This document shows, one piece after another, positions 1 through 64,000 of a stretch of 64,000 nucleotides of DNA. The notes beneath the pieces were generated by a model. That model saw nothing but the letters and a program-made list of their open reading frames with translations, had not been told where the DNA came from and did no database searches. Origin of the DNA: a virus; the IMG/VR virus record IMGVR_UViG_3300021256_000014, positions 854-64,853 of that record, one strand, 5' to 3'. Both the position numbers and the translations under genes were made by a program. Every line of letters starts with the position of its first letter. The stretch's first letter is position 1.

Positions 1-351
1 CTTCCTTGCTATGTTTAAAAACGCTTTTACCCAAGCGCCCGAACCTACGACTCTTTGCTCATCAAATATAAAGAACGCGCCATACACATCTTTATACTTC
101 TTGATGTTGTTCCATGAGTCAACTACAACCTTCCTTTTTATCTTAAAAGGCAAAGCCTCGTCTTCCCACTCTTTAGAGTCTCTTTTCTTTGCTGTTGTAA
201 TAATATAAAGATCACGGTCAGGGCAGTCCTTGGCATAGTAGGCCAGAGAAGTTCTGCTTTTCCCTGACCCAACGTCACCGACAAGGATACAGCCATTCTT
301 CATCTTCCTTACTGCATCGATCTGATGAGCGTTAAGTTCAATATTTGTCAC
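1..351 (-). CDS. SF2 (DExx-box) helicase, N-terminal part, truncated by window edge
   Basis: Manual translation: HQIDAVRKMKNGCILVGDVGSGKSRTSL (Walker A) and FFIFDEQRV (Walker B); GTG start inferred; not in ORF track. Confidence 0.85.
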   Translation of the reverse strand, partial: MTNIELNAHQIDAVRKMKNGCILVGDVGSGKSRTSLAYYAKDCPDRDLYIITTAKKRDSKEWEDEALPFKIKRKVVVDSWNNIKKYKDVYGAFFIFDEQRVVGSGAWVKAFLNIARK

Positions 352-586
352 TGTACCCAAGCCTCTTCATTTCTCTTTCTCTTTCTTCTTCCCGATCCAG
401 CTCCCCTTCGATGCAATACCTCAAAAAATCGCTCACGCTTATATTATGCTTCATTGTATATTGAATAACCCTGTCATAAATGTCGTCTGTAAGTCTCACA
501 ATGACTTTGTTATTCTTCTTTTCGCTCTCTTCTTTTTTAGGACGACCTATTTTATGGGATACAATTCTTACATTTCTTATCGGCAC
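338..586 (-). CDS. small DNA-binding protein, ribbon-helix-helix/CopG-like
   Basis: GRPKK arm, VIVRL strand, then two helices; AAGGAGG RBS. Confidence 0.6.
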   Translation of the reverse strand: MPIRNVRIVSHKIGRPKKEESEKKNNKVIVRLTDDIYDRVIQYTMKHNISVSDFLRYCIEGELDREEEREREMKRLGYSDKY

Positions 587-618
587 ATAAATACCTCCTT
601 CTAACTCGCAAAGGCGCT

Positions 619-1008
619 TAATTTAGAGATGACAAAAAGTACTAATTTAGAGACTACAAAAAGTGCCTAATTTAGAGACTACAAAAAGGAGCAACATACT
701 TTTGCGAAAAAACTCTATTTTAAAATTTTTTTCTCAGAAATAAAGAAAAATGATAAAATAATTTGCCCATTGTTGACGTTTTTGTCGTCGCTAAATACAA
801 TAGCACACATACGCTTTGCAATCCGTACTTTTTGTAGTCGCAAAAATACCGACTTTAGAGACTACAAAAAGTCTCGAAAGTTCAATTTTGCTAGAATAAC
901 TGTTGACGTTTTTGTAGTCGCAAAACTAATTGTTGACGTTTTTGTAGTCGCAAAATTAAAAATCGTACTTTTTGTAGTCGCAAAAGTCGCCTTTTTGTAG
1001 TCTCAAAA
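619..1008. repeat. iteron-like repeat cluster, probable replication origin
   Basis: About 10 copies of core TTTTTGTAGTC/GACTACAAAAA in both orientations around an AT-rich tract (710-765), between SSB and helicase genes. Confidence 0.7.
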
Positions 1009-1029
1009 GTCCGGGTAATTCACCCAAAA

Positions 1030-1656
1030 TCAGTCATCTGAAAGAGGTACGCCGGCCCATTTCTGCTCTAAATAGTCGTCCTCAAAGTCGTTCCTGCCGC
1101 CCGCAGTCTCATCTAACGAGAACCAAAGCTCATTGATGACAGCCGTGCAGGGCTTCTTAGGATCATACTTATACGGCCTGAACCCGATGTCGATGTTCTT
1201 GATATGAGCGGTATCAACCAGAACGAACTGATCAGGCTGCAGGAGCTCCGGACCGTTATCTGTCTGCATCATGATCTTCGGGCTCGGCTCTTCCTTCCCT
1301 GTCCTCCTGTTAATATAACTCTTAAGTCTCGCCCCAACAGTCCTGCCGTTCTCATCAAGAACCTTATCCACATAGCACACGAACTTGATAAAGTATCTCT
1401 CGCCCTCGAACATGAGTGACCCGTCCTTGTTCTTGTGGTACTTATCCTCTGCCCTGCCTACAAGAAAATCATTCTCTCTCAGCCCCTTGGCAATATCATC
1501 CTCATCAAAATAGATGGTGATGGCTCTCTGAGGATCCTTGTTCGGATCGTCATAGATCGACTTGGTGTGAGCCCCGGCAAGGTTTGAGAACTTAATATCG
1601 GTAGCTCCGTTGATTCCCTCAAGTGAATAACCATACTTTCTCTCTGTAAATCTCAT
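1030..1656 (-). CDS. probable single-stranded DNA-binding protein
   Basis: Replication-module position, IKFSNLAG N-terminal motif, acidic C-terminal tail (DFEDDY...SDD). Confidence 0.6.
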   Translation of the reverse strand: MRFTERKYGYSLEGINGATDIKFSNLAGAHTKSIYDDPNKDPQRAITIYFDEDDIAKGLRENDFLVGRAEDKYHKNKDGSLMFEGERYFIKFVCYVDKVLDENGRTVGARLKSYINRRTGKEEPSPKIMMQTDNGPELLQPDQFVLVDTAHIKNIDIGFRPYKYDPKKPCTAVINELWFSLDETAGGRNDFEDDYLEQKWAGVPLSDD

Positions 1657-1658
1657 AC

Positions 1659-1862
1659 TTAATTCTCCTTTTCTTTTAATGTCTTTGAAATATCAACAGT
1701 TCCATCATCGCCATACGTAATAGTCTGACAGTCACAGCAAGGGTAGATATCCCTGCCCTCGACCTGAGACTGGATTGCGCTTCCATAAAACTCACATGTC
1801 CTGCAGTGCAGGATATCATCACTTGTCATTATCCACTTCGTCGCTATGCTGCTCGCCATCAT
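1659..1862 (-). CDS. small Cys-rich hypothetical protein
   Basis: ORF with CxxC motifs, co-oriented in operon. Confidence 0.5.
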   Translation of the reverse strand: MMASSIATKWIMTSDDILHCRTCEFYGSAIQSQVEGRDIYPCCDCQTITYGDDGTVDISKTLKEKEN

Positions 1863-2013
1863 TCTTCTCCTTTACTATTGGCGTATAACCGACACATTTT
1901 CCGTCATCACGCTTTGATGGATCCATCATTCTATAACAGCAAGGATTTAAAACCCAGCCGTAAAGATTGTGGCAGTTATAGCATTCTTCTCTAAGATTAG
2001 GCTCCTTCATCAC
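1819..2013 (-). CDS. small Cys-rich hypothetical protein
   Basis: ORF coupled to upstream gene, GGAGGAG RBS. Confidence 0.5.
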   Translation of the reverse strand: MMKEPNLREECYNCHNLYGWVLNPCCYRMMDPSKRDDGKCVGYTPIVKEKNDGEQHSDEVDNDK

Positions 2014-2252
2014 TCCTCCACTGGACCAATCTCGGTATGGTGAATAATCTTCTGCTCAACTTTCTTACTATCAAGGAACTTAAAGCGATTGGTGGACAGC
2101 TGAATGATCTTGCCATCCTCAAGCTCGATAACGCCAACAACCTCTTCGATAAGGTTGCCCTTCTTGCCGGTCAGGGTCCGTGATCCGAACCCATGAAACC
2201 AGCCTTTCTTTCCCTCGTATACAGCTACATTAAAAATCTCTACAGGTCTCAT
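2010..2252 (-). CDS. hypothetical protein
   Basis: ORF with GAAAGGAG RBS. Confidence 0.6.
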   Translation of the reverse strand: MRPVEIFNVAVYEGKKGWFHGFGSRTLTGKKGNLIEEVVGVIELEDGKIIQLSTNRFKFLDSKKVEQKIIHHTEIGPVEE

Positions 2253-2267
2253 ATATATTCTCCTTTC

Positions 2268-5200
2268 TTAAAATGGAACCTCTTCATCAACGCCCTCAGG
2301 GATGTTCAAAGCATCCGCAAGTGGGTCGTCGTCTTGTACAAACCAGTCAAAGTTGGCATTTGGAAGAGCGCAAATATCATCCTTTGCCTCATCAACAAGA
2401 AGCCTGAAGTACTCAAGATCTATCTTGTCTTTAAGACCCCTCTCAACTACATCTGAGCTCTCAAGCCATCTGAACTTCTTTCCTCCAAGACTGGTTCCGC
2501 CTACTGCATACCTCTTGCCATTAGCAACACGGTACAAATATCCACCGCCAGTCCCATCTTCTACCGGCACGAACTGCCCTACCTTGCCAACGAACTTGAG
2601 ATTATGCCCGGCTCTGATCTTGCTATCAAGCTCTTCCATCTCTTTATTGGCTTCTTCTAAAGATGAAAATGCTTTCGGAACCTCTCCCTTTGAAAGCTTG
2701 CCTGATAGATACTTAAATCTCTTCTCCTCTGCTGTCACATCACCAAGGCCTTCATTTAGATCAAGATACAGCGCATCTTTTGTTGAGAATGTCTGGCAGT
2801 AATCATCAAAGTAGATAGGCTTGTGAGTAAATAAAGTCTTTCTGATGACTTCGTTCTTAAACTCATCTGCCTTGAACGACCACGAGCCGTCTTTAAGCTT
2901 TCCGACATATGCTGCATCATTTAAAAGTGCGAACTTCTTAAACTCAGCCTCTGTCTCAAACTCGTATCCGTACTCTCTGCCAAAGTCGACAATAAAGTCC
3001 TGAACTCTCTTGTCCGCATTTGCAACCTTGATTGAGTCTGTCTTGATGTGAACAACCGTATATCCCATCTTCTCTATCTGATCTTTTAAAACCATCATGA
3101 AAAGATTGCCCCTTTTTGCAACGATGTTGTCGATGTTTCTTGAGTCTTTAAACTCGTTGTTAAAGCCGGCTGATGTTAAACCGTAAATAGAGTTGATGAT
3201 GATCTTAAGTGCCTGAGCCATGTCTTTATATGACTCGTCATTAAGAAATGGTATAAGTGCTCCGTTAAGGTATTCCCCTGCCTTCTTAAAGTCCTTATGC
3301 TTAACTGCAATCCTCGCAAGCACCAGTTCTCTAAATATCTTTGTATACCTCGGGCCAAAGAGTACCTCTGCGATGATTGAGGATGGATACTGAGACGCGA
3401 TATCGCCATCGTACACATCCCTCCACATGCCTTTAAGACTAAACGTCCTTCCGCCTTCTCCTCCATAGTCCCCCATGAAGAAGCTCTTCTTGCCCTTCTC
3501 GCCATATCGATCAAAGACATAGCCCGGGAAGAACGGAAGAATGCTCCATCCCTTTGGCAGAACCTCTCCTGGAATATAATCTCTTTTCTCAGGAAGGCCT
3601 TTCTCATTCCAGACTCTGAATTTGTAGTCCTCTCCAAACTTTTCGACATACTCTTTGTATCTCTCGTATCCTACGGGCTCTGACAGATCTCTGTAGTTGA
3701 ATTCAGTCTGGGGATTTTTGTTGTTTCCAAATATCGTCCTCTTGGAAAGAGTGTTTGCGGTATCTCTTGGGCTTGCGTTAATCGAATCGCCATGAAGCGC
3801 ATGAACCAGTGATACCTGGAAAAGACGAGCTTTGTAGAAGTTTTGTGTGAAAAGATACACGGCCTCTGTTGCAAGTACGTCGTTCTTGCAGTACTTTACA
3901 ATCTCATCCCACTTTTCTTTAGGAGCAGGTTCGCTCCATGGAATATCCATCTCCTTGTGAGTTGTAGAGCCCCTAAACGACGCAACGGCCCTTATCTGAT
4001 CCTCATTGTAGCCCTCTTTCCTGAGCTCTTCGTCAGAGAAGTTAGAAAGGCCAGAGAGCATGATCTCCCACTTCTTAAGGCTCATTCCCTGCCCTGCAGC
4101 CTTTGTATACTCATATACATCGCACTCAACCATTCTCTTGGCATCCCACGACTTAACATCCTGACGATTCTCATTGATCATGGCATGAGACAGGTTATAA
4201 AGCTGCTCGTTTGAATCGCCCCTACTTGCTGCCCAGAGCATGTGGCAGTCATACTCTAAGATGTTAAAGCCAATTAGAGAAAACTTGTCGAGCAGTTCCT
4301 GCACCTCGTGAGGCTTTGGATTTATCATTGCCACAACGTTAGAGGGGATAAGGTCAGTTCCAAGCATTTTCCAGCAAACAAGAAAAAGACCCGGATTGTC
4401 GCCCTTTGGGCGGTAGATCTCAATATCAATGACGATCTTTTTGCCGGACGCCTTCTTGCTGCTAGAGGAAACTTCGTTCACTGCCTTTCCTATCTTTATA
4501 AGATTTTCTCTAATTTCCTCTTCCTCTTTGGACGCAAATTTCATATGAGCCACAAGGCTAAGGCACCTGTCCGCCTGATTTGTAGACTTTGATGCAAATA
4601 TAAGCACTCTTTGTCTAAGATCAGACACGTTGTAGGGAATGTTTGATTCATACGCCTGATTTAAAAGCTCATAAATATAATTGACAGAACTTGAGGTATC
4701 AGCGTGGTACTCTTTATTCAAGTTCTTCTCAATCATGGACCGAAGCATCTTTTCATTCTTGATGCCTTCCCAGTTATACGTTTTCTTCACTCCTTTCTTT
4801 GGAAGGCCGGAAGACAATACTGCAATCTCTTCACTGTTGCATTTTGTAAGCCGCCTTCTAATTGCGGAGTTTCCTTTAAAGACCTTAACTTCAATATCCT
4901 CAGAATATAAAGAGCTCAGCTCATCAAGCGGAAATCCGTTCCAGATGTAGTAAAGGTGGATTCCCTGCCCTGATTTGCTAAGCTCTGCATATGTCTTTGG
5001 AAACTTTGAAGCACTTTCAATGTTCTTCTTAAGATCTTTTACTCCTTTCTCACTCTTAAGATCAAAATCAATCATGACTATGGGGAAGTTTTCAGGAGGC
5101 TTTACGTAGTGAATGTTCTTTGTGTCAATATCACGAAGCTTTGTCTCTACATTTGCCCACGCTTTCTCGGGCTGCCCTCCCTTTCCATAGTCTTTTTCAT

Positions 5201-6701
5201 ACTGCGCCATCCAGTTTGCATACTCTATGTCAAACCTGGACTGCTGCTCTTTAAAATCAAGCCATTCTACATTGTCCAAAGTATCAGTATTGCGAGAATT
5301 ATCAGTATCATCACTAGTATCGCTACTATCGACATGATCATCTGTCTCCTCCTTAAATGAAAACCTGTCGTACCTGAATCCGGAATATAAGTTCCTTACT
5401 CTCTTGCCATCAATTACCGCTGTCTGATCAAAGTTCCTGAAGTAGTTTCGAAGCTCTGTCCTGAAGATACGCCAGGATAACTTGTAGGCGTTTGCAAAAT
5501 CGCAGTACTCAAGATACGACTTCCAAGCCTCGGTAAGCGTGACCATGTCTTCCTGCCTGTAGTGGTCATAGTTATGCTCCACAAAGTCATAAAAGTCATT
5601 GGTCGCAGCTATCATCTCGGTTGGAATATAAGCATCGTAGTAATTCTCGCCCAAAGTCTCAAATACCTCGATGCAGTGAGACGCAATTGCTCCAAGCTCG
5701 AATGAGTAGATCTTGTCCATGAGGACTTTGTAGCGTTTTGCTGGAACTTTCCTGCCAGACGAGTGCACATCGATAAGGCGCCTGATAAGTCCACTCTTTG
5801 CATTGGTGATCTTAACAGGAGTGTTTGTTCCCATGAATATAAATGAGTGAATAGCAAGTGGAAACTTCTTCTCATTCTTATCGTTGATTTGAACTGTTTC
5901 ATGGGAAACTAACGAGTTTAACTTAGTGTTGTCCTCAATCTTTGAAAGATCGCCGTCGTGCTGAATTGCAACAAGCGGATTGTTCTTAAACGGCGCAAGA
6001 GAAAAATCCTTGTTCGAATTGCCAATCTCCTTTGCGTCAAACGCTGTCCAGTAACGCCTTGGGTCTTCCTCATCTTTTCGACCAAACAGACGCTGAATAA
6101 TGTTAAGGACTGTGGATTTACCAGACCCGGCTTCTCCGTAAAAGACGATGAACTTCTGAATATGCTTTGAGTCTCCTGTAAATATTGACCCAATAGCCCA
6201 CTCTATCTTCTGCCTGTTTTCCGGAGTGTAGAGCGTATCCATTAGCTCATTGTAGCTTGGGCACTTATCAGGACTATCCAGCGAGTATGGAAGCTTAAAG
6301 GAAATATAATCCTCTCTTTCTGTTTCCTGATTTGCAAACACGACATGATCATCCAGTGGGTGAAAACAGTTTGCCGGCATATGCTTTTCAAGAAACTTAA
6401 GGAGCCTGTCCATCTCCCCTGAATCAGAGTCCCACATCCACTCGACTGTCACATCCTCGCCCATCTTCTTATGCGCCTCAGCGCACTTTTCAAGTTCGGC
6501 ATCTGTCGAGTTTATGATGTAGCTCCACGCATCAATATCCCTGACCCAGGTTTTTGTTACCGCATTGTAAACGGCATAAAGTTTGCCGCCTTTGGTCATT
6601 ACGTCCTCTGGCGGCATTTTCGCAAGAGAGTTTTTCACTCTGATGCGCCTTTTTCCTTTGATAAACGAAAAGTCGTCTATCCTTTGAAAGTCAAGAAGCA
6701 T
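2268..6701 (-). CDS. fused SF3 helicase / primase-polymerase / family B DNA polymerase
   Basis: GEAGSGKST Walker A; DFDLK...SKSGQGIHLYY AEP-like motifs; exonuclease DIE, FNILEYD, YCKND; PolB motifs DIASQYPS, KIIINSIYG, KTDS. Confidence 0.9.
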   Translation of the reverse strand: MLLDFQRIDDFSFIKGKRRIRVKNSLAKMPPEDVMTKGGKLYAVYNAVTKTWVRDIDAWSYIINSTDAELEKCAEAHKKMGEDVTVEWMWDSDSGEMDRLLKFLEKHMPANCFHPLDDHVVFANQETEREDYISFKLPYSLDSPDKCPSYNELMDTLYTPENRQKIEWAIGSIFTGDSKHIQKFIVFYGEAGSGKSTVLNIIQRLFGRKDEEDPRRYWTAFDAKEIGNSNKDFSLAPFKNNPLVAIQHDGDLSKIEDNTKLNSLVSHETVQINDKNEKKFPLAIHSFIFMGTNTPVKITNAKSGLIRRLIDVHSSGRKVPAKRYKVLMDKIYSFELGAIASHCIEVFETLGENYYDAYIPTEMIAATNDFYDFVEHNYDHYRQEDMVTLTEAWKSYLEYCDFANAYKLSWRIFRTELRNYFRNFDQTAVIDGKRVRNLYSGFRYDRFSFKEETDDHVDSSDTSDDTDNSRNTDTLDNVEWLDFKEQQSRFDIEYANWMAQYEKDYGKGGQPEKAWANVETKLRDIDTKNIHYVKPPENFPIVMIDFDLKSEKGVKDLKKNIESASKFPKTYAELSKSGQGIHLYYIWNGFPLDELSSLYSEDIEVKVFKGNSAIRRRLTKCNSEEIAVLSSGLPKKGVKKTYNWEGIKNEKMLRSMIEKNLNKEYHADTSSSVNYIYELLNQAYESNIPYNVSDLRQRVLIFASKSTNQADRCLSLVAHMKFASKEEEEIRENLIKIGKAVNEVSSSSKKASGKKIVIDIEIYRPKGDNPGLFLVCWKMLGTDLIPSNVVAMINPKPHEVQELLDKFSLIGFNILEYDCHMLWAASRGDSNEQLYNLSHAMINENRQDVKSWDAKRMVECDVYEYTKAAGQGMSLKKWEIMLSGLSNFSDEELRKEGYNEDQIRAVASFRGSTTHKEMDIPWSEPAPKEKWDEIVKYCKNDVLATEAVYLFTQNFYKARLFQVSLVHALHGDSINASPRDTANTLSKRTIFGNNKNPQTEFNYRDLSEPVGYERYKEYVEKFGEDYKFRVWNEKGLPEKRDYIPGEVLPKGWSILPFFPGYVFDRYGEKGKKSFFMGDYGGEGGRTFSLKGMWRDVYDGDIASQYPSSIIAEVLFGPRYTKIFRELVLARIAVKHKDFKKAGEYLNGALIPFLNDESYKDMAQALKIIINSIYGLTSAGFNNEFKDSRNIDNIVAKRGNLFMMVLKDQIEKMGYTVVHIKTDSIKVANADKRVQDFIVDFGREYGYEFETEAEFKKFALLNDAAYVGKLKDGSWSFKADEFKNEVIRKTLFTHKPIYFDDYCQTFSTKDALYLDLNEGLGDVTAEEKRFKYLSGKLSKGEVPKAFSSLEEANKEMEELDSKIRAGHNLKFVGKVGQFVPVEDGTGGGYLYRVANGKRYAVGGTSLGGKKFRWLESSDVVERGLKDKIDLEYFRLLVDEAKDDICALPNANFDWFVQDDDPLADALNIPEGVDEEVPF

Positions 6702-6724
6702 TCATTATCTCGCCTCCTCCTTAA

Positions 6725-7522
6725 TCAAATTGTTCCAATTCTATGCTGCTCCTCAAGCTCTTTTTGAAGATCTGGCCACGGTGACCATGGAACATCGATA
6801 ATATAAACATCAGGATCTATTGCTTTATTCTTGTACCACTCGCTCTCTCCGGCTTTAAAGACAAAGAAGTCAAGCCAGTAGCAGTCGCACTCGACGTTTA
6901 AAAGATCATAAGACCATCCTGCCCTGTCAGTCTCCTGGGTGCAGAGATCGTCTTTCCCAAGAAACTTCAAAGCATCGCTCATTGTCACAACTCCCCATCC
7001 TCTGGAGTAGTCAACAAGCTCCTGATTGATTCTATTCAGTGCGTCGATGACCTTGGCATGAGTGGATTTAAAATAAATTGGCTTATCAAGCCAGTACATA
7101 AGATACTCATGCTCAAGCTCCCCGTTGCCATCGTATGTGGCTTTGGATGCTTTCTGCATAATATCAATGTCTCTAGCCTCCCCATCTTCCTCTTTGACAA
7201 CGCCTCTGTACTTCTCAAACTGCTCTTTGAGCCTGTTCTTATTTGCCGCTACCCCTGCTGCAAGGGCTCCTGCTGCTGCAATTTCTTTAGCGCCGAAATA
7301 ATCACAAAGAACGATGCTTGCGATAGTTGCAGCTCCTGCTACAGCTGCAGGGCCGTAGGCTTTGATGTTCTCAGCTGCCGCTTCTTTCCTGCTATCAGGA
7401 TTTCCCTTCTCCATGATCCTCTCGGCCTTAAGCCTCCCCCCTCTTGCTGCAAGATAAGCCGTTGCGGGAACGCCGGCTATAGCCAGAACCTTAAATACGG
7501 TTCTTATCGTCTTTACTTCCAT
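6725..7522 (-). CDS. membrane-associated phage protein, paralog 1 (DUF6353-like)
   Basis: Two hydrophobic N-terminal segments; similar architecture to 13360..14280 and 15575..16399. Confidence 0.6.
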   Translation of the reverse strand: MEVKTIRTVFKVLAIAGVPATAYLAARGGRLKAERIMEKGNPDSRKEAAAENIKAYGPAAVAGAATIASIVLCDYFGAKEIAAAGALAAGVAANKNRLKEQFEKYRGVVKEEDGEARDIDIMQKASKATYDGNGELEHEYLMYWLDKPIYFKSTHAKVIDALNRINQELVDYSRGWGVVTMSDALKFLGKDDLCTQETDRAGWSYDLLNVECDCYWLDFFVFKAGESEWYKNKAIDPDVYIIDVPWSPWPDLQKELEEQHRIGTI

Positions 7523-7590
7523 GTCTTCTCCTTTCGAAAAAATAAAGAGGCCTATCTTTTGATAAGCCCCTCCTTTTGAAACCTAAGTTT

Positions 7591-7824
7591 TTACGCTTTA
7601 ACAGGTGAGTAATTTTTCTGGTACGGATAACACTTGCCGTCTGTGATGTCTCGCTTTTCCTTGCAAAATGGGCACTTTCCATCCTGATACGTTTCAGTTA
7701 ATATTCTGCAACGTTTTCCGGATTTAGATTTCCCAAAGCAAGCTCTGCTCTCCTCACATTCCGGCAAGTCTCTTTCATTTCTGTACGTCACAATAAACTC
7801 CTCCTTTTCAAATATCAAAACCAA
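7591..7824 (-). CDS. small Cys-rich hypothetical protein (true start probably downstream)
   Basis: CPFC motif; lies between 28-bp motif and a terminator. Confidence 0.5.
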   Translation of the reverse strand: MVLIFEKEEFIVTYRNERDLPECEESRACFGKSKSGKRCRILTETYQDGKCPFCKEKRDITDGKCYPYQKNYSPVKA

Positions 7825-7830
7825 TAGTTC

Positions 7831-7858
7831 CTATTAGAGGAGCTTATTTTTTAGCGAA
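7831..7858 (-). promoter_or_regulatory. 28-bp phage motif, putative phage-RNAP promoter
   Basis: + strand ctattagaggagcttattttttagcgaa. Confidence 0.65.
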
Positions 7859-8608
7859 GTCCCAGGTGTTTTTCTCTACGACCTTGGGAACAACTATGCC
7901 TCTTGTATACGGCAGAGTCTCGATCCAGTCGCAAAACTGCTGCCACTCATCAAGCTTGTGGTGCCTTCTGTCTTTGTAAATGTTATAAAGAACCTCATAG
8001 CTAAGAAGCACTGTCCTTTTCTGGTTATAGCTTGAGGGAAGAAGCTGAATCATCTGCCACCAGTACCGCTTGTCTTTGGTTTTCAAATATAACTCTCGCG
8101 CTCTGTTTAAGAAGGCTATCGTATACTTGAAGCATTCTCCGGGAAATGTATTAAAGTCCACAAAATCAGAGTCTGTAAGACCACAGTATTTATCGTTGAG
8201 TGCATTCCACCCTCCTTGTTCAGCGGCATGGTCCCACTCTTCGTCATCTGTCATCTCTTCAAATATAAGATGCTCGCACGAAAAATCATCGAGGGTAAAC
8301 TTCTTATCTGCGATTGTGTGCATCGTAGAGCAAGAGTTGGCTACTGTGCCAACCTTGTAGGTGTCAAACTCCTTCCACCAGTAAAGCGGCGCTGTAATAT
8401 CAAGTGATACCTCAATAAAACGCCTGAACTTGGCATGAGAGGACCCGCCGGATGAGAGATTCTCCATAAGCTTAAGGTCTGCCTCTCCGATAACCGGGAT
8501 TGCCCTGCTAAAATTACTGTCGCTCTTATCCCAGGAATTAAAAGAGTTTCTCATGCCTCTAACCGCTGCTTCAAACCCCCAAAGCTCAAAACTATCAATC
8601 TTAATCAT
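7844..8608 (-). CDS. ThyX-like (flavin-dependent thymidylate synthase fold) protein
   Basis: HAKFRRFIEV...ITAPLYWWKEFDTY...SCSTMH and QLLPSSY...RRHHKLDEWQQFC pattern recalled from phage ThyX-like proteins. Confidence 0.5.
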   Translation of the reverse strand: MIKIDSFELWGFEAAVRGMRNSFNSWDKSDSNFSRAIPVIGEADLKLMENLSSGGSSHAKFRRFIEVSLDITAPLYWWKEFDTYKVGTVANSCSTMHTIADKKFTLDDFSCEHLIFEEMTDDEEWDHAAEQGGWNALNDKYCGLTDSDFVDFNTFPGECFKYTIAFLNRARELYLKTKDKRYWWQMIQLLPSSYNQKRTVLLSYEVLYNIYKDRRHHKLDEWQQFCDWIETLPYTRGIVVPKVVEKNTWDFAKK

Positions 8609-8825
8609 TATTATTCTCCTTTGCTAAGCCGTGATTTTTAAGATACCTGACCATGTACTGACACTCTGCCCAGTGCTCACATGTCACAATGATCGTCATG
8701 TCACTAGGTGTAACTCCTCTAAGAACCTTTGGCTCAAACCTCATGCAGCCGTCATGACAGTAATCCTCAAGATTAAGAGTTATCATCCATATCCTCCAAT
8801 CTTGCCTGCAGCATCGAAATATCAT
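8601..8825 (-). CDS. hypothetical protein
   Basis: ORF in operon; likely start at internal Met after GGAGG. Confidence 0.5.
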   Translation of the reverse strand: MIFRCCRQDWRIWMITLNLEDYCHDGCMRFEPKVLRGVTPSDMTIIVTCEHWAECQYMVRYLKNHGLAKENNND

Positions 8826-9114
8826 TCTTAATCTTCTCTACGTCTTCGATTACAGACCTGTCGTGATCCAGGATCTTATCAGTTGTGTCTATAACGTTAT
8901 CGACGTGATCGAGAACTTTCTTAACTTCATCTGCTGTTTGCGCAAGCTCCGCCCTTGTCCCTTTATAGAGGTCTTCTAAAATATCAACGTAGTGTTTATA
9001 CCCATCTACGCTGCGTAGAAGCTTTGAACACTCTAAAAGCGCAAAACCTGATGCGCAAAGAGATACTAAAATCCCAACCACTAAGACTAAAAGTTCAAAT
9101 GTCGTCATAGTCAT
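8773..9114 (-). CDS. membrane-anchored coiled-coil protein
   Basis: N-terminal TM segment followed by heptad-like region. Confidence 0.55.
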   Translation of the reverse strand: MTMTTFELLVLVVGILVSLCASGFALLECSKLLRSVDGYKHYVDILEDLYKGTRAELAQTADEVKKVLDHVDNVIDTTDKILDHDRSVIEDVEKIKNDISMLQARLEDMDDNS

Positions 9115-9746
9115 TCTCCTTTCTCAAACGAAGCCATAACCTTCTCGATCTCGTCACTATGTTTTCCAGTCTTTTTACAATCCTCAGGTTCTACCCGGAT
9201 AGTACCGAGTTCTTTTGTGAGTACTCGCACTGTATTTGGGGGAACAAAATCTGTGATAAATCCTCTATATTTCTTGCTGGCAATAGCCTTTGCACCAAAT
9301 TCTACCTCATCACCTACATGTAGAGCTTTCTTGTCCTCCTGATACTTCTTATCTAAGGCCAAGGCGTCATCAGCTGGCATTCCGAAAATGGTATTTGCAT
9401 TGTGCGAGCCAAATACTGAATCATACTCTGATCCTGTATAGGTGTCCGACCCTTGTGTAACGATCCTCCTTGCAAGGTCCCAGGTTTCCTTGCGACCTTC
9501 TTTTCGCCCTTCCTCCTTTGCTTTTTTCTGAGCATCAGAGATCAGAAGGCGGTACTCATCAAGAGAAAGTGTTATTGTAGTTGTGATATCCGGATCGCAT
9601 CCATCAATTTTTAAAGCTATCTCTCCCAAATTTATTGCGTGATCCGTAGCATAGACAGGGTCATTGTAACACTCCAGTTCGAGCCACCTGCCTTGTTCCA
9701 TAGTCTTCTGCTTACTAGGATTCAATGCCGTACATCTAATTAACAT
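9111..9746 (-). CDS. hypothetical protein
   Basis: 211-aa ORF with RBS, coupled to neighbours. Confidence 0.6.
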   Translation of the reverse strand: MLIRCTALNPSKQKTMEQGRWLELECYNDPVYATDHAINLGEIALKIDGCDPDITTTITLSLDEYRLLISDAQKKAKEEGRKEGRKETWDLARRIVTQGSDTYTGSEYDSVFGSHNANTIFGMPADDALALDKKYQEDKKALHVGDEVEFGAKAIASKKYRGFITDFVPPNTVRVLTKELGTIRVEPEDCKKTGKHSDEIEKVMASFEKGE

Positions 9747-9981
9747 TATTTTTCTCCTTTCTTAGCTGCTCTAACGCCTCTTTTATCTGTTCCTCAAGGG
9801 CTTCCTCATCTAAATATGCAACTGGAACGGGTATAATTACGTACTCTTCTGCGCCAGGCCACTTTACAGCGATCTTAAAGATATTAAACTCAACATCGTA
9901 GTCCGCCACGATTAATGCGTGGTATTTGCTGCACATACGCCTTGCAAATTCGTACATCTCTGCAGTTTCTTCATAGCCCAT
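9736..9981 (-). CDS. hypothetical protein
   Basis: ORF with GAAAGGAG RBS. Confidence 0.6.
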   Translation of the reverse strand: MGYEETAEMYEFARRMCSKYHALIVADYDVEFNIFKIAVKWPGAEEYVIIPVPVAYLDEEALEEQIKEALEQLRKEKNNVN

Positions 9982-10130
9982 TCGATTCTCCTTTCTTTTC
10001 CCTTTTGATGGTGTACTCCAATTCTGGATCGTCGTAGTATTCCACCATCAGTGCCTTAACGAGAATCAATGCAGCATCTAAAGACATATATCTTGCCACG
10101 TCAACAGTTCCAGTCGTCACCTTGTATAAA

Positions 10131-10325
10131 TCACAGTTCATCCGATTCACCTACCCTCCCGTTCCATGCGTCACAAGCACTTTCCCCACGCTTGACTTCT
10201 GGGTCAAATACTCTAGTTCTCGCTCCGCAATCTAAACACTGGACTACCTTTAATCTGCCAGTCAAACCATAATTAACCAGTTCTGCTTTCCCTCCGCAGA
10301 ACGGACACGGTTTCAATTCACTCAT
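10131..10325 (-). CDS. Lar-family restriction alleviation-like zinc-finger protein
   Basis: ELKPCPFCGGKA...CLDCGA...AWN signature. Confidence 0.7.
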   Translation of the reverse strand: MSELKPCPFCGGKAELVNYGLTGRLKVVQCLDCGARTRVFDPEVKRGESACDAWNGRVGESDEL

Positions 10326-10346
10326 CGGTTCTCCTTTCTGAAAATA

Positions 10347-10859
10347 TCAACCTATACAGAAATACTCCGTCACGCCATTTGGAGCCAAAAGTGTGTCATA
10401 AATCGAGCCCTGCACAAACTCAGCCTGAAATATCACGTTTGGAGGGAGTTGGCTGCCATTTGTAAGCAGAAACTTGGCCACATCGATGCTCTCTTCTCCT
10501 GGCTCTTTTTCGAAGTTTCCATCCCAGGTACAGCTGTACTGACCTTCCTGATAGATAACTTCTTTCAGAGTGCCAGGAAAACGAGAGTCCGCGACCCTGT
10601 TAAGAGCCACGGACCCAACATATGTCTTCATTTGGCGATCGCACCCTTCGACCTCGCCGCAGATAAGGTGCGAAAGCAAATATAAATCTTCCTCGCTGTA
10701 CAGAGCTTCGGTTTCAGTTTCCGCCTCTGTCTCCTCTACTACTTCTCCGTACACGATCTGAGGCCTGATGACGGTTCTATGAGCGTCTGCAAATATCAAT
10801 ACGCACCAGATCACAATGAGGATCAGCGCTACTACCAAATTCTTAACTTTTCTATTCAT
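10347..10859 (-). CDS. SleB/CwlJ-like cell wall hydrolase (Hydrolase_2)
   Basis: N-terminal TM; LICGE...VGSVALNRVADSRFPGTLKEVIYQEGQYS. Confidence 0.8.
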   Translation of the reverse strand: MNRKVKNLVVALILIVIWCVLIFADAHRTVIRPQIVYGEVVEETEAETETEALYSEEDLYLLSHLICGEVEGCDRQMKTYVGSVALNRVADSRFPGTLKEVIYQEGQYSCTWDGNFEKEPGEESIDVAKFLLTNGSQLPPNVIFQAEFVQGSIYDTLLAPNGVTEYFCIG

Positions 10860-11029
10860 TAGCTCTCCTTTCGGGGCATGGGCGTAACCTTATCGCTTCT
10901 ATTCTTCTTTCTCGCCTCATAATCTCTGCTAAACGCACCGATTACAGAAAGAAGGACGATCGCAAGAATGCCGAATGTAACGGCCGCCACAAAAGCAATA
11001 AATCCAATCTTAATTCCAAGCAGTATCAT
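10859..11029 (-). CDS. small membrane protein (56 aa)
   Basis: Manual translation MILLGIKIGFIAFVAAVTFGILAIVLL...; AAGGAGG RBS. Confidence 0.55.
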   Translation of the reverse strand: MILLGIKIGFIAFVAAVTFGILAIVLLSVIGAFSRDYEARKKNRSDKVTPMPRKES

Positions 11030-11038
11030 AAAACCTCC

Positions 11039-11674
11039 TTAGTGAGTGATCTTGTTGGCAAGGGACGCATAGATGTTGGAGACATCATCAAGTCTTGACT
11101 TATAGCGGGTGGTGAGATTATCAAGCTCAGAGTTGAATCTCTCCTCGCCATCGTTCTCAAGCTTGTCGATAAGATCGTCTGCAGCATCCTCGATTTTGTC
11201 CTTCATCTCCTTCTGATAATCGCTAAGATCTCCGATCAGGGAATCCTTCTCCCGGCGAATATCATTAAGATACTCGGTCTTTGCATCCTTTGCTGCTTTC
11301 TCGATAACTGTCTTGTGGGCCTCGTCGATGCTCACTCCCGCAACCTGCTCTGTAAGCTTCTTCTCAATCTCAGGCTCCAGTGCCTTGACCTTTGCGGAAA
11401 TATCATTCTTGATCTTAAGGATCGCCTCTGCCTTGATGCCATCCACAGTCTCCTGAACCTTTGTCGGGATGACCCTGTCAAGCTTCCTTTCCGCCATAGC
11501 CGACACGACTTCGTCGATGAGCTTATCTGAGATCTCGAAAGTGGTTCTTGACTCGATGTCGTCAAACGTTGCACCAAGTCTCTTGCAAAGCTTGGAAACC
11601 TTGAAAAGTGATACTCCTCCAAGAACCATAGATGTGATAACGCCGCCGCCCATAAACATTTCTTTGTTTGTCAT
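11039..11674 (-). CDS. membrane-anchored coiled-coil protein
   Basis: Hydrophobic N-terminus and long charged helical region. Confidence 0.6.
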   Translation of the reverse strand: MTNKEMFMGGGVITSMVLGGVSLFKVSKLCKRLGATFDDIESRTTFEISDKLIDEVVSAMAERKLDRVIPTKVQETVDGIKAEAILKIKNDISAKVKALEPEIEKKLTEQVAGVSIDEAHKTVIEKAAKDAKTEYLNDIRREKDSLIGDLSDYQKEMKDKIEDAADDLIDKLENDGEERFNSELDNLTTRYKSRLDDVSNIYASLANKITH

Positions 11675-12204
11675 AATGTTTCTCCTTTCAATTTTTCATT
11701 AAGATAAAAGTTCATTTGATCCCAAATACTGCAAAGCCTCTGGTCTTTCTTTGGATGACGCAGGGGAAAAAGTCCTCCGTTGCCGTTTGCCTCATACGAT
11801 CTTGAAAGCCATGCTTTAACAACTCCTTCAACAAGGTCTTCCCTGTAAACCTTATCTGTTGCCGGGTAAAGCCCAAGGTTTTGAATCATCTCCCAAAACC
11901 ACTTCTCGGGCTTCTCTTCTCCAGGCTCTGCCATGATGTCCTCTTCAATCCTTATAGACAAAGCCACGAGCATCTCTAAAATGCTGCACGGTTCTAGTCT
12001 GTCAGAATATAAAAGGTAGTCTCCGGTCTCATTTGCGTACCGATCTCTTAGAAACATCCCATCCTTTGCCCTGTTGGCATCGGTCGGAATCTTAAAAGAC
12101 CACGTAAACGGGGTATCAAAAAGATAAGCAAGAAGGCGCCTATGTCGAACTGCCCCCTCGCTTATCTTGTCTGTAAGATAGTTTAAGTATTCCTCTCTGT
12201 TCAT
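11671..12204 (-). CDS. conserved phage hypothetical protein
   Basis: DANRAKDG..LR, CSILEMLVAL, GNGGLFPL motifs; coupled ORF. Confidence 0.65.
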   Translation of the reverse strand: MNREEYLNYLTDKISEGAVRHRRLLAYLFDTPFTWSFKIPTDANRAKDGMFLRDRYANETGDYLLYSDRLEPCSILEMLVALSIRIEEDIMAEPGEEKPEKWFWEMIQNLGLYPATDKVYREDLVEGVVKAWLSRSYEANGNGGLFPLRHPKKDQRLCSIWDQMNFYLNEKLKGETL

Positions 12205-12876
12205 TTAACCTCCGTAATCTTCCGACAGAGAGCCCACTACTTTAATGATGTGATAGTCACACTTTCGATCGAAGTTACGGACAAATATTTCACGCTCCAG
12301 ATTGTTCACGTCGGCAAATCCGTACTTGATAAGAGCGTTGCCGATCGAGTCGGCTACCTCGTCCGTGTCAACTATATCATCGTAAGTCCCTCCTTCCGGA
12401 ATCAGCGTATCGTCTTCTGTGTAGTAATAAAGGACCCGGGTAGAATATCCATCCTGGCCGAACATCGCTGCTCTGATCAGCTTTGGAGGCTGCGATTCTC
12501 TCACTGGTTTTTCCTCCTCTTCTCTTGGATGCTCTGATTCTGCAGGATCCTCTGTGTGGTAGTAAGTCGTGTAATCTGTAGCAAACGATCCCTGCCGCTT
12601 TTCAGGCTTCTTCTGCTCTTTTAAAAGCTCGTCGATACCTTTTTCTACTTTGCGAAGCCTTTCTTTTGTCTCTGGCGAAATATCATCCTCCGTATCGTCA
12701 GAAGTGGTTCTGTAAGCCTTGTCGAGCTCGTTCTGATAGTATTCGTCCATCTTCTTAAGCTCTTCGTCGGACTTCTTCAAAACCTCCACGTACTTCTTCT
12801 TAAAGAAGAATGCAGAAACGCCGGCTCCAACGCCAGCGCCTGCTAAAAATATCAATGCGTACTTTAATGCACTCAT
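12205..12876 (-). CDS. membrane-anchored phage protein
   Basis: N-terminal FLAGAGVGAGVS TM segment. Confidence 0.65.
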   Translation of the reverse strand: MSALKYALIFLAGAGVGAGVSAFFFKKKYVEVLKKSDEELKKMDEYYQNELDKAYRTTSDDTEDDISPETKERLRKVEKGIDELLKEQKKPEKRQGSFATDYTTYYHTEDPAESEHPREEEEKPVRESQPPKLIRAAMFGQDGYSTRVLYYYTEDDTLIPEGGTYDDIVDTDEVADSIGNALIKYGFADVNNLEREIFVRNFDRKCDYHIIKVVGSLSEDYGG

Positions 12877-13337
12877 ATCGAATCCTCCATCTTCATCGTC
12901 TCCAGGCCTTTATCAGGGCTAATCTTCCAGACCTTGCCCTTACAGTAGGTAACGCCGTCTCTAAAGCCTTTTTCGTACGCGTCATCCTCTCCCGGAGCGT
13001 CATCGATGCCATCGCAGTACCCCTGCTTATAGGCTTGCTGAAGCTCCTGCTCAATAAGCATGCCAAACTTCTCCGCATACCTACTCTCCTGGAATTCGCA
13101 AATGCGACCCATGGCGCTTTCGACATAGCGATCCTTCTTGTCTCTGGCCTTGCTCTCACCGAAGTCGCCCTGCTTAACTTTGAAGGCGTCTTCCACCTTG
13201 AACTTTATCCTGATCGGCTCGTCGAGGCTTATTGTCTTCTTGATTTCTTTTTCCAAATCATCGAAGAAGCACTCCTGCATGTATTCTTCTGCTGATACAA
13301 TCTCAAAACAGTGCTTCTTTTCGTTATACCTGATCAT
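12873..13337 (-). CDS. hypothetical protein
   Basis: ORF with RBS; repeated AYxxGY/F-DG motif. Confidence 0.6.
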   Translation of the reverse strand: MIRYNEKKHCFEIVSAEEYMQECFFDDLEKEIKKTISLDEPIRIKFKVEDAFKVKQGDFGESKARDKKDRYVESAMGRICEFQESRYAEKFGMLIEQELQQAYKQGYCDGIDDAPGEDDAYEKGFRDGVTYCKGKVWKISPDKGLETMKMEDSI

Positions 13338-13359
13338 TTAAGTTCTCCTTTCTCAAATA

Positions 13360-14280
13360 TCAATAGGTCGCCCAACCGATCCTGCCGGTTATTGGTTTCG
13401 GGTCAATGTTAAAATCAATAAGGAATATTGGCTCAAGGCCATTTACAAACCATCTGGACGCAGCATCGTGCACGTTGAATATACCAAAGTCCACGTGATT
13501 TGTGGTTCCGTCAGGATTGTCCCTGATAATCCCCATAACTCGCCCTGCGTCTGTTGGCGGATACCCAAGCTCGTCATACATGTCGTTTAAGAATATATGG
13601 CCATTCTGCTGAAGCTTCTGGTCAAGGAAGTTCTGCTTGCCAAGAAGCCACATCTTGTTATACTCAGGATCGTCCCTCCATGCCGGATTAAGTTCATCAA
13701 AGAACCTCGAATACGGATTGCACTTAGACCTCTCCGTCTGCTTATCTGCAGGATCTGTGAGCCCAGTTGACTGAGCTTTCTTGATCTTTTCTGTCTTGAA
13801 GCCCTCTTCCAAATCGTTGAACTTCTCCTCGCCAAGCTGTTCTTTGTAGAACTTCATCTTGTCGTTGTACTTCATAAGCAGCGCATTATACGCAGCACCC
13901 ATACCGACAAACAGATTCTTGTAGTCGCACATCGCTCCTGCAAAGCACGCGATAGAGACTCCGGTAAAGAGTGCGGGAAGCGCGTAGTTCTTTCCAAGAT
14001 CGATCACGTAGTCTACCTTGACCTTGCGAATATCATTCTTCTCATCAGCCTCTGTATACTCTTCCGGCTCGATCTTTCCTTCCTTTACCATCTGCTTTAC
14101 TTCGTTGACGCTATCGAGCCCCTTGTTTTTCTTCTCAAGTATGTCTGCGCTCTTTAATGCAGCCTTGTGAGTCGTATACAGAGCCGCTCCAAGTGACGCA
14201 ACGCCAAATATAAACTTAATCTCAGGAGAATACTTCTTAGTTGTAAGAAGAATGTGTCCTGCAATACTAGATAATCCCAT
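13360..14280 (-). CDS. membrane-associated phage protein, paralog 2 (DUF6353-like)
   Basis: KKYSPEI...; GHIFLNDMYDELG motif. Confidence 0.7.
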   Translation of the reverse strand: MGLSSIAGHILLTTKKYSPEIKFIFGVASLGAALYTTHKAALKSADILEKKNKGLDSVNEVKQMVKEGKIEPEEYTEADEKNDIRKVKVDYVIDLGKNYALPALFTGVSIACFAGAMCDYKNLFVGMGAAYNALLMKYNDKMKFYKEQLGEEKFNDLEEGFKTEKIKKAQSTGLTDPADKQTERSKCNPYSRFFDELNPAWRDDPEYNKMWLLGKQNFLDQKLQQNGHIFLNDMYDELGYPPTDAGRVMGIIRDNPDGTTNHVDFGIFNVHDAASRWFVNGLEPIFLIDFNIDPKPITGRIGWATY

Positions 14281-14293
14281 TCTTATACTCCTT

Positions 14294-14935
14294 TCAGTTA
14301 ATGCGAACAGGCTTCGGGAACTTCACCCACCAGCCCCTGGCTACGTGTTCGATCGGTACATGATCAAGATTTGTCCATCCCCAGTTGTTATCCGGGAATT
14401 CGCTCTCGATCTGCGCTCCAAGCTCCTCGTCAATAGTTGTGACGTAGTCATACATCTCAAGTACTGACACGCCTTCGTTGCCATACCTTCGAAGGTCGCT
14501 TCTAAGATTGTTTAAAAGTTCAACTGCTCTTTCCCTGCTCGGAAATACAATCCGATCCCAGTGAACCTTCACCTTTTCAGTCGGCGCTACCGGCTGCCTG
14601 TAGTTATCCTTGTAATAATTGTCATACGATGCCTTATGCCCCGGGCCTTTGGAATATCCGCTGTAGTAAGTGCTGCTTGCCTCATCTCCGTAGATTGCTT
14701 TCTGGATTCCCGAGATGAACATGTCAGCAAGAATATCTTTTGCCTTCGGGATCATGACTTCGTTGACAACCGACGATGCCACCGTCTTCAAATCGTTCTC
14801 AAACAAAGCGTTGACGATTCTTGTGCTCAGCGGCTCTTTATAGTACTCGATAAGCCCCTCCACTTTTTTCTTTGGCTCTTTTGTTGCCAAAGAGGCGAGG
14901 CGATCGGCTTCCTTCTTAATCTGATCGTCTAACAT
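14294..14935 (-). CDS. conserved phage hypothetical protein
   Basis: DNNWGWTNL motif; RBS. Confidence 0.65.
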   Translation of the reverse strand: MLDDQIKKEADRLASLATKEPKKKVEGLIEYYKEPLSTRIVNALFENDLKTVASSVVNEVMIPKAKDILADMFISGIQKAIYGDEASSTYYSGYSKGPGHKASYDNYYKDNYRQPVAPTEKVKVHWDRIVFPSRERAVELLNNLRSDLRRYGNEGVSVLEMYDYVTTIDEELGAQIESEFPDNNWGWTNLDHVPIEHVARGWWVKFPKPVRIN

Positions 14936-14949
14936 AGATTTCTCCTTTG

Positions 14950-14986
14950 AAAAAAATAGAGAGCCAATCTTTCGATTGACCCTCTA
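14950..14986 (-). terminator. intrinsic terminator
   Basis: Hairpin TAGAGGGTCAATC-GAAA-GATTGGCTCTCTA plus T run; core repeated near 21756 and 23938. Confidence 0.75.
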
Positions 14987-15008
14987 GTTTCGAGTTACTT
15001 AAACCGTT

Positions 15009-15341
15009 TCAGATCTCGGATTCCTCATTATGGAATTCTTTCTGAAAAGTTGTTGTCTCCTGCGGACGCGTATACGTCTGCTGACTCTGCCAAGCTTCGA
15101 ACTTGGCTTTCCGTCTCTTTGACGTAGCCTTGTCGATGACAAGAAGTCCTCCGACGACAGCACCGAACGCAGCCGCAACGCCCTCGATCACACGACCGGT
15201 GGTTTTCAGCCACTTCGGAACTCCCGTCTTCTCCTTCTTTTCATCAGCAGGCTTTGTCTCCGGATTCGGAGCCTCGTTCTGCTGCTCAGAGTTCACTTCC
15301 TTGTATTCACATTCGCTAACTACTTTCTTTTCATCTGCCAT
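15009..15341 (-). CDS. single-TM hypothetical protein
   Basis: Start moved to MADEKK after GAAAGGAG RBS. Confidence 0.65.
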   Translation of the reverse strand: MADEKKVVSECEYKEVNSEQQNEAPNPETKPADEKKEKTGVPKWLKTTGRVIEGVAAAFGAVVGGLLVIDKATSKRRKAKFEAWQSQQTYTRPQETTTFQKEFHNEESEI

Positions 15342-15379
15342 GATAATTCTCCTTTCGTCTTTAGGCAGTTTATAGTTCC

Positions 15380-15407
15380 TCATTAGAGGAGCTAATTTTT
15401 CTGCGAA
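15380..15407 (-). promoter_or_regulatory. 28-bp phage motif
   Basis: tcattagaggagctaatttttctgcgaa. Confidence 0.7.
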
Positions 15408-15565
15408 TCCTTGTATTTGAACTTAACCGGTCTGTGAGAATATGAATTTACCGGATTATCCAAACACTCAAAACAAGGATCGTCCTTCTCGGACAGTTTG
15501 CTGAATGCGCAAAGCTCACAGTATTTGTGAAACTCTACGATCTTGTCAGGATTAAGTTCTCCCAT
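15392..15565 (-). CDS. small Cys-rich protein (57 aa)
   Basis: Manual translation MGELNPDKIVEFHKYCELC...DPCFECLDNP; AAGGAGG RBS. Confidence 0.6.
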   Translation of the reverse strand: MGELNPDKIVEFHKYCELCAFSKLSEKDDPCFECLDNPVNSYSHRPVKFKYKDSQKN

Positions 15566-15574
15566 TTTCCCTCC

Positions 15575-16399
15575 TTAGTAATACCTTGCTCTCGGGCTGC
15601 TGTAGGACGAATACGCCATGACAGGCTTTGTGTAAAAGTCCATAATGTATCCAGGCTCTTTTGTTCCGTCTGCAGCCTCATACTCAAACGTGTTATTAAG
15701 ATTTACGCTGATCTCGTCGTGCTCCGCTACGTCCCACACAAACAAATCTGCAAATCCGCATCTGGACAGGCCAAAATCATCGAAAATATCAGTCATTCGA
15801 ACTTCGTAGTCCTCCCAGCCCTTAGCCTTTGCTTCTCTCAAAGCACAGCTCCAGTTATTAACTACAAGCTCGACATAGTCTTTTGTTGCCCTGAAGGTCT
15901 TGCCTGTCATTGGTTCTCTGAAAATATAAGTGCCATGTCCGGTGTTTTCGACCTCACTCATAACAACAGGCCTCTCACTTGCCCTATTCTGCATGACCTT
16001 TCTATCGATCTCATCTGCCGTCTCTTTACCGACAACCTCTTCTGTTGCCTTCTTCGTATCCTCTCTAAGAGTCGAAGCAACGGCCAGTGCCTCAGCGAGC
16101 TTTACGATCTTCTCTCCGGTCCTTTTGTGATTAAGGATCGCAGATCCCCACGCAACGGCTACGGCCATCATGGTTCGGCCTGCCACCGGCACTATAGCCT
16201 TTGCCGTCTCAAGGTTGCTTGCTCCCTCTTCTTTTTTCTCTCTTAAAATCTTCTCGCACTTGGGTCCGTCCTTAAGCGCGAACACAACTGCCGCTCCCGT
16301 TGCCACGATCGTGACTGTTGTTAGAATTGTCGAATCATGCTTATCCCAGATTCGAAGTGCCGGAGCTGCCGCTCTCTTTGCCAGTGCTATTACGTTCAT
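15575..16399 (-). CDS. membrane-associated phage protein, paralog 3 (DUF6353-like)
   Basis: KHDSTILT...; same architecture as other paralogs. Confidence 0.65.
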   Translation of the reverse strand: MNVIALAKRAAAPALRIWDKHDSTILTTVTIVATGAAVVFALKDGPKCEKILREKKEEGASNLETAKAIVPVAGRTMMAVAVAWGSAILNHKRTGEKIVKLAEALAVASTLREDTKKATEEVVGKETADEIDRKVMQNRASERPVVMSEVENTGHGTYIFREPMTGKTFRATKDYVELVVNNWSCALREAKAKGWEDYEVRMTDIFDDFGLSRCGFADLFVWDVAEHDEISVNLNNTFEYEAADGTKEPGYIMDFYTKPVMAYSSYSSPRARYY

Positions 16400-16465
16400 A
16401 CGTAGCCTCCTTTACATTTGGAAAAAATAAGGAGAGCCTATCTTTTCGATAAGCCCTCCGGGTTC

Positions 16466-16669
16466 TTAGGCGGTGAATCCCTTCACCACAACGTCTACGG
16501 TTTCATCCTCCTTTCTGTTTTCCTTTTTGTTAAACCAGCGCCATGCCTTCTTGGCCGCATTCTGCTCATCATCTACAGTTTCAGTCTTCTTTCCGAAGAC
16601 CTTCTTGCAGATGACAACACCTGCTGCCAGAATTGCCAAAGTGCCAATTACAAAACCATACTTCTTCAT
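16466..16669 (-). CDS. small single-TM protein
   Basis: Cassette ORF between motif and terminator. Confidence 0.65.
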   Translation of the reverse strand: MKKYGFVIGTLAILAAGVVICKKVFGKKTETVDDEQNAAKKAWRWFNKKENRKEDETVDVVVKGFTA

Positions 16670-16713
16670 GTTAGATCCTCCGTTTTTTTATTGTGTAAAA
16701 AGTTTCTACTACC

Positions 16714-16741
16714 TCATTAAAGGAGCCAAAAATATCACGAA
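16714..16741 (-). promoter_or_regulatory. 28-bp phage motif
   Basis: tcattaaaggagccaaaaatatcacgaa. Confidence 0.7.
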
Positions 16742-17556
16742 TTCTTGTCAAGAAGCTTCATCGCAACTTCCTTCCAGATGTCCCTCTCCGTCTCCAGATG
16801 AGCTATATAGGCGCTTCTTGCATCGATGTAGTTGTCGGGAATGACCGGCTTTTCTTCCTTCTTTTCAGGTCTGTCGCGATACACGATCTTAACTTCCGGA
16901 TCAGCCTTAACTACTTCAGGCTTCGGAATCTCAATGCCAAACACCTTCATAAGCGCTTCCTTTGCCTCGTTAAGCTTCTCAACATGCGTGAACATTCTGC
17001 GCCTTACGCAGTACTTAAGCGGCTTGAAAGTCACATGCGTCGGATCGCCGAGATACGTCCGCCCTAAAATATCAACGCTGAAGGGATTCTCGCCTACGAT
17101 AGTTCTGGTCTCGTCTGAGTCAGGATAGAGCTTGATTCCCTGGCAGGCTCCGTTAAGGGAGTTCAGGGCAAATATCATCCCTTTGGTTCCGTTGGATTCC
17201 TCGGTCTGCCATACCTCTCCGGGAAGGATCTTGCCTGTCTTTTGAGTTGCTGTGAGAGTCGGGGTCATTACTTGAGGTTCTGTAAGCTCAAGCACTCCCG
17301 GCATTACTTCTACAAGCTCGTCTTTTTCAACAGGCTTGTCCTCGACCCACTTGTATTCTGCCATCTTTCCCTTTGGAGAAATGTTCTGAATCTCCTTGTG
17401 TTCCTTTGCAAGCCTGTGCATATACATGGTTCTTGCGGGCGCGGTCATATTAAATTTTGTCTCGATTGCCGAGCTAGTCATTGTCTCGCCCTTTTTAAGA
17501 ATGTCGATTAAAATCTTGTCTCTTTCGATGGTTTCCTGTCGTTTTGTCTGACTCAT
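16735..17556 (-). CDS. hypothetical protein with possible N-terminal winged HTH
   Basis: LIDILKKGETMTSSAIETKFNM pattern; RBS. Confidence 0.55.
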   Translation of the reverse strand: MSQTKRQETIERDKILIDILKKGETMTSSAIETKFNMTAPARTMYMHRLAKEHKEIQNISPKGKMAEYKWVEDKPVEKDELVEVMPGVLELTEPQVMTPTLTATQKTGKILPGEVWQTEESNGTKGMIFALNSLNGACQGIKLYPDSDETRTIVGENPFSVDILGRTYLGDPTHVTFKPLKYCVRRRMFTHVEKLNEAKEALMKVFGIEIPKPEVVKADPEVKIVYRDRPEKKEEKPVIPDNYIDARSAYIAHLETERDIWKEVAMKLLDKNS

Positions 17557-17570
17557 ATTTTTCTCCTTTC

Positions 17571-17607
17571 AAAAATAAAAAGAGCCCAGACATTTGTCTG
17601 AGCCCTC
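17571..17607 (-). terminator. intrinsic terminator
   Basis: GAGGGCTCAGAC-AAAT-GTCTGGGCTCT plus T run; near copies at 18721 and 20246. Confidence 0.75.
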
Positions 17608-17611
17608 AATC

Positions 17612-17839
17612 TCAACAATAAACATTTACCTTTTCAGTTTTGTCTCTGAAAGACAACCTATAAAGCAACCTGTCCGTCCAGTCAAACTCCGCCATAATCA
17701 TGACCTGCGACTCTGACTCGCTTACAGGAAGTCTGAATTCTTTGAATTCTTTATTCCTGCTAAGCAGCCAGTGCTTCGCTCTGATCAGATTCTCAGTGTT
17801 CTTAGGCATAATCATAATTCCCTTATTGCTCCCCTTCAT
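17612..17839 (-). CDS. hypothetical protein
   Basis: Cassette ORF with RBS. Confidence 0.6.
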   Translation of the reverse strand: MKGSNKGIMIMPKNTENLIRAKHWLLSRNKEFKEFRLPVSESESQVMIMAEFDWTDRLLYRLSFRDKTEKVNVYC

Positions 17840-17878
17840 AGTTACACTCTCCTTTCAAAGATCAAAGTTAAATTGTTC

Positions 17879-17906
17879 TCACTAGAGGAGCCAAAATATC
17901 AGCGAG
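17879..17906 (-). promoter_or_regulatory. 28-bp phage motif
   Basis: tcactagaggagccaaaatatcagcgag. Confidence 0.65.
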
Positions 17907-18327
17907 GCCAGCCGTCAAATTCTTCCAGTCCGTCAACCCACTTATTGAGGTTTGCTATTGACAGGGCAAGATCGTTCGTGGTTGACCTGATGCAGGTGGC
18001 ATAAAGCGAGTCGTCGTCCTCTCGCCATCCTTCTGGAAGTGAGGGAAACTTATACTTATCGTCAAACAAAATGTACCCTTTCCTGTTCACCTTCTCCCTC
18101 ATCTCGTGTCCGGAACAGCAGTAGCGCGTCCCGTAGCCCTTTTTGTTAAGCTTTACAATCGGCTTTATCATAAGCTCGTCAATGGTGACAAGTTCCAAGC
18201 CACCGTTGCACCGGGCGTTGGGGCAGTACATAAACGACCTTCCAGTATCCCACGTCGGCGTGATCTGATTTGCAAAATAGACATTAAGACACTCAGGGCA
18301 GAACAAATATGAAGATCTCCAACTCAT
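17899..18327 (-). CDS. Zn-ribbon hypothetical protein
   Basis: CPEC, CPNARC and LNKKGYGTRYCCSGH motifs. Confidence 0.6.
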   Translation of the reverse strand: MSWRSSYLFCPECLNVYFANQITPTWDTGRSFMYCPNARCNGGLELVTIDELMIKPIVKLNKKGYGTRYCCSGHEMREKVNRKGYILFDDKYKFPSLPEGWREDDDSLYATCIRSTTNDLALSIANLNKWVDGLEEFDGWPR

Positions 18328-18339
18328 ATAATTCTCCTT

Positions 18340-18684
18340 TCAAATATCAATTACTTCCGTATCCCCATTTGCGTAAGTAACTGTAAGTTCTCCGCCGCAA
18401 TATTTGAGAATCTTGGAAAGCTGCTCAACACTAAAACTGTTCCTGTTTAACTTATTCCACAGGTAATTCTTACCCATTATGCCGCAGGAATACGCCAGTT
18501 CGTCTGTTACGCTTTTGCACTCTTTGTCGCTAGTAGCAATGGCAGTTGCGACGATTCGAGACAGCGGTCGATCGGAATAGCGCAATGGGTTTATACCGGC
18601 AGGCGCGTGTTTCTTAACCAAAGAAGCAGATATAACTGTGAGCCCGAGCTTCTCTGCCTCTTCTTTCAGTTCTTCGTATGTCAT
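18340..18684 (-). CDS. Cro/CI-like HTH protein
   Basis: DELAYSCGIMGKNYLWNKLNRNSFSVEQLSKILKYCG resembles an XRE HTH. Confidence 0.5.
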   Translation of the reverse strand: MTYEELKEEAEKLGLTVISASLVKKHAPAGINPLRYSDRPLSRIVATAIATSDKECKSVTDELAYSCGIMGKNYLWNKLNRNSFSVEQLSKILKYCGGELTVTYANGDTEVIDI

Positions 18685-18750
18685 TTAGTTCTCCTTTCAA
18701 ATATCAATGAAAAAATTAAAGAGCCCAGACAAACGTCTGAGCCCCATGAT

Positions 18751-19092
18751 TCACTTAAGCAGCCCCATATCGTCAAGGATTGAACGATACGTTTCTCCTT
18801 CCTGATACCTCCTTTCTATGATCCTCTCCTGTCTTTTGGTAAGCCGCTTCCTAGCATAGCTCCATCTGTCAGTCCGGCGGTCGTAGAAACGACGGTTCCG
18901 CCATTCGTCCTCTTTCTTATATGCTATTATCTTCGTCACGTGTTTCGCGATTCCAGCAATAGATGTAAGAAGAATGATTGCCAGTTCCTTGTTCCTCACA
19001 CACCAGCCTGCAAACTTTGCAAGCCCGTCAGTAAACTTCTCCCAGAGATCCTGGAAAAACCACTTCACTTTCTGTACCATTCTTTTAATCAT
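18751..19092 (-). CDS. single-TM phage protein
   Basis: Cassette ORF; FYDRR...W...LT motif. Confidence 0.65.
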   Translation of the reverse strand: MIKRMVQKVKWFFQDLWEKFTDGLAKFAGWCVRNKELAIILLTSIAGIAKHVTKIIAYKKEDEWRNRRFYDRRTDRWSYARKRLTKRQERIIERRYQEGETYRSILDDMGLLK

Positions 19093-19125
19093 ATCTATTC
19101 TCCTTTCGTGTGGATACTTAGTTCC

Positions 19126-19153
19126 TCATTAGAGGAGCATAAATATAAGCGAA
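19126..19153 (-). promoter_or_regulatory. 28-bp phage motif
   Basis: tcattagaggagcataaatataagcgaa. Confidence 0.7.
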
Positions 19154-19200
19154 GAAAAAAAAGAGGAGACACAAAGTCTCCCCGTTTTCTCTTAATCACT

Positions 19201-19266
19201 TTATGAATGCCGGCATATAATGCCATACACCAATATTGCAATCAAGATCAAACTAATCAAGTCCAT
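19201..19266 (-). CDS. 21-aa hydrophobic micropeptide
   Basis: MDLISLILIAILVYGIICRHS; AAGGAGGAG RBS; own motif and terminator. Confidence 0.6.
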   Translation of the reverse strand: MDLISLILIAILVYGIICRHS

Positions 19267-19301
19267 AACAGTCTCCTCCTTTTTTAAGTGATACATCTAC
19301 T

Positions 19302-19329
19302 TCATTAAAGGAGTAGAAATATCAGCGAA
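19302..19329 (-). promoter_or_regulatory. 28-bp phage motif
   Basis: tcattaaaggagtagaaatatcagcgaa. Confidence 0.7.
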
Positions 19330-19416
19330 AAAATGAGAGAACGGTTTCAACATCGCCAATTCCTACATTGTTAAAATGCGCCTGTACCTAAGGATGTAGT
19401 TTCCTTTTCTCTCATT
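19328..19416 (-). ncRNA. candidate structured small RNA 1 (~85 nt)
   Basis: ORF-less cassette; 10-bp terminal inverted repeat AATGAGAGAA/TTCTCTCATT, inner stem CTACAT/ATGTAG, 3' T run. Confidence 0.55.
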
Positions 19417-19439
19417 AGAAGAGCCAAAATTTCTGCGAA
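19412..19439 (-). promoter_or_regulatory. 28-bp phage motif
   Basis: tcattagaagagccaaaatttctgcgaa. Confidence 0.7.
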
Positions 19440-19440
19440 C

Positions 19441-19752
19441 TTAAAACCTCGTCTCCCACGCGTGCTTTCGAAGCCGCGGCATCTTTAAAGCCCACATTAC
19501 TTTTCTGACCTCAACTGTCGGGTACAGATCGCCGCTTGGAAGCTCTGCGTTTTCATTGAGATACTCATCAAAGCCCTCGGCATTTGAAATATCAATGCTA
19601 AGCTTCTCTTCCACCCTGCCCCACCTTGTGTACTTAAGGTCTGGATTGAAGTACTGCTGAATCACGGCAAGCCCTTTTCCGTTTGGAAGAAGGAACAGCG
19701 TGCAGTCATTATAAAGCGGGTGATCGCAGTAATAAGTTTTGCCGTCTATCAT
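19441..19752 (-). CDS. conserved phage hypothetical protein
   Basis: CDHPLY..CTL...GLAVIQQ...YPTVEVRK; coupled ORF. Confidence 0.65.
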   Translation of the reverse strand: MIDGKTYYCDHPLYNDCTLFLLPNGKGLAVIQQYFNPDLKYTRWGRVEEKLSIDISNAEGFDEYLNENAELPSGDLYPTVEVRKVMWALKMPRLRKHAWETRF

Positions 19753-20054
19753 GTTTCGTTTCTCTTTCGATGAGTTTCATAAAGGTACCTGAATAATTCG
19801 TGGCGCTTATATAAAAGGTCGTCGTATTCGTTCTGAAGATCTACTATTTGGGAGCTAAACGCTCTATCAAGCTCCTCCTTGATATTAGTAAGGTCTTCAA
19901 TAGCGCGATCTAACTCAGCACTTCGCTTACTCATTTTTGACATTTTGTCGAGTATCTCTTCATCTGAAATCCCATCAGGTATGTCTGTTTGCTCAAATTC
20001 AAACATCTTGTTCGCATTATTGAGCGCGTTGATAATAGCAGTTTTGTCCAGCAT
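19749..20054 (-). CDS. coiled-coil hypothetical protein
   Basis: AAGGAGG RBS; helical sequence. Confidence 0.6.
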   Translation of the reverse strand: MLDKTAIINALNNANKMFEFEQTDIPDGISDEEILDKMSKMSKRSAELDRAIEDLTNIKEELDRAFSSQIVDLQNEYDDLLYKRHELFRYLYETHRKRNET

Positions 20055-20087
20055 GTCTGTGTCCTCCTTTTGAAAAATATAAGTATC

Positions 20088-20215
20088 AAAAAAAATGAGA
20101 GAGGTGACCCACGCTAGTGCTTATGCATACGTAGTCGGATCTTCCCCGACCCACTCAGTCAGATCTTGTCTGACCTCTCGGCGGTCTTAAGGGTGCGTAT
20201 GCTTACCTTCTCATT
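20088..20215 (-). ncRNA. candidate structured small RNA 2 (~125 nt)
   Basis: ORF-less cassette; closing stem AATGAGA-AGGT/ACCT-C-TCTCATT, stem GCATACG/CGTATGC, hairpins GTCAGA/TCTGAC and GTCGG/CCGAC, 3' T8. Confidence 0.65.
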
Positions 20216-20238
20216 AAAAGAGCTAAAAATTCTGCGAA
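20211..20238 (-). promoter_or_regulatory. 28-bp phage motif
   Basis: tcattaaaagagctaaaaattctgcgaa. Confidence 0.7.
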
Positions 20239-20291
20239 AAATAAAGAGCCCAGATAAATACCTGAGCCCTTGTGCGGTTACCGCCAGTGTG

Positions 20292-20414
20292 CTACACTTC
20301 AGGCGGGTATCCGAGGATATACCTGACATGCCTCTCTGTGAGATTCGTCATACTCGCGATCTCGGGGATCGTAAGATACTCCTCTCGATAGAGATGGATG
20401 ACATAATCCTCCAT
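20292..20414 (-). CDS. 40-aa stand-alone HTH protein
   Basis: MEDYVIHLYREEYLTIPEIASMTNLTERHVRYILGYPPEV; GAAAGGAGGTG RBS; not in ORF track. Confidence 0.65.
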   Translation of the reverse strand: MEDYVIHLYREEYLTIPEIASMTNLTERHVRYILGYPPEV

Positions 20415-20447
20415 ACCCTCACCTCCTTTCTTGTGACTTACTGGGTT

Positions 20448-20475
20448 CCATTAAAGGAGGTTATTTATTTGCGAA
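20448..20475 (-). promoter_or_regulatory. 28-bp phage motif
   Basis: ccattaaaggaggttatttatttgcgaa. Confidence 0.65.
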
Positions 20476-20491
20476 AGAAAAGAGCCCGGAA

Positions 20492-20737
20492 CTAAATCCG
20501 AGCCCATCCGTAAAGATCGTCATACGGACCAACTTTTAGTATTGCTTCAGGGTTTACTGCTTCTTCGTATTCATAAATAATCTTCCGCAGCTCAAGAAGA
20601 CTCATGTATCCATAGGTGTTAAATTCTGCAACCACCCTATCTAATATCATGCCTCTCATTTCGTACGGGATACCACTTAATACGAGTAAAGTAGCAGTAG
20701 CTTCCTTTAAGCTTTCAACTGCTCTGTTAGTATCCAT
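20492..20737 (-). CDS. hypothetical protein
   Basis: Cassette ORF; GYMSLLEL...DDLYGW resembles the C-terminus of 14294..14935. Confidence 0.6.
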   Translation of the reverse strand: MDTNRAVESLKEATATLLVLSGIPYEMRGMILDRVVAEFNTYGYMSLLELRKIIYEYEEAVNPEAILKVGPYDDLYGWARI

Positions 20738-20751
20738 AAGTTACCCTCCTT

Positions 20752-20779
20752 TCATTAAAGGAGCAAATATAAATGCGAA
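20752..20779 (-). promoter_or_regulatory. 28-bp phage motif
   Basis: tcattaaaggagcaaatataaatgcgaa; SD begins immediately downstream. Confidence 0.7.
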
Positions 20780-20829
20780 AAAAAAAGAAAGAGACCATAA
20801 AGGTCTCCTCCTTTGAAACTTCTTTCGAT

Positions 20830-21297
20830 TCAATGTTTGAAGAATCGACCAGACAGGCCATTCTTCACAACCGTCTGCTCTGACGTTGTCAGTAAGGCGT
20901 TCTCTTTCTCGAACTCTGTCGATCGATCGAACATCTTAATCTGCGCAACCGCAGAGAAAATCGTTGCCGCTGCTATCCCGCCCTTGCCGACAAGATCAAG
21001 AATTGCTTTTCTCGTGTCGCTCTTGACTTCGGACTCATTCCTCTCACGCTCTGCCTTGATAGCTTCAGCCTTTGTGTTAGCCTCGCTAGCAATTTTCTCG
21101 CGCTCGACCTTGAGTTCCTCGCTCTTCGCCTCCCGATCGAAGTCATTCTTGATATCGGCGTTAAGCTCGTGATAGAGCTTGCTGATCGCCTCGTACTTCT
21201 GCACAGCATCTTCATCAGATGGATCGATCCTGCCAATCGCATCAAGAAGCGCCTTATTAGCCGCCAGTTTCCTAGCCGTGAAATCTTCTGCTGTCAT
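20830..21297 (-). CDS. coiled-coil membrane-associated phage protein
   Basis: Cassette ORF with hydrophobic segment and FEKE motif. Confidence 0.65.
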   Translation of the reverse strand: MTAEDFTARKLAANKALLDAIGRIDPSDEDAVQKYEAISKLYHELNADIKNDFDREAKSEELKVEREKIASEANTKAEAIKAERERNESEVKSDTRKAILDLVGKGGIAAATIFSAVAQIKMFDRSTEFEKENALLTTSEQTVVKNGLSGRFFKH

Positions 21298-21333
21298 TTA
21301 GTTCTCCTTTCTTATTTGAAAGTTTACAGTTTC

Positions 21334-21361
21334 TCACTAAAGGAATAAAAATATAAGCGAA
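21334..21361 (-). promoter_or_regulatory. 28-bp phage motif
   Basis: tcactaaaggaataaaaatataagcgaa. Confidence 0.7.
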
Positions 21362-21379
21362 AAAGAAAAGACCCGTGAA

Positions 21380-21691
21380 TTACTCACGGATCCAATCAGT
21401 TGGACATTCCTTAAAGCTACGTGATATAGCATACAAATATTTCTTTGTGTAACTGTTTTTTCTTTTCCTCAACATGCTAGCATATACAAACACTAAATTT
21501 CCAATCGGCACGCAATAGCAGACTATGTCATGTTTTTTGAATTCTTTACGTAAATCTTTGAATTCGTCGAATGACAATGCTCTGCACAACACGGCTAGAT
21601 TTGGATTCTTTGCCATATCGCCAGCTAATGTTTCAGGCGTAACCCAAGTGTTTTCCCAGTTACCATTCCTAGATAATATTTTCATACTCAT
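21380..21691 (-). CDS. hypothetical protein
   Basis: Start MSMKIL after GAAAGGAG. Confidence 0.6.
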   Translation of the reverse strand: MSMKILSRNGNWENTWVTPETLAGDMAKNPNLAVLCRALSFDEFKDLRKEFKKHDIVCYCVPIGNLVFVYASMLRKRKNSYTKKYLYAISRSFKECPTDWIRE

Positions 21692-21720
21692 ATTCGTCTC
21701 CTTTCTAGGTGTATTGTTCC

Positions 21721-21748
21721 TCACTAAAGGAGTAAAAATATAAGCGAA
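21721..21748 (-). promoter_or_regulatory. 28-bp phage motif
   Basis: tcactaaaggagtaaaaatataagcgaa. Confidence 0.7.
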
Positions 21749-21802
21749 AAAAGAAGAGCCAATCTTTCGATTGACCCTTCAGTCGACAGTTACAAATCTT
21801 TC

Positions 21803-22093
21803 TTACTTCAGAAGCCAGTTACCTGCTTTTGCTTCCCAGTTTGAGCACCAGATGAAAGCGTGACCAAGACCATGCTTTGCGCCTGTGCCAACCTTAACTG
21901 CACCTCCGGCAACGGTCTTCCCGGCCGTGACTACACCGTCAGCTACCACTGTGCCCGCATCGCAGACTGCAGTGATACCAACCTTGTACCACGGCTGTTT
22001 AGCCGTCTCCGTAGGCTTGTCAGACTTGGCAAACGCTGTCATAGACATCGTCATAACCATCATCATTGCTACTACAATAACCATTTTCTTCAT
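21803..22093 (-). CDS. secreted small protein with signal peptide
   Basis: MKKMVIVVAMMMVMTMSMTAFA signal peptide then Gly/Ala/Val amphipathic repeats. Confidence 0.65.
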   Translation of the reverse strand: MKKMVIVVAMMMVMTMSMTAFAKSDKPTETAKQPWYKVGITAVCDAGTVVADGVVTAGKTVAGGAVKVGTGAKHGLGHAFIWCSNWEAKAGNWLLK

Positions 22094-22125
22094 AACTTTA
22101 TCCTCCATAAAAGTTTGTTTTCTTG

Positions 22126-22153
22126 TCATTATAGAGGCATAAATTTATGCGAA
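22126..22153 (-). promoter_or_regulatory. 28-bp phage motif
   Basis: tcattatagaggcataaatttatgcgaa. Confidence 0.7.
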
Positions 22154-22168
22154 AAAAAAGAAGGAGAG

Positions 22169-22303
22169 TTAATCTCCCTCTTCTTCATTGAGTTTATCGC
22201 ACACTATTAAACATACGACTATTGCGGCTACAAACCATGTTACCGGACTTGTCAGTATTTCAGACCATGTTCCGAAATAATATCCCCAAGTGTTAGTAAT
22301 CAT
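22169..22303 (-). CDS. 44-aa single-TM protein
   Basis: MITNTWGYYFGTWSEILTSPVTWFVAAIVVCLIVCDKLNEEEGD; AAGGAGG RBS. Confidence 0.6.
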   Translation of the reverse strand: MITNTWGYYFGTWSEILTSPVTWFVAAIVVCLIVCDKLNEEEGD

Positions 22304-22347
22304 AATTTACCTCCTTATAAAATCAAATGTATTATTTGTGTTTCTTC

Positions 22348-22375
22348 TCATAATGAGGAGGCAAATTTATGCGAA
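22348..22375 (-). promoter_or_regulatory. 28-bp phage motif
   Basis: tcataatgaggaggcaaatttatgcgaa. Confidence 0.65.
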
Positions 22376-22392
22376 AAAGAAGAGGCCAGACA

Positions 22393-22632
22393 TCAGTCTG
22401 AACCCCTTTCTTTTACAAAACTGCAACATAAGTAAATTATGTCATACGGCCAAAGAATAATGTTGATTACGCAAGCCAATAGTAACGCTACCGTACAAGC
22501 GGCCCCATATAAACCAAACTCGCGTTCGATAAGCTTTCGATGTATTCGTTCTGCTTTACCGAGCATACGAAACATAGTCCATATGTTACCAATAATACAG
22601 TAAATCAATAACTTAAATATCAAATTATTCAT
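22393..22632 (-). CDS. small membrane protein
   Basis: Two hydrophobic segments; AAGGAGG RBS. Confidence 0.6.
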   Translation of the reverse strand: MNNLIFKLLIYCIIGNIWTMFRMLGKAERIHRKLIEREFGLYGAACTVALLLACVINIILWPYDIIYLCCSFVKERGSD

Positions 22633-22668
22633 AATGTCCTCCTTAAACAAGTACGTATTTACAGTCTC

Positions 22669-22696
22669 TCACTAGAGGAGCAAATAAAATTGCGAA
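22669..22696 (-). promoter_or_regulatory. 28-bp phage motif
   Basis: tcactagaggagcaaataaaattgcgaa. Confidence 0.7.
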
Positions 22697-22746
22697 AAGG
22701 AAAGAGCCCGGATTTTAGTCCGAGCCCATCCTTTTGACAGATAAGG

Positions 22747-22959
22747 TTATTCTTCTTCTTTTCTCTCTTTTTCAATTTCCTTACTGATAAAGTCGATAAG
22801 TGTCGTGCCAATTACCAGGCGGATCATGAAGTATATCAGCAGTAACCCTCCAATCAACCCAAGGTTACTTACTATAAATGCTATAGTAAGCACCGGGTGG
22901 AATAAGAGCAGTAACATAAATATAACCCAGATCGCCTTAACAATGGTTGATAGCTTCAT
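22747..22959 (-). CDS. small membrane protein
   Basis: Highly hydrophobic 70-aa cassette ORF. Confidence 0.65.
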   Translation of the reverse strand: MKLSTIVKAIWVIFMLLLLFHPVLTIAFIVSNLGLIGGLLLIYFMIRLVIGTTLIDFISKEIEKERKEEE

Positions 22960-23007
22960 TATTTATCCTCCTTTTTTGAATCCGATTTAAAGTTACAATC
23001 TTATCTG

Positions 23008-23035
23008 TCACTATAGAGGCAAAAATATAAGCGAA
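23008..23035 (-). promoter_or_regulatory. 28-bp phage motif
   Basis: tcactatagaggcaaaaatataagcgaa. Confidence 0.7.
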
Positions 23036-23083
23036 AAAAGAAGAGGCTTGGATTTTCTCCAATAACCTCTCTTTTGACTTTAA

Positions 23084-23287
23084 TTACTCTTCAATCAGTT
23101 TCTGATAATCTTTCCAAAATGCTTTTGTGATCTTCCTGCCCCATTTGATTGTCCATTTGACGAGCTTCTTCATCACCCTGTCACTCATTAACACCTTCCA
23201 GGTGATAAACATAGTTACCAGGGATCCAAGCGTGATCCCGCCACTGATCATCAAAATAGTTACAATAATCTCATTCCATTCCATCAT
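23084..23287 (-). CDS. small membrane protein
   Basis: TM segment plus basic amphipathic tail. Confidence 0.65.
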   Translation of the reverse strand: MMEWNEIIVTILMISGGITLGSLVTMFITWKVLMSDRVMKKLVKWTIKWGRKITKAFWKDYQKLIEE

Positions 23288-23325
23288 ATATTACCTCCAT
23301 AAATTGTTTGAATGTAGTTTTCTTG

Positions 23326-23353
23326 TCATTATAAGGAGGTAAATATATGCGAA
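23326..23353 (-). promoter_or_regulatory. 28-bp phage motif
   Basis: tcattataaggaggtaaatatatgcgaa. Confidence 0.7.
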
Positions 23354-23366
23354 AAAAGAAGAGGCG

Positions 23367-23600
23367 TTAAGCCTCCTCCTTTTGTAGTAAGTCCATGAGT
23401 GTGGCTACCCTGTCGTTAAGTTCATGAGTCTCTGCGGTCAGTTGCTCGTAAGCTTCAATAACAGATGTTATGAGCTCGTCGTCTTTTGCTTTTTCTCTAT
23501 GTTCGTCTATCACATCGGCAACGTGCTCGATCCAATAATCTGCTGTTGAAAGATACATCGCAATATAGCCCAGAGTATCCAATCGTGATACTTTATCCAT
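23367..23600 (-). CDS. small acidic helical protein
   Basis: Cassette ORF; GAAAGGAGGT RBS. Confidence 0.65.
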   Translation of the reverse strand: MDKVSRLDTLGYIAMYLSTADYWIEHVADVIDEHREKAKDDELITSVIEAYEQLTAETHELNDRVATLMDLLQKEEA

Positions 23601-23618
23601 AAGTAGTTACCTCCTTTC

Positions 23619-23646
23619 TCACTAAAGGAGTAAAAATTTATACGAA
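23619..23646 (-). promoter_or_regulatory. 28-bp phage motif
   Basis: tcactaaaggagtaaaaatttatacgaa. Confidence 0.65.
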
Positions 23647-23662
23647 AAAAGAAAGAGAAGCA

Positions 23663-23869
23663 TTAACGCTCCCCTTTCAGTCCTGCTACTATAATTTTTC
23701 TTAATTCTTTTTTCTCTTCATCTGTTAATGATACACTTATATCTTCTTTAAAATCAGCCATGTCTATTTTACCAGCCTTCTTGCATTCAACCGCTAAGGT
23801 CACAAGGTCTATTTCTCTCCTAATCTTAGCAAGTTGAGCATCCTCGGTAAGTAATCTTTTCCGACTCAT
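23663..23869 (-). CDS. hypothetical protein
   Basis: Start MSRKRL after GAAAGGAG. Confidence 0.6.
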   Translation of the reverse strand: MSRKRLLTEDAQLAKIRREIDLVTLAVECKKAGKIDMADFKEDISVSLTDEEKKELRKIIVAGLKGER

Positions 23870-23897
23870 AATAATCTCCTTTCTGTGAATCATTACC

Positions 23898-23925
23898 TCA
23901 CTAAAGGAGCCAAATTATCTGCGAA
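23898..23925 (-). promoter_or_regulatory. 28-bp phage motif
   Basis: tcactaaaggagccaaattatctgcgaa. Confidence 0.7.
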
Positions 23926-23979
23926 AAGAAAAAAGAAGAGCCAATCTTTCGATTGACCCTTCGAGATATGAGACTATTT

Positions 23980-24381
23980 TCAGCCCCAAGGAAATCTTCC
24001 GCATTTCCCATCTGTAATTTTTACAATGTTTTCACTGCGCTGACTTTTGTAGGCCGTAATTCCGCCGTGCTTTTCAAGCATTTTATCTACAACTTCCACA
24101 GGCACATACCCGTAGACGGTGTTTGTCAGATCATCAGGATCTTCCGCGAAGTCGAGAATCATCTCCTCCTCCTTAGACGGATAGCCAAGTTCGACCTGTT
24201 TATAGTCGATTTGCCCATCTTTTCTGGGAGTGCAGTAATGATACTGACTCGCTTGAATCGAGATCGCAAAACCGTCTGCGCACACTGCCCATGGGCGAAT
24301 GTCCTGTACTGTTACAGCACGGGCTCCAAGCCCTACAAGTTTAGCGCTATAAAACTTCTTTAAAAACTCATTTGTGTTCAT
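23980..24381 (-). CDS. conserved phage hypothetical protein
   Basis: CADGFAISIQAS..HYCTPR...VELGYPS...TVYGYVP...KHGG pattern. Confidence 0.7.
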   Translation of the reverse strand: MNTNEFLKKFYSAKLVGLGARAVTVQDIRPWAVCADGFAISIQASQYHYCTPRKDGQIDYKQVELGYPSKEEEMILDFAEDPDDLTNTVYGYVPVEVVDKMLEKHGGITAYKSQRSENIVKITDGKCGRFPWG

Positions 24382-24414
24382 GTTATTCTCCTTTCTGTGA
24401 TGAAAATATAATCC

Positions 24415-24442
24415 TCACTAAAGGAGGCAAATTATCTGCGAA
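24415..24442 (-). promoter_or_regulatory. 28-bp phage motif
   Basis: tcactaaaggaggcaaattatctgcgaa. Confidence 0.7.
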
Positions 24443-24833
24443 GGCGGCTAAGACAGTAGAAGAAGCGCCTGTACTGATGATAATAATAGTCCCTTGAGCA
24501 CACAAGGCCATCTGCCCTGAGGCACCCATAAGATAACCCTTCGGTCACGCCTTTTAGAAGGTATTTGTAAATATCACTATCAGCCTCGATCGCAGCCTGC
24601 TCGACCATCTCCACCTTCTTTAAATACTCATCTCTCCTCTCAACCATCCATTCAACAGGCTTAGCAACATCGCTCGACCTCCCGTCTCCCTTCTCGCCAA
24701 ACCAGTTAAGCCTGCCAAGCTCTTTCTTCCACTCATTATACTGAAGGCAGAAGTGCTTAAGCTCATAGTATCTGTGTTTACTGATGTAGTATTCGTTACT
24801 TTTTGAAATCTTTGCTCTAATTACAGTTCCCAT
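24432..24833 (-). CDS. RinA/ArpU-like phage transcriptional regulator
   Basis: ISKHRYYELKHFCLQY N-terminus and C-terminal HTH-like (GLSY...SRDYYY..YRRFF). Confidence 0.55.
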   Translation of the reverse strand: MGTVIRAKISKSNEYYISKHRYYELKHFCLQYNEWKKELGRLNWFGEKGDGRSSDVAKPVEWMVERRDEYLKKVEMVEQAAIEADSDIYKYLLKGVTEGLSYGCLRADGLVCSRDYYYHQYRRFFYCLSRLRR

Positions 24834-24859
24834 AACATCCTCCTTAAATGTAGGGAAAC

Positions 24860-25042
24860 TGTAACTCAAATGACCGTAACCTGCGTTCTCCTTTCATTAA
24901 AATTACTCAAGTTACTCAAAATACTGCCCTGCGATAGTCTATAGTCTACGCTTTAAAACACGTTTTGCTCGTGGGTTCGAATCCCATATGCTCCATTGAA
25001 AGTACGCCTTTAAAGGGATACGTTACTCAACTTATTACTCAT
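24860..25042 (+). mobile_element. attP site: tRNA 3' fragment (24970-24995) flanked by TTACTCAA arm-type repeats
   Basis: GTGGG-TTCGAAT-CCCAT T-arm plus ATGCTCC-A acceptor strand directly downstream of integrase; TTACTCAA at 24903, 24912 and 25023. Confidence 0.8.
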
Positions 25043-26277
25043 TTAAGCTCGGCAATTGAGTTAATTATCTCTCTCTTTTGCTGAGCTCTCTTTCTGTCCC
25101 TATGATAATGAAGCTCGGTTGTTGAAATATCAGTGTGCCCCATCTGCTTTTCTATAACTTTCGAATCCACATGGTTATCAAGTAGTATTGTTCCGTAAGT
25201 CTTTCTAAGCTTGTGGGGAGATCGTATTGGAATATCAAGCTTTTTGCAGATCTGGTAGAGTCTTTTCCTTATCTGATTTGTATGCATCCTGTTTCCATGC
25301 ATCCCGATGAAGATAAAGTCCGGAGCTTTTCTTAAAATATCAAGAAGCCAAGTGTAGGAATCTGGCACTATTACTCTCCTTACTCCTGCAGGCGTCTTTG
25401 GATACTCTGATACTTCAAAGTAGTTCTTGCCATTTAATCTAAACTGAGTCTCCGTTCTATGAACAAAGATTTCCCCGTTTAAAATATCAGAACCTTTAAG
25501 GCACACGACCTCGCCAACCCGAAGACCTGTTGCGAACAATAAAAGGACCCCAAGACACGACAAATCGTCTAAATGCTCTTTGCAGTACTTTGTAACCATC
25601 TCGATCTCATCGTCGTAAAAGATCTCTTTTGCATCATCAACTATCTTTGGCTTAAAGTCAGCCTCACTCATATCGAGGTCTTGAAATATCATTTCAACTG
25701 AGTATGGAAAGAGCCCCATTCTCTTTGCCTTTTTAAAGATGCCCTTAGTTAAGGTCTTTAAATTGGAGAAAGCCTTTCTTGACAGATGGTATTTTGCAAC
25801 CTGGTCTTCTAAAAAGGTCGAAATATCATTGGGAGTAACCCTGCTTATCCTCTCTTTTCCAAAGTCAGCAAAGAATTTCTCAAAGTCGTGGTCAAACCTT
25901 GTCGCAGTTGAGGGCTTGATTTTGCCAATTTCGACTCTTCTTTTATTCCACTGAGCATAAATATCATTGATTGTCGGATCTGTTGCGTTGTTCTTGTAGT
26001 AAGATACTATAAGCTTTTCAAGTTCTGCCCTGTCCTTTCTTTGAATTCTCTTTCGATCCGGCAGGTAAGTGACCCACCTCCCATCTTTGTTTTGATAGAT
26101 TTTGTACCTGTGTTTCTTTAAGTATTCCTGATTTTCCATTTCCTTTATTCTGCAGATTACGGTCTCATCAAGAATACCATTTTTGAGTAACTCATTCAAC
26201 AAAGTGTCCATGCTAGCATAATAACTTGAGTAATGGTCACCCGGATTCGAAAAAAAATAGAGCCGTGAAATATCCAC
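25039..26277 (-). CDS. int: tyrosine recombinase / phage integrase
   Basis: TGLRVGE, PKT, SPHKLRKTY, MGH...Y catalytic motifs; start may be Met at 26211. Confidence 0.9.
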   Translation of the reverse strand: MDISRLYFFSNPGDHYSSYYASMDTLLNELLKNGILDETVICRIKEMENQEYLKKHRYKIYQNKDGRWVTYLPDRKRIQRKDRAELEKLIVSYYKNNATDPTINDIYAQWNKRRVEIGKIKPSTATRFDHDFEKFFADFGKERISRVTPNDISTFLEDQVAKYHLSRKAFSNLKTLTKGIFKKAKRMGLFPYSVEMIFQDLDMSEADFKPKIVDDAKEIFYDDEIEMVTKYCKEHLDDLSCLGVLLLFATGLRVGEVVCLKGSDILNGEIFVHRTETQFRLNGKNYFEVSEYPKTPAGVRRVIVPDSYTWLLDILRKAPDFIFIGMHGNRMHTNQIRKRLYQICKKLDIPIRSPHKLRKTYGTILLDNHVDSKVIEKQMGHTDISTTELHYHRDRKRAQQKREIINSIAELK

Positions 26278-26288
26278 GACCCTATTTT
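26250..26288 (-). terminator. intrinsic terminator ending late operon
   Basis: ATAGGGTCGTG...CACGGCTCTAT hairpin plus T8. Confidence 0.7.
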
Positions 26289-26303
26289 CTAAAAGCAGCT
26301 TAC

Positions 26304-26543
26304 CTATTTATCTTGAGAGAAGGCATTTAGAGTATGATTCGTCACTGTGAATCCTATGGTATGCTGCTTTTCTATTACATCAAGATCATAGTCAAGTGAA
26401 AGCCAGAACGCCGGCGCCGTAGGATCATCTTTGTTGATCATAAATCTCCCCGCTTTTTTGTATGATCTGAGTAACCTGTCTGTAATTACGCCCAGTACAA
26501 ACATTAAAAGTCCATAAAGGACTGGAAGTATTAATGCGCTCAT
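26304..26543 (-). CDS. small membrane protein downstream of lysin
   Basis: N-terminal TM; RBS. Confidence 0.6.
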   Translation of the reverse strand: MSALILPVLYGLLMFVLGVITDRLLRSYKKAGRFMINKDDPTAPAFWLSLDYDLDVIEKQHTIGFTVTNHTLNAFSQDK

Positions 26544-26591
26544 AAGTCTCCTTTCAAAACATTTTCCAAAATTCCCTTCCGGGGATTTTTT

Positions 26592-28142
26592 TCAGATCTC
26601 TTTTACGATTGCCGCAAAATTAGCCTCATGAAGTTTCTCGCAGCGCTTAACCGCCGTCGACTTCTTGGCAAACGGTTTCCCGTCTTTCTTTCGTCTTGAT
26701 ACGACTCTATACCGAGTTCCGTGCTTCTCAACGTCAGCATGGAACCCAGCGTTTTGAATTTTCACAGCCAAATCCGTCGCATTCTTCTTCAACTTAAACG
26801 CTCCAAGCTGGATCTCATAAAGCGGTTTCTTTGCCGGGGCTTCTTCCTTAGGAGCAATCTCCTTGTCATACCGATCAAGACTGTAGCGCTGAATAATGCT
26901 TGAGATCTTGGCAACGTAGTCAGGATCTGTTGCATAGCTGCCATTCTTAATCAGGGTAATAGCTTCAAGATAGTTCTTGCACTTCAGCAGCCCCTCGTAT
27001 CTCTTCTTCTCGCCGTCCATAGCGCCAAGAAGATATGCGGAATGATCCTTGATCGAGTCCTCAATGCTAGGATACTTCCTAAAGAGTGCCTTGATCGTGA
27101 TCATCTTCTTGCCATCCCATTCCTGAGTATCGATCGCAACGCTGCTCTTGCCATCCCAGACGCTCTCCCAGGTATTGCCAGACAGGATCTTTTTCATGCC
27201 AAAGCAGTTATTAGCACTCTTTGCAAGGACAGTCTTTACGTACCCTGACTCAAGGATCATCTGAGCTGCAGTTACCGAGTAAAGGATTCCGCTCTTATCA
27301 TTCTCATGAATCAGTTCAAGAATCTTCTCAGCAGCCTTGCCTTCGGAGATTCCTTCGAAGTCTTTTGCCTGAGTTCCGGCAGGTTTAGTCTTGTTGGCAT
27401 AAACCACTTCTCCTGCTTCGTTAAAGACAGAATATCCATACGGGCATGCTTTCTTAGCATTCTCAACCTGAACATACGCACCAAGCTGAGAGTCTACGTC
27501 TTCCCACTTCTTCCTTACTCTAAACCAAGTAGTGGTGACAATATCCTCATCATCTACTTTCCCGTTCATAGCGTTCGCAACAGCCTGACGGAAGGTATCC
27601 ATGTTAATCCCAAAGCGATCCCATACATGGGTCGGATCCACATGAGCACTAGACAGACCTGCTCTTCTTCCCTCATCATGCGAGGAGATCAGATAAAGGC
27701 CGGACGGAAGCTTCGCCCTCGGGTTCCACTTATGTCTCTTGCAGATCTCAGCGCAAAGCTGCACTGCAGTGTCGTAGCCTCTGAAAATATCCCTTTTAAA
27801 GTTCTCGGCGTTAGTTACAGTGTAGTTAGCTCCGCCGGTATACTTGATAAAGTCAGATTCAGCAATCTCGATCGTGATAAGATTTCGGTTGCCGTATCCT
27901 GCATCTGCCCATGAATAATAATCCTCTGGAAGACACTGATACACCCTTCCGGAAACATCTGCGTCACAAATATAAGTCGTGCAGGCGCTAACGCCGGGCT
28001 GATTCCAGTAGTCGCAAACAGCCTTAGCTGTACCCTGACCGCACCCAATCGTGTGGATCTGGATACCGATCGGGGTACGCTTAGATCCCTTTCTGTAACA
28101 CCTGTTCTTAGTCAGATGATTTTGAATTACGTTAAGTGCCAA
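26592..28142 (-). CDS. modular endolysin: amidase_2 + glucosaminidase (GH73) + SPOR
   Basis: IQIHT...IEIAE...SHDE...HVDP; AQMILESG...NNCFGMK...YATDPDY; YEIQLGAF SPOR. Confidence 0.85.
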   Translation of the reverse strand: MALNVIQNHLTKNRCYRKGSKRTPIGIQIHTIGCGQGTAKAVCDYWNQPGVSACTTYICDADVSGRVYQCLPEDYYSWADAGYGNRNLITIEIAESDFIKYTGGANYTVTNAENFKRDIFRGYDTAVQLCAEICKRHKWNPRAKLPSGLYLISSHDEGRRAGLSSAHVDPTHVWDRFGINMDTFRQAVANAMNGKVDDEDIVTTTWFRVRKKWEDVDSQLGAYVQVENAKKACPYGYSVFNEAGEVVYANKTKPAGTQAKDFEGISEGKAAEKILELIHENDKSGILYSVTAAQMILESGYVKTVLAKSANNCFGMKKILSGNTWESVWDGKSSVAIDTQEWDGKKMITIKALFRKYPSIEDSIKDHSAYLLGAMDGEKKRYEGLLKCKNYLEAITLIKNGSYATDPDYVAKISSIIQRYSLDRYDKEIAPKEEAPAKKPLYEIQLGAFKLKKNATDLAVKIQNAGFHADVEKHGTRYRVVSRRKKDGKPFAKKSTAVKRCEKLHEANFAAIVKEI

Positions 28143-28159
28143 TTTTGATCACCTCCTTA

Positions 28160-28819
28160 TTAAATATTGCGCCCCCACTGAATTGACGAATGAATTGGCG
28201 TGGTAAGGCCTGGGTAAGAGCCATAGAAATGTATTGCCGTGTCGTCAAATTGCAGAGATACCCTACGAGAATCCTCAGCATCCGGAGAATCCTTAACAGC
28301 TCCTGCCAAATAAAAATGGGGCAAGTCATCTCCGGGAACATGATAAAGGGATATTTCGATCTCTAAGTAATCGCTGTCCGGGTCACCATTGACGTACCCG
28401 CCGATTCTAAATGCCGGCGTGACCCTATCTTGCGGATCTAATTCGGTACCAATATCCATAGTAAAGTTTCCCGTACTATCCTCATACGTTGCAGCATGAA
28501 TAGTACCGGAAATCCTGGCTTCGCCTGCTTCGAGATACGCAGCGTTGACGGTTGGGTTAGAGACATTTGATGTAACTACCGCCTGTCTGTTTTTAAGCAT
28601 AACAAGCACTCTGTCGCCTACAGCAACACTTACAGAAGATGCGCAGGGTGTAGAGTCAGTGGCTCCGTCAAATATAACGTCGACCGTCCCGCCCTCGTTA
28701 ATCTTATCTACAGTACCGTAAAGAAAACTTTCGCTCTTCTTCTTGGTAGTATCATTCGTCATCCTGACAAACTCTTTAACCAGTCTGTCTGATAGCTTCG
28801 CCAAAGATATCACCTCCAT
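28160..28819 (-). CDS. minor tail/tail tip protein
   Basis: YGTV...VAVGDRVLVM OB-like N-terminus; tail-module position. Confidence 0.6.
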   Translation of the reverse strand: MEVISLAKLSDRLVKEFVRMTNDTTKKKSESFLYGTVDKINEGGTVDVIFDGATDSTPCASSVSVAVGDRVLVMLKNRQAVVTSNVSNPTVNAAYLEAGEARISGTIHAATYEDSTGNFTMDIGTELDPQDRVTPAFRIGGYVNGDPDSDYLEIEISLYHVPGDDLPHFYLAGAVKDSPDAEDSRRVSLQFDDTAIHFYGSYPGLTTPIHSSIQWGRNI

Positions 28820-29876
28820 AAAGCTTCTTTGTGAAGACAGCCGTCTCCTGAACTGGGCATCCGGGTACGCACTCTATGACCTGCTTTGTAACCTTAGCCT
28901 TAGTGTTTCTAAATCCGGCTCTTGCATAATTGAGCATCACACAGTCGCCAATCCTTACAGGGCAGTATCCGTGCCTGTATGAAAGCTCGAAATCAACAGA
29001 TGACAGACTTACGAGTTTGTTATGGGCATACTCCTCAAGCTGCTCTTGAGTTATTCCGTCAACTACGTCTGGACTGCTGTCCCTGTAAGTAATCCATCTG
29101 CCTCTTGCCTGATACGAAACAATACTCGTATCGTCCTCGTTCTTATCCTCGGCTGTTAAAAACTCTCCGCTGCTTGACGAAAAGACTACCTCTACCCTGT
29201 TCGGTACGCCGAAAATATCACGAGAAGCTGACATGTCTGGATAAAGAATAGAGCTGTTATCATCCGTATAAATCCATCTTGGCTGCATAGCATTTAGATC
29301 CCTGTCGGGAACAAATATAACTCTGCTAAGTTCGTCAAGCCCGAGACTGTACTTGGCGTTCGCAAGAAGGTCTGACACAAAGGTAAGTCTTGAATCGGAA
29401 GGCTCGGATAAAAAATCGCCCGTAAGAGTCGTTGCGTCTTCACACTCTCCAACAGGCGCTCTTAATGATGTGTCAAGCAAAATGCTCCTTGCTCTATCCA
29501 CAACTTTATCCCCTTTCCGTACAGCATAGCCAATCGGCATTTGCTTCTCTGTAAGCTCAATTAGCGGAGTGTAAGCGTCGTGGCTCACCGAATTAACCTT
29601 CCCGTCAAACGATGTGCTCGGCGTCTGGGCAAGAAAAGTCCCAAGGGAAATCTTTTCTTTTTCATCCCCTTGGGTTGCAATAAGGTAAGGCCTTATATAT
29701 TTGTCATTAAGGTCATCGCTTGAATCAATAGACGCACTGCCCAAAGTATCAAGTGTCAAATCTCTTGTGATGCTGCAAGATTTTATCCTCGTTAGCCTCT
29801 CGACATCAAACCATGTGTATGGATCAACAATGTAGTATTCAAAGGTTTGGCGCATGGATTTAGTCCAATCAATCAT
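28776..29876 (-). CDS. minor tail (hub/Tal-like) protein
   Basis: Position; VPNRVEVV and CPVRIGDCV motifs. Confidence 0.7.
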   Translation of the reverse strand: MIDWTKSMRQTFEYYIVDPYTWFDVERLTRIKSCSITRDLTLDTLGSASIDSSDDLNDKYIRPYLIATQGDEKEKISLGTFLAQTPSTSFDGKVNSVSHDAYTPLIELTEKQMPIGYAVRKGDKVVDRARSILLDTSLRAPVGECEDATTLTGDFLSEPSDSRLTFVSDLLANAKYSLGLDELSRVIFVPDRDLNAMQPRWIYTDDNSSILYPDMSASRDIFGVPNRVEVVFSSSSGEFLTAEDKNEDDTSIVSYQARGRWITYRDSSPDVVDGITQEQLEEYAHNKLVSLSSVDFELSYRHGYCPVRIGDCVMLNYARAGFRNTKAKVTKQVIECVPGCPVQETAVFTKKLYGGDIFGEAIRQTG

Positions 29877-32228
29877 TTAAGCGCCTCCTTCCACCCTTGT
29901 GATCGAGAACGTTACCGGTATGCTCGCCTTGCCGTGCGTTATGTTATACGAAACTTTAACATTAGCCCAGTATCCTGTGCCATACGGCTCTCTTACATAT
30001 ACGTCGCCGGGGTAAATAGCCAAAGCTCTGATTTTTGCAAGAGTATCGACGTCGCTTCTTGGAATCTCTGCGTTCCACCTTGAGGTAGAGCCTTCCTGCG
30101 TTCCGTAGTAACTCACCGGATGGCGCCTTCCTATATATTCAATTAAAGATACATCTGGTGAAATATCATCAGATACATCAATATTATAAGGAAGTCTTAG
30201 AACCGTCCCCGCCCACTCGTCAACAACGTCGTTATAAACCTCGGGATCTACGAAGAACGATCTCACATCGCCGTCCCACTGTATTACAGCACATCCTGCA
30301 TTAACGGGAATTGGCTCCGGGTCCTCGTAGAAAACAACACCGGTCTTTAAATCAGTTGCTACAATTCTGTATCTTGCGTAATCCAAAGACGGATGAGGAT
30401 CGGTTACGGTGAGATTATCTCCCGCATCAATCCCTGACTGAATCAAAGTTAAATGGCTGTCGTAGTCGATTCGATATACGGCAAGGGTAAAACCTTTTCT
30501 ATACTCAAATTCCCACTCGTCAGAACAAAACGGCCTGATGTAGGCTGTTAAAGTCGTTTCGTTAATGGAAATATCAGCGCCTGGGCTCCAGCTGGGAACC
30601 TCCCACTTCGCCTTGAAAGAACTTTCCGCTTCGGCTGTCAGCCCATTTTGCATCGCCACGCTCATTCTAACCGTGTACGTAGTTCCTTCGTTTAAATATA
30701 AATCGCCTGGATTAAGCTCGATTAAGAGCTCATGGTCCGAAGATGCGATGTAATTCGAATAGATCTCCTCATCGATGTTGACGTGGACTTCCATTCCATC
30801 GTCTCCGGAAATATCATACTCCTCGTTCGACGTAATCGATATGGTGTACGCCACAGGAGTTTGAGACGGCGGAGTTGCGAGTGCATTTATTTTAATTGGA
30901 AACGACTCAACTACCGCATCAGTCTCTTCAGGATCTGCAACACCAACACCAAAGGATATACCGGGAGGCGAATAAACAACTGCCTCACGATACTCAGACC
31001 AATCTGACCACTCGTCTGCGATACCGGATATGCCTTTCGTACAAACTCTCCAGCTAATCTTATCGCTGTCCTGAAGCGTACTTGTATCGTAACTGTAACT
31101 GTTCTCGGTCGTGAGCGTGATCACGGTTTCTTCCTGATCGTTAATCTTGATTCCTACCTTAGCGCCAGACTGCTCTGACCCATCTTCAGAGCTGTGAGCC
31201 CAGTTTATGACAATCGGATCGCCGAGCTTTCCAACACTCGTATAAGACCAAACGGTCGGTACGTCAGGTTTCTTTCCAACAGGAACATCCTTAACGTCCG
31301 ACCATTCGCCTTCGCTTCCGTTGTCACTTCCAACGCCCCTCAGCCTGAAATACCATTTTTCCTTCCCCTCCTCTACCGTAAGAGAAGACGCCGGAAAATG
31401 AGTTGCTTTAATGTTGTCCTGCCTCTGAATTGAGCTGCTCTCTGTATCAAAGACAGGAACGCCATCAATTGTTTCGTTTGTATACTCAAGGGTATACGAT
31501 TCCGCACCTGGTAAAGCATCCCACCTGACATCAACCGTCCCAAACGTTATTGTAACAAGGTCGTTAATTGTAGCCTTATCGGGCGGGGTATACTTATTCT
31601 CAGAATAGCTACTCCAGTCACTTGTTTCGCCATGCTTTCCATAAGCAAAAGCCCTTGCTTTATAGCGGTGCCCGCCAACTTTGGCCTGATCATAGGTTAC
31701 GCTCGCAACGCCAATGTTCACCTTATTCTTCATGATAGTCGCTTCGGGCGAACTGACAACGGTCGAATCATCCTCGACTATCTGAAACTTAAGTTTTCCA
31801 TTTGAGTGCTCGTTTTGATAATTTGTAATGCTCGCCGTTACGATATACCCATTCGAGCCTTTAGAAATACTAACATCATGTATGCTTGGCGCGGACGGCG
31901 TGGTGTCTGTACTGCCAGCGGGAACGTTTCTTTCGTTAGTCAGAGCCTTGCCTACCCATTTAGCTTTGTTGCCTGGGTTCGGCTTTACAGAAACTCTAAC
32001 TTTAAGAGCATTGGAGGGCGGAGAATATGTCGCGTTTGACTCTTTCGTGGTGCTGCTGGAGCCGGTAAACCAAATGCCTTTGTTTCCAGTATAGTAATAC
32101 CAGGTAACTGCATAGCCGTCCTGTTTCGAATAAGAAGTTCTTTTCCAAGTCGAGAATATAGTTCTTGTGGTTCCGGCCTGAATTCCTATAGTTGGTCTCG
32201 CCTTTAAAGCTCTCTTCTTTTTAGCCAT
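29877..32228 (-). CDS. minor tail protein with fibronectin-III repeats
   Basis: Follows TMP; V.W...GAESYTLEY, WYFRLRG, SEWS FN3 patterns. Confidence 0.7.
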   Translation of the reverse strand: MAKKKRALKARPTIGIQAGTTRTIFSTWKRTSYSKQDGYAVTWYYYTGNKGIWFTGSSSTTKESNATYSPPSNALKVRVSVKPNPGNKAKWVGKALTNERNVPAGSTDTTPSAPSIHDVSISKGSNGYIVTASITNYQNEHSNGKLKFQIVEDDSTVVSSPEATIMKNKVNIGVASVTYDQAKVGGHRYKARAFAYGKHGETSDWSSYSENKYTPPDKATINDLVTITFGTVDVRWDALPGAESYTLEYTNETIDGVPVFDTESSSIQRQDNIKATHFPASSLTVEEGKEKWYFRLRGVGSDNGSEGEWSDVKDVPVGKKPDVPTVWSYTSVGKLGDPIVINWAHSSEDGSEQSGAKVGIKINDQEETVITLTTENSYSYDTSTLQDSDKISWRVCTKGISGIADEWSDWSEYREAVVYSPPGISFGVGVADPEETDAVVESFPIKINALATPPSQTPVAYTISITSNEEYDISGDDGMEVHVNIDEEIYSNYIASSDHELLIELNPGDLYLNEGTTYTVRMSVAMQNGLTAEAESSFKAKWEVPSWSPGADISINETTLTAYIRPFCSDEWEFEYRKGFTLAVYRIDYDSHLTLIQSGIDAGDNLTVTDPHPSLDYARYRIVATDLKTGVVFYEDPEPIPVNAGCAVIQWDGDVRSFFVDPEVYNDVVDEWAGTVLRLPYNIDVSDDISPDVSLIEYIGRRHPVSYYGTQEGSTSRWNAEIPRSDVDTLAKIRALAIYPGDVYVREPYGTGYWANVKVSYNITHGKASIPVTFSITRVEGGA

Positions 32229-32234
32229 ACTCTA

Positions 32235-35200
32235 TCACGCCCTCCTTTCTACTCTAGCTGCCCTGATGATATCTCCAACCGCCGAGGCGATATTCGATCC
32301 ATCGTCATAAGTTACTCCATTGATATTGTAAGTATCCCCAGGTCTGCCGGAAGATAGATTATCTCCAAGTTTGCCCAAGGCATTTAGAATATCAGCGTTG
32401 CTGTTCCTTTCCCTTATAGCCTCCGCGTTCTCTCCAATAGCACTGAAGTTGCTAAGAAGCGTTGGGGAAGTGGGCATAAGCGATGCAATCCTGCTTGCCC
32501 CGTCTCGAACCTGAGAAAGGTCAAGGATCGGAGTAATTATAGGCTGTTCGTTACCTGTTCCTGCTAAAATATCATTCGTAGCGGCAACTGCTCTCCTGAC
32601 GCCATCAAGTGCCATGTTTGCGACATTTGATGCTGCATTTGATACCACGCTAGAATATCCGCCGATACCCTTTACAAGACCAAGGTCAAAGAATCTACCA
32701 AGCTTCTCGGTTTCTCTTGAAGGAGAATGAGAATCAAGCGTTCGCCTTGTAGCTTCCAGAGCCGCTTTTGCCACCTCTATAGCGGCATTAATTGCAGAAT
32801 ACTTATTAAGTCTTATACCCTGCCCCAGACCAGATGAGAAGTTCCATCCAGCTGTGGTAAAGGACGACTTATAACCTTCAGCAGCGCTTAAAGCACTATC
32901 AAGTGCTGCTTTAAGAGACGACTTGATAGACCCCGCACCATTGATAATAGCAAGCCCAATCTTGGCCGTCATTGATGTACCAATACTGCCAAAACCAGAT
33001 GTATCAATACTTCCAAGAGCGCTTGATAAAGCTGATGATACGCCGGAGGAAATAGAGCTGGAATCGATGTTACTTGTAATATTACTTGTAATATCTTTTC
33101 CAGTATCAGATCCGGCGTCTGTATTTGAAAGATTTTGAGAAGCTTTCGACAGGTCTGCCGAGTTAATTTTACTCAAGGCGCCTGTAAACTTATCAACGCC
33201 GCTCGTGTCAATATCAGCAAGCCCCTCTATCATGGAGCGAAGTGTATCGATATTGGTCTTAACCTTTGACACAATATCGTCATTTGTAAGATCACCCTCG
33301 CCAAACTTGACATTGGCAAGAAGTGACGCTCCCGATGCCAGCTGTTTTACCGCAAGTGCTACAGCTGAGAACGAGTCAACATCGGTAAAGGACGTTGAGA
33401 ATGTGTTAAGGTTGGGAACAATATCAACAAGCTCCTGCGCAAAGTTAGTAAGAACGCCATCGTGGAACCAGCCACCAAAGTCAACATCGCCAAGAGCAAC
33501 GCCAACTTCAGCCAGTTTCTTGATAGCATCCGTTGCAACCGTCATCTTCTCGGAGTCGAAATCTTCTCCAAGAGAGTTGGCAAAATCGTTAATAGCTCCG
33601 CCAAGACCTTTAATTCCTTCAGTAAATGAAGTATAGTCGGGCGAGGTGTCGGCGCCAAAGAAGCCAAGAATACTATTAAGAATTCCGCCTTCTTTGATCG
33701 TATCCAGAGCCTCTTTAAGCTTTGCGATATCATCTGTCGGGACTGTAAGCCCATCAAGAGGCGCCATATCGGTCTGCCAGTCAACAAGGGCGGTTGACAG
33801 CGTGCCCATATCTTCTGCAAACTGAGTAACCTGGGTCTTATCGTCTTCGCCAAGAAGAAGGCTTCCAAGACTTGTTAAAAGACCCTGCAGGCTAATCTGA
33901 CCAATAATATCAATAATGTCGTCAAGAGCCGTGGTGTCGATCTCAATACCATCAAACTCGCTCATTGCCGTAGCGTAATCAGTAAATCCTGTAGCGAGCG
34001 TCGACATGTCCTCGGCAACAAGCGTAACAGCTGCTTTTCCAGTCCACGCTTCAGTAAGCTGAGACGTAAGACCGTCAACAAGACCCGAAAGAGATGCCGC
34101 CGTTACGGCGCCTATTGCATCCGTCAGGGGCTGAGTATCAATCTCAATTCCTTCAAAGGAAGCCATAGCCGTAGCATAGTTTGTAAAGCCCTCGGCAAGC
34201 GCCGTCATATCATCGGCGACCATCTGCACTGCGGTCTTTCCAGTCACCATTTCAGTAACGATGGAAGTAAGACCGTCAATAAATCCGCCAATAGACGCCG
34301 CTACAACCGCTCCGATAGCATCCATTAACGGCTGAGTATCAATTTCGATACCATCCACGCTGTCCATAGCCGTCTGGTATTCGACAAACGCAGAAGACAA
34401 TGCGACCATGTCGTCCGCGAGCATCTGAGCTGAGGATTTACCCTCCTCAATTTCAGACACAATAGACAGAAGCGAATCTGCAAAGCCAACTGCAGAAACG
34501 CCAAGAATTGCCCCAAGTGCTTCGGCTAGCGGCCCAATATCAACCATACCGATTTCGTTAAGTCCGCTAAGGTTACTCATGAAATCAGTAATATCCTGCC
34601 CGATTTGTGGAAGAGCGTCAAACAGTTCGGTGCCGATTCCAGCAAAGAATGCCCCAACAGCTTCTCCAAGCCCTCCAAGAACCATTTTTATAATATCAAG
34701 GCCCGTTTGGATCGTTGACATCTGATCGCCGCCAAGCGCACCGATAGCCCATGCAAGAAGTGTAAATGCAGCAATGAACGCTGCCATCACGACCAGCCCA
34801 AGAAGTGCTGGGCCTGCTGCCGTTCCTGCCGCTACAGCGCCATACATCGCAACGCCAAGGCCTGCAAATATCAATCCAAGCCCCGCCGCTATCTGAGCAA
34901 CAGTTTCGGGGTTTGGAAGGGTTGCAAGCAGAAACAGTACTGTTCCGATAGCCGCGATGAGAACGGTCATCATTAAAAGCGACGTCAGAGCCGGTTTAAC
35001 CTTTCCTGTAACCCCTGCTAGTACCGTAAGCATTAAAAGAATTACACTAATTGCCGCAACTGGTGCTATTAGTGCGGTTGGTTTGATTAATGATAAAATC
35101 GCGAGCGAGGCTGCTATGGCTAATATCACAGCCGCAAGCCCCACCATCGTGCCGAGACCTTTTTCAATTCCTTTGGCAGATTTTACCACCAACGCTAAGG

Positions 35201-38200
35201 CCAACATAATAGTGCCAAGAGCAAGTACGCTCTTAAGAAGGGCACCTGGCTTAATCTTTGAAATAATCCATAAAGCAGCGCCTATTGCCAATATACAGGC
35301 AGCAAGCCCCGCAATGCCAATTGAAATAGAAAGACCATCTTCGCCGACAGCCTTCTTCATAAGTTTCATGATTGCCCAAAGAGCAATTACAATTGGTACA
35401 AGTTTTAATAACCCATTAAGAATTCGGCCAAAGGGCAGGAAAGACAAAAGCATGATAAGGCCAACCAAAGCGTAAAGCGATATTATGACGCTCATCATAG
35501 ATTTTGCAGCGGCAAGACCTTTTGTTCCACCACTTACCTTCTGCATGGCTTTCATCATGACGAGCATTGCAATGAACAAAACTGCCGCTCCTCCAAGACC
35601 TGCAAGTGCTGTCGGCAGATCGTTCAGGACCACCTTCCCAATTAGCACAATGGCAAGAATTGCGAGAATCATGGATCCAGCCATCGATGACACTAGCGCC
35701 GACGCAGCAATCATTTTCTTCGGGTTAAGCTTATCCATTGACTTTGCAAACGCCGTAAGCATGAGCATCATCGCACCAATGGTGGCAACACCTTTGATGA
35801 TGTCGGTCAGCTTTATGCCGGCAAGAATCTTTAATGTTACTGCAAATAGCACAAACGCCCCAGCCATCTCAAGCAGTGCTGCTTTATTGAGGAAATTGGC
35901 TTTAGATTTGTGCTCTGCCGCCATTGAAGAAATCAGCTGTTCTATCGGCTTAACCAAAGTTCCGATAAACTTAAGGCCTTTAAATGCAAGAAGCGCCGCA
36001 ACAATTCCAAGAATCTGCTCCGGCTTTATGCCAGTTACAAATTTAGCAAGCTTTTTAAAGAAGCCAAACAGAACCGATCCAAGCGTCTTCGAGCCGCTCT
36101 TTACGCCTTCTTTCTTCTTTGTAAAGAAATCAATTATCTTCTGAAACGCTTCGGGGAACGAGAAATTGGTAACAGCATTCTTAATGCCTTTAAAGAATGC
36201 GACTATCCTGTTTTTGATTTCACCAACGTTTACCCCAAGCTCGGCAAGTTTTTCCTTGACCTTTTCTTTAATTGTGGCAAAGGCGGTAACAATAGGCTCA
36301 AATATCTTACTGTCTTTAAAATATTTAACTACAGTTTCTTTAAAAGCCTTCCAGATTTTGCCCAGATTACTGAATTTAATACCGCCAAGACTCTTTACTT
36401 TTTCGATAAACTCTCCAAATTTAGCCTTAGCGCCTTCGACAAACGCGGGGATGCTCTTAAAGAACGATCCAATCGCAGTTCCAAGAGTAGTAAAAATATC
36501 TACTAAAAACTTACCAATCTTATGCTCTTCAAAAAAGTCATGGACTCCGTTCTTTATAGCTCTTAGTTTATCCTTAACTGCCTGAATTTTAAGAAGAAGC
36601 CCGGTCCAGATCTTTCCAAAAGCGTTTAAAGAACCGTCAGCATTCTTTCCAAGATTTAAGAAAAAGTTACTGACGGTCGTCTTTATGGTTGAAAGGCCGT
36701 TTTTAATCTTTTCGCCAATCCCCGACAGGGAAATGTTTTCTTTAAGATTAGAAAACGCCTTCTTGATGCCGGAGAAAATATCAATCTTATTGCCTTCTTC
36801 ATCGATCCCCTCAAAAGCAAGGGTCATGTCATCTTTAAATCTGGTAGCACTGTCAGAAAGTTTCCCGAAAGTATTCTTGGTTCCGTCTTCTTTCTTGCCA
36901 AGACCGGTAAAGAAATCTTTTATAGTTGTTCCAAGTGTTTTGAAAGAACCCTTAAAGTTCTTTACAAGAGTGCTTGCGGAAATATCTTTCCAAAGACCCT
37001 GAAATGCTAACTTAATACCCTTAAAGAATTCCTCAGGAGACTTGGTATTAGAAAACGCATTTACAACTCTGTCTTTAAACGTCCCAAAACTCTTCCCCAC
37101 ATTATCTAAAATGTTCGGGAAATTGTCGTAAATATAGCTAAACGCATCGCCAAAGCTATTAAGCACTCGCTGTACTCCGGGAAGAGCTTTAAATGCATCA
37201 AACCAGCCTTTAATCTTCCCTGTCACCACGCCAACGCCAGTTTCAATAGCACCAAACGTCTTCTCGACTATCTGATTTTGAACTGCCCAGTCATGGAGCA
37301 TGGTAAGAAGATTGCCAAGCTTAGTGATAAAGCCGCCGATAGGACCTGCCAGAGCGTTGAATATAGCCCCAAGCCCCTTAAATACCGTTCCAAGAAGCCT
37401 CTTTCCAACGCTAAGTAGAAGAGAAAAGACAGAGAATATGCCACGAAATGCGTTGCCAATGTTCTCTGCGTTCTTCAGAGCAAATCTCCTAAGCGCTTTA
37501 GACGCATCGTTTATAGCCCTTGCGATGTTGTAGATCATATCTCCGGTAGCAGGCGGAAACACATCGTCCCACGCACCTTTAATAGACCCTGCAATCTTCT
37601 TAAACGCAAATATGCTAGTAACAATCGAATCAAAGAGAAGCTCTCTGCCGCTCTTTTTGAGTGATTTTGAATCCACTTTGTCGATAATGTTGTCAAACTC
37701 TCCTGAGGTTCCTTTCATGGATTCCTCAAGCCCGACATTAGCAGCGGCCTGCTCCCTAATGGCATCGGTAACATTCCAGGTACCGCCGGAAAGCTTGTAA
37801 AGCTCATTTACATACGCCTGAACTTTCTCGCCGTCAAATCCTTCTTCGTTAAGCTGAGCAATTCGCTCGGGCATATTGTTTCCGAAATCACCCTTGATGA
37901 CGCGATCGGCGGCCTCGTTTATCTCATCGAGGCTCTTGCTCATACCATCGCCGTCAACGCCCTCGCTGTTTAGCCTTTTTACAGCATCAGCGAGCATGTC
38001 AGTGCTAAGCCAGCCCTCTTTTAACGAGTTCATGAACCCAACGAAGTTATCTGATTCAAAAGCAACACCGTTGGCTTTTCCAACTTCCATAAGCTCCTTA
38101 TAAAGGAGTTTTGTCTGTCTTGTGGAAAGGTCAAGATTCTTCCAGTACTCAGCCGTTACGGCCTCTGTAGGCTTGCCAAGACCTTCTTTAAGGAGATTAT

Positions 38201-39317
38201 TTCTAGCCTTTGCCTGAGCATCAATAATGCCGCCAAAGGTATCCGAGAGCATGGTGAACAGCTGTTTTGACTGATCGAAATCACCAATTAAAAGCTCCCA
38301 TGTCTGAGCCCACCCGGAGCCTGCGGCTTCCTGCAAAGTGTCGATGAGCTGCGTGAATGTCTTAACTTCTGTTGCAGCTTTGGATGCTTTCTGTCCAAGT
38401 TCTGTTGTTTCGTCGGCGTATTTACCAAGGGCTGTAGTTAAAACATCAGACGTCATCCACTGCGCCGACAAAGAATCGTTAAACATCTTTGTCGCGTCAA
38501 ACAGGTCAGACACATGCCCATTCATGTCTGTTGTAACAGACTGATACTCCTCACCTACTTTAGTGACTGTGCCAAGCTCAACTGCTGTATCGATAAGTGT
38601 CTGTTTAAAATCAACCGTTGCCATATTGGCATTCTCAATTGATTTCCAGTCAATTAACTTTACATAACCAGAAGACAGCGCCTGGGCAAAGTTATACATC
38701 GCGTGAGACGCCTGCTGAGAGTTAGCGCCGGCAAGAGCTGCCTCGTTCGAAATACCCTGAATTGCGGCAACTGCTGTGTCAAGGTCAACACCGGCATTTG
38801 TGAACTTACCGATATTCGACGTCATATCCGAGAAGCTGTAAATCGTCTTATCGGCGTAAGTGTTCAGCTCATCAAGTTTCTGGTTGACCATATCAAGGGT
38901 TACAGGAAGACCCTCTTTAGTTTTTGCGCCCATAAGGATCGTCTGCACTGACCCCATTTTGAGCTCATACTCTTTAAAGCCATCCTGAACAGGCTTTGAT
39001 GTGAACATCTGGGCGTACTGCATTGTAGTCTGCTCGATCTGGGATCCAATCCTTGAAAAGAACCCAAACGATACAGCATCAAGCGCCGAAATGCCCTGTC
39101 TTGCGGTGTTTATACCCGCCGCCATCGGGTTAAAGTCAACCTTCTTTAAAGAAGAATTGAAATTATCAAGGCCGTCTTTAGACGTGGTGAAATTAAGAGC
39201 TTCTTTAAGCTTCTGGATAGTTGACAGAGATGTCGCTGCGTTTCTCTCAAAATTACTATTCTCCAAACTCATCTCGACAACTTTAGAGTCAACGACAGCG
39301 CTGCTCGATCTACTCAT
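32235..39317 (-). CDS. tape measure protein
   Basis: 2360 aa, helical repeats, hydrophobic central region, after tail chaperones. Confidence 0.9.
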   Translation of the reverse strand: MSRSSSAVVDSKVVEMSLENSNFERNAATSLSTIQKLKEALNFTTSKDGLDNFNSSLKKVDFNPMAAGINTARQGISALDAVSFGFFSRIGSQIEQTTMQYAQMFTSKPVQDGFKEYELKMGSVQTILMGAKTKEGLPVTLDMVNQKLDELNTYADKTIYSFSDMTSNIGKFTNAGVDLDTAVAAIQGISNEAALAGANSQQASHAMYNFAQALSSGYVKLIDWKSIENANMATVDFKQTLIDTAVELGTVTKVGEEYQSVTTDMNGHVSDLFDATKMFNDSLSAQWMTSDVLTTALGKYADETTELGQKASKAATEVKTFTQLIDTLQEAAGSGWAQTWELLIGDFDQSKQLFTMLSDTFGGIIDAQAKARNNLLKEGLGKPTEAVTAEYWKNLDLSTRQTKLLYKELMEVGKANGVAFESDNFVGFMNSLKEGWLSTDMLADAVKRLNSEGVDGDGMSKSLDEINEAADRVIKGDFGNNMPERIAQLNEEGFDGEKVQAYVNELYKLSGGTWNVTDAIREQAAANVGLEESMKGTSGEFDNIIDKVDSKSLKKSGRELLFDSIVTSIFAFKKIAGSIKGAWDDVFPPATGDMIYNIARAINDASKALRRFALKNAENIGNAFRGIFSVFSLLLSVGKRLLGTVFKGLGAIFNALAGPIGGFITKLGNLLTMLHDWAVQNQIVEKTFGAIETGVGVVTGKIKGWFDAFKALPGVQRVLNSFGDAFSYIYDNFPNILDNVGKSFGTFKDRVVNAFSNTKSPEEFFKGIKLAFQGLWKDISASTLVKNFKGSFKTLGTTIKDFFTGLGKKEDGTKNTFGKLSDSATRFKDDMTLAFEGIDEEGNKIDIFSGIKKAFSNLKENISLSGIGEKIKNGLSTIKTTVSNFFLNLGKNADGSLNAFGKIWTGLLLKIQAVKDKLRAIKNGVHDFFEEHKIGKFLVDIFTTLGTAIGSFFKSIPAFVEGAKAKFGEFIEKVKSLGGIKFSNLGKIWKAFKETVVKYFKDSKIFEPIVTAFATIKEKVKEKLAELGVNVGEIKNRIVAFFKGIKNAVTNFSFPEAFQKIIDFFTKKKEGVKSGSKTLGSVLFGFFKKLAKFVTGIKPEQILGIVAALLAFKGLKFIGTLVKPIEQLISSMAAEHKSKANFLNKAALLEMAGAFVLFAVTLKILAGIKLTDIIKGVATIGAMMLMLTAFAKSMDKLNPKKMIAASALVSSMAGSMILAILAIVLIGKVVLNDLPTALAGLGGAAVLFIAMLVMMKAMQKVSGGTKGLAAAKSMMSVIISLYALVGLIMLLSFLPFGRILNGLLKLVPIVIALWAIMKLMKKAVGEDGLSISIGIAGLAACILAIGAALWIISKIKPGALLKSVLALGTIMLALALVVKSAKGIEKGLGTMVGLAAVILAIAASLAILSLIKPTALIAPVAAISVILLMLTVLAGVTGKVKPALTSLLMMTVLIAAIGTVLFLLATLPNPETVAQIAAGLGLIFAGLGVAMYGAVAAGTAAGPALLGLVVMAAFIAAFTLLAWAIGALGGDQMSTIQTGLDIIKMVLGGLGEAVGAFFAGIGTELFDALPQIGQDITDFMSNLSGLNEIGMVDIGPLAEALGAILGVSAVGFADSLLSIVSEIEEGKSSAQMLADDMVALSSAFVEYQTAMDSVDGIEIDTQPLMDAIGAVVAASIGGFIDGLTSIVTEMVTGKTAVQMVADDMTALAEGFTNYATAMASFEGIEIDTQPLTDAIGAVTAASLSGLVDGLTSQLTEAWTGKAAVTLVAEDMSTLATGFTDYATAMSEFDGIEIDTTALDDIIDIIGQISLQGLLTSLGSLLLGEDDKTQVTQFAEDMGTLSTALVDWQTDMAPLDGLTVPTDDIAKLKEALDTIKEGGILNSILGFFGADTSPDYTSFTEGIKGLGGAINDFANSLGEDFDSEKMTVATDAIKKLAEVGVALGDVDFGGWFHDGVLTNFAQELVDIVPNLNTFSTSFTDVDSFSAVALAVKQLASGASLLANVKFGEGDLTNDDIVSKVKTNIDTLRSMIEGLADIDTSGVDKFTGALSKINSADLSKASQNLSNTDAGSDTGKDITSNITSNIDSSSISSGVSSALSSALGSIDTSGFGSIGTSMTAKIGLAIINGAGSIKSSLKAALDSALSAAEGYKSSFTTAGWNFSSGLGQGIRLNKYSAINAAIEVAKAALEATRRTLDSHSPSRETEKLGRFFDLGLVKGIGGYSSVVSNAASNVANMALDGVRRAVAATNDILAGTGNEQPIITPILDLSQVRDGASRIASLMPTSPTLLSNFSAIGENAEAIRERNSNADILNALGKLGDNLSSGRPGDTYNINGVTYDDGSNIASAVGDIIRAARVERRA

Positions 39318-39688
39318 TTCACCACCTCCTCCCAGGCCTCTTTAGCAAGCTCATCAAAAATGGGCTGAAGAGCTGGATTTATGTAATCCCTTCCTTCAAC
39401 CCATCCGCCAGTTCCGGTTCCGTGCCCGTACTGTAATATCAGAGCTATGTTTACATGGTTATTTATGTTTGAATTGTGAAACTCTATTACCGCCCTTCCC
39501 TTTTCTCTTACGATCTCATAAGACCAGCTGGCTGCCGTAAGACCAGAGTCAACAGGCGTTGCGTTCTTTAGAGCCTCCACTCCTAATTTTCCGTATTTAT
39601 TTAGAATTCCAACATCGAAATTCTCTTTAAGATGCTCAAGCCATCCGGTAACTTTACCGAAATCGCCATTCTGTTTTATCTCAATCAT
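39314..39688 (-). CDS. HK97 gp10-like tail completion protein
   Basis: TPVDSG.TA.SW and LQYGHGT motifs. Confidence 0.75.
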   Translation of the reverse strand: MIEIKQNGDFGKVTGWLEHLKENFDVGILNKYGKLGVEALKNATPVDSGLTAASWSYEIVREKGRAVIEFHNSNINNHVNIALILQYGHGTGTGGWVEGRDYINPALQPIFDELAKEAWEEVVK

Positions 39689-39692
39689 CAGC

Positions 39693-40235
39693 TCATCCTC
39701 TCATGTTATGCTTGGCCTTTCTTGCGGCATTTAAAGCCTTGTTTTGAGCCATGATTTCTCGCTTTGACATCTTCTTCTTCGGTTTGTTTTCTTCGCCGCA
39801 AACCCGAATAAGCATGATGAGCCTGTTTATATGCCACTTCTCAAATTCTGCAGGAATGTTAAACTGCACCATCCAGCAGTAAATAAGCTCGGAAGTTACC
39901 TTTTGAGTCCTGCTTCTTTTCCCATCATCAGTAATTACGGTCGCCGTCATCGGATCGTTGATGTAGTCGTTAATCTTATTTATGTCATCTGCTGTTAAGA
40001 GATTTATATAAAAAGACTTCTCATCGATTTCCCGATTCAGGATCATGCATCTTATGTAATCAAGGGTTTGCTCATTTGTTTTTTCGCTGTCAAAAAATGG
40101 AATATGCCACTTAGCTTCCCATTTGGAGATGGAGATGAGCGAATGCTCAAGATAAAGAGTCGTAGCTTTGACCGTTCCAAAGCGCTCTGTCTTCTCATCG
40201 AAGTACTCCCTTTCGGGAATATCAATTCTAAGCAC
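39693..40235 (-). CDS. tail assembly chaperone
   Basis: Position before TMP; LEHSLISISKWE motif. Confidence 0.6.
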   Translation of the reverse strand: MLRIDIPEREYFDEKTERFGTVKATTLYLEHSLISISKWEAKWHIPFFDSEKTNEQTLDYIRCMILNREIDEKSFYINLLTADDINKINDYINDPMTATVITDDGKRSRTQKVTSELIYCWMVQFNIPAEFEKWHINRLIMLIRVCGEENKPKKKMSKREIMAQNKALNAARKAKHNMRG

Positions 40236-40256
40236 GCGCTCACCTCCTTTTTAGAT

Positions 40257-40706
40257 TTAGTCAACTACTTCTCCGGTTACCTTCTCGATCAGCTCGGGGT
40301 TCTTCTCAGCCTTCTCGATCTCTCCGGCAATAGTGCTTGCAAACTTCGCCGGGAAGATGTTGATCATGAAGTCCTTAACAGTGTTGACATCGCCTTTGTA
40401 CATAATGTCGTCCATCAGCTGCGCAAAAGCCGCAGAGCAGGCGAAGTTCTCGGTAATCTCTTTGTTCTTCTTAAACACCTTGCCGTCTTCGCTCTTTTCG
40501 CCGTAAGCAGCAATGATCAGCGCCTGCAGAGCCTCAAGCATCTGAAGGTTATCCTTGGTTGCAATCAGGTTTGCAAGGCTTTTCTCGCTGAAAGACGGGT
40601 TGCTATCCAGAAAATTCCTAAGCTGGGGCTCGGTGAAGTTAAAATATAATTCTTCTTCTCTCTCGTGCCCGTCAAAGTCCTCGTACTTCTGCTTAATCTT
40701 AAACAT
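40257..40706 (-). CDS. tail assembly chaperone
   Basis: Follows major tail gene; YEDFDG...LYFN...AYGEKSEDG. Confidence 0.65.
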   Translation of the reverse strand: MFKIKQKYEDFDGHEREEELYFNFTEPQLRNFLDSNPSFSEKSLANLIATKDNLQMLEALQALIIAAYGEKSEDGKVFKKNKEITENFACSAAFAQLMDDIMYKGDVNTVKDFMINIFPAKFASTIAGEIEKAEKNPELIEKVTGEVVD

Positions 40707-40834
40707 ATAATTCTCCTTTCTTTAAAAAGAGACCCTAGTAATCTACCAGGGCCTCAGAGCAGCTTATTTTTGATTTCAATTTAACCCGGCAGGAACAAGG
40801 CCATCTTTGGGATACGCCTTCTCTGACGGGTAAC

Positions 40835-41527
40835 TCAAGGGGTTGTTGATGCCGCGAAGTGAGCAGCAACTTCGTCCGGAAGAGGCAGACGGCCGGTGGT
40901 TCCTTCAGCTCCGCCGGTACCATCAGTTCCGTACAGAATATCAAGGAAATCATCCAGCTTATCCTTATCAACCTTCGTGGAGTCGATAACGACCGTTGCG
41001 GTCGGCTTCATACCTTTAGTAGTAACTTCTGCCGGAGTCGTGGAGATCTCCCAGCTCGGATTAGCTGCTTCCGGAGAATCGTTGACAGTCGCGTGAGCTC
41101 TCTCAGACGGAGATGCGAGGCAGTTGTATACAAGGTGGAGCTTGTAACCTTTCTCAGTACCCTCGGTATCGCTGCCGATAAGCGTTCTGTAAGAAAGACC
41201 GAACAGACGGCGAGACTGCTGCCCGATGTATACGCCAGGAGCAATTTCCTTGGAACCGTCGCACTCTTCAAACACATCCGGATAAGAGTATGCCTCCAGA
41301 GTGCCTCCAAACTCCTCCGCACTCATAAGGTTCAGGTACTTGATGTTATCAGCCCACAGAGCGGTCGGCTCTGCACCGGACGGGCTCTCGTTAAACGCGG
41401 TAACGCCATTCCAGGCGACTGCGTCCTTAAACGTCTTCGACGTCTTGTCGTAAAGATACAAGACCATATGGTCTACACCAGTTTCATAAATTCTTTCGCC
41501 AGTCTTGTCCCATACAAGTTTAGCCAT
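40835..41527 (-). CDS. major tail (tube) protein
   Basis: LVWDKTGERIYETGVDH...AWNG...ADNIKYLNL. Confidence 0.8.
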   Translation of the reverse strand: MAKLVWDKTGERIYETGVDHMVLYLYDKTSKTFKDAVAWNGVTAFNESPSGAEPTALWADNIKYLNLMSAEEFGGTLEAYSYPDVFEECDGSKEIAPGVYIGQQSRRLFGLSYRTLIGSDTEGTEKGYKLHLVYNCLASPSERAHATVNDSPEAANPSWEISTTPAEVTTKGMKPTATVVIDSTKVDKDKLDDFLDILYGTDGTGGAEGTTGRLPLPDEVAAHFAASTTP

Positions 41528-41539
41528 AATATTACCTCC

Positions 41540-41854
41540 TTAGTAATATAAGATGTAGATTGTATGATTGAGATTGTCCGCTTGGTAAGAACGATTAAAG
41601 CGTATGCCGGGTATTGTCGACACACGCTTTGAAATCTCGCTATCAGGATCTCTGTCAATCACAGTAATTTGGTACGCGGTATGCTGCAGATACACAAGAT
41701 TGTCAGCAGCCACGTTATCTATGTCGTATAAGTTGTACCTTATACACGGGTAGTGCATCACAAGCGATGCCGGCGGTTGGAAGTACACATTTCTTGATCC
41801 GAGCACTTCACAAAGCAGCTCATGGAGTTTAAGCCTCCGGTCCATTGTACACAC
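41540..41854 (-). CDS. tail terminator
   Basis: NVYFQPP...YPCI motif; position. Confidence 0.7.
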   Translation of the reverse strand: MCTMDRRLKLHELLCEVLGSRNVYFQPPASLVMHYPCIRYNLYDIDNVAADNLVYLQHTAYQITVIDRDPDSEISKRVSTIPGIRFNRSYQADNLNHTIYILYY

Positions 41855-42155
41855 CTCCCGCCGATAGAATGAGTCTTGGGCTCTGAACAGTAACGGTTGC
41901 TACCTTCCATTTAGTGCCCATAAACTCAACGTACTTAATGTTGTGGAAATTCTCGTTTGCGTAGGCGTCAGCGACGATACTAAACTCATTCGAGATGTTA
42001 ATATCATCGATAACCTTATCCTGGCCAGATTCATGGCGTCTGGAATTGCGAACAATATCGCCGTAGTAAGGTCTTTCAACCATACTGTCTTCCCAGACAC
42101 CCGGCCTTATTTCAGATACCGTAGCAAACCCGACGTTCCCATAAAATCTGGCCAT
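41829..42155 (-). CDS. head closure / head-to-tail stopper
   Basis: Position; G.W....YYGD motif. Confidence 0.65.
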   Translation of the reverse strand: MARFYGNVGFATVSEIRPGVWEDSMVERPYYGDIVRNSRRHESGQDKVIDDINISNEFSIVADAYANENFHNIKYVEFMGTKWKVATVTVQSPRLILSAGGVYNGPEA

Positions 42156-42249
42156 AGTTCCACCTCATTTTGATTCCATCATCAGCCGCCCGGAATTAGA
42201 CTGTTTGACGCATACGTCGTATCTGCCGGGTATACAGCCGATAATGGAG

Positions 42250-42507
42250 TTACGCGTTTGGGCTTGCTGTGATCGCTCCGGTAGCCTTGGTGTAAGTCAG
42301 GGTGTAGGACTCGCAAACAGCGGTAACTGTACCCGCAAGCTTATTCTCAGAAGCCTTCGTAATAACCTCGAACTCGCCGTCCACATCCACAATCTGGCCA
42401 ACGAAATCCTCGCCAAGCAGGAGCTTATTGATGGAATTGACGGTTGCGGTATCGTCGTCAACAGTAACCTTGATCTGAAAATCCCCAGTTTCTCTTCTAA
42501 GTCTCAT
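42250..42507 (-). CDS. hypothetical protein downstream of capsid gene
   Basis: AAGGAGG RBS; beta-rich. Confidence 0.55.
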   Translation of the reverse strand: MRLRRETGDFQIKVTVDDDTATVNSINKLLLGEDFVGQIVDVDGEFEVITKASENKLAGTVTAVCESYTLTYTKATGAITASPNA

Positions 42508-42537
42508 AATTTTCCCTCCTTAAGGTTGTGTGGGTGA

Positions 42538-44382
42538 TCACTGACCGATCATGCTCTTGGAATCGAAGTCAGAATCGCCGATGATCTTGCTGGTGCGGCC
42601 GGTAGTGGAATCAGCATACAGAGTGATCGCGGAGAACGGCTTCATCAGAGAACCAGAGCATCTGGTCTCGATCAGATACTTCATCTGGTTGTAGTCGATG
42701 TCGAAATCATCGAACATGTTGACGGATCCGCCCTTGTCGGCGCCAACGCTGTAATCAGCCAGGTTGACAATGATAGCCAGGATCTCCTTGCCGTTGTAGG
42801 AAGCTCTTGCCATGACCTCGTCCGGGATCGTAACAATGCGGGAAACTCTGCACTTGGTAGCAAGCTCTCCTTCGGTCTTGTACAGCGGGTGCTTCTGAGT
42901 GTCCTCAAGCAGCAGCATCTCGCAGAGCATGGACTCGGAGGTGAACATGGTCGGAGAACCAGATCCCTTGTAACCCTTACGAGCGCGGATAGCAGCCTTG
43001 ATGAAGTTCTCTGCGTAATACTGGGCAGCATCTTCGATCGGGGTGCCGGACTGTACGCTCTGGCTCGGCGCTACGCCGTACTTGATATTGAACAGATCAC
43101 TCTCGTTTACGATCGGGCGGATGCAGGTGGGATCGATCTTGTCGTCATCGGACGCCAGTCTTCCGTCGCCAACCAGATATGCTCCGGCAAGTTCCTCGTC
43201 CAGCATCATTCTCATTTCAGCCTTCAGCCATGCGATTACGTCGAAATCGGTGATGTCGATCGTGTCATCGCGATCTAGCTTCTGCTTCTTGTAAACAGTG
43301 GTCGGCTGAGTGGTTCTCTTAAGCAGGCTGAAGACCTCTTCCTTCTTCAGTCTTCCCTTCAGGTATCCACGAGCTCTTGCCTCGTCCTCGGTGATGTCAG
43401 CATAGGTGGACTTCAGGCGGGTAAACGGAGTGTGGTGAACACCGCTCATAACGACATTTACCCAGTTGTCCGGTCTCTTGATCCATTCCGGCGGGGTATT
43501 CTGCTCCTTGGCAGACGGGAACAGCCAGTCGATCTGCTCGATGCCATAGTCTTCAGCATGCGCCAGGAAGGAATCCTTCAGGGATCCATAGCGCTTTGCA
43601 TCGGCAATGATCGTGCTCATCTCGTCATGGGTGAGGGTTTCGCCCTGCGCCATATCGTTTCCATCAAATACGTTGTGCTTCATAACGTCATCTCCTTCTT
43701 CATCAAGATCTGAATGCTCCGCAGCGTCGTCGTCTTCTTCGTCGTCGCTCGTTGCATCTTTTACAGCTTCGTTTACAAGGAACTGGCAGACAGCCTTCTG
43801 ATCGTCGGTCATCTCGTTGTAGACGTCCTCTACTGTCTTTTCCTTCTTCTCTTCTTTCTTCTCTTCCTTCTTGTCAGCCACGTCGTCTTCTCCTTTCTTT
43901 TTCTCATCGGAATGCTCAAGCTCGATGTCCTTGAAGAAGCACATGACCGCTTCGTCCTCTACCTCTTCAAAGCTTCCGTCACTATGAGCCATGGCAACAT
44001 TGTCAATAAAAGCTCCAGGATTAGCCCCGCCATAAACAAGAGAAACCTCTCTAATTACGCCGTGAAGAACCTCTTTTGCAGGGGACTGCTTGAGGTGATT
44101 GGCATAAATCGAGAGGTACTTGATGTCGCCGTGCTGCACTGCTTCTTTCGCATCCTGCGCTTTAGCGGAATTGTTGAAAGAACCGTACATGTAGACGCCT
44201 TCGTCTCTGTTTTCCAGGAGGGCATGCCCAAGTACGTCTGTCGGGGAATCGTGCTGATGTCCCCATACAAGCGGAACGGTCTTACCATCCATGTCTGCAA
44301 ACGCTCCGCGCCGGATAGTTCGGCCATCGGAACACTTGTAGTCATTGGCAGTAGCCCAACCGCTAAAGTCAAACTTAGCCAT
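42538..44382 (-). CDS. fused prohead protease / scaffold / HK97-fold major capsid protein
   Basis: Protease motifs PLVWGH, LSIYA, EVSLV..GANP; acidic/basic linker; capsid-sized C-terminal domain; follows portal. Confidence 0.85.
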   Translation of the reverse strand: MAKFDFSGWATANDYKCSDGRTIRRGAFADMDGKTVPLVWGHQHDSPTDVLGHALLENRDEGVYMYGSFNNSAKAQDAKEAVQHGDIKYLSIYANHLKQSPAKEVLHGVIREVSLVYGGANPGAFIDNVAMAHSDGSFEEVEDEAVMCFFKDIELEHSDEKKKGEDDVADKKEEKKEEKKEKTVEDVYNEMTDDQKAVCQFLVNEAVKDATSDDEEDDDAAEHSDLDEEGDDVMKHNVFDGNDMAQGETLTHDEMSTIIADAKRYGSLKDSFLAHAEDYGIEQIDWLFPSAKEQNTPPEWIKRPDNWVNVVMSGVHHTPFTRLKSTYADITEDEARARGYLKGRLKKEEVFSLLKRTTQPTTVYKKQKLDRDDTIDITDFDVIAWLKAEMRMMLDEELAGAYLVGDGRLASDDDKIDPTCIRPIVNESDLFNIKYGVAPSQSVQSGTPIEDAAQYYAENFIKAAIRARKGYKGSGSPTMFTSESMLCEMLLLEDTQKHPLYKTEGELATKCRVSRIVTIPDEVMARASYNGKEILAIIVNLADYSVGADKGGSVNMFDDFDIDYNQMKYLIETRCSGSLMKPFSAITLYADSTTGRTSKIIGDSDFDSKSMIGQ

Positions 44383-44434
44383 TTTGATTTCTCCTTCTTG
44401 TTGCATTAAAAAAGACCCCTCTCGGGGCCTAGGT

Positions 44435-45685
44435 TTACTGTTCTACTTGCGCTTCTTGCTCCTCTGGCGGAACTTCTTCCTCCATTGGCGCCTCTTCGGG
44501 CATCATTTGCCCCTGATCGTAAAGCTGCGGATTTGACAGCTGATCAGCTCTAGCATCCATACTCGGAGCAAGGCCGATAATGCCTCTTGCTTCGTTCTTA
44601 GTAATGATCTCACCTCTTGTAAGCTTCTCTAAAAGATCACCAAGCTGGGTTTGAGGAGTCGATACGAACGGATCAGTGAAATACATGATAGACTGGCCTT
44701 GAGTTCTGGCAGTCTTTGTTAAGAACTTACACTTCATAGCATCGATTATTGCAGAGATAACAGGCTCAACCGTCCTGTTCATATAATTCTGCATAACCGT
44801 CTCGTCCGCGCTTCCGTTAAATACTTCTTCCGGCATGCCGAGCTGAGCGTGGAACATCTTGGTATAGTACTCAACCTGCGTAAAGAGATTGTTCTCAATT
44901 GCGCGATTAAGCTGAGTTACCTTCTCAGTTCCGTCAATGTAGGCAACGCCGTACTTGGAAGAGGCGAGCTGAGACTCAAAGTCTTTGACTCTGGTGTCCG
45001 CCTGTATTCTTCTTCGCTCTGACTGTATTGTATAAGGAAGCTGAACAATAAGATTTGCTTTTCCAGAAGCAGACTCGTCGTCGATGATATCAAGCTGGTG
45101 TATCTTTCGACACAGCTGCTGGTAAAACGAGTTTGGCTCATTCATTATCGAATAGAACGGATTCTCAGGAAGTGCTACGATGCTTTTTGGAAGCGTGACT
45201 TGCTCCGTCTTGCCGAGGCGGTCGTTGTAAAGCTCAATCTTTACATCTCTTGGATACCACCCGACAACCTTTCCAACCCTCAGCGATTGGATGTCAAATC
45301 CTCCAGTAATTCTGGGATTTTCTGTAGTGTCAACGGGGACGATCGCAATCGAACCTTCGTCAAGCAGCGACATGGCGCAGTCTTGCAAAAACGCCCTCGC
45401 CGTCTGGTCTATGTTGGCCTGCACTGATAAGCATTCGTTCAGATCTGACTTCATGGGTTCCATATATCTTCCATCTGGATCAAGTCTGCAATGCTCTACC
45501 CTATGCTTTGCAACATCTACCGCTATTCTATTGAAGGTATTCGAAATAATCGACCTCTCGTTGCCTCGTCTAATCCTCATTCTTCCAGGTCGTAGGTAAC
45601 TTTCAGGACCTAGATTATGGTACGCAGTCGGATCTCTGCCTATAAAGGCATTCCACCCGTGCTGTAGTCTTTGAAACAGACCCAT
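44435..45685 (-). CDS. portal protein (HK97-like)
   Basis: NRIAVDVA...; IITKNEARG; position. Confidence 0.85.
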   Translation of the reverse strand: MGLFQRLQHGWNAFIGRDPTAYHNLGPESYLRPGRMRIRRGNERSIISNTFNRIAVDVAKHRVEHCRLDPDGRYMEPMKSDLNECLSVQANIDQTARAFLQDCAMSLLDEGSIAIVPVDTTENPRITGGFDIQSLRVGKVVGWYPRDVKIELYNDRLGKTEQVTLPKSIVALPENPFYSIMNEPNSFYQQLCRKIHQLDIIDDESASGKANLIVQLPYTIQSERRRIQADTRVKDFESQLASSKYGVAYIDGTEKVTQLNRAIENNLFTQVEYYTKMFHAQLGMPEEVFNGSADETVMQNYMNRTVEPVISAIIDAMKCKFLTKTARTQGQSIMYFTDPFVSTPQTQLGDLLEKLTRGEIITKNEARGIIGLAPSMDARADQLSNPQLYDQGQMMPEEAPMEEEVPPEEQEAQVEQ

Positions 45686-45700
45686 TTTGATTTCTCCTCC

Positions 45701-46339
45701 TTATGCCGTCCTTTCCCAAATGTAAACATTCTTATATGGCGGCATGTTGTTGTGCGCCTCGTCGGCACCAGCTGATTCAATAACCAGCTCCGTATCCCCG
45801 GTGTATGCATCATTAGCGGTTCCGGCGCCATATGTCACGAGAGCAACTGCGGATCCGTTACCAACGTACACGTTTCTTCGACCTATGGCATGTCTGTGTT
45901 CACTAACAGCGTGAGTATGCGCTGGCATCTGAGCTTCGGTAAGCGTAACGTTCGCCTCGCCTCCGTCCCTTGCCGCGTTATTTGCTCTAACATTCGAACT
46001 GGCGCCATATAGAAAATATCCACTATGCCGAATCCAGGTAGTTCCGCCATATATCTCAATAACCTTTGCCATGGTGTCTAATGTAGTAGACATAATTACC
46101 ATGCCAATATGCGACTTGGCAGCGCCTTCAACAGCCGTAAGTCTTTGCTCGATACTTGGTATCGCTCCAAACTCCTCTTCGGCCGCGGTAAGCCTCTCAT
46201 CAAGCAAGGGCAGTTCTGTATCAAGTTCCTCGGATATCGCAAGAATCCCGTTATCCATGTGGTTTAAATTGGCAGCGCCAATGGGAGTATCTGTAGAGGG
46301 GGCATCTTGCCAACCAACCCTCGTGTATCTTATTGGCAT
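45701..46339 (-). CDS. tail fibre/baseplate collar-like protein
   Basis: GGEANVTLTEAQMPAHTH...HNNMPPY..VYIWERTA. Confidence 0.7.
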   Translation of the reverse strand: MPIRYTRVGWQDAPSTDTPIGAANLNHMDNGILAISEELDTELPLLDERLTAAEEEFGAIPSIEQRLTAVEGAAKSHIGMVIMSTTLDTMAKVIEIYGGTTWIRHSGYFLYGASSNVRANNAARDGGEANVTLTEAQMPAHTHAVSEHRHAIGRRNVYVGNGSAVALVTYGAGTANDAYTGDTELVIESAGADEAHNNMPPYKNVYIWERTA

Positions 46340-46341
46340 AA

Positions 46342-47085
46342 TTAGCCTCCTTTCACGTACGGATATAAGCTCTCATCAGGGTAAACCAAAGTATTTGGAA
46401 ACAACTTCCAGCTATCCGGCATCTCCTGCTTCGGAGTTGTAAGTTCGATTATCTCGTCCGGAAACGGGAGCCTTGGATCGGCATCGTCGGTTCCGTAGAT
46501 TATCCCTTCCAGAGTATTTAGAACATCGTGATCAAGAAGTGTGGAATCGATCACAATTTCGCTTACAGGATCAAACTCATCATCATCAATCTCCTGGGGA
46601 AACGTTTCGAATGATATGTTGGTCTCCTGAATATCCATAGATTCATTTACAGTTGAGTAAGCTCTCGAAAAGTCAGTAACTCTCATGTTGTAAATCATAT
46701 GGATTCTATAGCCATGTTCAGTTCCTTCTGTATCATTCCCGATCTTGCTTCTATAGCAAAAGCCGAACTGATCTCGATTCTGCTGTCTTGCGTAAATACC
46801 GGGCGTAAGTTCCCTCTCGCCAAGGTAGTCCTCAAACTCATCTGGGAATGTGTAGCATTTTATAGATCCTGAATATTCTTCAGAAGTATACTCAGACCCA
46901 ACCTTAACCCCACCGGAATAAAGAGGGCTTGCATCTCTTCCACCGTTATTATCGTCAACTCCGGTAAGGCCATTCCACGCAATCCCGCCGGTATAAATGC
47001 CGCCCTCAAAAGGATAAAAGACGCCATGGTCGACGCCTATCTCGTACTTTCTCTCCCCGAGGGCGTCCCAAGTAAGTCTTCCCAT
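46342..47085 (-). CDS. second major-tail-protein paralog
   Basis: LTWDALGERKYEIGVDH...AWNGLT, collinear with 40835..41527. Confidence 0.75.
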   Translation of the reverse strand: MGRLTWDALGERKYEIGVDHGVFYPFEGGIYTGGIAWNGLTGVDDNNGGRDASPLYSGGVKVGSEYTSEEYSGSIKCYTFPDEFEDYLGERELTPGIYARQQNRDQFGFCYRSKIGNDTEGTEHGYRIHMIYNMRVTDFSRAYSTVNESMDIQETNISFETFPQEIDDDEFDPVSEIVIDSTLLDHDVLNTLEGIIYGTDDADPRLPFPDEIIELTTPKQEMPDSWKLFPNTLVYPDESLYPYVKGG

Positions 47086-47104
47086 AGCCTTACCTCCTTA
47101 GTGG

Positions 47105-47611
47105 TTACTTCTTGGGTTTCTTCCAAGGTTTCTTTACTTTTCTGGCATTATAGTTCTGCCAGTACTCTTCTTCTGACAGATTCCATCCACTCGCTCTATC
47201 TCTCGCGTTGGCATTTCCAGCGCGAAGCGCGCTTCTAAATCGTTTTACGCCATGAGCTCTTGAATCGTTGTATTTAAGGGCTCCATATGAGCCAAGAAGC
47301 GATGCCTGAGCAAAAGTTTTTCTGGAGCTCATCCTGGCAATACGCTCGTTAGTAGCTTTATCATGTTTCGAATAGAGTCGATTTGCAGATGCAACTCTCT
47401 CCTTCATCCACTGCTCTCTGGATGCCGCAATCTTTTTCCGCTTCTGATCCTTGGAAAGAGACTTATCTCTCTTAATTGCCTTACGATTCGTTTTGTACAT
47501 GGCCTTGGCGGCTCTAACTCGCCTATCATGACGGATCCCCCAACGCATGCCAAGAACGCCATAGTGCTGGAGAGAATCCCCTTCTCTTACAACAGCGTAG
47601 TATTCGCTCAT
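47105..47611 (-). CDS. basic protein with LxHYGxxGMxWG leader (putative internal virion protein)
   Basis: MSEYYAVVREGDSLQHYGVLGMRWG; very K/R rich. Confidence 0.65.
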   Translation of the reverse strand: MSEYYAVVREGDSLQHYGVLGMRWGIRHDRRVRAAKAMYKTNRKAIKRDKSLSKDQKRKKIAASREQWMKERVASANRLYSKHDKATNERIARMSSRKTFAQASLLGSYGALKYNDSRAHGVKRFRSALRAGNANARDRASGWNLSEEEYWQNYNARKVKKPWKKPKK

Positions 47612-48477
47612 TTTGATTTCACCTTCTTCCCCTTTTTAATGGTTGTGGTACCTTTGGCCACTTTCGGCTTTCTTTGATGAGGACGATCGGACCATTGGGC
47701 GGTGCCATCTCCTGTTTTCTTACCTTCTGACACTTTTATTGAGTTCGTATCAACGCGCCAGGAAGATAGAGAGGGGAGCCCCAACAGTTTCGCCAATCTG
47801 TTCCTTTTTCTATACAGTTTTGCCGTTGTCTTAGTTAGCGTACCGTCTTCGTTCTTATCCACTTTCTTATAATCCTTAACATCCCAGCCAAGATCATGGT
47901 AGCCCTTCTTTGCTTTCTCAGATACACCCTTAGCGGCGCGCTTAACCTGATACGTAGCAGCCCCGGCAGCCTTTCCAACACCGCTGTTAGAAATCTTTCC
48001 AAGAAGTGTTTTATCGTATTTGTTCTTCGCCTTCTCGTACTCGCCATAGGTTTTCTTAGTAAGGGCTTTGTCTTTTGCCAAAGTCTTTGCAAGCTTCTTC
48101 TCTAAATTTCCACCCGGCTTAAAGTTTGGGTCGGTCTTGATCATAGCAACGGCAAGTGCTAGATTCTTTCCCTGATTGTAGAAAGCGTCTTTCATAGCTT
48201 TGCCGGTTTTCTTTTTTCTTATGAGAGCACTTACGCCAACCTTATCGTCGACGGCTTTTACAGCACTCTTTGCGCCGCTTGCAACTCCTCCAGCAGCCTT
48301 CCCGGCTTGATACGCAGCGTATTCGGCAGGATTATAAAAGTAACGGTACTTGCTTCCTACCTGCACTCTGGTAAAATATTTGTGGTTCTTTTTCTGAGAA
48401 CCTTTCTTTCCAAAGCCAAAGAGGTGTTCAAGATGGTCATCCTGCCCTTCTCTGACTACGGCGTAGTATTCGCTCAT
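47608..48477 (-). CDS. basic protein with LEH leader (putative internal virion protein)
   Basis: MSEYYAVVREGQDDHLEHLFGFG; paralogous N-terminus with 57372..57917. Confidence 0.65.
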   Translation of the reverse strand: MSEYYAVVREGQDDHLEHLFGFGKKGSQKKNHKYFTRVQVGSKYRYFYNPAEYAAYQAGKAAGGVASGAKSAVKAVDDKVGVSALIRKKKTGKAMKDAFYNQGKNLALAVAMIKTDPNFKPGGNLEKKLAKTLAKDKALTKKTYGEYEKAKNKYDKTLLGKISNSGVGKAAGAATYQVKRAAKGVSEKAKKGYHDLGWDVKDYKKVDKNEDGTLTKTTAKLYRKRNRLAKLLGLPSLSSWRVDTNSIKVSEGKKTGDGTAQWSDRPHQRKPKVAKGTTTIKKGKKVKSK

Positions 48478-48485
48478 CTTTAACC

Positions 48486-50231
48486 TCACTCAAATGAATC
48501 TTTGTATAATTTGTAAACAACCCACGCGTCCATCAGAGCGGAGACGTTATCAATCTTCTGCTCGTAGCGATCCTTTAAAAGCTTCCTGTTTCCGTTAGTG
48601 TCCTCGATGGTTATACAGTTGCCCATCGTAAAAGACATGATCTCCTCGTCAAACAAAAGCTTCCTATCCTCTGCAAGATGCTTAAGCTCGCCAAGCGGTA
48701 CAGACTCGGTTCTGGCTCCCTGTATTACTTTCTCAACGCCAAAAGAGCCGTTCTCGCTCGTCCATCTTTCGATAAACTCTCTGGCATTGTAAGGGTCATA
48801 TCCAACCGCTCGAACATCGTAAGCAACTCTTCCGTTGATAAAGTCATACAAATTCTCATACACCATAGTCATATCAAGAGCAGTGCCTGGCATGACGATG
48901 AGCGATCCTTCACTTAAGAACTTCTCGTACTTCATTCTCATAGCCATCGGAAGCTTGTACAGAGTCCGCTCCGTTATGTAGCTTCTTGCCTTTACGCCAA
49001 ACCTGTCGCCGCCAAGCGGAAATAAGAATGTAAAAGCACAGAAGTCATCGCCTCTTGACAAGTCGCACCCCATGGCACAGGGAAGCTGCCAGAACTCTCT
49101 TTTCTTATGAAGCTTGGTTTCTTCATAAGTAAAGAAGTAAGTGTAGCCTTCCATCGGGATGCCAAACCTTTTGGCTAAAATATCATTTCGAGATGCCGGC
49201 GCTTTCTCGGCCCTTTCCTTATCAAGCTGGTAAGTTTCGTAGCTTACCGTCTTTCCAAGGTTGGGATTGGCTTTGAGCCACATTGCCGGATTCTCAACTT
49301 CCTTAATGTCGTCAAGCCTATAGTAGAAGATTGAGACATGCGGGGCGATATAGTCGCCTCTAAGGATGGACATAAGCTCCATTTTGATCGTGTCGCCAAC
49401 CGAGTTTCGAACCGTTCCTTCAGATGAGATTGCAAGGATTGTGTATGTTTCGTTTTTACTTGCGCCCTGCTCCAAAGTACCGATAACATCCTCTCTGATA
49501 TCGCCAGACAGCCATTCGTCAACCGAGTTTATCGGGGAGTTAAGACCCTGAAGCTTATCAATCGACATGGGTCTGACCTCAAGAAGCGACCCCGTTAAGA
49601 AGTTCTGAATTCCCTTCTTTGTTGAGGCAAGCTTTACTCTGTTTGCCTTAAGACCTGTTGTGTTCTGAAGAGAACCTTCAGTTAGAAACTTAAAGAAAGG
49701 ACCCCTTGACCTTACAATCGCAGTTCGAATCGGCCCCATGACCTCTTCCGCCTGTGGCATCGTAGGTGCCGTGGTTACCTGATGTGTTGTTGCAGGGTTT
49801 ACGGTTAATTCGTATGCCTGAATACAGGCAACATACATAGATTTGGCTGATCCTCTGGCCGTTATTATGTACTGCTTTTTAGTCAGCCTCTTCTTGTGCT
49901 TCCTCGTTACGTATCTACCGCCTGACTTATTCTGATACGGCTCAAAAGCACTGATTTCTTCGTAGTAATACCAACCGTAAAGCTCCTCTCCCCATAACTT
50001 GAACGAATCCAGCAAATGAAGGTCAGAGCCATCGGTAAGCGTGAGCTCATTCTCGCAGAACCTGATCCATCCCTCAACCGCCTGGTCGTCGTAGTAAACT
50101 CCCGGGTTTCTGATAAGGTCGTCGATCCTGTTCATTTCCATGGAGATCTCACGGTTTATTGGTATTTCGCCACGAAGCACTTTCTCCCTAAACTGTCCAT
50201 AGTACTTAGGAGTTGCGGTGTTTGAAAGCAT
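48486..50231 (-). CDS. terL: terminase large subunit
   Basis: ARGSAKS Walker A, SVDEW Walker B, GCDLS..DD, YDPYNA, KIDNVSALMDA nuclease motifs. Confidence 0.9.
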   Translation of the reverse strand: MLSNTATPKYYGQFREKVLRGEIPINREISMEMNRIDDLIRNPGVYYDDQAVEGWIRFCENELTLTDGSDLHLLDSFKLWGEELYGWYYYEEISAFEPYQNKSGGRYVTRKHKKRLTKKQYIITARGSAKSMYVACIQAYELTVNPATTHQVTTAPTMPQAEEVMGPIRTAIVRSRGPFFKFLTEGSLQNTTGLKANRVKLASTKKGIQNFLTGSLLEVRPMSIDKLQGLNSPINSVDEWLSGDIREDVIGTLEQGASKNETYTILAISSEGTVRNSVGDTIKMELMSILRGDYIAPHVSIFYYRLDDIKEVENPAMWLKANPNLGKTVSYETYQLDKERAEKAPASRNDILAKRFGIPMEGYTYFFTYEETKLHKKREFWQLPCAMGCDLSRGDDFCAFTFLFPLGGDRFGVKARSYITERTLYKLPMAMRMKYEKFLSEGSLIVMPGTALDMTMVYENLYDFINGRVAYDVRAVGYDPYNAREFIERWTSENGSFGVEKVIQGARTESVPLGELKHLAEDRKLLFDEEIMSFTMGNCITIEDTNGNRKLLKDRYEQKIDNVSALMDAWVVYKLYKDSFE

Positions 50232-50252
50232 TAAACCAACTCCTTTTCTATG

Positions 50253-51377
50253 TTATAGTCCGAGACGCCTTCTGTTGTTATCGGACAAATCGGATGTTAA
50301 ATCATCAAGATCTTTTAAAACCTCACTTATTGGTTTGCTACCACTACCCTTAGGTAACGTAATGTTCCTGGGTTTCGGAAGATCAGAAACCTTTGTGTCC
50401 CTTGTTGCGCTAGAGAAGATGCTGTAATCGCCATCCCCAAGCTTGAACCCAGAATCAAAGTTTGCTTTCGGCGTGGTAGGTGCAGGGTTAGACGCAGGTG
50501 CAGATTTTGGAGTAGAAGAATCATTCTTAAACACGCTCCAGTCACCTTCCTTCAGCTTGAACCCCTGGTCAATCTTCCCATGCCCGCTCACGCTTGCTTG
50601 AAGTTTTCGCTGCTTCGCCTCATCGCTTTCGTTTTCCTCTCGCTTGGTTCCACTAACGCTCTTAAGCCAGTCAAGAGTTTCGTTGTCTTTGATTCGATCG
50701 CTAGCCTCTTTGAGCTGCTTCTCGGTTTTCTTCTGCTGGTAAGCCTCGCTTGCTTTATTTGCCGCATCCTTAGCAATCTTTCCGGTCGCACTCTTAATCC
50801 GGTCGAAAATATCAGGATCTTTGTTATTCATCCAATCTCCGATCGTCATCTGCCCATCGTCGCTATCATTAAGAATGCTCTTAACATCAAGCCCAAACTC
50901 TTTTCTAAGAGCCTGTAGAGACTGATGAGCACCAGCTACAGCATCGAGGGCTTTCTTGCCTGTTCCAAGCGTATCAATTACCTTATCGATCTTTGACTTT
51001 TCCTTAGGCATGTTTTTATTAACCTGCCCGATTGCCAAAGCTCTTGCAGAGGCTTCTCTAAGCTCGTCAGTAGTCATAGAGCCTCGAAGCTTCATGATTT
51101 CGTTAAGATCGGCATTGGCGATAGCTCTTTTCTTAGCCGCCTCAAGGTCGGCTTTAGCTTTCTCAGCTTTAGCCTGAGCCTTCGCCTCTTTCTTTTCGGC
51201 TCTTGCAGCTTTTCTCTCTGCTCTCTTTTTAACCCGGTCTTCCGATCGTCTCTTTTTGCCGGCGGTCTTCAGTGTCCCGTCATAGTTCTGAAATCTTCGA
51301 ATTCCCCATTTCTGGCCTAAGATTCCGTGATGCTCTAAAAACGAGCCATTTTCCATTTCGTCAAAGTATTCATACAT
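50253..51377 (-). CDS. protein with LEHHGILGQKWG leader (putative internal virion protein)
   Basis: FLEHHGILGQKWGIRRFQNYDG motif. Confidence 0.65.
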   Translation of the reverse strand: MYEYFDEMENGSFLEHHGILGQKWGIRRFQNYDGTLKTAGKKRRSEDRVKKRAERKAARAEKKEAKAQAKAEKAKADLEAAKKRAIANADLNEIMKLRGSMTTDELREASARALAIGQVNKNMPKEKSKIDKVIDTLGTGKKALDAVAGAHQSLQALRKEFGLDVKSILNDSDDGQMTIGDWMNNKDPDIFDRIKSATGKIAKDAANKASEAYQQKKTEKQLKEASDRIKDNETLDWLKSVSGTKREENESDEAKQRKLQASVSGHGKIDQGFKLKEGDWSVFKNDSSTPKSAPASNPAPTTPKANFDSGFKLGDGDYSIFSSATRDTKVSDLPKPRNITLPKGSGSKPISEVLKDLDDLTSDLSDNNRRRLGL

Positions 51378-51382
51378 GGGTT

Positions 51383-51607
51383 TTACTCACCCCCTGTCTG
51401 GTCCTCCAGTGTTTTGCTATACGCACTTGAGCTGATCCCAAGAAGTGCCCCAAGGAACGTATCTACTGCAGCAATCGTGCCGACAACCTCTGTTGCATAT
51501 GGGAAGCCCCAGATCTTTGACAGCGCAAAGTAAAGCGTTCCTGCTGCCGGAAGAAGAATCTGCGCAATCCATTTAAGATAATCGTACATCTTATTACTCA
51601 TCTTCAT
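51383..51607 (-). CDS. holin, Dp-1 family
   Basis: SNKMYDYLKWIAQILLPAAGTLYFAL..IWG.PY..EVVGTI..VDTFLG.LLGISS. Confidence 0.85.
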   Translation of the reverse strand: MKMSNKMYDYLKWIAQILLPAAGTLYFALSKIWGFPYATEVVGTIAAVDTFLGALLGISSSAYSKTLEDQTGGE

Positions 51608-51983
51608 ACATAAACTCCTTTCTTCTCGTCTCTATGTCGATCTTCTCAGCCTCGTCTTCAGAAACGATCTTAAGTTTCTGGCAGGCATCATAACCGATCT
51701 TTCCATCTCCGTTCCCACCCGCTTCAAAGTACGGCTGGGCGAGCATCTCCAAATTGCCTTTTTCTTTGACCGTGATACATCCTCTTCGCACGTACTTGTC
51801 ACTAAGATAAATAATCTTGTCATGGCCGAGGGCAACCAGCATCTTCGACTGCGCTGATTCTTTAGCCTCTTCTTTTTCTCTCCGTCTATCTCTTCTCTGA
51901 AGCAGGTATATGACTAAACTCATAACTCCAGAGGAAGAGAAAGCGGAGATCAGTGCCGTAACAATTACCACATCGATCTTCAC
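51594..51983 (-). CDS. membrane protein adjacent to holin
   Basis: N-terminal TM; PY...GGNG motif. Confidence 0.6.
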   Translation of the reverse strand: MKIDVVIVTALISAFSSSGVMSLVIYLLQRRDRRREKEEAKESAQSKMLVALGHDKIIYLSDKYVRRGCITVKEKGNLEMLAQPYFEAGGNGDGKIGYDACQKLKIVSEDEAEKIDIETRRKEFMYEDE

Positions 51984-52002
51984 TTCTCTTCCCTCCTTTT
52001 AC

Positions 52003-52431
52003 TTACTTCTCGGATTCGATCCGGCGGATCTCCTTACGAAGCTCCTCCCTCTCGTACTCGGTCTGGGCCTCGTCGTACATTCCCTCAAGCTTCGCAATCA
52101 TGCGATCTTTAAGAGAATGTCCGCTCATGCCTCCATCTCGCGAGACATATCTACCCGTAACTGGTGATCTCATTGGCGCGTAAGCATTTGTGTTGGGGTT
52201 CATACCATCCATGTAAACTCTGGGCATTACGTTGCGCCTTGAGTACATGGAAGAAGAGTTATCCCATTCGCTTGACTCACCCATGTCCATATCGTCGTAC
52301 ATAAGCTCTCTGCGAAGCTTATACGCCTTGCAAAGCATCTCAAGGTCAGCGGAGGTGAGATCTTTCTTCTTGTTCATATCCTCGATGCACTCATCGAGAA
52401 TCTCCTTTGTCTTATAGGCAAGTTTATCCAT
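52003..52431 (-). CDS. hypothetical protein
   Basis: RS..TGRYVSRD...GHS motif; RBS. Confidence 0.6.
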   Translation of the reverse strand: MDKLAYKTKEILDECIEDMNKKKDLTSADLEMLCKAYKLRRELMYDDMDMGESSEWDNSSSMYSRRNVMPRVYMDGMNPNTNAYAPMRSPVTGRYVSRDGGMSGHSLKDRMIAKLEGMYDEAQTEYEREELRKEIRRIESEK

Positions 52432-52451
52432 TTTGATTTCTCCTCCTTTCC

Positions 52452-52889
52452 TTACATCTTCGGCGGCGTGATAAGGACGTTGGCTTTCTTCACCAGAATC
52501 GGAATCGGACTGGTATTTCGAATGCTAACGCTCTCACAGCACCCGCACCAGATCTGAACATTGGCAGCCCGAGATACGTTGAAGTACTCCTCTACAGCCG
52601 CGGGAGTAACTTCCATCTCAGTTGCCGGAACGCTGTTTCCGTCGAGTGTGATCGCTGCCGTGATAGGCTGAACGGTTTCGCCTTCGGGAATAGCAATGTT
52701 CGCGCCAAAATCGACAAGGTAGTTTACGCTCCGTCTGTTAAGGCGCCTGGTGTTTCCGGAAAGAAGAAAAACCCCGGTACCCTCTCTGTGCCTTACGCAT
52801 CCGCAAAGGCAGGGGGCCGGAGTATCGGTAAAGACAATGGTCTCGCCAGGATTAACCGTCTGGACGGCATTTGCTGAATATTCAGCCAT
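52452..52889 (-). CDS. BclA C-terminal-like beta-sandwich protein
   Basis: QTVNPGETIVF...YLVDFGANIA...; start after GAGGAGGTG. Confidence 0.5.
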   Translation of the reverse strand: MAEYSANAVQTVNPGETIVFTDTPAPCLCGCVRHREGTGVFLLSGNTRRLNRRSVNYLVDFGANIAIPEGETVQPITAAITLDGNSVPATEMEVTPAAVEEYFNVSRAANVQIWCGCCESVSIRNTSPIPILVKKANVLITPPKM

Positions 52890-52902
52890 GTGCCTCACCT
52901 CC

Positions 52903-53652
52903 TCAGCATCCGCAAGCGTTGAAGTTACCGCAGCCGCATCCGTTGGGATTCTGCACCACATATGCCGGGATCGGTGTCGGATTCAGAGCCTGGCGAAGAG
53001 TTGCTGTCTGAGCAGCATTATCGGCAAGGATCTGAGCCGTCTGGCCGTTCTGAGAAGCTGCAAGGTTTGCCAGATTGATCTGAGTCTGAAGGTTCGCGTT
53101 CTGAGCCTTAAGGGCATCGATCTCCTGCTGGCAGAGCTTGTCGATAATAGCCTGCGTATTCTGGTTCTGGTTCTGAATAATATCTCTAACCCCATTGGAT
53201 ACCGTATTGCGATCGGCGCAAGCCTCGGTCGCTACGGTATACTTCAGATCGGCAATAGCTGCCCGGTTATCGCAGCAACAGTTCTGAAGTCCCATGGAAA
53301 GTGAGTTGATTCCCTGATTAAGTGAGTTCTGCGCATTCTGAACAGCGAGGAGGCTGTTATATGCGTCAGAACAGTTCTGGGTCGTCATCGCGGCCACGGA
53401 TGCCTGAAGGCCATTAATACCGCCCATTACGGCCTGCTGATCGAAACCTCTCTGCAGGTCTGCCTGATACCCGTAAAACTGACCGCCATTACCTCCATTG
53501 TTTCCGTTCCAGCCGTTTCCATTGAAGGCTGCAAACAGAAGCAGAATCAGGATAAGCCACGCTCCGTCCCCACCAAAAGAGCCAAGACCACCATTTCCAG
53601 TTACAGCGGCTACGTCAGCAGCCGAAAGCCCATTATTATCTACAAAAGACAT
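52903..53652 (-). CDS. Gly/Asn/Gln-rich membrane-anchored coiled-coil protein with CCC motif
   Basis: WLILILLLF TM, QNCCCD, PTPIPAYVVQNP. Confidence 0.65.
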   Translation of the reverse strand: MSFVDNNGLSAADVAAVTGNGGLGSFGGDGAWLILILLLFAAFNGNGWNGNNGGNGGQFYGYQADLQRGFDQQAVMGGINGLQASVAAMTTQNCSDAYNSLLAVQNAQNSLNQGINSLSMGLQNCCCDNRAAIADLKYTVATEACADRNTVSNGVRDIIQNQNQNTQAIIDKLCQQEIDALKAQNANLQTQINLANLAASQNGQTAQILADNAAQTATLRQALNPTPIPAYVVQNPNGCGCGNFNACGC

Positions 53653-53926
53653 AATAAAGCTCCTTTCTCCCGTATAAGTTACGGGTAGATGTGGTATAAT
53701 TAGTTGCTTCTCGCGAGAAAAGAAAAGCCCGGGAGTTGCACCCGGGTTAGACTGTTCTCTTCTGTTAAATTAAAAAGAACCCAGACTAATGCCTGAGTTC
53801 TAAATGTGTGTTAAATTGGCTGTGGGGCAGGACTTCCCTGCATACAAGCATGGTATTCTGCTTGCGTCCTTGTCTCCCTGTATTGGTTGGGTGGGAGCAA
53901 TTAAACGACCCACAATATTGTGTGCT

Positions 53927-54013
53927 TTATTTCATGAGCTTTTCTCCGATTACTGCGCCAACGACTGCAACAACAATCCCAATAAGCGCAACAAGTGTAC
54001 CGACGATAATCAT
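53927..54013 (-). CDS. 28-aa hydrophobic micropeptide
   Basis: MIIVGTLVALIGIVVAVVGAVIGEKLMK; AAAGGAG RBS. Confidence 0.45.
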   Translation of the reverse strand: MIIVGTLVALIGIVVAVVGAVIGEKLMK

Positions 54014-54042
54014 ATAGCGTCTCCTTTAAATTGCCCTTTACA

Positions 54043-55995
54043 TTAGATGTACATTTTTGCAATCTGACCGAATACTGTTCCCATCTGCCTATGACCGTAC
54101 TGATTCAGATGTATTCCATCATTCATGAAGCGTGCAAAGTTCATGCTGTTTCTGTTCTGTGGGCAAATCTTACTTTCGTGGTACATATCAACGCAAGGGA
54201 TCGCCCATTTAGCACACGTTTCGATCATGGCGTTTACATAATCCTCAAGGTGCAGATTCAGATTATTGGTCTGATTATTAGCGGGATATGCTTCTGTTTT
54301 ATTCTGCGCAGGGCTTACCCTCATTATAGGTGTGCAGAAAACAATTCCGGCATCGTAATAGTAGTTCACTAAGTAATCACACATTTTATTCAGTGTCCCA
54401 TAAAACGTGTCTGTGGTATCGTCATTGATCGTTCCAAGCGGAACATCGAAATGATAGTCATTTGTTCCACCCTGCACAAAAACAAGACTTACATGCTGTT
54501 TCATGTTCTGCATACGTGTGTAGAATGAATTATCACCTGAACCAACAGGCGATAAACAAGTACCGCCGAATCCGTAATTGTTGACGGTTTTTATGTCGCA
54601 TAGCGTTTTTGCATACTCATACCATCTTGTGAAGTAAAATGTCCCAGTGCCAAGTGCATCCCTTGTGTTATCAGTGAAGCTGTCCCCAAGTACATTCACT
54701 TCATCATACTTGTACCCATACGGAAAAACTATCTTTGGAAATTCGATCAGTGATCCTGCTTCCTGATTCGAATAGATTCCTGCTCCCATCTGATGGATAC
54801 TCATACCGTCATCAGTGTGTCTGTAGTCAATTTTCCATATAAGTCTGCCATTTCTGTAAATCGAAAGGAAGTATTCGTCCTCCCATACCATACGCATAAC
54901 AGACCCAACCCAACTACTGACAAAATAGCCTGTATTATAATCGACCTTCTTAACACTTCCGTCTGCATTAAATGATGCTACGATTATCCCTGTGCCCTGA
55001 AAACCTAACCCGATAAAGCCGTCTGAACTATCTTTCGATACAATCATCCAGACAGGATTCCGCAGAATGGTAAATGCTATTTCTTCGGTTTTATTGAAAA
55101 AGCACGGAAGGCAACCGCTTACATTCCCTGTCTTTCGTGCGTATAAAATTCCCGCATCAGTAATCGAAAAGTGTGCGTTAGTACCTTCACTTACAATTTT
55201 GACCTCTTCATAACTGATACTATGAATATCGCCCTCGTTCTTGATAATTTGCCCTTTAGTTGTGAGATACTTTACTTTTAAAGCAAATCCGATTCGTCCG
55301 TTGTTGTTGAAGTCTGGCATGGTTTCGCCTTCGAAATAACTGCCGTATGTGGCGAAAGATACCCCCATCCACTTATTTGAATACACATTTGATGAGTTGT
55401 AGTAGAATATCCCAGAATAGCTAACAAGAACATAGAAATCTGTTGCAATATACTGGTTTACGGGAATCACCAAATCGTTCGCAGAAATCTTCTTAGTCGT
55501 TTTGTAAAGAATCATCCTGTTGGTATCGGTTATAAACAGTGTGGCATCATTTCCGCTTATAGCATTCACTGATAATTCCACACCACCGACATAACCGCTG
55601 TGAAAAGCATAATTGTTACCGACAATATCTGTTGGGTTAAACTTTTCTTTAGCCTTGTCGAATGTTTCATTCCACGACCAAAGTTCTTCTTCGGTATTCG
55701 ATAAGTCTTCTTTTAACGAAGTTAATTCGTCACCAGTTTTCTTAGCATCCGCCGCAGCGCCTTCGATCGATAAGGTATCGTCTACAACTACCGCTGATCC
55801 AACAGGGTCCACGTGCTCGTTAAGCCAGTCTGACACATACTCGCCAACGCCGCCGCCAAGCTCTTGCTCTATCTCAGCCACGTCTGAGTAAAGACCGGCA
55901 ACTCCTTCTTCCAGTCTGTTTAGATTATCGGCATTGATGGGAGTCTCAGTTGAAGGGTAGTTCTCCCAGGTAAGCCGCCTAAAATCTACTTTCAT
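54043..55995 (-). CDS. tail fibre/receptor-binding protein with C-terminal SGNH/GDSL esterase
   Basis: GDSFT, GGT, GGTND, DGIH blocks; N-terminal DDTLSIEGAAADAKKTGD fibre motif. Confidence 0.8.
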   Translation of the reverse strand: MKVDFRRLTWENYPSTETPINADNLNRLEEGVAGLYSDVAEIEQELGGGVGEYVSDWLNEHVDPVGSAVVVDDTLSIEGAAADAKKTGDELTSLKEDLSNTEEELWSWNETFDKAKEKFNPTDIVGNNYAFHSGYVGGVELSVNAISGNDATLFITDTNRMILYKTTKKISANDLVIPVNQYIATDFYVLVSYSGIFYYNSSNVYSNKWMGVSFATYGSYFEGETMPDFNNNGRIGFALKVKYLTTKGQIIKNEGDIHSISYEEVKIVSEGTNAHFSITDAGILYARKTGNVSGCLPCFFNKTEEIAFTILRNPVWMIVSKDSSDGFIGLGFQGTGIIVASFNADGSVKKVDYNTGYFVSSWVGSVMRMVWEDEYFLSIYRNGRLIWKIDYRHTDDGMSIHQMGAGIYSNQEAGSLIEFPKIVFPYGYKYDEVNVLGDSFTDNTRDALGTGTFYFTRWYEYAKTLCDIKTVNNYGFGGTCLSPVGSGDNSFYTRMQNMKQHVSLVFVQGGTNDYHFDVPLGTINDDTTDTFYGTLNKMCDYLVNYYYDAGIVFCTPIMRVSPAQNKTEAYPANNQTNNLNLHLEDYVNAMIETCAKWAIPCVDMYHESKICPQNRNSMNFARFMNDGIHLNQYGHRQMGTVFGQIAKMYI

Positions 55996-56007
55996 ACATA
56001 TTCCTCC

Positions 56008-56274
56008 TTATTTCTTAAACGCTCCGGCGCTTTGCCTTGCAGACTCGTACTGCGATTGGCTCACCATTCCGGAATTGAGCATCTGCTGTATGATCATGCC
56101 AGGATTGGCTCCATTTTGAAGCTGATTCATTAAAAGGTTATACTGCTGAGGGTTGATTGAGCCGTTCTGATAGCCCTGCTGCAAAAGGCTCATAACCGCC
56201 TGCTGCGGATTCTGCCTGGCCATGCCTATAACCTGCATCATGTTTAAAAGATTACCCATTAGACTCACCTCCAA
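56008..56274 (-). CDS. Gln-rich small protein
   Basis: NPQQAVMSLLQ / NP..IIQQMLNSG internal repeat. Confidence 0.6.
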   Translation of the reverse strand: MEVSLMGNLLNMMQVIGMARQNPQQAVMSLLQQGYQNGSINPQQYNLLMNQLQNGANPGMIIQQMLNSGMVSQSQYESARQSAGAFKK

Positions 56275-56635
56275 GCTCGGATAAGAGCTTATCTAGCTTC
56301 TTAGACAGACTCTCAAACTCTTCTCTCGACACCCCAGTATTTGAAGGAGCTTTCGGTGTAGTCTCCTCGAACGGAAACTCTCTAAGCGTCTCCGGAACTC
56401 CGTTTGTAGAGGTGGACTTGAGCCAAAACTTCTTAAGATTAAACGAGAGAAGCAGAACCGTTACTCCTGCTGCTACCGGATAGTTCTTAACCTCATCCTC
56501 CGAACTTACAAAGATCGTCATGATCGAGCCCGGGGTCTGCTGGGCCTGAGGAAGAGGAACCACTGTCTGAGGCATCTGGTTAAAGTTCATACCTGTTGGT
56601 GTCTGATAGTATGGATTGGTATTGTAAGCTGTCAT
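56252..56635 (-). CDS. hypothetical protein
   Basis: YPVAAG...FWLKS...VSREEFE. Confidence 0.6.
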   Translation of the reverse strand: MTAYNTNPYYQTPTGMNFNQMPQTVVPLPQAQQTPGSIMTIFVSSEDEVKNYPVAAGVTVLLLSFNLKKFWLKSTSTNGVPETLREFPFEETTPKAPSNTGVSREEFESLSKKLDKLLSELGGESNG

Positions 56636-56638
56636 TTG

Positions 56639-57013
56639 CTATCTCCTTTCGTAGTAATAGATCGGAACTTCCCATCCGGAATCCCATGTGTCATAGTAAT
56701 CGCCATCTATGACCGCCACCACATGGGACCCTGTAGCGACTAGAAATCTACCCTTAGGGTGATCCATACAAAACTCTTTAATCGTATAGCAGGCAGGGCA
56801 GGTATCTGGTATTACGTGCCTTCTATACCCGTTTAAGATTAAGTACTCGCCCCAGGATGAGTTAGATGAGGGCATCTCCGACAGATAGTAACTTGTCATG
56901 GAAAGGTCTGCATGAGTGTCTCTCCACGACTGGTTCATCAAAACCGAAATAGCCCTTACAGTACAATCGCTGGTATTCTTATTTACCGGATTTGCGTTAA
57001 ACCTGACGAACAT
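56639..57013 (-). CDS. papain-like/peptidase-like hypothetical protein
   Basis: DCTVRAI...HVVAV.DG.YYDTWDS Cys-His-Asp pattern. Confidence 0.55.
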   Translation of the reverse strand: MFVRFNANPVNKNTSDCTVRAISVLMNQSWRDTHADLSMTSYYLSEMPSSNSSWGEYLILNGYRRHVIPDTCPACYTIKEFCMDHPKGRFLVATGSHVVAVIDGDYYDTWDSGWEVPIYYYERR

Positions 57014-57368
57014 CTCCTATCTCCCTTTTGTCAACAATTCTCCACTCAAGCTCCTTAACGTTCTCGTTCATCGCATTCATGAGGATGCCGGAGGTTGGAG
57101 GATCGAAGTAAAGAGTAACTTTCTTAGACAGGTAGGTTTTAACCTCAGGGATCGACAGGCCGAGTGCTGTTTCGTTTGCAAGGAACTCATCCCACGAACC
57201 TTCGTTCTCATCGGAGATCTGATAGCCGTACACCCCGACCCCAAGCTCGTTAAGCGTGCCAAGAACGGTGTTCGTGTACTCGATGATCTCGGCATCAAAG
57301 GGAGTATAGTTGGGAGGGAGGTTCTTCTTAGCAGTTTGCAGAATGCTGTCCGTGTTCATTTTTCTCAC
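56997..57368 (-). CDS. head-tail connector/adaptor
   Basis: SILQTAKK...FD.EII...L.ELGVG...FDPP..ELEWR. Confidence 0.65.
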   Translation of the reverse strand: MRKMNTDSILQTAKKNLPPNYTPFDAEIIEYTNTVLGTLNELGVGVYGYQISDENEGSWDEFLANETALGLSIPEVKTYLSKKVTLYFDPPTSGILMNAMNENVKELEWRIVDKREIGDVRQV

Positions 57369-57371
57369 CTC

Positions 57372-57917
57372 CTAGATTTTCTTGTTAGTAAGTCGTCCTA
57401 TCGTTGTGTTCCAAATCTTCCTGTCAAGCCTTCCAAGAGGTGTGGAGTTATGGTAATCCTTAAAACTCTTCTTGGTGCTTTGTTTAGACTGCGTGTATTG
57501 CGAGTGCTTTCCGGCAATATCAAGTGCGGCTCTAATGTCCGCCATAGATGTTGGCTTAAGGCTGTTTACAAGCTCCTTGTAGCTTGGTATGCCTTTCTTC
57601 TTTTTCACGGCTTCAACCACTTTAGGAGCACCATACTTTACAGCGGCAACGTCCCTTTTGACTCTGTATTTAGCCTGGCTTACAAGGTCTGCGTTTGCCT
57701 TATGAAGCTTGCTAAGGCCGGTCTTATTGGCTATGCTCTTTGCTTTGTAGGCAGCAACTTCGGCCGGTGTATAGAGATAACGGTAGCTATCTCCTTCCTG
57801 TACCCTCATCAGGTACTTGTGATCCTTCTTCGAAGATCCTTTCTTTCGCCCAAAGCCAAAGAAGTGCTCTAAATAGGCGCCGGAAGAATCTCGTACTACA
57901 GCGTAATATGTACTCAT
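57372..57917 (-). CDS. basic protein with LEH leader (putative internal virion protein)
   Basis: MSTYYAVVRDSSGAYLEHFFGFG. Confidence 0.65.
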   Translation of the reverse strand: MSTYYAVVRDSSGAYLEHFFGFGRKKGSSKKDHKYLMRVQEGDSYRYLYTPAEVAAYKAKSIANKTGLSKLHKANADLVSQAKYRVKRDVAAVKYGAPKVVEAVKKKKGIPSYKELVNSLKPTSMADIRAALDIAGKHSQYTQSKQSTKKSFKDYHNSTPLGRLDRKIWNTTIGRLTNKKI

Positions 57918-57924
57918 AATTCTC

Positions 57925-58338
57925 CTATTTCCACGGGCACGTGTCGTTAGGCTTCCTCTCTATCGGTAGTTTTGGGAGCATGCGCTCTGAGCCGTAGTGG
58001 ATAGCCTGATGCGTGTCAAACGTCGTGGTTATTAAGTTGTTTAAATCTAATACTTTGGGATCTCGATTAAGAATATCTTCGATCGTGATTGGATTGATGT
58101 GATGAATGTAGGCGGCCTGATTGTGGATTTCGAAATCCGGGTGGGCAAGGTCACACCCATTATCTCTTTCAATGACTATGTTCCGTATCCTTCGCCATTC
58201 GGGATACTTGTACAGCATCTGATTTAAATAGCGCCGTGAACCAAAAGTGGCATTGCCAACTTGCCCGGTTATCTTAAGGTACTCGTATCGATCATGGAAA
58301 TCGGGGATCTCAATTAGCTCCAGATACGTCTTCGTCAT
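57925..58338 (-). CDS. HNH endonuclease (packaging-associated)
   Basis: RDNGCDL...IHHINP...NNL...THQAIH. Confidence 0.8.
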   Translation of the reverse strand: MTKTYLELIEIPDFHDRYEYLKITGQVGNATFGSRRYLNQMLYKYPEWRRIRNIVIERDNGCDLAHPDFEIHNQAAYIHHINPITIEDILNRDPKVLDLNNLITTTFDTHQAIHYGSERMLPKLPIERKPNDTCPWK

Positions 58339-58684
58339 CTGGTGTGGCGGATCTGTAAGAGCTGAACGCAGCCATAGCATCTGAATACATGGCCTCGATT
58401 CTCTTTGCGCTCTCCATAGCCTCCGTCTTTGCTTTCATATATTTCTTCTGTTCTTCCATGATCTCTTTTTCAAGCCTCGCCTTTGTAGATCCACGTCTTA
58501 GAAACTCTACGGTCTCCTGAGATGTGGCAGTACCATTCCTGATTCGCTGTTCGACTAGGTCGTAGGCTAGTGCAATAAGCTGATCCTCTCGCCTTTCCAA
58601 GGATCTAGCCTTTCTAGTCATAGGTTTTGAGGAAAATTCAGGAACCGGTACCGTCTCGATTGGTACTTTCTTCCTTCTTCCCAT
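58310..58684 (-). CDS. probable terminase small subunit
   Basis: First gene of late module next to HNH; helical; positional inference. Confidence 0.5.
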   Translation of the reverse strand: MGRRKKVPIETVPVPEFSSKPMTRKARSLERREDQLIALAYDLVEQRIRNGTATSQETVEFLRRGSTKARLEKEIMEEQKKYMKAKTEAMESAKRIEAMYSDAMAAFSSYRSATPDDEDVSGAN

Positions 58685-58704
58685 AAAAATTGCTCCTTTC
58701 TTTG

Positions 58705-58834
58705 CCTAATAGACATCTATAGAAACACAAATACCGCTGAACGTGAAAGATCCTCACTCGTTCAGGCGTAAACGAGGCTCAGGGGAGGCCGAAAGGAGAC
58801 AGCAGCACTTGTGTTTCCATAGACATTTACTAGG
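58705..58834 (-). ncRNA. long structured RNA element in leader of late operon
   Basis: ~35-bp stem whose + strand A.C mismatches nearly all become G.U pairs on the minus strand; branched apex. Confidence 0.55.
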
Positions 58835-58904
58835 TATTGGGTTACTTCAGGTGGGTTTGTGGTGAGTTTCGGAGAAATATCAGTGCAAAACTTGTAGAAA
58901 TATC

Positions 58905-58975
58905 AACCCCCGGAGAAATTTTGAGGAAGGCGCCGATGCAAAGGGGGTGGCCCTTTAAAGACCCCCTCCCCCCTA
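58905..58975. other. candidate genome terminus / cos region
   Basis: GC-rich G/C-run segment (GGGGGT...ACCCCC) in the large intergenic gap upstream of terS-HNH. Confidence 0.35.
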
Positions 58976-59153
58976 TTTGATTCCCAAACTCCCATGTAAA
59001 ATATGGCCATTCAAGCCGTTAATTGGCTCAAAACAGCCATAAATATAGCATGAGAGCTTGGGAACACTTATGGAGGATACAACATGAAAATATAGCAATC
59101 AAAGGTTGCCACTTTTCTACAGGTTTGGGGTCGAATTCGCTACAAAAATATAG

Positions 59154-59447
59154 CTAAACAGCAACGGAATCTCTATACACTTTGTTATAGATAGGAATTA
59201 GTATGTCTGCATCATGAGGATATAGCTTTACATGCAGACCATAAGGATCAACTTCTAGCAATCTCTGACAACCAAAGTCAACAAGTTCTTCTTGTTCTTC
59301 CATAGGCAAGTCACTAGAAGACTTGGACAGAATAGCAATCCATTGATCTGTATGATAGCCATGCTGTGTGTCATGGTCTAGCCACTCATGGTAGTGTGTA
59401 AAGGGATTCCATGGGTTGTCTATAGTAGTAATCATATAATCACCCAT
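59154..59447 (-). CDS. conserved hypothetical protein downstream of polymerase
   Basis: MITTIDNPWNPFT...W...D...GY motif; RBS. Confidence 0.65.
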   Translation of the reverse strand: MGDYMITTIDNPWNPFTHYHEWLDHDTQHGYHTDQWIAILSKSSSDLPMEEQEELVDFGCQRLLEVDPYGLHVKLYPHDADILIPIYNKVYRDSVAV

Positions 59448-59462
59448 AAATATACTCCTTTC

Positions 59463-62400
59463 TTACTTCTTACCATTAGTGATGTTGTACACACTGCTTG
59501 TAGATATACCTAATCTATCAGCAATCTCTTTACCGCTATATCCTTGTGCTTTCATAGCCTTGGCAATAGACTCTTTTGCAGAAGATATAGCTACAGAGTG
59601 CTTAGGCATGGCACGCTTTTTAAGCTCATCCATGTCGCAATGCCCAAGTATATTTTCAAGCTTATTTGGAGATATAGCGCGCGCCTGAATAGCTTCCCAT
59701 TCGCGATCAGAAATAACGATCCGGTCTTTGCCATTAGGATTATATTTTTTCCTGGAAGCCGTAATGGCTTGCCCACTAAATTTACGCTCTTCCTCATAAG
59801 TCATCTCAGGATTATCGCGTTTTTGATAAAATAACTTCCTATTAGCGTCAAGCTGCGCTCGTCTTTCTCTTGGTGCGTTCTGAAGCGCTCTCTTATATTT
59901 ATCGTCAAGAGATTTAACTTCTTCTGCATATTTTTTCTCAGCTTCAGGGTCTTTTTTATATGTAGTGGTGCTTAACCACTCTTTTCTTGCAGCATTTCCT
60001 AAAGCCTTCATTTGGTTAGCATATTCTGCGTAGTACTTCTCTTTTAAATAACCGGGGTTATCTTTGCTTCCACCAGACGTAAGAGAATATGCATCAGAGT
60101 AGAAATCCATCTTTCTAATTTCGCTGGTCTTGCCCTTTGTTTTAAGCTCTCCCTTAAAATCAGATTCCTCTGCATAGCGGCGTGTCTTCTTTCCGGGATT
60201 AGCAGGATCATTCACTAAATAATATAGTCTGTCACTGTTCTTGTCCCGATTAACAATAACCTTGCCGCCCTTCTCATACTCGCTTTCAGAAATATACTTT
60301 CTTATTGGCTTACCAGTAGTTGCATCCACATCGTCGTAATATGACAGACCAGTCTTTCTTTCCTTCTTGACAGTTACATATTCGCCAGTAGAAATAAGAC
60401 GATCCTTAATATTACCACTAGTGGTGGTCTTGCCAGTTGTCTTAAATATCTTCTCGCCAGTTTCAGGATCTATAGATCTCTTTATTTCTCCGGTCTTCGG
60501 ATCTATAGACTCCTTTGTTGCAAACCAGTCTTTTCTCTGGTCTACATGGATAGGACTCTTTGCTCTGGATATGATAGTAGAAGCTCCACCAGTTTGATAT
60601 ATTTCCTTAAGCTCTTTGATTCCATTTTCTTTCTCAGACCGTTTCCAGTCGAGCTCGTGCTTTTCAGCGTCAATAACAACCATGGAATGTTTAACGGCTC
60701 TTGCGATATGATCATCCGGCGCACCTTTAAGTGTCATATCCGTAATAAGATTGGATACTTTACCCATCTCCTGCTGTTTGAGCTTATTGGTAATAACCTG
60801 CATTCCCTCATATTTAGGATATGCTTCCTGAGGATCAAAATCCTTAAGCTCTTTTAAAGAGTCTTTAGATTTGATCCTTACTTTGCTACTAAGTGGAATA
60901 ACGACAACAGTATCGCCATCGAAATCAGCGCCTGACAATTTAGCAGCATTCTTAGAATTAATACCAACAGCATCCGGCACATCGCCTAATATCTTCTGTG
61001 CCACAGACCCTTTGTTTCTAACTGTAAGCTCAGCTATCTCAAATGGTCCTGCGTGGGGATATCGAATGCATGCAACCCTAGTTCCGTCTTTGTAGTTAGG
61101 CGCATATATTTCGTTATCCTTAAGTTCAGGAAATGGCAAAATAACATGCGTCTGCTGACCAGGAAATGGCGCCGCTTTAAGCTCAGCTGCGGCAGAGTCG
61201 CATTTGTCGCCAAACTGAATAAGAAGATTTTTCTTAATAACAGGATTTTCCAATCCTTTGATCTCTTCGTATTCAAGTTTCTTATATTTTGCGGCTAAGC
61301 CAAGCTGTCTTTCGATAAGCTCTTTAGGCTGCTTGGATAAGAACTGAGAAGCAAGATTTTTATCCCACTTCATCCATGTGCCTTCGGCATTAACTATATT
61401 TGCGGCGGAAACATGTCTCGTTCCATCTGGGGCATCGTACTGAAGCTGAGAAGATATCTTATCATCAATACTTGCGCCAAACGGATTATCCCAGTTGATC
61501 TCTTTAGTACCGTCTGCATTCTTCTTGGTCTTCATCTGCTTTAAGACGGTATTATCGCCTTCGCCAAGCATGGGAGTGCCTTTGTGTTTATTCGTGTTAA
61601 ATACAACATCGTATCCTTCAGGGATATCATCAGAATACCGGCACATGCCTTTAAGATAATGAGTATTGTCAACGCCCATTCGTATCTGGGCATATCGAGA
61701 TGATCCAATAGAAATATCATCCATTCCTGGGCGAATCTCAATAAGACCATCTTTCTCTTTACCGCCATCTTCAGCATACCTGATTAAGACTCTATCTGAA
61801 GATATACACTCTACTTTGTGAAGACCAAGCTCTGTAAGATCGCCGTTAGCATCATAGACTTTAGGTTCATCTTTTACTCTGGCAATATCGAATTTATGCT
61901 CAAGCAGATCAGAATATGTTACATCCGGAGCAGTAAGCGTCTTTATGGTAACCATGTTGCCAGGAGAGCCCATGTTACGAATATAAACAAGTTCCTGATG
62001 ATAACCCTTATCCTCAAGCAGAGCAATGGCGTTATTAAGATTACTTGAGTTTGTACCAAGCTCAAGCTCGGTTCCCGGGCCTACATCGATATACTTCTTC
62101 TTATCGACTAAAGCTTTCAAAATATCGGCCGTCTGTTCGGCAGCATCTCTCTTGCCAGATTTAAAGTCGTTGATCCATCCTCTGATAGTAGACTCGTTTA
62201 CAGCCTTGCCGGTATCGGTGTACTTTGCCATCTCTTCGCCGATCTTACGCTTGCTCCAGTCAGGATGGTCTTCTTCATATTTGGCAGCCATCCTCCTAAG
62301 CTCAGCAGTACGATTCTTTGTAGCAACGGCATAATCTTTGGCAAGCTTGTCTGTTGATGGTTCTCCTTTCTTATTTACGCATCCAAGCTTTTGAGCTATT

Positions 62401-62573
62401 TCAATCTCTTTAAGTCCTTCTCGCCTGAGTTTGCGGACCTGATTGTAAAAGTCGAAATATCGCTGAAACCCATCTTCTCCGGATCCCCAAGGATATCGTC
62501 CAGAATGCCCGCCATTAAGATGACCAACGCCATAATGTGATAAGAAATCACCAGTCTCATCAACGAAGTACAC
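59463..62573 (-). CDS. single-subunit two-barrel RNA polymerase (YonO/cellular-RdRP-like) with N- and C-terminal HTH domains
   Basis: IRYPHAG and KLSGADFDGDTVVV catalytic motifs; C-terminal HTH GYSGKEIADRLGISTSSVYNI; GTG start at 62573 after AAGGGGTG. Confidence 0.75.
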   Translation of the reverse strand: MYFVDETGDFLSHYGVGHLNGGHSGRYPWGSGEDGFQRYFDFYNQVRKLRREGLKEIEIAQKLGCVNKKGEPSTDKLAKDYAVATKNRTAELRRMAAKYEEDHPDWSKRKIGEEMAKYTDTGKAVNESTIRGWINDFKSGKRDAAEQTADILKALVDKKKYIDVGPGTELELGTNSSNLNNAIALLEDKGYHQELVYIRNMGSPGNMVTIKTLTAPDVTYSDLLEHKFDIARVKDEPKVYDANGDLTELGLHKVECISSDRVLIRYAEDGGKEKDGLIEIRPGMDDISIGSSRYAQIRMGVDNTHYLKGMCRYSDDIPEGYDVVFNTNKHKGTPMLGEGDNTVLKQMKTKKNADGTKEINWDNPFGASIDDKISSQLQYDAPDGTRHVSAANIVNAEGTWMKWDKNLASQFLSKQPKELIERQLGLAAKYKKLEYEEIKGLENPVIKKNLLIQFGDKCDSAAAELKAAPFPGQQTHVILPFPELKDNEIYAPNYKDGTRVACIRYPHAGPFEIAELTVRNKGSVAQKILGDVPDAVGINSKNAAKLSGADFDGDTVVVIPLSSKVRIKSKDSLKELKDFDPQEAYPKYEGMQVITNKLKQQEMGKVSNLITDMTLKGAPDDHIARAVKHSMVVIDAEKHELDWKRSEKENGIKELKEIYQTGGASTIISRAKSPIHVDQRKDWFATKESIDPKTGEIKRSIDPETGEKIFKTTGKTTTSGNIKDRLISTGEYVTVKKERKTGLSYYDDVDATTGKPIRKYISESEYEKGGKVIVNRDKNSDRLYYLVNDPANPGKKTRRYAEESDFKGELKTKGKTSEIRKMDFYSDAYSLTSGGSKDNPGYLKEKYYAEYANQMKALGNAARKEWLSTTTYKKDPEAEKKYAEEVKSLDDKYKRALQNAPRERRAQLDANRKLFYQKRDNPEMTYEEERKFSGQAITASRKKYNPNGKDRIVISDREWEAIQARAISPNKLENILGHCDMDELKKRAMPKHSVAISSAKESIAKAMKAQGYSGKEIADRLGISTSSVYNITNGKK

Positions 62574-63246
62574 TACCTTCACCCCTTTCAAACTTACTTG
62601 CAACATCGTTTATATGTAAAATAGTATTGAGCAAGGATTTAATTTCTTCGCCTGTAGGCTGCTCAATATATATTTCACCATTCTGATAAATCCGAGCTTC
62701 AAAGTTAGTTTTAAGAGGGTCGAGTCTGTTCTCATAACAGTATAAAGCGGAATAAATAAAGACCTGCTCAATCTTGGCAGGCCTTGAACCGGTTTTCAGA
62801 TCAGATATTCTAAGCAGATTGTCTTTAGGATAAAAACGAACAGCATCTGCGGTCCCCTCAATTAGCTTGGATACCGAGAGCTTTTGCTCAGATTCCATCC
62901 TAAAGCCTATTGAATCACAAACGAACATCTTCACGGATAAGAACGCTTCCCCAGGAAGATATCGAAGATGGTTAAGAAATGTCGAGCCAATTTTAGAATC
63001 GTACAGCTTCGATGTCTCCATCATGTACTTATCATAAATATAACTCTTAACTCCTCTCTCAACTTCTCTTATGCCGGAGGGCTTGGATCCTAATATAATC
63101 TGATGTGATGCCCATTCATGTATCTCCGTTCCAATATCCGAACGATACTTGTTCTTGAATGCTTCAATAACTTGTGCATCCGTGTACCGCACCCATGATG
63201 GTTGGCTAGGAGGGAACGGCGCGTGCGAAATGCTTGTCGAGCTCAT
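62560..63246 (-). CDS. PD-(D/E)XK Cas4/RecB-like nuclease
   Basis: GTEIHE, SEQ.L, GTADA, ISDLKTG, EQVFIY motifs. Confidence 0.75.
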   Translation of the reverse strand: MSSTSISHAPFPPSQPSWVRYTDAQVIEAFKNKYRSDIGTEIHEWASHQIILGSKPSGIREVERGVKSYIYDKYMMETSKLYDSKIGSTFLNHLRYLPGEAFLSVKMFVCDSIGFRMESEQKLSVSKLIEGTADAVRFYPKDNLLRISDLKTGSRPAKIEQVFIYSALYCYENRLDPLKTNFEARIYQNGEIYIEQPTGEEIKSLLNTILHINDVASKFERGEGSVLR

Positions 63247-63526
63247 GAAGTATTACCTCCTCGTTCTCAGGAAAAATATAAGCGGCAAACGACATCTCGT
63301 TTAACCGCTTAACATACCTTGGCTGATTAGCCCTTGTTCCTGTTTGTTTTTTAAGTGCTTCTTTCTCGCTCTTCTTCACCTCAAGCACGGCCCAATAATC
63401 TTTATACAATATCGTAAGATCAGGAATACCACTCTTGTAATTTGGGTCATTCTTTAGAACCATACAGCCGGGATAGCGATCTTTAAGCTTTTTAATGAGA
63501 TCCTTTTGAAAGTCTCTCTCAAGCAT
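63206..63526 (-). CDS. VRR-NUC / Holliday junction resolvase-like nuclease
   Basis: ERDFQ...GIPDL...LEVK...NQ. Confidence 0.75.
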   Translation of the reverse strand: MLERDFQKDLIKKLKDRYPGCMVLKNDPNYKSGIPDLTILYKDYWAVLEVKKSEKEALKKQTGTRANQPRYVKRLNEMSFAAYIFPENEEVILHELDKHFARAVPS

Positions 63527-63546
63527 TAAATCACCACCCTTCAAAG

Positions 63547-63574
63547 AAAAATGAGAACAAAATTGCTTGTTCTC
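63547..63574 (-). terminator. hairpin plus T run just downstream of motif (attenuator-like)
   Basis: GAGAACAA-GCAATT-TTGTTCTC-ATTTTT. Confidence 0.5.
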
Positions 63575-63583
63575 TTTCCTATT

Positions 63584-63611
63584 CTATTATAGGCGAAAAA
63601 ATGCGCGCGAA
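63584..63611 (-). promoter_or_regulatory. divergent copy of 28-bp motif upstream of nuclease-polymerase operon
   Basis: ctattataggcgaaaaaatgcgcgcgaa; same spacing. Confidence 0.5.
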
Positions 63612-63636
63612 ATTGTTACAAAGTTGTTACATGATT

Positions 63637-63873
63637 TTACTCATCTCCGTGCTCCAATAAATACAGTTCGTTTTCGTATTCTGCCCTATCCTCTTCTTCC
63701 TTAGTTTTGTTAAAATTATCGCATACACAAAACTCGCAAAGGGTGTCGTCAAAATATTCATCGAACGCTTCCTCAAGATAGTTCTCCCATCCTAAGTAAA
63801 TAAGATGATCACGAAATCTGGCTTCTGCATCGCCAGAATCGAACCTATTACCGCAACATTCACACTTCTTCAT
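63637..63873 (-). CDS. small acidic Zn-finger protein
   Basis: CECC and CEFC motifs; AAGGAGG RBS. Confidence 0.6.
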   Translation of the reverse strand: MKKCECCGNRFDSGDAEARFRDHLIYLGWENYLEEAFDEYFDDTLCEFCVCDNFNKTKEEEDRAEYENELYLLEHGDE

Positions 63874-64000
63874 GTCAACCTCCTTAGCCTATAGAAATAT
63901 AAACTAAGGAGATTGTACGTCACCTGCGTTTGACTTTCAAGTAGGTGTTCTCGTTGAAGGATCTCTTCTGTTTCAATGCTCTTGCTATTGCCAGATCAAT

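Follow-up and report, generated by a model that had tools for sequence, protein, structure and literature searches.

The stretch of DNA analysed here (the window, 64,000 nucleotides) is nearly the whole of a 64,853-bp phage genome. Along its minus strand, gene cassettes are headed by copies of a 28-nt motif. Positions 2-6 of the motif form a TCGCA box, and positions 13-15 a middle element, which is ACA in most relatives. An AT-rich, TATAAT-like block occupies positions 21-26, followed by a purine pair at 27-28 that is nearly always GA or AG. The spacing between the three blocks is about 10 bp, which puts them on one face of the helix. The window phage differs in the middle region, where T13 is invariant and positions 17-20 form a CTCC block, and its TATAAT-like block has drifted to T-N-TARt; T23, A24, T26, G27 and A28 are fixed, while the would-be -11 A is lost at most sites. 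The CTCC block is specific to this lineage, whereas the TCGCA and TATAAT-GA blocks are universal among the relatives.

An earlier, sequence-only reading had placed 21 copies on the minus strand, and all 21 coordinates proved to be the low-coordinate ends of real 28-nt sites of invariant length. When the window was searched with the pattern TCGY-N7-T-N4-YYY-N2-TARTR, 19 matches were obtained, every one on the minus strand; dinucleotide shuffles gave 0.14 ± 0.38, and none of 100 shuffles reached 19. A weight matrix built from 18 seed sites recovered 20 minus-strand sites scoring 21.9-42.0, the next minus-strand score being 11.9 and the best on the plus strand 9.5, in keeping with the single orientation first reported. 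The pattern misses two sites, 22348-22375 (matrix score 21.9) and 63584-63611 (10.0). The latter is weak in the phage's own matrix, yet it matches the family consensus TATAATAG, and its position upstream of endonuclease and polymerase genes is shared with relatives. Among the structural genes (25,000-63,500), no match scores above 12, which agrees with the reported absence of the motif there.

The site at 63584-63611 lies upstream of an endonuclease-like ORF and the RNA polymerase gene; an upstream ORF precedes it without a terminator between, and a hairpin with a T run follows at 63574-63553. The next site, 24415-24442, overlaps the stop of ORF 24432-24869 and heads ORF 23980-24381. Beyond it comes a long series of sites behind terminators. 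The site at 23898-23925 heads ORF 23663-23869, and that at 23619-23646 has the SD GAAAGGAGG immediately 3', the start codon of ORF 23367-23600 falling at motif position 47. Further along are 23326-23353 (TATAATGA; ORF 23084-23287), 23008-23035 (TATAGTGA; ORF 22747-22959), 22669-22696 (ORF 22393-22632), 22348-22375 with a divergent 3' half (CATTATGA; the 44-aa ORF 22169-22303), 22126-22153 (TATAATGA again; ORF 21803-22093), 21721-21748 (ORF 21380-21691) and 21334-21361 (ORF 20830-21297). Behind a strong terminator, the site at 20752-20779 has its SD AAAGGAGGG from motif position 28 and the start codon of ORF 20492-20737 at position 43. The series goes on with 20448-20475, heading a 40-aa ORF that starts at 20414; 20211-20238, separated from ORF 19749-20054 by a leader of some 170 nt that contains a hairpin and T run of its own; and 19126-19153, heading ORF 18751-19092. 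Between these last two, the site at 19412-19439 adjoins the stop of ORF 19441-19752 and is followed by about 85 nt free of ORFs up to a T run, and 19302-19329, behind a T run, stands ahead of a hydrophobic ORF of 21 codons. The remaining sites overlap the stops of upstream ORFs: 17879-17906 (CTCGC variant; stop of ORF 17899-18327, heading ORF 17612-17839), 16714-16741 (TTCGT variant; stop of ORF 16735-17556, heading ORF 16466-16669), 15380-15407 (stop of ORF 15392-15565, heading an ORF that starts at 15341) and 7831-7858, an outlier in position with a TAATAG end (stop of ORF 7844-8608, heading an ORF that starts at 7791).

A hairpin (dG -12 to -20.6) and T run thus stand directly 5' of 13 of the 21 sites, with one further borderline case, as expected from the statement that most copies follow a terminator; at six, the motif and the 3' end of the preceding ORF overlap, and every site stands ahead of an SD or an ORF. 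The description of the cassettes as 'early', however, was an assumption, and one site stands in front of the block of polymerase and late genes as well.

The polymerase gene (59463-62606, minus strand) encodes a single-chain two-barrel enzyme of 1047 aa belonging to PHROG 4291 (compare 10.1101/842583). Its catalytic loop, GADFDGD (residues 558-565), is invariant, and its N-terminal segment reads L-x-HYG ... SGRYPWGSG. A tri-helical HTH lies at about residues 1004-1047; the last 42 or so residues are modelled as a sequence-specific HTH (IstA, Z 7.6, rmsd 1.6 over 42 aa; Tc3, Z 7.4). In the window phage, HTH modules are present at both ends. In the C-terminal module, no sigma-2-like or other promoter-melting domain was detected, the generic HTH alone being found. 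Of the non-structural proteins that are universally shared, the polymerase alone has a detected DNA-binding domain. Its homolog in Lactococcus phage 1706 is on record as a structural protein, and the polymerase N-terminus is similar to a tag that two head-module proteins carry. The 97-aa ORF at 59154-59447 (minus strand, PHROG 4303) comes next after the polymerase gene in every relative compared and is a candidate cofactor.

Another gene that the sequence-only reading had named is the ORF at 24432-24869 (minus strand, PHROG 11237), whose probable true start gives a protein of 133 aa. The label 'RinA-like' found no backing, as neither Pfam nor NCBIfam gave a match even at E 10, and the PHROG is annotated 'unknown function'. 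The top Foldseek rows are sigmaA chains, all weak (E 0.6-5, probability at most 0.15). A homolog is absent from phages 1706, Mudcat, Tanis and Bing (best HMM E-value 0.033), all of which keep the motif; the protein is not a universal partner of the motif.

A scan of related genomes, which had been suggested along with the original description, revealed the same signal in every relative examined: nTCGCA-N14-TATAAT-GA/AG in fixed register, heading gene cassettes. These relatives include uncultured phages with polymerases 51% identical, phage 1706, and phages of Arthrobacter, Gordonia and Streptomyces. The motif and the phage polymerase gene occur together across Firmicutes and Actinobacteria phages. 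In one relative (G005), whose polymerase is 51% identical, there are 12 forward and 2 reverse sites, and the counterpart of the 63584 site lies at 37212, ahead of homologous genes. Phage 1706 has 8 forward and 0 reverse sites, Mudcat 5-7, Tanis 12 and Bing 6, while Vardy has 8 against 0.07 expected (CRC-N15-TAWARTRR, gene strand, genes 36 to 55). Across 16 further polymerase-encoding viral contigs, 117 sites fall on the strand of the polymerase gene and 4 on the opposite one; reversed-pattern controls in the same contigs gave 16 matches on both strands. Conversely, among 50 contigs chosen solely by the presence of TCGCA-N13-CTATAATGA, PHROG 4291 is encoded by 29, and by 18 of the 20 with a completeness of 90% or more; it is present in 0 of 14 control genomes. 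This co-occurrence is confounded by descent, as the relatives share many genes and any conserved phage factor fits equally.

For the Gordonia phages Vardy and Conley (cluster DJ), an intergenic motif of 50 bp and 43 bp, respectively, was described in print as including a sigma-70 -10 sequence that 'may regulate gene expression' (PMC9671010, PMC10868162). It is the same element as the window motif. Five of the eight Vardy sites lie about 22 nt ahead of the starts of genes 39, 40, 44, 52 and 55, matching the published count and region, and the Vardy sites share the TCGCA-N14-TATAATGA register with those of the window, where, by comparison, T-N-TARTGA now stands in place of the TATAAT block and the CTCC block has been added. 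The accessible text of the two announcements gives no link to a polymerase gene, no upstream box and no comparison across families.

It could be supposed that the sites are ordinary '-10 only' promoters of host sigmaA, a strong TATAAT unit having been copied in the phage lineage with TCGCA as a passenger or UP-like element. In a family set of 136 sites from 11 genomes, 107 have A at position 22, i.e. TATAAT is present; the cluster DJ motif was published in these terms (PMC9671010, PMC10868162), and an intrinsic terminator closes each cassette. There is also a precedent in the crAss-like phage phi14:2, where a conserved extended motif is a host sigma-70 promoter, these host-read tripartite middle promoters being likewise multi-block and repeated in the phage genome, and the early transcripts of the virion polymerase have no common motif (10.1101/2020.03.07.982082). 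The window motif differs from a sigma-70 promoter in that its upstream box is 14 bp away, the bases past the hexamer are conserved and the -11 A is lost. As had been claimed, there is no TTGACA-like box at 16-18 bp from the hexamer at the motif sites, nor is there a TG extension. A sigma-70-type scan of 14500-25200 returned 22 matches against 19.2 ± 4.9 in shuffles, none of which uses the TTCGC box and TARTGA end of the motif. Position 22 is T or C in 16 of 20 window-phage sites, with the fixed bases following it, and neither the TCGCA box nor its 14-bp spacing varies between phages whose hosts belong to two phyla. Furthermore, positions 27-28 are GA or AG in 125 of the 136 sites and 29-30 are mostly purine, and these four positions are not read by the sigma -10 element. 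The spacing of the SD points in the same direction. At 20752-20779 and 23619-23646, the SD (AAAGGAGG) starts 2-4 nt past position 26, in line with the roughly 3 nt from the motif end first noted; in the family, it starts 2-8 bases past TATAAT at 14 of the 136 sites (8 of the 11 genomes), with a good SD from motif position 28-34, ATG at 39-49 and, in several cases, a strong terminator upstream. A sigma-type start 6-8 nt past T26 would remove the SD because it begins at position 28-34, although the argument rests on 14 of 136 sites and assumes that those genes are not translated from read-through RNA. Taken as a whole, the host sigmaA account is improbable.

Somewhat less improbable, but still unlikely, is a host core polymerase directed by a phage-encoded specificity factor, be it a small sigma-like protein on the TATAAT-GA block or a TCGCA-box activator replacing the -35 contact, for which the T4 MotA/AsiA middle promoters and gp55 late promoters are parallels (PMC5312081). 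It would account for the perfect TATAAT in most relatives and for an upstream box placed where such an activator would bind. Small conserved proteins (59154-59447, 11671-12204 and 14294-14935) travel with the motif, and the faint sigmaA resemblance of ORF 24432-24869 fits too. That ORF, however, is missing from the four phages named above; the universally shared small proteins have no detectable DNA-binding or sigma domain, and a bacterial-core holoenzyme would meet the same difficulties with the lost -11 A and the 14 tightly spaced SDs. It is very improbable that the motif is no promoter at all and serves instead as a cassette-boundary sequence for recombination or gene shuffling, or as an RNA-level element, which in the window lineage could be an anti-SD (CTCCTTT) masking the next SD in read-through RNA. 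The motif does flank many small, variable cassettes, and predicted folds of read-through RNA pair the SD with the motif in 13 of 17 sites (mean dG -14.2), but composition-matched shuffles of the motif do so in 10.4 of 17, and the enrichment is therefore weak. Moreover, the CTCC block is lineage-specific, unlike the universal TCGCA and TATAAT-GA blocks; strict strand bias, a place ahead of every SD and an AT-rich block with purines after it are all typical of promoters. The motif could function both at cassette boundaries and as a promoter, but the former function would leave the conserved geometry unexplained.

The architecture is reminiscent of the promoters of the T7/T3/SP6 class, which are about 23-28 bp long, fixed in length, near-invariant and present in many copies on one strand, with an AT-rich melting block directly before a purine start and a purine-rich initial transcript. 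Each of those phages has its own single-subunit polymerase with a Pol I-like fold. The resemblance is on paper, the fold of the window enzyme being unrelated, and membership of the class was excluded, as a Pfam scan of all 8 ORFs of at least 500 aa found no such T7-like gene. In phiKZ, late promoters are marked by TATG, of which the G is +1, and in AR9 by AACA-N6-TA/G, which ends at +1; they were assigned to the non-virion polymerase, as shown in vitro for phiKZ (PMC5312081). Like the window motif as proposed here, these are short conserved words ending at the start site and read by two-barrel-class phage polymerases, and their T-A-T/A-G with a purine start resembles the TAATG/TAGTG of the window. 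They differ in having multisubunit enzymes, much shorter promoters, no fixed-distance upstream box and experimentally mapped starts.

Similarly, the Thermus siphovirus P23-45 has single-chain two-barrel polymerases, the virion gp96 and the non-virion gp64, and arrays of conserved motifs, in its case upstream of pre-early and early genes. There, ONT-cappable-seq gave the positions of the starts and ChIP-seq the occupancy by polymerase, and the motifs upstream of the mapped starts were assigned to the two enzymes partly by co-occurrence (10.1101/2022.12.01.518664). The putative window promoters, by comparison, were found by sequence; the P23-45 motifs are AT-rich and GC-rich, unlike that of the window, its polymerase family is different, and HTH modules at both polymerase ends set the window phage apart. 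YonO of the Bacillus prophage SPbeta, a temperate Firmicutes siphovirus, is also a phage-encoded two-barrel polymerase made of a single chain. Phage genes are transcribed by it from a start site of its own, only one start, upstream of yonK, having been mapped; in the text available, its promoter sequence is not known and HTH modules are not reported (PMC5467207). In a tblastn search with the window polymerase, Bacillus was not among the organisms tallied for 250 matching records (60 of them listed), YonO being too distant for detection in this way.

The 28-bp element is, in our view, probably the promoter used by the single-chain two-barrel RNA polymerase that the phage itself encodes (ORF 59463-62606), with RNA starting at the purine in position 27. 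The sequence-only reading had likewise proposed a phage-polymerase promoter, distinct from sigmaA, with +1 in the terminal RTGA. That core has been strengthened by the co-occurrence of motif and polymerase, by the absence of the -11 A at 16 of 20 sites and by the growth of the tight-SD evidence from 2 sites to 14 of 136; the 'RinA-like' and 'early' parts of it drew no such support. The placement of the sites, 13 of 21 behind a terminator and all ahead of an SD or ORF, is promoter-like. Against this reading, the terminators of the cassettes are of the classic intrinsic type, at which the bacterial enzyme is known to stop, and TATAAT, the exact sigma-70 -10 consensus, occurs in nearly all relatives, so that the host holoenzyme could use many of the copies.

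In the proposed scheme, the phage polymerase would dock through its terminal HTH module or modules on the upstream box, melt the AT-rich block and begin RNA at the purine past T26, i.e. position 27, or 28. Each transcript would open 1-35 nt ahead of the SD of a small gene and end at the next hairpin and T-run terminator, which adjoins the next promoter. The polymerase may also enter the cell with the phage DNA, in view of the structural-protein record of its 1706 homolog and of its tag-like N-terminus. With one copy of the motif in front of the block that holds the polymerase and late genes, the enzyme would act back on its own gene.

The minus strand of the window carries 21 copies of a rigid 28-bp element, which show the trait of promoters read by phage polymerases, i.e., many near-identical, fixed-length copies on one strand ahead of phage genes. 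Each coordinate proposed in the sequence-only reading marks the lower boundary of a true site on the minus strand. Searching with a loose pattern of fixed length returned 19 matches, none of them on the plus strand; shuffled sequences gave 0.14 ± 0.38. With a weight matrix, 20 sites score 21.9-42.0, the next minus-strand sequence reaching 11.9 and the best on the plus strand 9.5. The twenty-first site, 63584-63611, scores only 10.0; it is a good fit to the family-wide consensus and its location is conserved. In the window sites, the information is concentrated at T1-C5 (TTCGC), T13, C17-T21, T23, A24, R25, T26, G27 and A28, numbered along the motif. A hairpin and T run adjoin 13 of the 21 sites, and six share bases with the stop codon of the ORF before them. 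Terminator-like sites are overrepresented across the motif region (25 vs. 7.9 ± 3.2).

Some of these sites have peculiar surroundings. Site 63584-63611, which is preceded by an ORF with no terminator between, heads the block of endonuclease, polymerase and late genes, and a hairpin and T run (63553-63574, minus strand) lie within about 15 nt downstream of it. The same arrangement follows the site at 37212 in G005, an uncultured relative phage. This layout resembles an attenuator, or a checkpoint of anti-termination, that would act on the polymerase and late genes. Two other minus-strand sites have no following ORF, the stretches concerned being 19335-19412 and 20060-20211. The former makes up a unit of about 85 nt with a T run at its end. 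The latter is a leader of about 170 nt that has a hairpin and T run of its own; its first part (GAAGGTAAGCATA...CCTTAAGAC) resembles the RNA after the G005 site at 11717. Both units are candidate small RNAs; neither matched Rfam at the gathering score, and no Rfam family reached that score anywhere in the window. A 40-aa ORF (20292-20414, minus strand), headed by the site at 20448-20475, has a sequence like a minimal helix-turn-helix, HTH (…LTIPEIASMTNLTERHVRYIL…). For 15300-24900, no RNA dataset was among those listed as containing it; two runs labelled 'metatranscriptomic' contain small shares (0.13 and 0.06), and they are probably DNA.

The virus record from which the window takes bases 854-64853 is 64,853 bp long, has direct terminal repeats and is rated complete. 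Every long ORF of the window is encoded by the minus strand. In transcriptional order, a small ORF is followed by an endonuclease-like ORF (63206-63544) and a 1047-aa protein, the polymerase (59463-62606). Then come the HNH, terminase, portal, protease-capsid and tail genes, a 2360-aa tape measure and the lysin, the integrase (25039-26277), ORF 24432-24869, about 9 kb of small cassettes and, lastly, DUF6353 proteins with a 1477-aa primase-polymerase. No close relative emerged when the motif region was compared with phages by megablast, or from a scan of bacterial genome contigs with the polymerase.

The polymerase ORF matches PHROG 4291 ('RNA-dependent RNA polymerase') with an E-value of 3.9e-290, and has a sub-threshold match to the Pfam RdRP family (E 0.0016) as well as C-terminal HTH matches in Pfam. 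Its putative metal-binding loop, SGADFDGD, contains the DFDGD signature, and GADFDGD is invariant in 6/6 aligned homologs. Judged by these two traits, the profile match and the loop, it is assigned to the single-chain two-barrel (beta'-like) RNA polymerases of PHROG 4291, or the '1706 family'. No PDB sequence matched it. Through tblastn, full-length homologs were found in 250 phage records, with 34-44% identity among the matches listed, the hosts being Arthrobacter, Gordonia, Streptomyces, Lactococcus, Faecalibacterium and others. This HTH-flanked protein has been reported as the signature gene of a supercluster spanning phages of Actinobacteria and Firmicutes, its DxDGD motif being shared with YonO-like and crAss-like polymerases; the available text of that report describes no promoter (10.1101/842583). 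A model of the C-terminal 215 residues (pLDDT 86.3) matches known folds only via the last ~42 residues, which are modelled as a generic tri-helical HTH like those of IstA, Tc3 and resolvases (Z 7.6-6.9). Region 4 of SigmaF (Z 5.6) is one among many such matches. A fused sigma-like module was thus discarded, as only a generic HTH was matched and sigma-2-like parts are unsupported; the model searches showed no melting domain in the C-terminal module. Among the universally shared non-structural proteins, the polymerase alone has a recognisable DNA-binding domain. Directly 3' of the polymerase gene lies a 97-aa ORF (59154-59447, minus strand; PHROG 4303), an arrangement shared with G005, 1706, Mudcat, Tanis and Bing; the ORF is a candidate cofactor of the polymerase.

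When the motif was sought in related genomes, as had been suggested from the sequence, fixed-register copies were found in every relative examined, among them G005, 1706, Mudcat, Tanis, Bing and Vardy. Four near-identical relatives hold 14-15 sites each; one, a fragment, has a polymerase 99% identical, and the other three are without the gene. G005 (complete, 66.6 kb; polymerase 51% identical) has 12 sites of the form TCGCA-N14-TATAATGA/AG, one of them just upstream of its endonuclease and polymerase genes. Lactococcus phage 1706 carries T(T/C)C(G/A)CA-N14-TATAGTAG in an unchanged register, and Arthrobacter phage Mudcat carries TCGCG-N14-TATAATGA. TCGCA-N14-TATAATGA, followed by a conserved GACCCCTA, is present in 12 copies in Gordonia phage Tanis and in 6 copies in Streptomyces phage Bing. 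Tanis has, in addition, a repeat unrelated to the motif, CATATT(T/C)(T/G)G, which occurs 19 times on the coding strand of record positions 21839-55955 and never on the other, nearly every copy being intragenic. In Gordonia phage Vardy, where 0.07 copies are expected, there are 8, and five of these precede genes 39, 40, 44, 52 and 55, as published. The likeness to the Vardy/Conley cluster DJ motif is that of a repeated intergenic TATAAT element ahead of small mid-genome genes of supercluster phages, and leaves the published logo aside. In their accessible text, two genome announcements report five copies in cluster DJ phages and read them as a sigma-70 -10 sequence (PMC9671010, PMC10868162).

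In 16 further polymerase-encoding viral contigs, the strand of the polymerase gene has 117 matches to CRC-N15-TAWARTRR and the opposite strand 4, and a reversed control pattern gave 16 over the two strands. Throughout the 136 sites collected from 11 genomes (the window included), 14 bp separate the TCGCA box from the TATAAT block, a spacing fixed by the search pattern; the strand bias and the controls show that it is real. For the converse test, 50 contigs were taken from at least 62 holding TCGCA-N13-CTATAATGA, with 12 single-hit contigs left out. Among the matches listed, PHROG 4291 is encoded by 29 of these 50, by 18 of the 20 with a completeness of 90% or more and by 13 of the 19 with multiple hits, the six without it being 19-69% complete fragments. 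It was matched in none of 14 control genomes. Thus, the motif and the polymerase gene co-occur among the relatives, but the association is confounded by shared descent.

Which enzyme reads the motif can be approached from its geometry. The sequence-only reading held that there is no TTGACA, and the scan for such a -35 at 16-18 bp agrees: in 14500-25200, 22 sigma-70-type matches were obtained against 19.2 ± 4.9 in shuffles, and none of them is built on the motif's own TTCGC box and TARTGA end. Both a -35 at sigma spacing and a TG extension are absent from the motif. In register 21-26, the second base (position 22) varies among the 20 window sites, with T in 10, C in 6 and A in just 4, while T23, A24, T26, G27 and A28 are fixed; taken in register 23-28, the hexamer ends in A or G at every site and T is not seen there. 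The signature of a sigma-70 -10, A second and T sixth, is on the whole absent from the window sites; it is present in the relatives, where register 21-26 reads TATAAT in most sites (A22 in 107/136). Pairing TTCGCA as a -35 with TARTGA at 16 bp was rejected, as the hexamer's sixth base is never T in any lineage. A plus-strand reading was likewise dropped. The reverse complement of the motif's 3' half resembles the core of T7/T3-class promoters; transcripts from such a promoter would be antisense, and a Pol I-type RNA polymerase family of Pfam is matched by none of the 8 ORFs that reach 500 aa. In 52000-64000, sigma-70-type matches are at chance level overall (20 vs. 22.8), the best being TTGAAA-17-TACAAT at 63912-63940 (minus strand; 10/12). 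It lies upstream of a small Cys-rich ORF (63637-63873) that precedes the polymerase block, and may be the entry point of the host enzyme.

The end of the motif bears on the start site. Over the 136 sites, positions 27-28 are GA in 90, AG in 35, GG in 7 and AA in 4, and positions 29-30 are mostly purines. A -10 reader ignores positions 27-30. Positions 23-28 form two in-frame stop codons (TAA/TAG, then TGA/TAG/TAA) in 129/136 sites, GG being avoided at 27-28, a pattern that may reflect the choice of start site. The ribosome-binding site (SD) was said to follow closely at 20752-20779 and 23619-23646, which is borne out, and both sites follow strong terminators. Across the family, 14 of the 136 sites (8 of the 11 genomes) have an SD, for instance AAAGGAGG, whose first base falls at position 28-34, and an ATG at 39-49. 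An enzyme built on the bacterial core would start about 6-8 nt after T26, and such a start would cost these 14 sites their SD. A start at R27, at the pyrimidine-purine step T26/R27, would keep it. In this lineage only, the spacer at motif positions 16-22 of the window sites (CTCCTTT) is complementary to the SD of the gene headed, so that the SD could be masked in read-through RNA but accessible in transcripts that begin at position 27. Pairing between SD and motif is seen in 13/17 read-through folds against 10.4/17 with shuffled motifs, a weak enrichment, and an anti-SD role was set aside.

The 'RinA-like' label that ORF 24432-24869 had been given was not upheld, since Pfam returned no family at E up to 10 and NCBIfam none; PHROG 11237, which it matches, is annotated 'unknown function'. 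A profile search of PDB sequences gave nothing relevant. The best Foldseek rows for its model (pLDDT 81.2) are sigmaA chains, which are weak (E 0.6-5, probability at most 0.15), and a wide fold search reached Z 6.2 with generic helical hairpins. A homolog is present in G005 (HMM E 8.6e-40) and none in 1706, Mudcat, Tanis and Bing. With no family-model match and no universal presence among motif carriers, its reading as a RinA/ArpU-type or sigma-like partner is unsupported.

The missing sigma geometry, the conserved positions 27-30, the tight SDs, the restricted occurrence of ORF 24432-24869 and the HTH of the polymerase together make it probable that the phage polymerase reads the motif as its promoter. 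Several points weigh against this reading: TATAAT is the sigma consensus, the co-occurrence is confounded by common descent, the cassettes end in classic intrinsic terminators, and the polymerase's C-terminal module shows no melting domain. So does the precedent of crAss-like phage phi14:2, in which, according to the part of the report available, a conserved repeated motif is a host promoter and the transcripts of the virion polymerase have no common motif (10.1101/2020.03.07.982082). Reading by the host core polymerase with a phage factor is unlikely, and a plain sigmaA promoter is quite improbable. A non-promoter role is very improbable. Should the reader prove to be the host enzyme, what is left of the finding is a family of phage promoters of unusual rigidity.

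For the phage polymerase as reader, a fuller model can be tentatively drawn. The GenBank record of phage 1706 labels the polymerase homolog (orf75) a 'structural protein', a label that comes from the record itself. The N-terminus of the polymerase (…GDFLSHYGVG…) resembles, by eye, the DUF7211 segment at the N-terminus of two head-module proteins (47105-47611, Pfam E 2.9e-7; 50253-51377, Pfam E 8.2e-4). Both of these carry G-D/S-x-L-x-H-Y/H-G-V/I and the polymerase a variant form, L-x-HYG being invariant in 6/6 polymerase homologs. This segment is a possible capsid-targeting tag, and with the 1706 label it would fit an enzyme delivered in the virion. Virion-delivered polymerases are described for N4, crAss-like phages and P23-45. 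The joint model, which we hold doubtful as a whole, is that the motif is the complete and self-sufficient promoter of a sigma-free, single-chain, cellular-type RNA polymerase of about 100 kDa. The enzyme would be packed into the capsid via its N-terminal head-targeting tag and injected with the DNA. Its own terminal HTH would read the TCGCA box, and it would start at the purine directly after TATAAT, without sigma or host enzyme. With a copy of this promoter ahead of its own gene, the enzyme would act as an autocatalytic switch. Such a portable transcription unit could have let one lineage move between Actinobacteria and Firmicutes with its promoters kept letter for letter.

No mapped promoter of the PHROG 4291 polymerase family was found in the article text searched. 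Nor did that text yield a link between motif and polymerase, an account of how widely the motif occurs, or a mapped start or transcripts of the phage enzyme. The YonO study, in its accessible text, states YonO's promoter and any need for factors as unknown (PMC5467207). If the phage polymerase does read the motif, a compact, sigma-free, cellular-type RNA polymerase would be paired with a defined 28-bp promoter. For its own, distantly related polymerase, that study left a question, i.e., which sequence is recognised and whether helpers are needed. As hundreds of phages of Lactococcus, Arthrobacter, Gordonia and Streptomyces that are in culture and simple to grow have both the enzyme and the promoter, this question can be put to a direct test at the bench. 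The pairing would also correct the current sigma-70 annotation of the motif and give synthetic biology in Gram-positive bacteria a new orthogonal pair for transcription. For the phages themselves, it would explain how their G+C content can lie far below that of their actinobacterial hosts (Mudcat 45.1% vs. 63.4%, PMC5513430).

Follow-up and report, generated by a model that had tools for sequence, protein, structure and literature searches.

Single-chain two-barrel RNA polymerases and the window locus

To our knowledge, bench work covers only a handful of single-chain two-barrel RNA polymerases (YonO, phi14:2 gp66, P23-45 gp64 and gp96), and for most of them promoter recognition is poorly understood. 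YonO of the temperate Bacillus prophage SPbeta, a protein of about 100 kDa, is a DNA-dependent, processive polymerase that transcribes one late operon. P23-45 gp64 and P74-26 gp62 (about 590 aa) represent a non-virion, single-subunit Thermus phage enzyme that has its own promoter motif and serves early genes. The crAss-like protein phi14:2 gp66 has the two-barrel fold of the QDE-1 clade, and its transcripts have no common promoter motif. The N4 vRNAP belongs to the T7-like enzymes and not to the two-barrel group.

The closest known system is the ORF75 family of Lactococcus phage 1706, which includes the corresponding proteins of the actinophage supercluster and of Faecalibacterium phage FP_oengus. 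This '1706 family' of YonO-like proteins was assigned to the two-barrel polymerases in 2010, as a family separate from that of YonO (Ruprich-Robert and Thuriaux 2010), and an HTH-flanked putative RNA polymerase with a DxDGD motif was described in 2021 (Koert et al. 2021). The polymerase part of the original prediction for our locus was thus already in print. A literature text search found no experimental paper on the 1706 family or PHROG 4291, and no RNA sequencing run containing the window DNA is listed.

The window (the whole stretch of 64,000 nucleotides analysed here) contains the features listed in Table 1. Among the matches listed, the window protein is 34–44% identical to members of the 1706 ORF75 family over 82–99% of the protein, and has in common with them the DxDGD and R-x-P motifs, HTHs at both ends and the gene order. 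It differs in that its gene belongs to an integrase-carrying gut phage of 64.7 kb, and in that its N-terminal HTH stays below the Pfam cut-offs. Further, the putative cassette promoters of the window have a local form of the motif, with GCTCC and T(T/C)TA(A/G)T in place of the TTACA and TATAAT boxes.

Table 1. Coordinates of the features discussed in the text (all on the minus strand)
Feature	Position	Remarks
Isolated motif copy, replication region	7827..7858 (-)	
Small-gene cassette array	15376..24442 (-)	19 strong copies of the 32-nt motif, consensus TTCGCATATATTTTTGCTCCTTTAATGAGAAA
Integrase	25039..26277 (-)	phrog_1, E 1.4e-49; between lysis genes and cassette array
Protein with leader MSEYYAVVREGDSLQHYGVLGMRWG	47105..47611 (-)	Pfam DUF7211 above cut-off
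Protein with leader MSEYYAVVREGQDDHLEHLFG	47608..48489 (-)	
Protein with leader ...GSFLEHHGILGQKWG	50253..51377 (-)	just upstream of large terminase; DUF7211 below cut-off
Basic protein with leader MSTYYAVVRDSSGAYLEHFFG	57372..57917 (-)	
Small conserved ORF after polymerase	59154..59447 (-)	phrog_4303
RNA-polymerase-like ORF	59463..62573 (-)	1036 aa from GTG 62573
C-terminal helix-turn-helix	59475..59582 (-)	Pfam HTH_23 above cut-off
Predicted two-barrel polymerase core, residues 265–878	59973..61814 (-)	range aligned with QDE-1
DFDGD metal-binding loop, residues 561–565	60912..60926 (-)	D561, D563, D565 invariant
RYPH, residues 515–518	61053..61064 (-)	R515/P517 = R-x-P of two-barrel polymerases
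N-terminal helical region, two HTH-like pairs, residues 53–150	62157..62450 (-)	from model and HTH families of homologues
Polymerase N-terminal leader VYFVDETGDFLSHYGVGHLNGGHSGRYPWGSGEDG	62469..62573 (-)	conserved, predicted disordered
PD-(D/E)XK exonuclease, operon gene 2	62560..63246 (-)	phrog_3953
VRR-Nuc-type endonuclease, operon gene 1	63206..63544 (-)	
Terminator-like hairpin with T run	63553..63574 (-)	between motif copy and operon
Motif copy TTCGCGCGCATTTTTTCGCCTATAATAGAATA before polymerase operon	63580..63611 (-)	

Family, predicted fold and conserved residues

The family identity and the fold of the ORF are supported by sequence and by predicted structure: it almost certainly belongs to PHROG 4291, the '1706 family' of phage two-barrel RNA polymerases made of a single chain. 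The PHROG 4291 profile, labelled 'RNA-dependent RNA polymerase', matches with E 3.9e-290 and 966 bits, the best stretch being residues 16–759. The family is very large: of 8000 candidates scored, at least 7951 protein clusters reach E ≤1e-5. It is represented in 250 sequenced phage isolates as well as 322 stretches of bacterial species genomes, and many members come from culturable phages of Gordonia, Arthrobacter, Streptomyces and Lactococcus. The predicted length of about 1040 aa fits the start at GTG 62573 (1036 aa). An upstream ATG at 62606 gives a minus-strand ORF (59463..62606) of 1047 aa, in which GTG 62573 is codon 12 and is preceded by GAAAGGGGTGAAGG; this GTG aligns with the Met of at least 90% of the homologues (n = 50).

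The AlphaFold (AF2) model of the ORF (mean pLDDT 81.8) bears out the two-barrel fold, with connector and bridge helix. Its best PDB matches in Foldseek were QDE-1, P74-26 gp62, P23-45 gp64 and RDR2 (E 1e-7 to 1e-4), whereas phi14:2 gp66 was matched weakly (E 0.012). In VIA-align, the model superimposed on QDE-1 (2j7n_A) with Z 15.3 and an rmsd of 4.2 Å over 361 residues (264–882 of the model). RDR2 reached Z 14–15, the matches to both eukaryotic enzymes covering 336–382 residues and both barrels, and Z was 13.3–13.5 over 340–349 residues for the Thermus phage enzymes (13.5 for P23-45 gp64). No sequence match of the window protein to P23-45 gp64 or P74-26 gp62 was found in the PDB; these enzymes lack the HTH flanks of the window protein, and they are not in the virion. 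QDE-1 and RDR2 share the DbDGD loop and R-x-P with the window protein, but only 12–16% sequence identity; they have neither HTH modules nor a leader, and their RNA-silencing role has no phage counterpart. The Pfam RdRP family (PF05183) matched residues 554–656 only, with 17.7 bits against a curated cut-off of 23.8. The ORF is thus related in predicted fold to eukaryotic RdRPs, yet by the cut-off it is no member of PF05183. The 1706 family is the prokaryotic group nearest in fold to the RNAi polymerases QDE-1 and RDR2.

Both sequences on which the original prediction was based, R-Y-P-H and, following it, KLSGADFDGD (from residue 556; SGADFDGD is 558–565), are present. In a 50-member alignment that reaches down to 43% identity with the window protein, R515, P517, S558, G559, A560, D561, D563, G564 and D565 are invariant in 50/50 members. 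R-x-P (R962/P964 in QDE-1) is among the eight invariant residues of two-barrel polymerases, and the invariant Asp, Arg and Lys of the second barrel are D709, R738 and K743 in QDE-1 (Ruprich-Robert and Thuriaux 2010). In the window family, R272, R309, K319, D333 and K356 are invariant, and the aligned range 265–878 covers QDE-1 681–1186. Most of the 250 phage records carry only the label 'HTH DNA-binding domain protein' or 'structural protein', as would befit a catalytically dead structural or DNA-binding protein that keeps the fold alone. Such a protein is extremely unlikely: that the metal-binding aspartates, R515 and P517 do not vary across the alignment points to an active site that is kept intact.

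HTH modules at both ends hold at the family level. At the C-terminus, Pfam HTH_23 matched residues 1018–1042 with 32.5 bits (cut-off 24.6). The proposed 'sigma-region-4-like' character of this HTH is only loosely right, because Sigma70_r4_2 stayed at 17.3 bits, below its cut-off of 25.7, and in the PDB a profile built from the C-terminus picks up many generic HTH proteins. For the predicted N-terminal HTH, the window protein alone gave a sub-threshold score (HTH_23, 17.1 bits), but an HTH-type family was above cut-off in three of five homologue fragments tested, and the predicted model has helix pairs at 53–73 and 119–149.

Gene neighbourhood and a promoter-like motif

The gene order VRR-Nuc, exonuclease, polymerase and small ORF is kept in the phages Mudcat, Gill and Rima. 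In actinophages the phrog_4303 ORF is the final gene before the genome end, and in cos phages the polymerase gene lies at the extreme right end. The window phage also encodes a primase-polymerase fusion (ORF 2268–6701; phrog_4210, E 0; primase families match residues 119–463). The assignment as a temperate phage agrees with the integrase and with the relatives, which sit inside 224–272 kb contigs of bacterial isolate genomes.

This neighbourhood bears on the idea of an active polymerase without promoter specificity, which, in QDE-1 fashion, would copy single-stranded or incoming DNA into primers or short RNAs, or act at genome ends, while the HTHs hold the DNA. The position of the gene, closing a replication module beside the two nuclease genes in conserved order and at the right end in cos phages, would suit it, as would the preference of QDE-1 for single-stranded DNA templates. 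We regard it as improbable: the phage already has the primase-polymerase fusion, and the conserved, promoter-placed motif accompanying the gene would be left unexplained.

The motif, originally described as 28 bp long and present 21 times, was recovered as 20 strong copies and one divergent copy, all on the minus strand. It represents the local version of a promoter-like element of about 30 bp, TCGCr-N14-T(A/T/C)T(A/T)(A/G)T-GAGA. Twenty Markov-simulated sequences gave 0–1 matches each; one weak intragenic PWM match was seen at 18642 inside the cassette array. At most strong copies, the T runs of minus-strand terminators directly abut TTCGC, and the cassette region contains 24 terminator-like sites compared with 6.9 ± 2.3 in shuffles. 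Of the 21 copies, 15 have a ribosome-binding site no more than 28 nt further on. The motif is real and, from this sequence context, placed as a promoter.

Co-occurrence of gene and motif was checked in relatives, and the motif proved to be conserved with the gene across host phyla; phages of Actinomycetota and of Bacillota alike retain the upstream box and the GAGA tail. With one regular expression for all (counts on gene strand/opposite strand/Markov mean), same-strand clusters were found in phages of Gordonia (Gill, 13/0/0.3), Streptomyces (Rima, 12/0/0.1), Arthrobacter (Mudcat, 7/0/0.9) and Lactococcus (1706, 9/3/2.1), and in two gut phage records (G002, 15/1/1.0; G001, 10/5/2.3). Among the virus records selected by the motif, the two with at least 90% completeness both carry the polymerase gene. 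Of 74 loci in bacterial genomes, 51 have a copy upstream of the polymerase at a distance of 850–1450 nt (54 matches). Six other matches lie elsewhere upstream and three on the opposite strand; gene and downstream DNA of the same loci (359 kb) gave three forward and four reverse matches. The hexamers of Mudcat, Gill and G002 match the sigma-A consensus TATAAT perfectly, an observation which counts against a phage-polymerase promoter.

Motif copies near the RNAP gene were also found in isolate genomes of Butyrivibrio and, more weakly, of Faecalibacterium. The 3.3-Mb Butyrivibrio genome has seven matches, all of them around the polymerase gene on a single contig (C22, 58–122 kb), and the rest of the genome has none; as the pattern was derived from these same seven copies, the search tests only absence elsewhere in the genome.

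The geometry of the motif does not fit sigma-70. The distance from TTCGCr to the hexamer is 14 nt in every aligned copy (16–18 nt for sigma-70), and the hexamer departs from the -10 rule, which asks for A as second and T as sixth base: position 6 is T in 20/20 copies, while position 2 is A in only 4/20 cassette copies and 20/53 operon copies. Sigma-70-type sites were not enriched (22 versus 16.8 ± 4.5; 20 versus 25.2 ± 5.4). No Sigma70_r2 domain was found in the complete phage genome, a test that divergent sigma factors or activators would escape.

These data have to be weighed against a division of labour as in SPbeta. Host RNA polymerase, perhaps with a phage activator (T4 MotA is such an activator, replacing the -35 contact), would read the motif for the early cassettes and the polymerase operon, and late transcription of the structural genes would fall to the phage polymerase, with one or a few start sites, for which the 469-nt gap (58685–59153) that immediately follows its operon is an example. 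In SPbeta, YonO serves the late operon from a single start and not many cassettes, and the conserved motif of phi14:2 belongs to the host polymerase. Several relatives have the hexamer TATAAT. On the same strand, the polymerase operon is directly followed by terS-like, HNH, connector and terminase genes, and a motif at its head would give a simple early-to-late cascade. Nevertheless, we rate this division of labour as less likely than not. The 14-nt spacing speaks against it, as do the lack of A at position 2 (16/20 cassette and 33/53 operon copies), the upstream box and GAGA tail common to phages of two phyla, the empty remainder of the Butyrivibrio host genome and, with the restriction given above, the missing sigma region 2. 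The virion label of 1706 orf75 would also be left unexplained.

A candidate transcription system and the N-terminal leader

From sequence and model we infer polymerase activity, promoter reading and packaging. Most likely, the ORF product would work as a sigma-independent DNA-dependent RNA polymerase and initiate at the TCGCr-N14-hexamer-GAGA element, which heads about 19 monocistronic small-gene cassettes and the VRR-Nuc/exonuclease/polymerase operon itself. The HTH modules may act as a built-in sigma factor. Copies of the enzyme would probably travel in the virion and reach the cell together with the DNA, the conserved L-x-H leader, predicted to be disordered, serving as a mark for incorporation and perhaps also for cleavage. 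We rate the chances of this mechanism as a whole as about even. If its own operon depends on the motif, an induced prophage would be without starting enzyme, which counts against the mechanism. The proposed logic of a carried, injected, early-transcribing enzyme is the same as for phi14:2 gp66 and N4 vRNAP, with packaging being putative here; those two phages are lytic, whereas the window phage carries an integrase.

Somewhat more tentatively, enzyme, promoter and leader may form a self-contained system based on the fold of cellular RNA polymerases. In it, a single-chain two-barrel enzyme would be delivered by the virion, need no sigma, recognise a promoter of its own (about 30 bp) and drive its own operon as well. 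With the same reserve, the promoter may have been kept from actinophages to Lactococcus and gut Clostridia phages, as a 'T7-like' orthogonal system of temperate siphophages. If the motif is the promoter of this enzyme, sigma-free promoter finding by a minimal cellular-type polymerase could be tested directly, with enzyme and site (about 30 bp) both defined, and a compact orthogonal expression tool for Gram-positive hosts would be at hand. Such an orthogonal system would draw on the prokaryotic proteins most closely related to the eukaryotic RNAi polymerases and offer a functional model for the phage ancestors proposed for the latter.

The L-x-H leader, predicted as a packaging signal, is N-terminal in the polymerase and common to four further proteins of the structural gene region. 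Residues H24, G26, S35–R37 and G41–G43 are invariant, though pLDDT is below 50. With a Pfam gathering cut-off of 27 bits for DUF7211, the ORF at 47105–47611 is a member (30.2–33.5 bits) and that at 50253–51377 scored 23 bits; the polymerase leader reached only 16 bits, a point against the mechanism above. The putative packaging in the virion is hinted at by annotation. The homologue orf75 of phage 1706 and orf7 of the same phage, which has LQHRGVIGMRWG, are both 'structural protein' by GenBank label alone, and the ReqiPepy6 record note repeats this label.

Family, fold and domain structure of the putative polymerase

The original prediction joined a putative two-barrel RNA polymerase, a cognate promoter and a delivery tag in one system. 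This reading is coherent, each functional step being one that we infer, and it gains support because the promoter-like motif (about 30 bp, TCGCr-N14-hexamer-GAGA) is conserved across phyla and a copy of it heads the polymerase operon.

Against PHROG 4291, whose name is ‘RNA-dependent RNA polymerase’, the polymerase scores an E-value of 3.9e-290. Homologues were detected by tblastn in 250 of 50,697 phage records, every one below 60% identity, with Arthrobacter (95), Gordonia (55), Streptomyces (54), Lactococcus (13) and Faecalibacterium (2) as leading hosts; in almost all of these records, no more than about 0.6 kb separates the gene from the right end. Of 8000 candidates scored from a collection of 5.8 billion proteins, 7951 reached E 1e-5 or lower, which sets a lower bound on the number of family matches. 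DNA nearly identical to window positions 40000–64000 was not found in the phage collection. Ruprich-Robert and Thuriaux (NAR 2010) count the protein of Lactococcus phage 1706 as one of five YonO-like families and give eight residues as invariant across all two-barrel polymerases. By motif, five of the eight can be located in the window polymerase (R515, P517, D561, D563 and D565). Koert et al. (bioRxiv 842583) present the family as HTH proteins that match RdRP in HHpred, carry HTHs at either end and contain DxDGD; they name it ‘a signature genetic element’ shared by an actinophage supercluster with Lactococcus and Faecalibacterium phages, and the word ‘promoter’ is absent from their text. Our literature search found no bench study of the family and, judging by titles, no phage paper for the motif strings. 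The protein is a new member of a known family which is computationally described and experimentally untested.

A GTG codon twelve codons into the ORF (62573, the end coordinate of the original prediction) has GAAAGGGGTGAAGG just upstream and aligns with the first Met of at least 90% of 50 homologues; the product is therefore likely to comprise 1036 aa. Translation of the ORF, with window coordinates checked, bears out the predicted occurrence of RYPH (residues 515–518) and KLSGADFDGD (from residue 556) in a single long frame. R515, P517, S558–D561, D563, G564 and D565 are invariant in the alignment of 50 members.

A PDB sequence search with the whole polymerase gave no match at E up to 1, and relatives surfaced by fold search only. 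An AlphaFold2 model was built on the 50-member alignment (mean pLDDT 81.8, pTM 0.67; residues 1–50 below 50). The top Foldseek matches in the PDB were QDE-1, P74-26 gp62, P23-45 gp64 and RDR2 (E 1e-7 to 1e-4), followed at lower rank by P23-45 gp96 (E 1.2e-3) and phi14:2 gp66 (E 0.012). VIA-align superimposed residues 264–882 of the model on QDE-1 with Z 15.3 and an rmsd of 4.2 A over 361 residues; Z was 14–15 for RDR2, 13.3–13.5 for gp64/gp62 and about 10.9 for multisubunit polymerases. From these matches, the model is therefore not lacking in double-psi barrels, an absence that would have refuted the original prediction. The eukaryotic RdRP model of Pfam stayed below its cut-off on the polymerase (17.7 versus 23.8 bits, residues 554–656). 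A beta-rich insertion after the bridge-helix region (residues 685–831) is built from some twelve short strands, in which turns of the type K-T-G-E / P-x-T-G-(E/K) recur.

HTH segments had been proposed for both ends, with a likeness to sigma region 4 at the C-terminus. A C-terminal HTH is supported by Pfam HTH_23 (residues 1018–1042, 32.5 bits versus a cut-off of 24.6), but its sigma-region-4 likeness holds only loosely: Sigma70_r4_2 remained below cut-off (17.3 versus 25.7 bits), and the C-terminal profile matched many generic HTH proteins in the PDB rather than sigma region 4 specifically. The N-terminal HTH is sub-threshold in the window protein, while an HTH-type family exceeded its cut-off in three of five homologue fragments.

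Features of the window (motif sites by weight matrix, 12-bit threshold)
Feature	Position	Strand	Remark
Polymerase ORF	59463–62606	minus	Single long ORF, 1047 aa from ATG; leader (Pfam DUF7211 below cut-off, 16 bits)
Beta-rich insertion	60114–60554		Within polymerase
Leader-bearing ORF	57372–57917	minus	
Leader-bearing ORF	50253–51377	minus	DUF7211 below cut-off, 23 bits
Leader-bearing ORF	47608–48489	minus	
Leader-bearing ORF	47105–47611	minus	DUF7211 over cut-off, 30.2–33.5 bits
19 strong motif sites	15376–24442	minus	
Single strong motif site	7858	minus	
Weak motif site	18642	minus	Inside gene
Divergent motif copy	63580–63611		Additional to the 21 matrix sites; before polymerase operon, followed by terminator-like hairpin
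Open frame in cassette	20313–20402	minus	52 codons; Sigma70_r4 19.1 versus cut-off 24.1 bits, sub-threshold
Gene-free gap	58685–59153		469 nt, between polymerase operon and terS-like ORF
phrog_2645 major tail protein	46342–47085	minus	E 5e-72
phrog_2645 major tail protein	40835–41527	minus	E 5e-96
Direct repeats	616–1008		Two families

The promoter-like motif in the window and in other genomes

With a weight matrix derived from the window's repeat family, 21 sites scored above 12 bits, every one on the minus strand, compared with none or one per sequence in 20 Markov-simulated sequences. The 21 copies originally counted correspond to 20 strong copies plus the one before the polymerase operon. 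All 20 strong copies have T2, C3, G4, T13, T23 and T26; A24 and G27 are each present in 19 of them and A28 in 18, and the base at position 22 is A in 4, C in 6 and T in 10. The closing T runs of terminator-like hairpins on the minus strand lead directly into TTCGC (24 such sites in the region of the small-gene cassettes versus 6.9 +/- 2.3 in shuffles), and a ribosome-binding site follows the motif within 28 nt in 15 of 21 copies. It follows that a promoter of any cassette has to overlap the motif.

Read in reverse complement, the motif core looks like the textbook T3 and T7 promoter cores. The plus strand of the window has CCTCACTAAAGG at 23896–23925, with other copies alike, and Streptomyces phage Rima has CCCTATAGTGAG on the gene strand of its copies. 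Each of the two phages has a 12-nt string in common with the textbook sequences, although its orientation relative to the genes is the opposite one. A search for a T7-like polymerase (PF00940) gave no match in the phage, and the control genomes were equally without match.

Scanning viral contigs with the motif pattern yielded 93 stretches. Co-occurrence with the gene, which had been proposed as a check, was found in both records that are at least 90% complete among five multi-hit records tested (43–46% identity); the remaining three, without polymerase match, are fragments (24–64% complete). These two polymerase-bearing records carry the forms TTCGCG-N14-TATTAT-GAGA and TTCGCA-N4-TTACA-N5-TATAAT-GAGA. 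Repeat searches revealed ten copies of TCCACA-N2-TTTTACA-N5-CTATAGT-AGA in phage 1706 and seven copies of CGCGTAAATTACA-N5-CTATAATGAGA in Arthrobacter phage Mudcat, both with the architecture seen in the window. The weight matrix of the window gave nothing convincing on 1706, with one 9-bit match inside a gene. Copies found with a single regular expression cluster, in all genomes scanned, in the small-gene region between the tail/lysis and the replication genes.

Matches to C[GA]CN-N14-TAT[AT][AG]T by strand
Genome	Gene strand	Opposite strand	Markov mean	Remark
Gordonia phage Gill	13	0	0.3	
Streptomyces phage Rima	12	0	0.1	
Arthrobacter phage Mudcat	7	0	0.9	
Gut virus record G002	15	1	1.0	
Gut virus record G001	10	5	2.3	
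Lactococcus phage 1706	9	3	2.1	Two of nine look like chance
Window	4	2	1.1	Low because its motif variant differs; expression ill-suited, matrix counts preferred

Of 80 loci in bacterial genomes, 74 were used and six left out for too little upstream DNA. A motif copy lies 850–1450 nt upstream of the polymerase match in 51 of the 74 (54 hits); elsewhere in the upstream DNA the same loci gave six hits, and its opposite strand gave three more. The 359 kb covering the gene and the DNA beyond it gave three forward plus four reverse hits. The polymerase operon is thus usually headed by the motif. Operon copies (the 51 loci, the window and G001) have the hexamers TTTTAT (29), TATAAT (11), TATTAT (9), TTTAAT (3) and TCTAAT (1). 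A Butyrivibrio pattern, derived from seven copies in the DNA around the gene and so testing absence elsewhere in the genome only, recovered just those seven in the 3.3-Mb genome, on one contig at 58–122 kb, and the reversed control pattern recovered none. The pattern TCGC-N15-TNTARTGAG had no match in five gene-carrying isolate or MAG genomes, a result that says nothing on absence since their prophages use TATAGTAG or TTTTATGA variants. The Faecalibacterium prophage gave a weak signal (four forward and one reverse hits of the regular expression in 80 kb).

Candidate readers of the motif

Several observations argue against plain sigma-A as the reader. A distance of 14 nt separates the upstream box from the hexamer; the sigma-70 criteria of our scan asked for 16–18 nt. 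The A at position 2 of the −10 hexamer is the base that sigma-70 factors need most, yet 16 of 20 cassette copies of the window and 33 of 53 operon copies lack it. Both the upstream box and the GAGA that follows the hexamer persist in phages of hosts from different phyla, scans of window regions revealed no enrichment of sigma-70-type sites, and no sigma region 2 was found in the complete phage genome. Sigma70_r4 appeared in the phage at sub-threshold scores only, in two small cassette ORFs and at the polymerase C-terminus. The 52-codon frame inside a cassette may be an early gene for a small HTH regulator.

The conserved, HTH-bearing polymerase would be the obvious candidate reader. We consider the chances that it reads the motif to be about even, because YonO serves one late operon, because TATAAT is perfect in several relatives, and because our tests would have missed a MotA-like activator or a phage sigma factor that has diverged. 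A YonO-like division of labour, to which these same points lend weight, seems rather unlikely to us in view of the features that separate the motif from plain sigma-A promoters. With regard to reading by the polymerase itself, we compared homologues with an ACA box and those with a non-ACA box (43 versus 10 sequences): of the 25 columns with the highest mutual information, 11 belong to the variable residues 73–196, in a comparison uncorrected for phylogeny. Among the public sequencing runs listed for the window stretch, only gut metagenome DNA contigs contain it, with no RNA run among them.

Leader segment and genome organization

Five minus-strand ORFs, the polymerase among them, start with a related segment closing in L-x-H-(Y/F/H/L)-(G/F), the leader. 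In the polymerase family it is conserved (H24, G26, S35–R37 and G41–G43 invariant) yet predicted to be disordered. Gill gp16, which adjoins the portal gene, bears the same segment. In phage 1706 it is carried by two real ORFs, orf7 and orf75 (the polymerase homologue), both labelled ‘structural protein’. We take this label, given in that record to 11 scattered ORFs, three of them outside the morphogenesis block, to stem from virion proteomics. Together, the shared leader and the 1706 labels make it reasonable to suggest that the polymerase may be packaged via its leader.

The virus record (64,853 bases, of which the window covers bases 854–64853) is rated 100% complete; its first and last 127 bases are identical, probably reflecting circular assembly. 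On the minus strand lie 73 of 87 picked ORFs. Ordered as they would be transcribed, the genes are VRR-Nuc nuclease, exonuclease, polymerase and a small phrog_4303 ORF; then, beyond the gap, a phrog_4259 ORF, HNH endonuclease, connector protein and GDSL-lipase tail-fibre-like protein; large terminase, portal, protease-capsid fusion, major tail proteins and tape measure; endolysin and integrase; the array of small-gene cassettes; and a replication block including primase-polymerase. The order of the first four genes is kept in Mudcat, Gill, Rima and ReqiPepy6, where the polymerase operon closes the genome; in ReqiPepy6 an annotated 3' cos terminus follows it. The gap in the window matches in position the physical genome ends of cos actinophages. 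It is a candidate cos/pac region or, under a YonO-like division of labour, a candidate late promoter.

Temperate relatives do exist: in Butyrivibrio sp. INlla21, Faecalibacterium tardum and Cuneatibacter caecimuris, all of them isolates, homologues lie within contigs of 224–272 kb. The genome of C. caecimuris DSM 29486 contains two full-length homologues, on contigs C5 and C10 (48% and 46% identity), so that one host seems to carry two prophages related to each other. Other homologues are on contigs binned to Muribaculaceae, Prevotella, Bacteroides, Treponema, Melainabacteria, Burkholderiaceae and a Bathyarchaeum MAG; as many of these contigs are phage-sized (55–65 kb), the assignments may be binning artefacts, not true hosts.

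Of the two phrog_2645 ORFs, one is sited upstream of the portal; two ‘major tail protein’ genes are likewise annotated in Gill and Rima. The direct repeats near the start of the window comprise TTTAGAGACTACAAA-type units and ATTGTTGACGTTTTTGTAGTCGCAAAAT, the latter occurring in three local copies, with a further match of 71% identity at 54577. In appearance, the repeats resemble iterons or operators.
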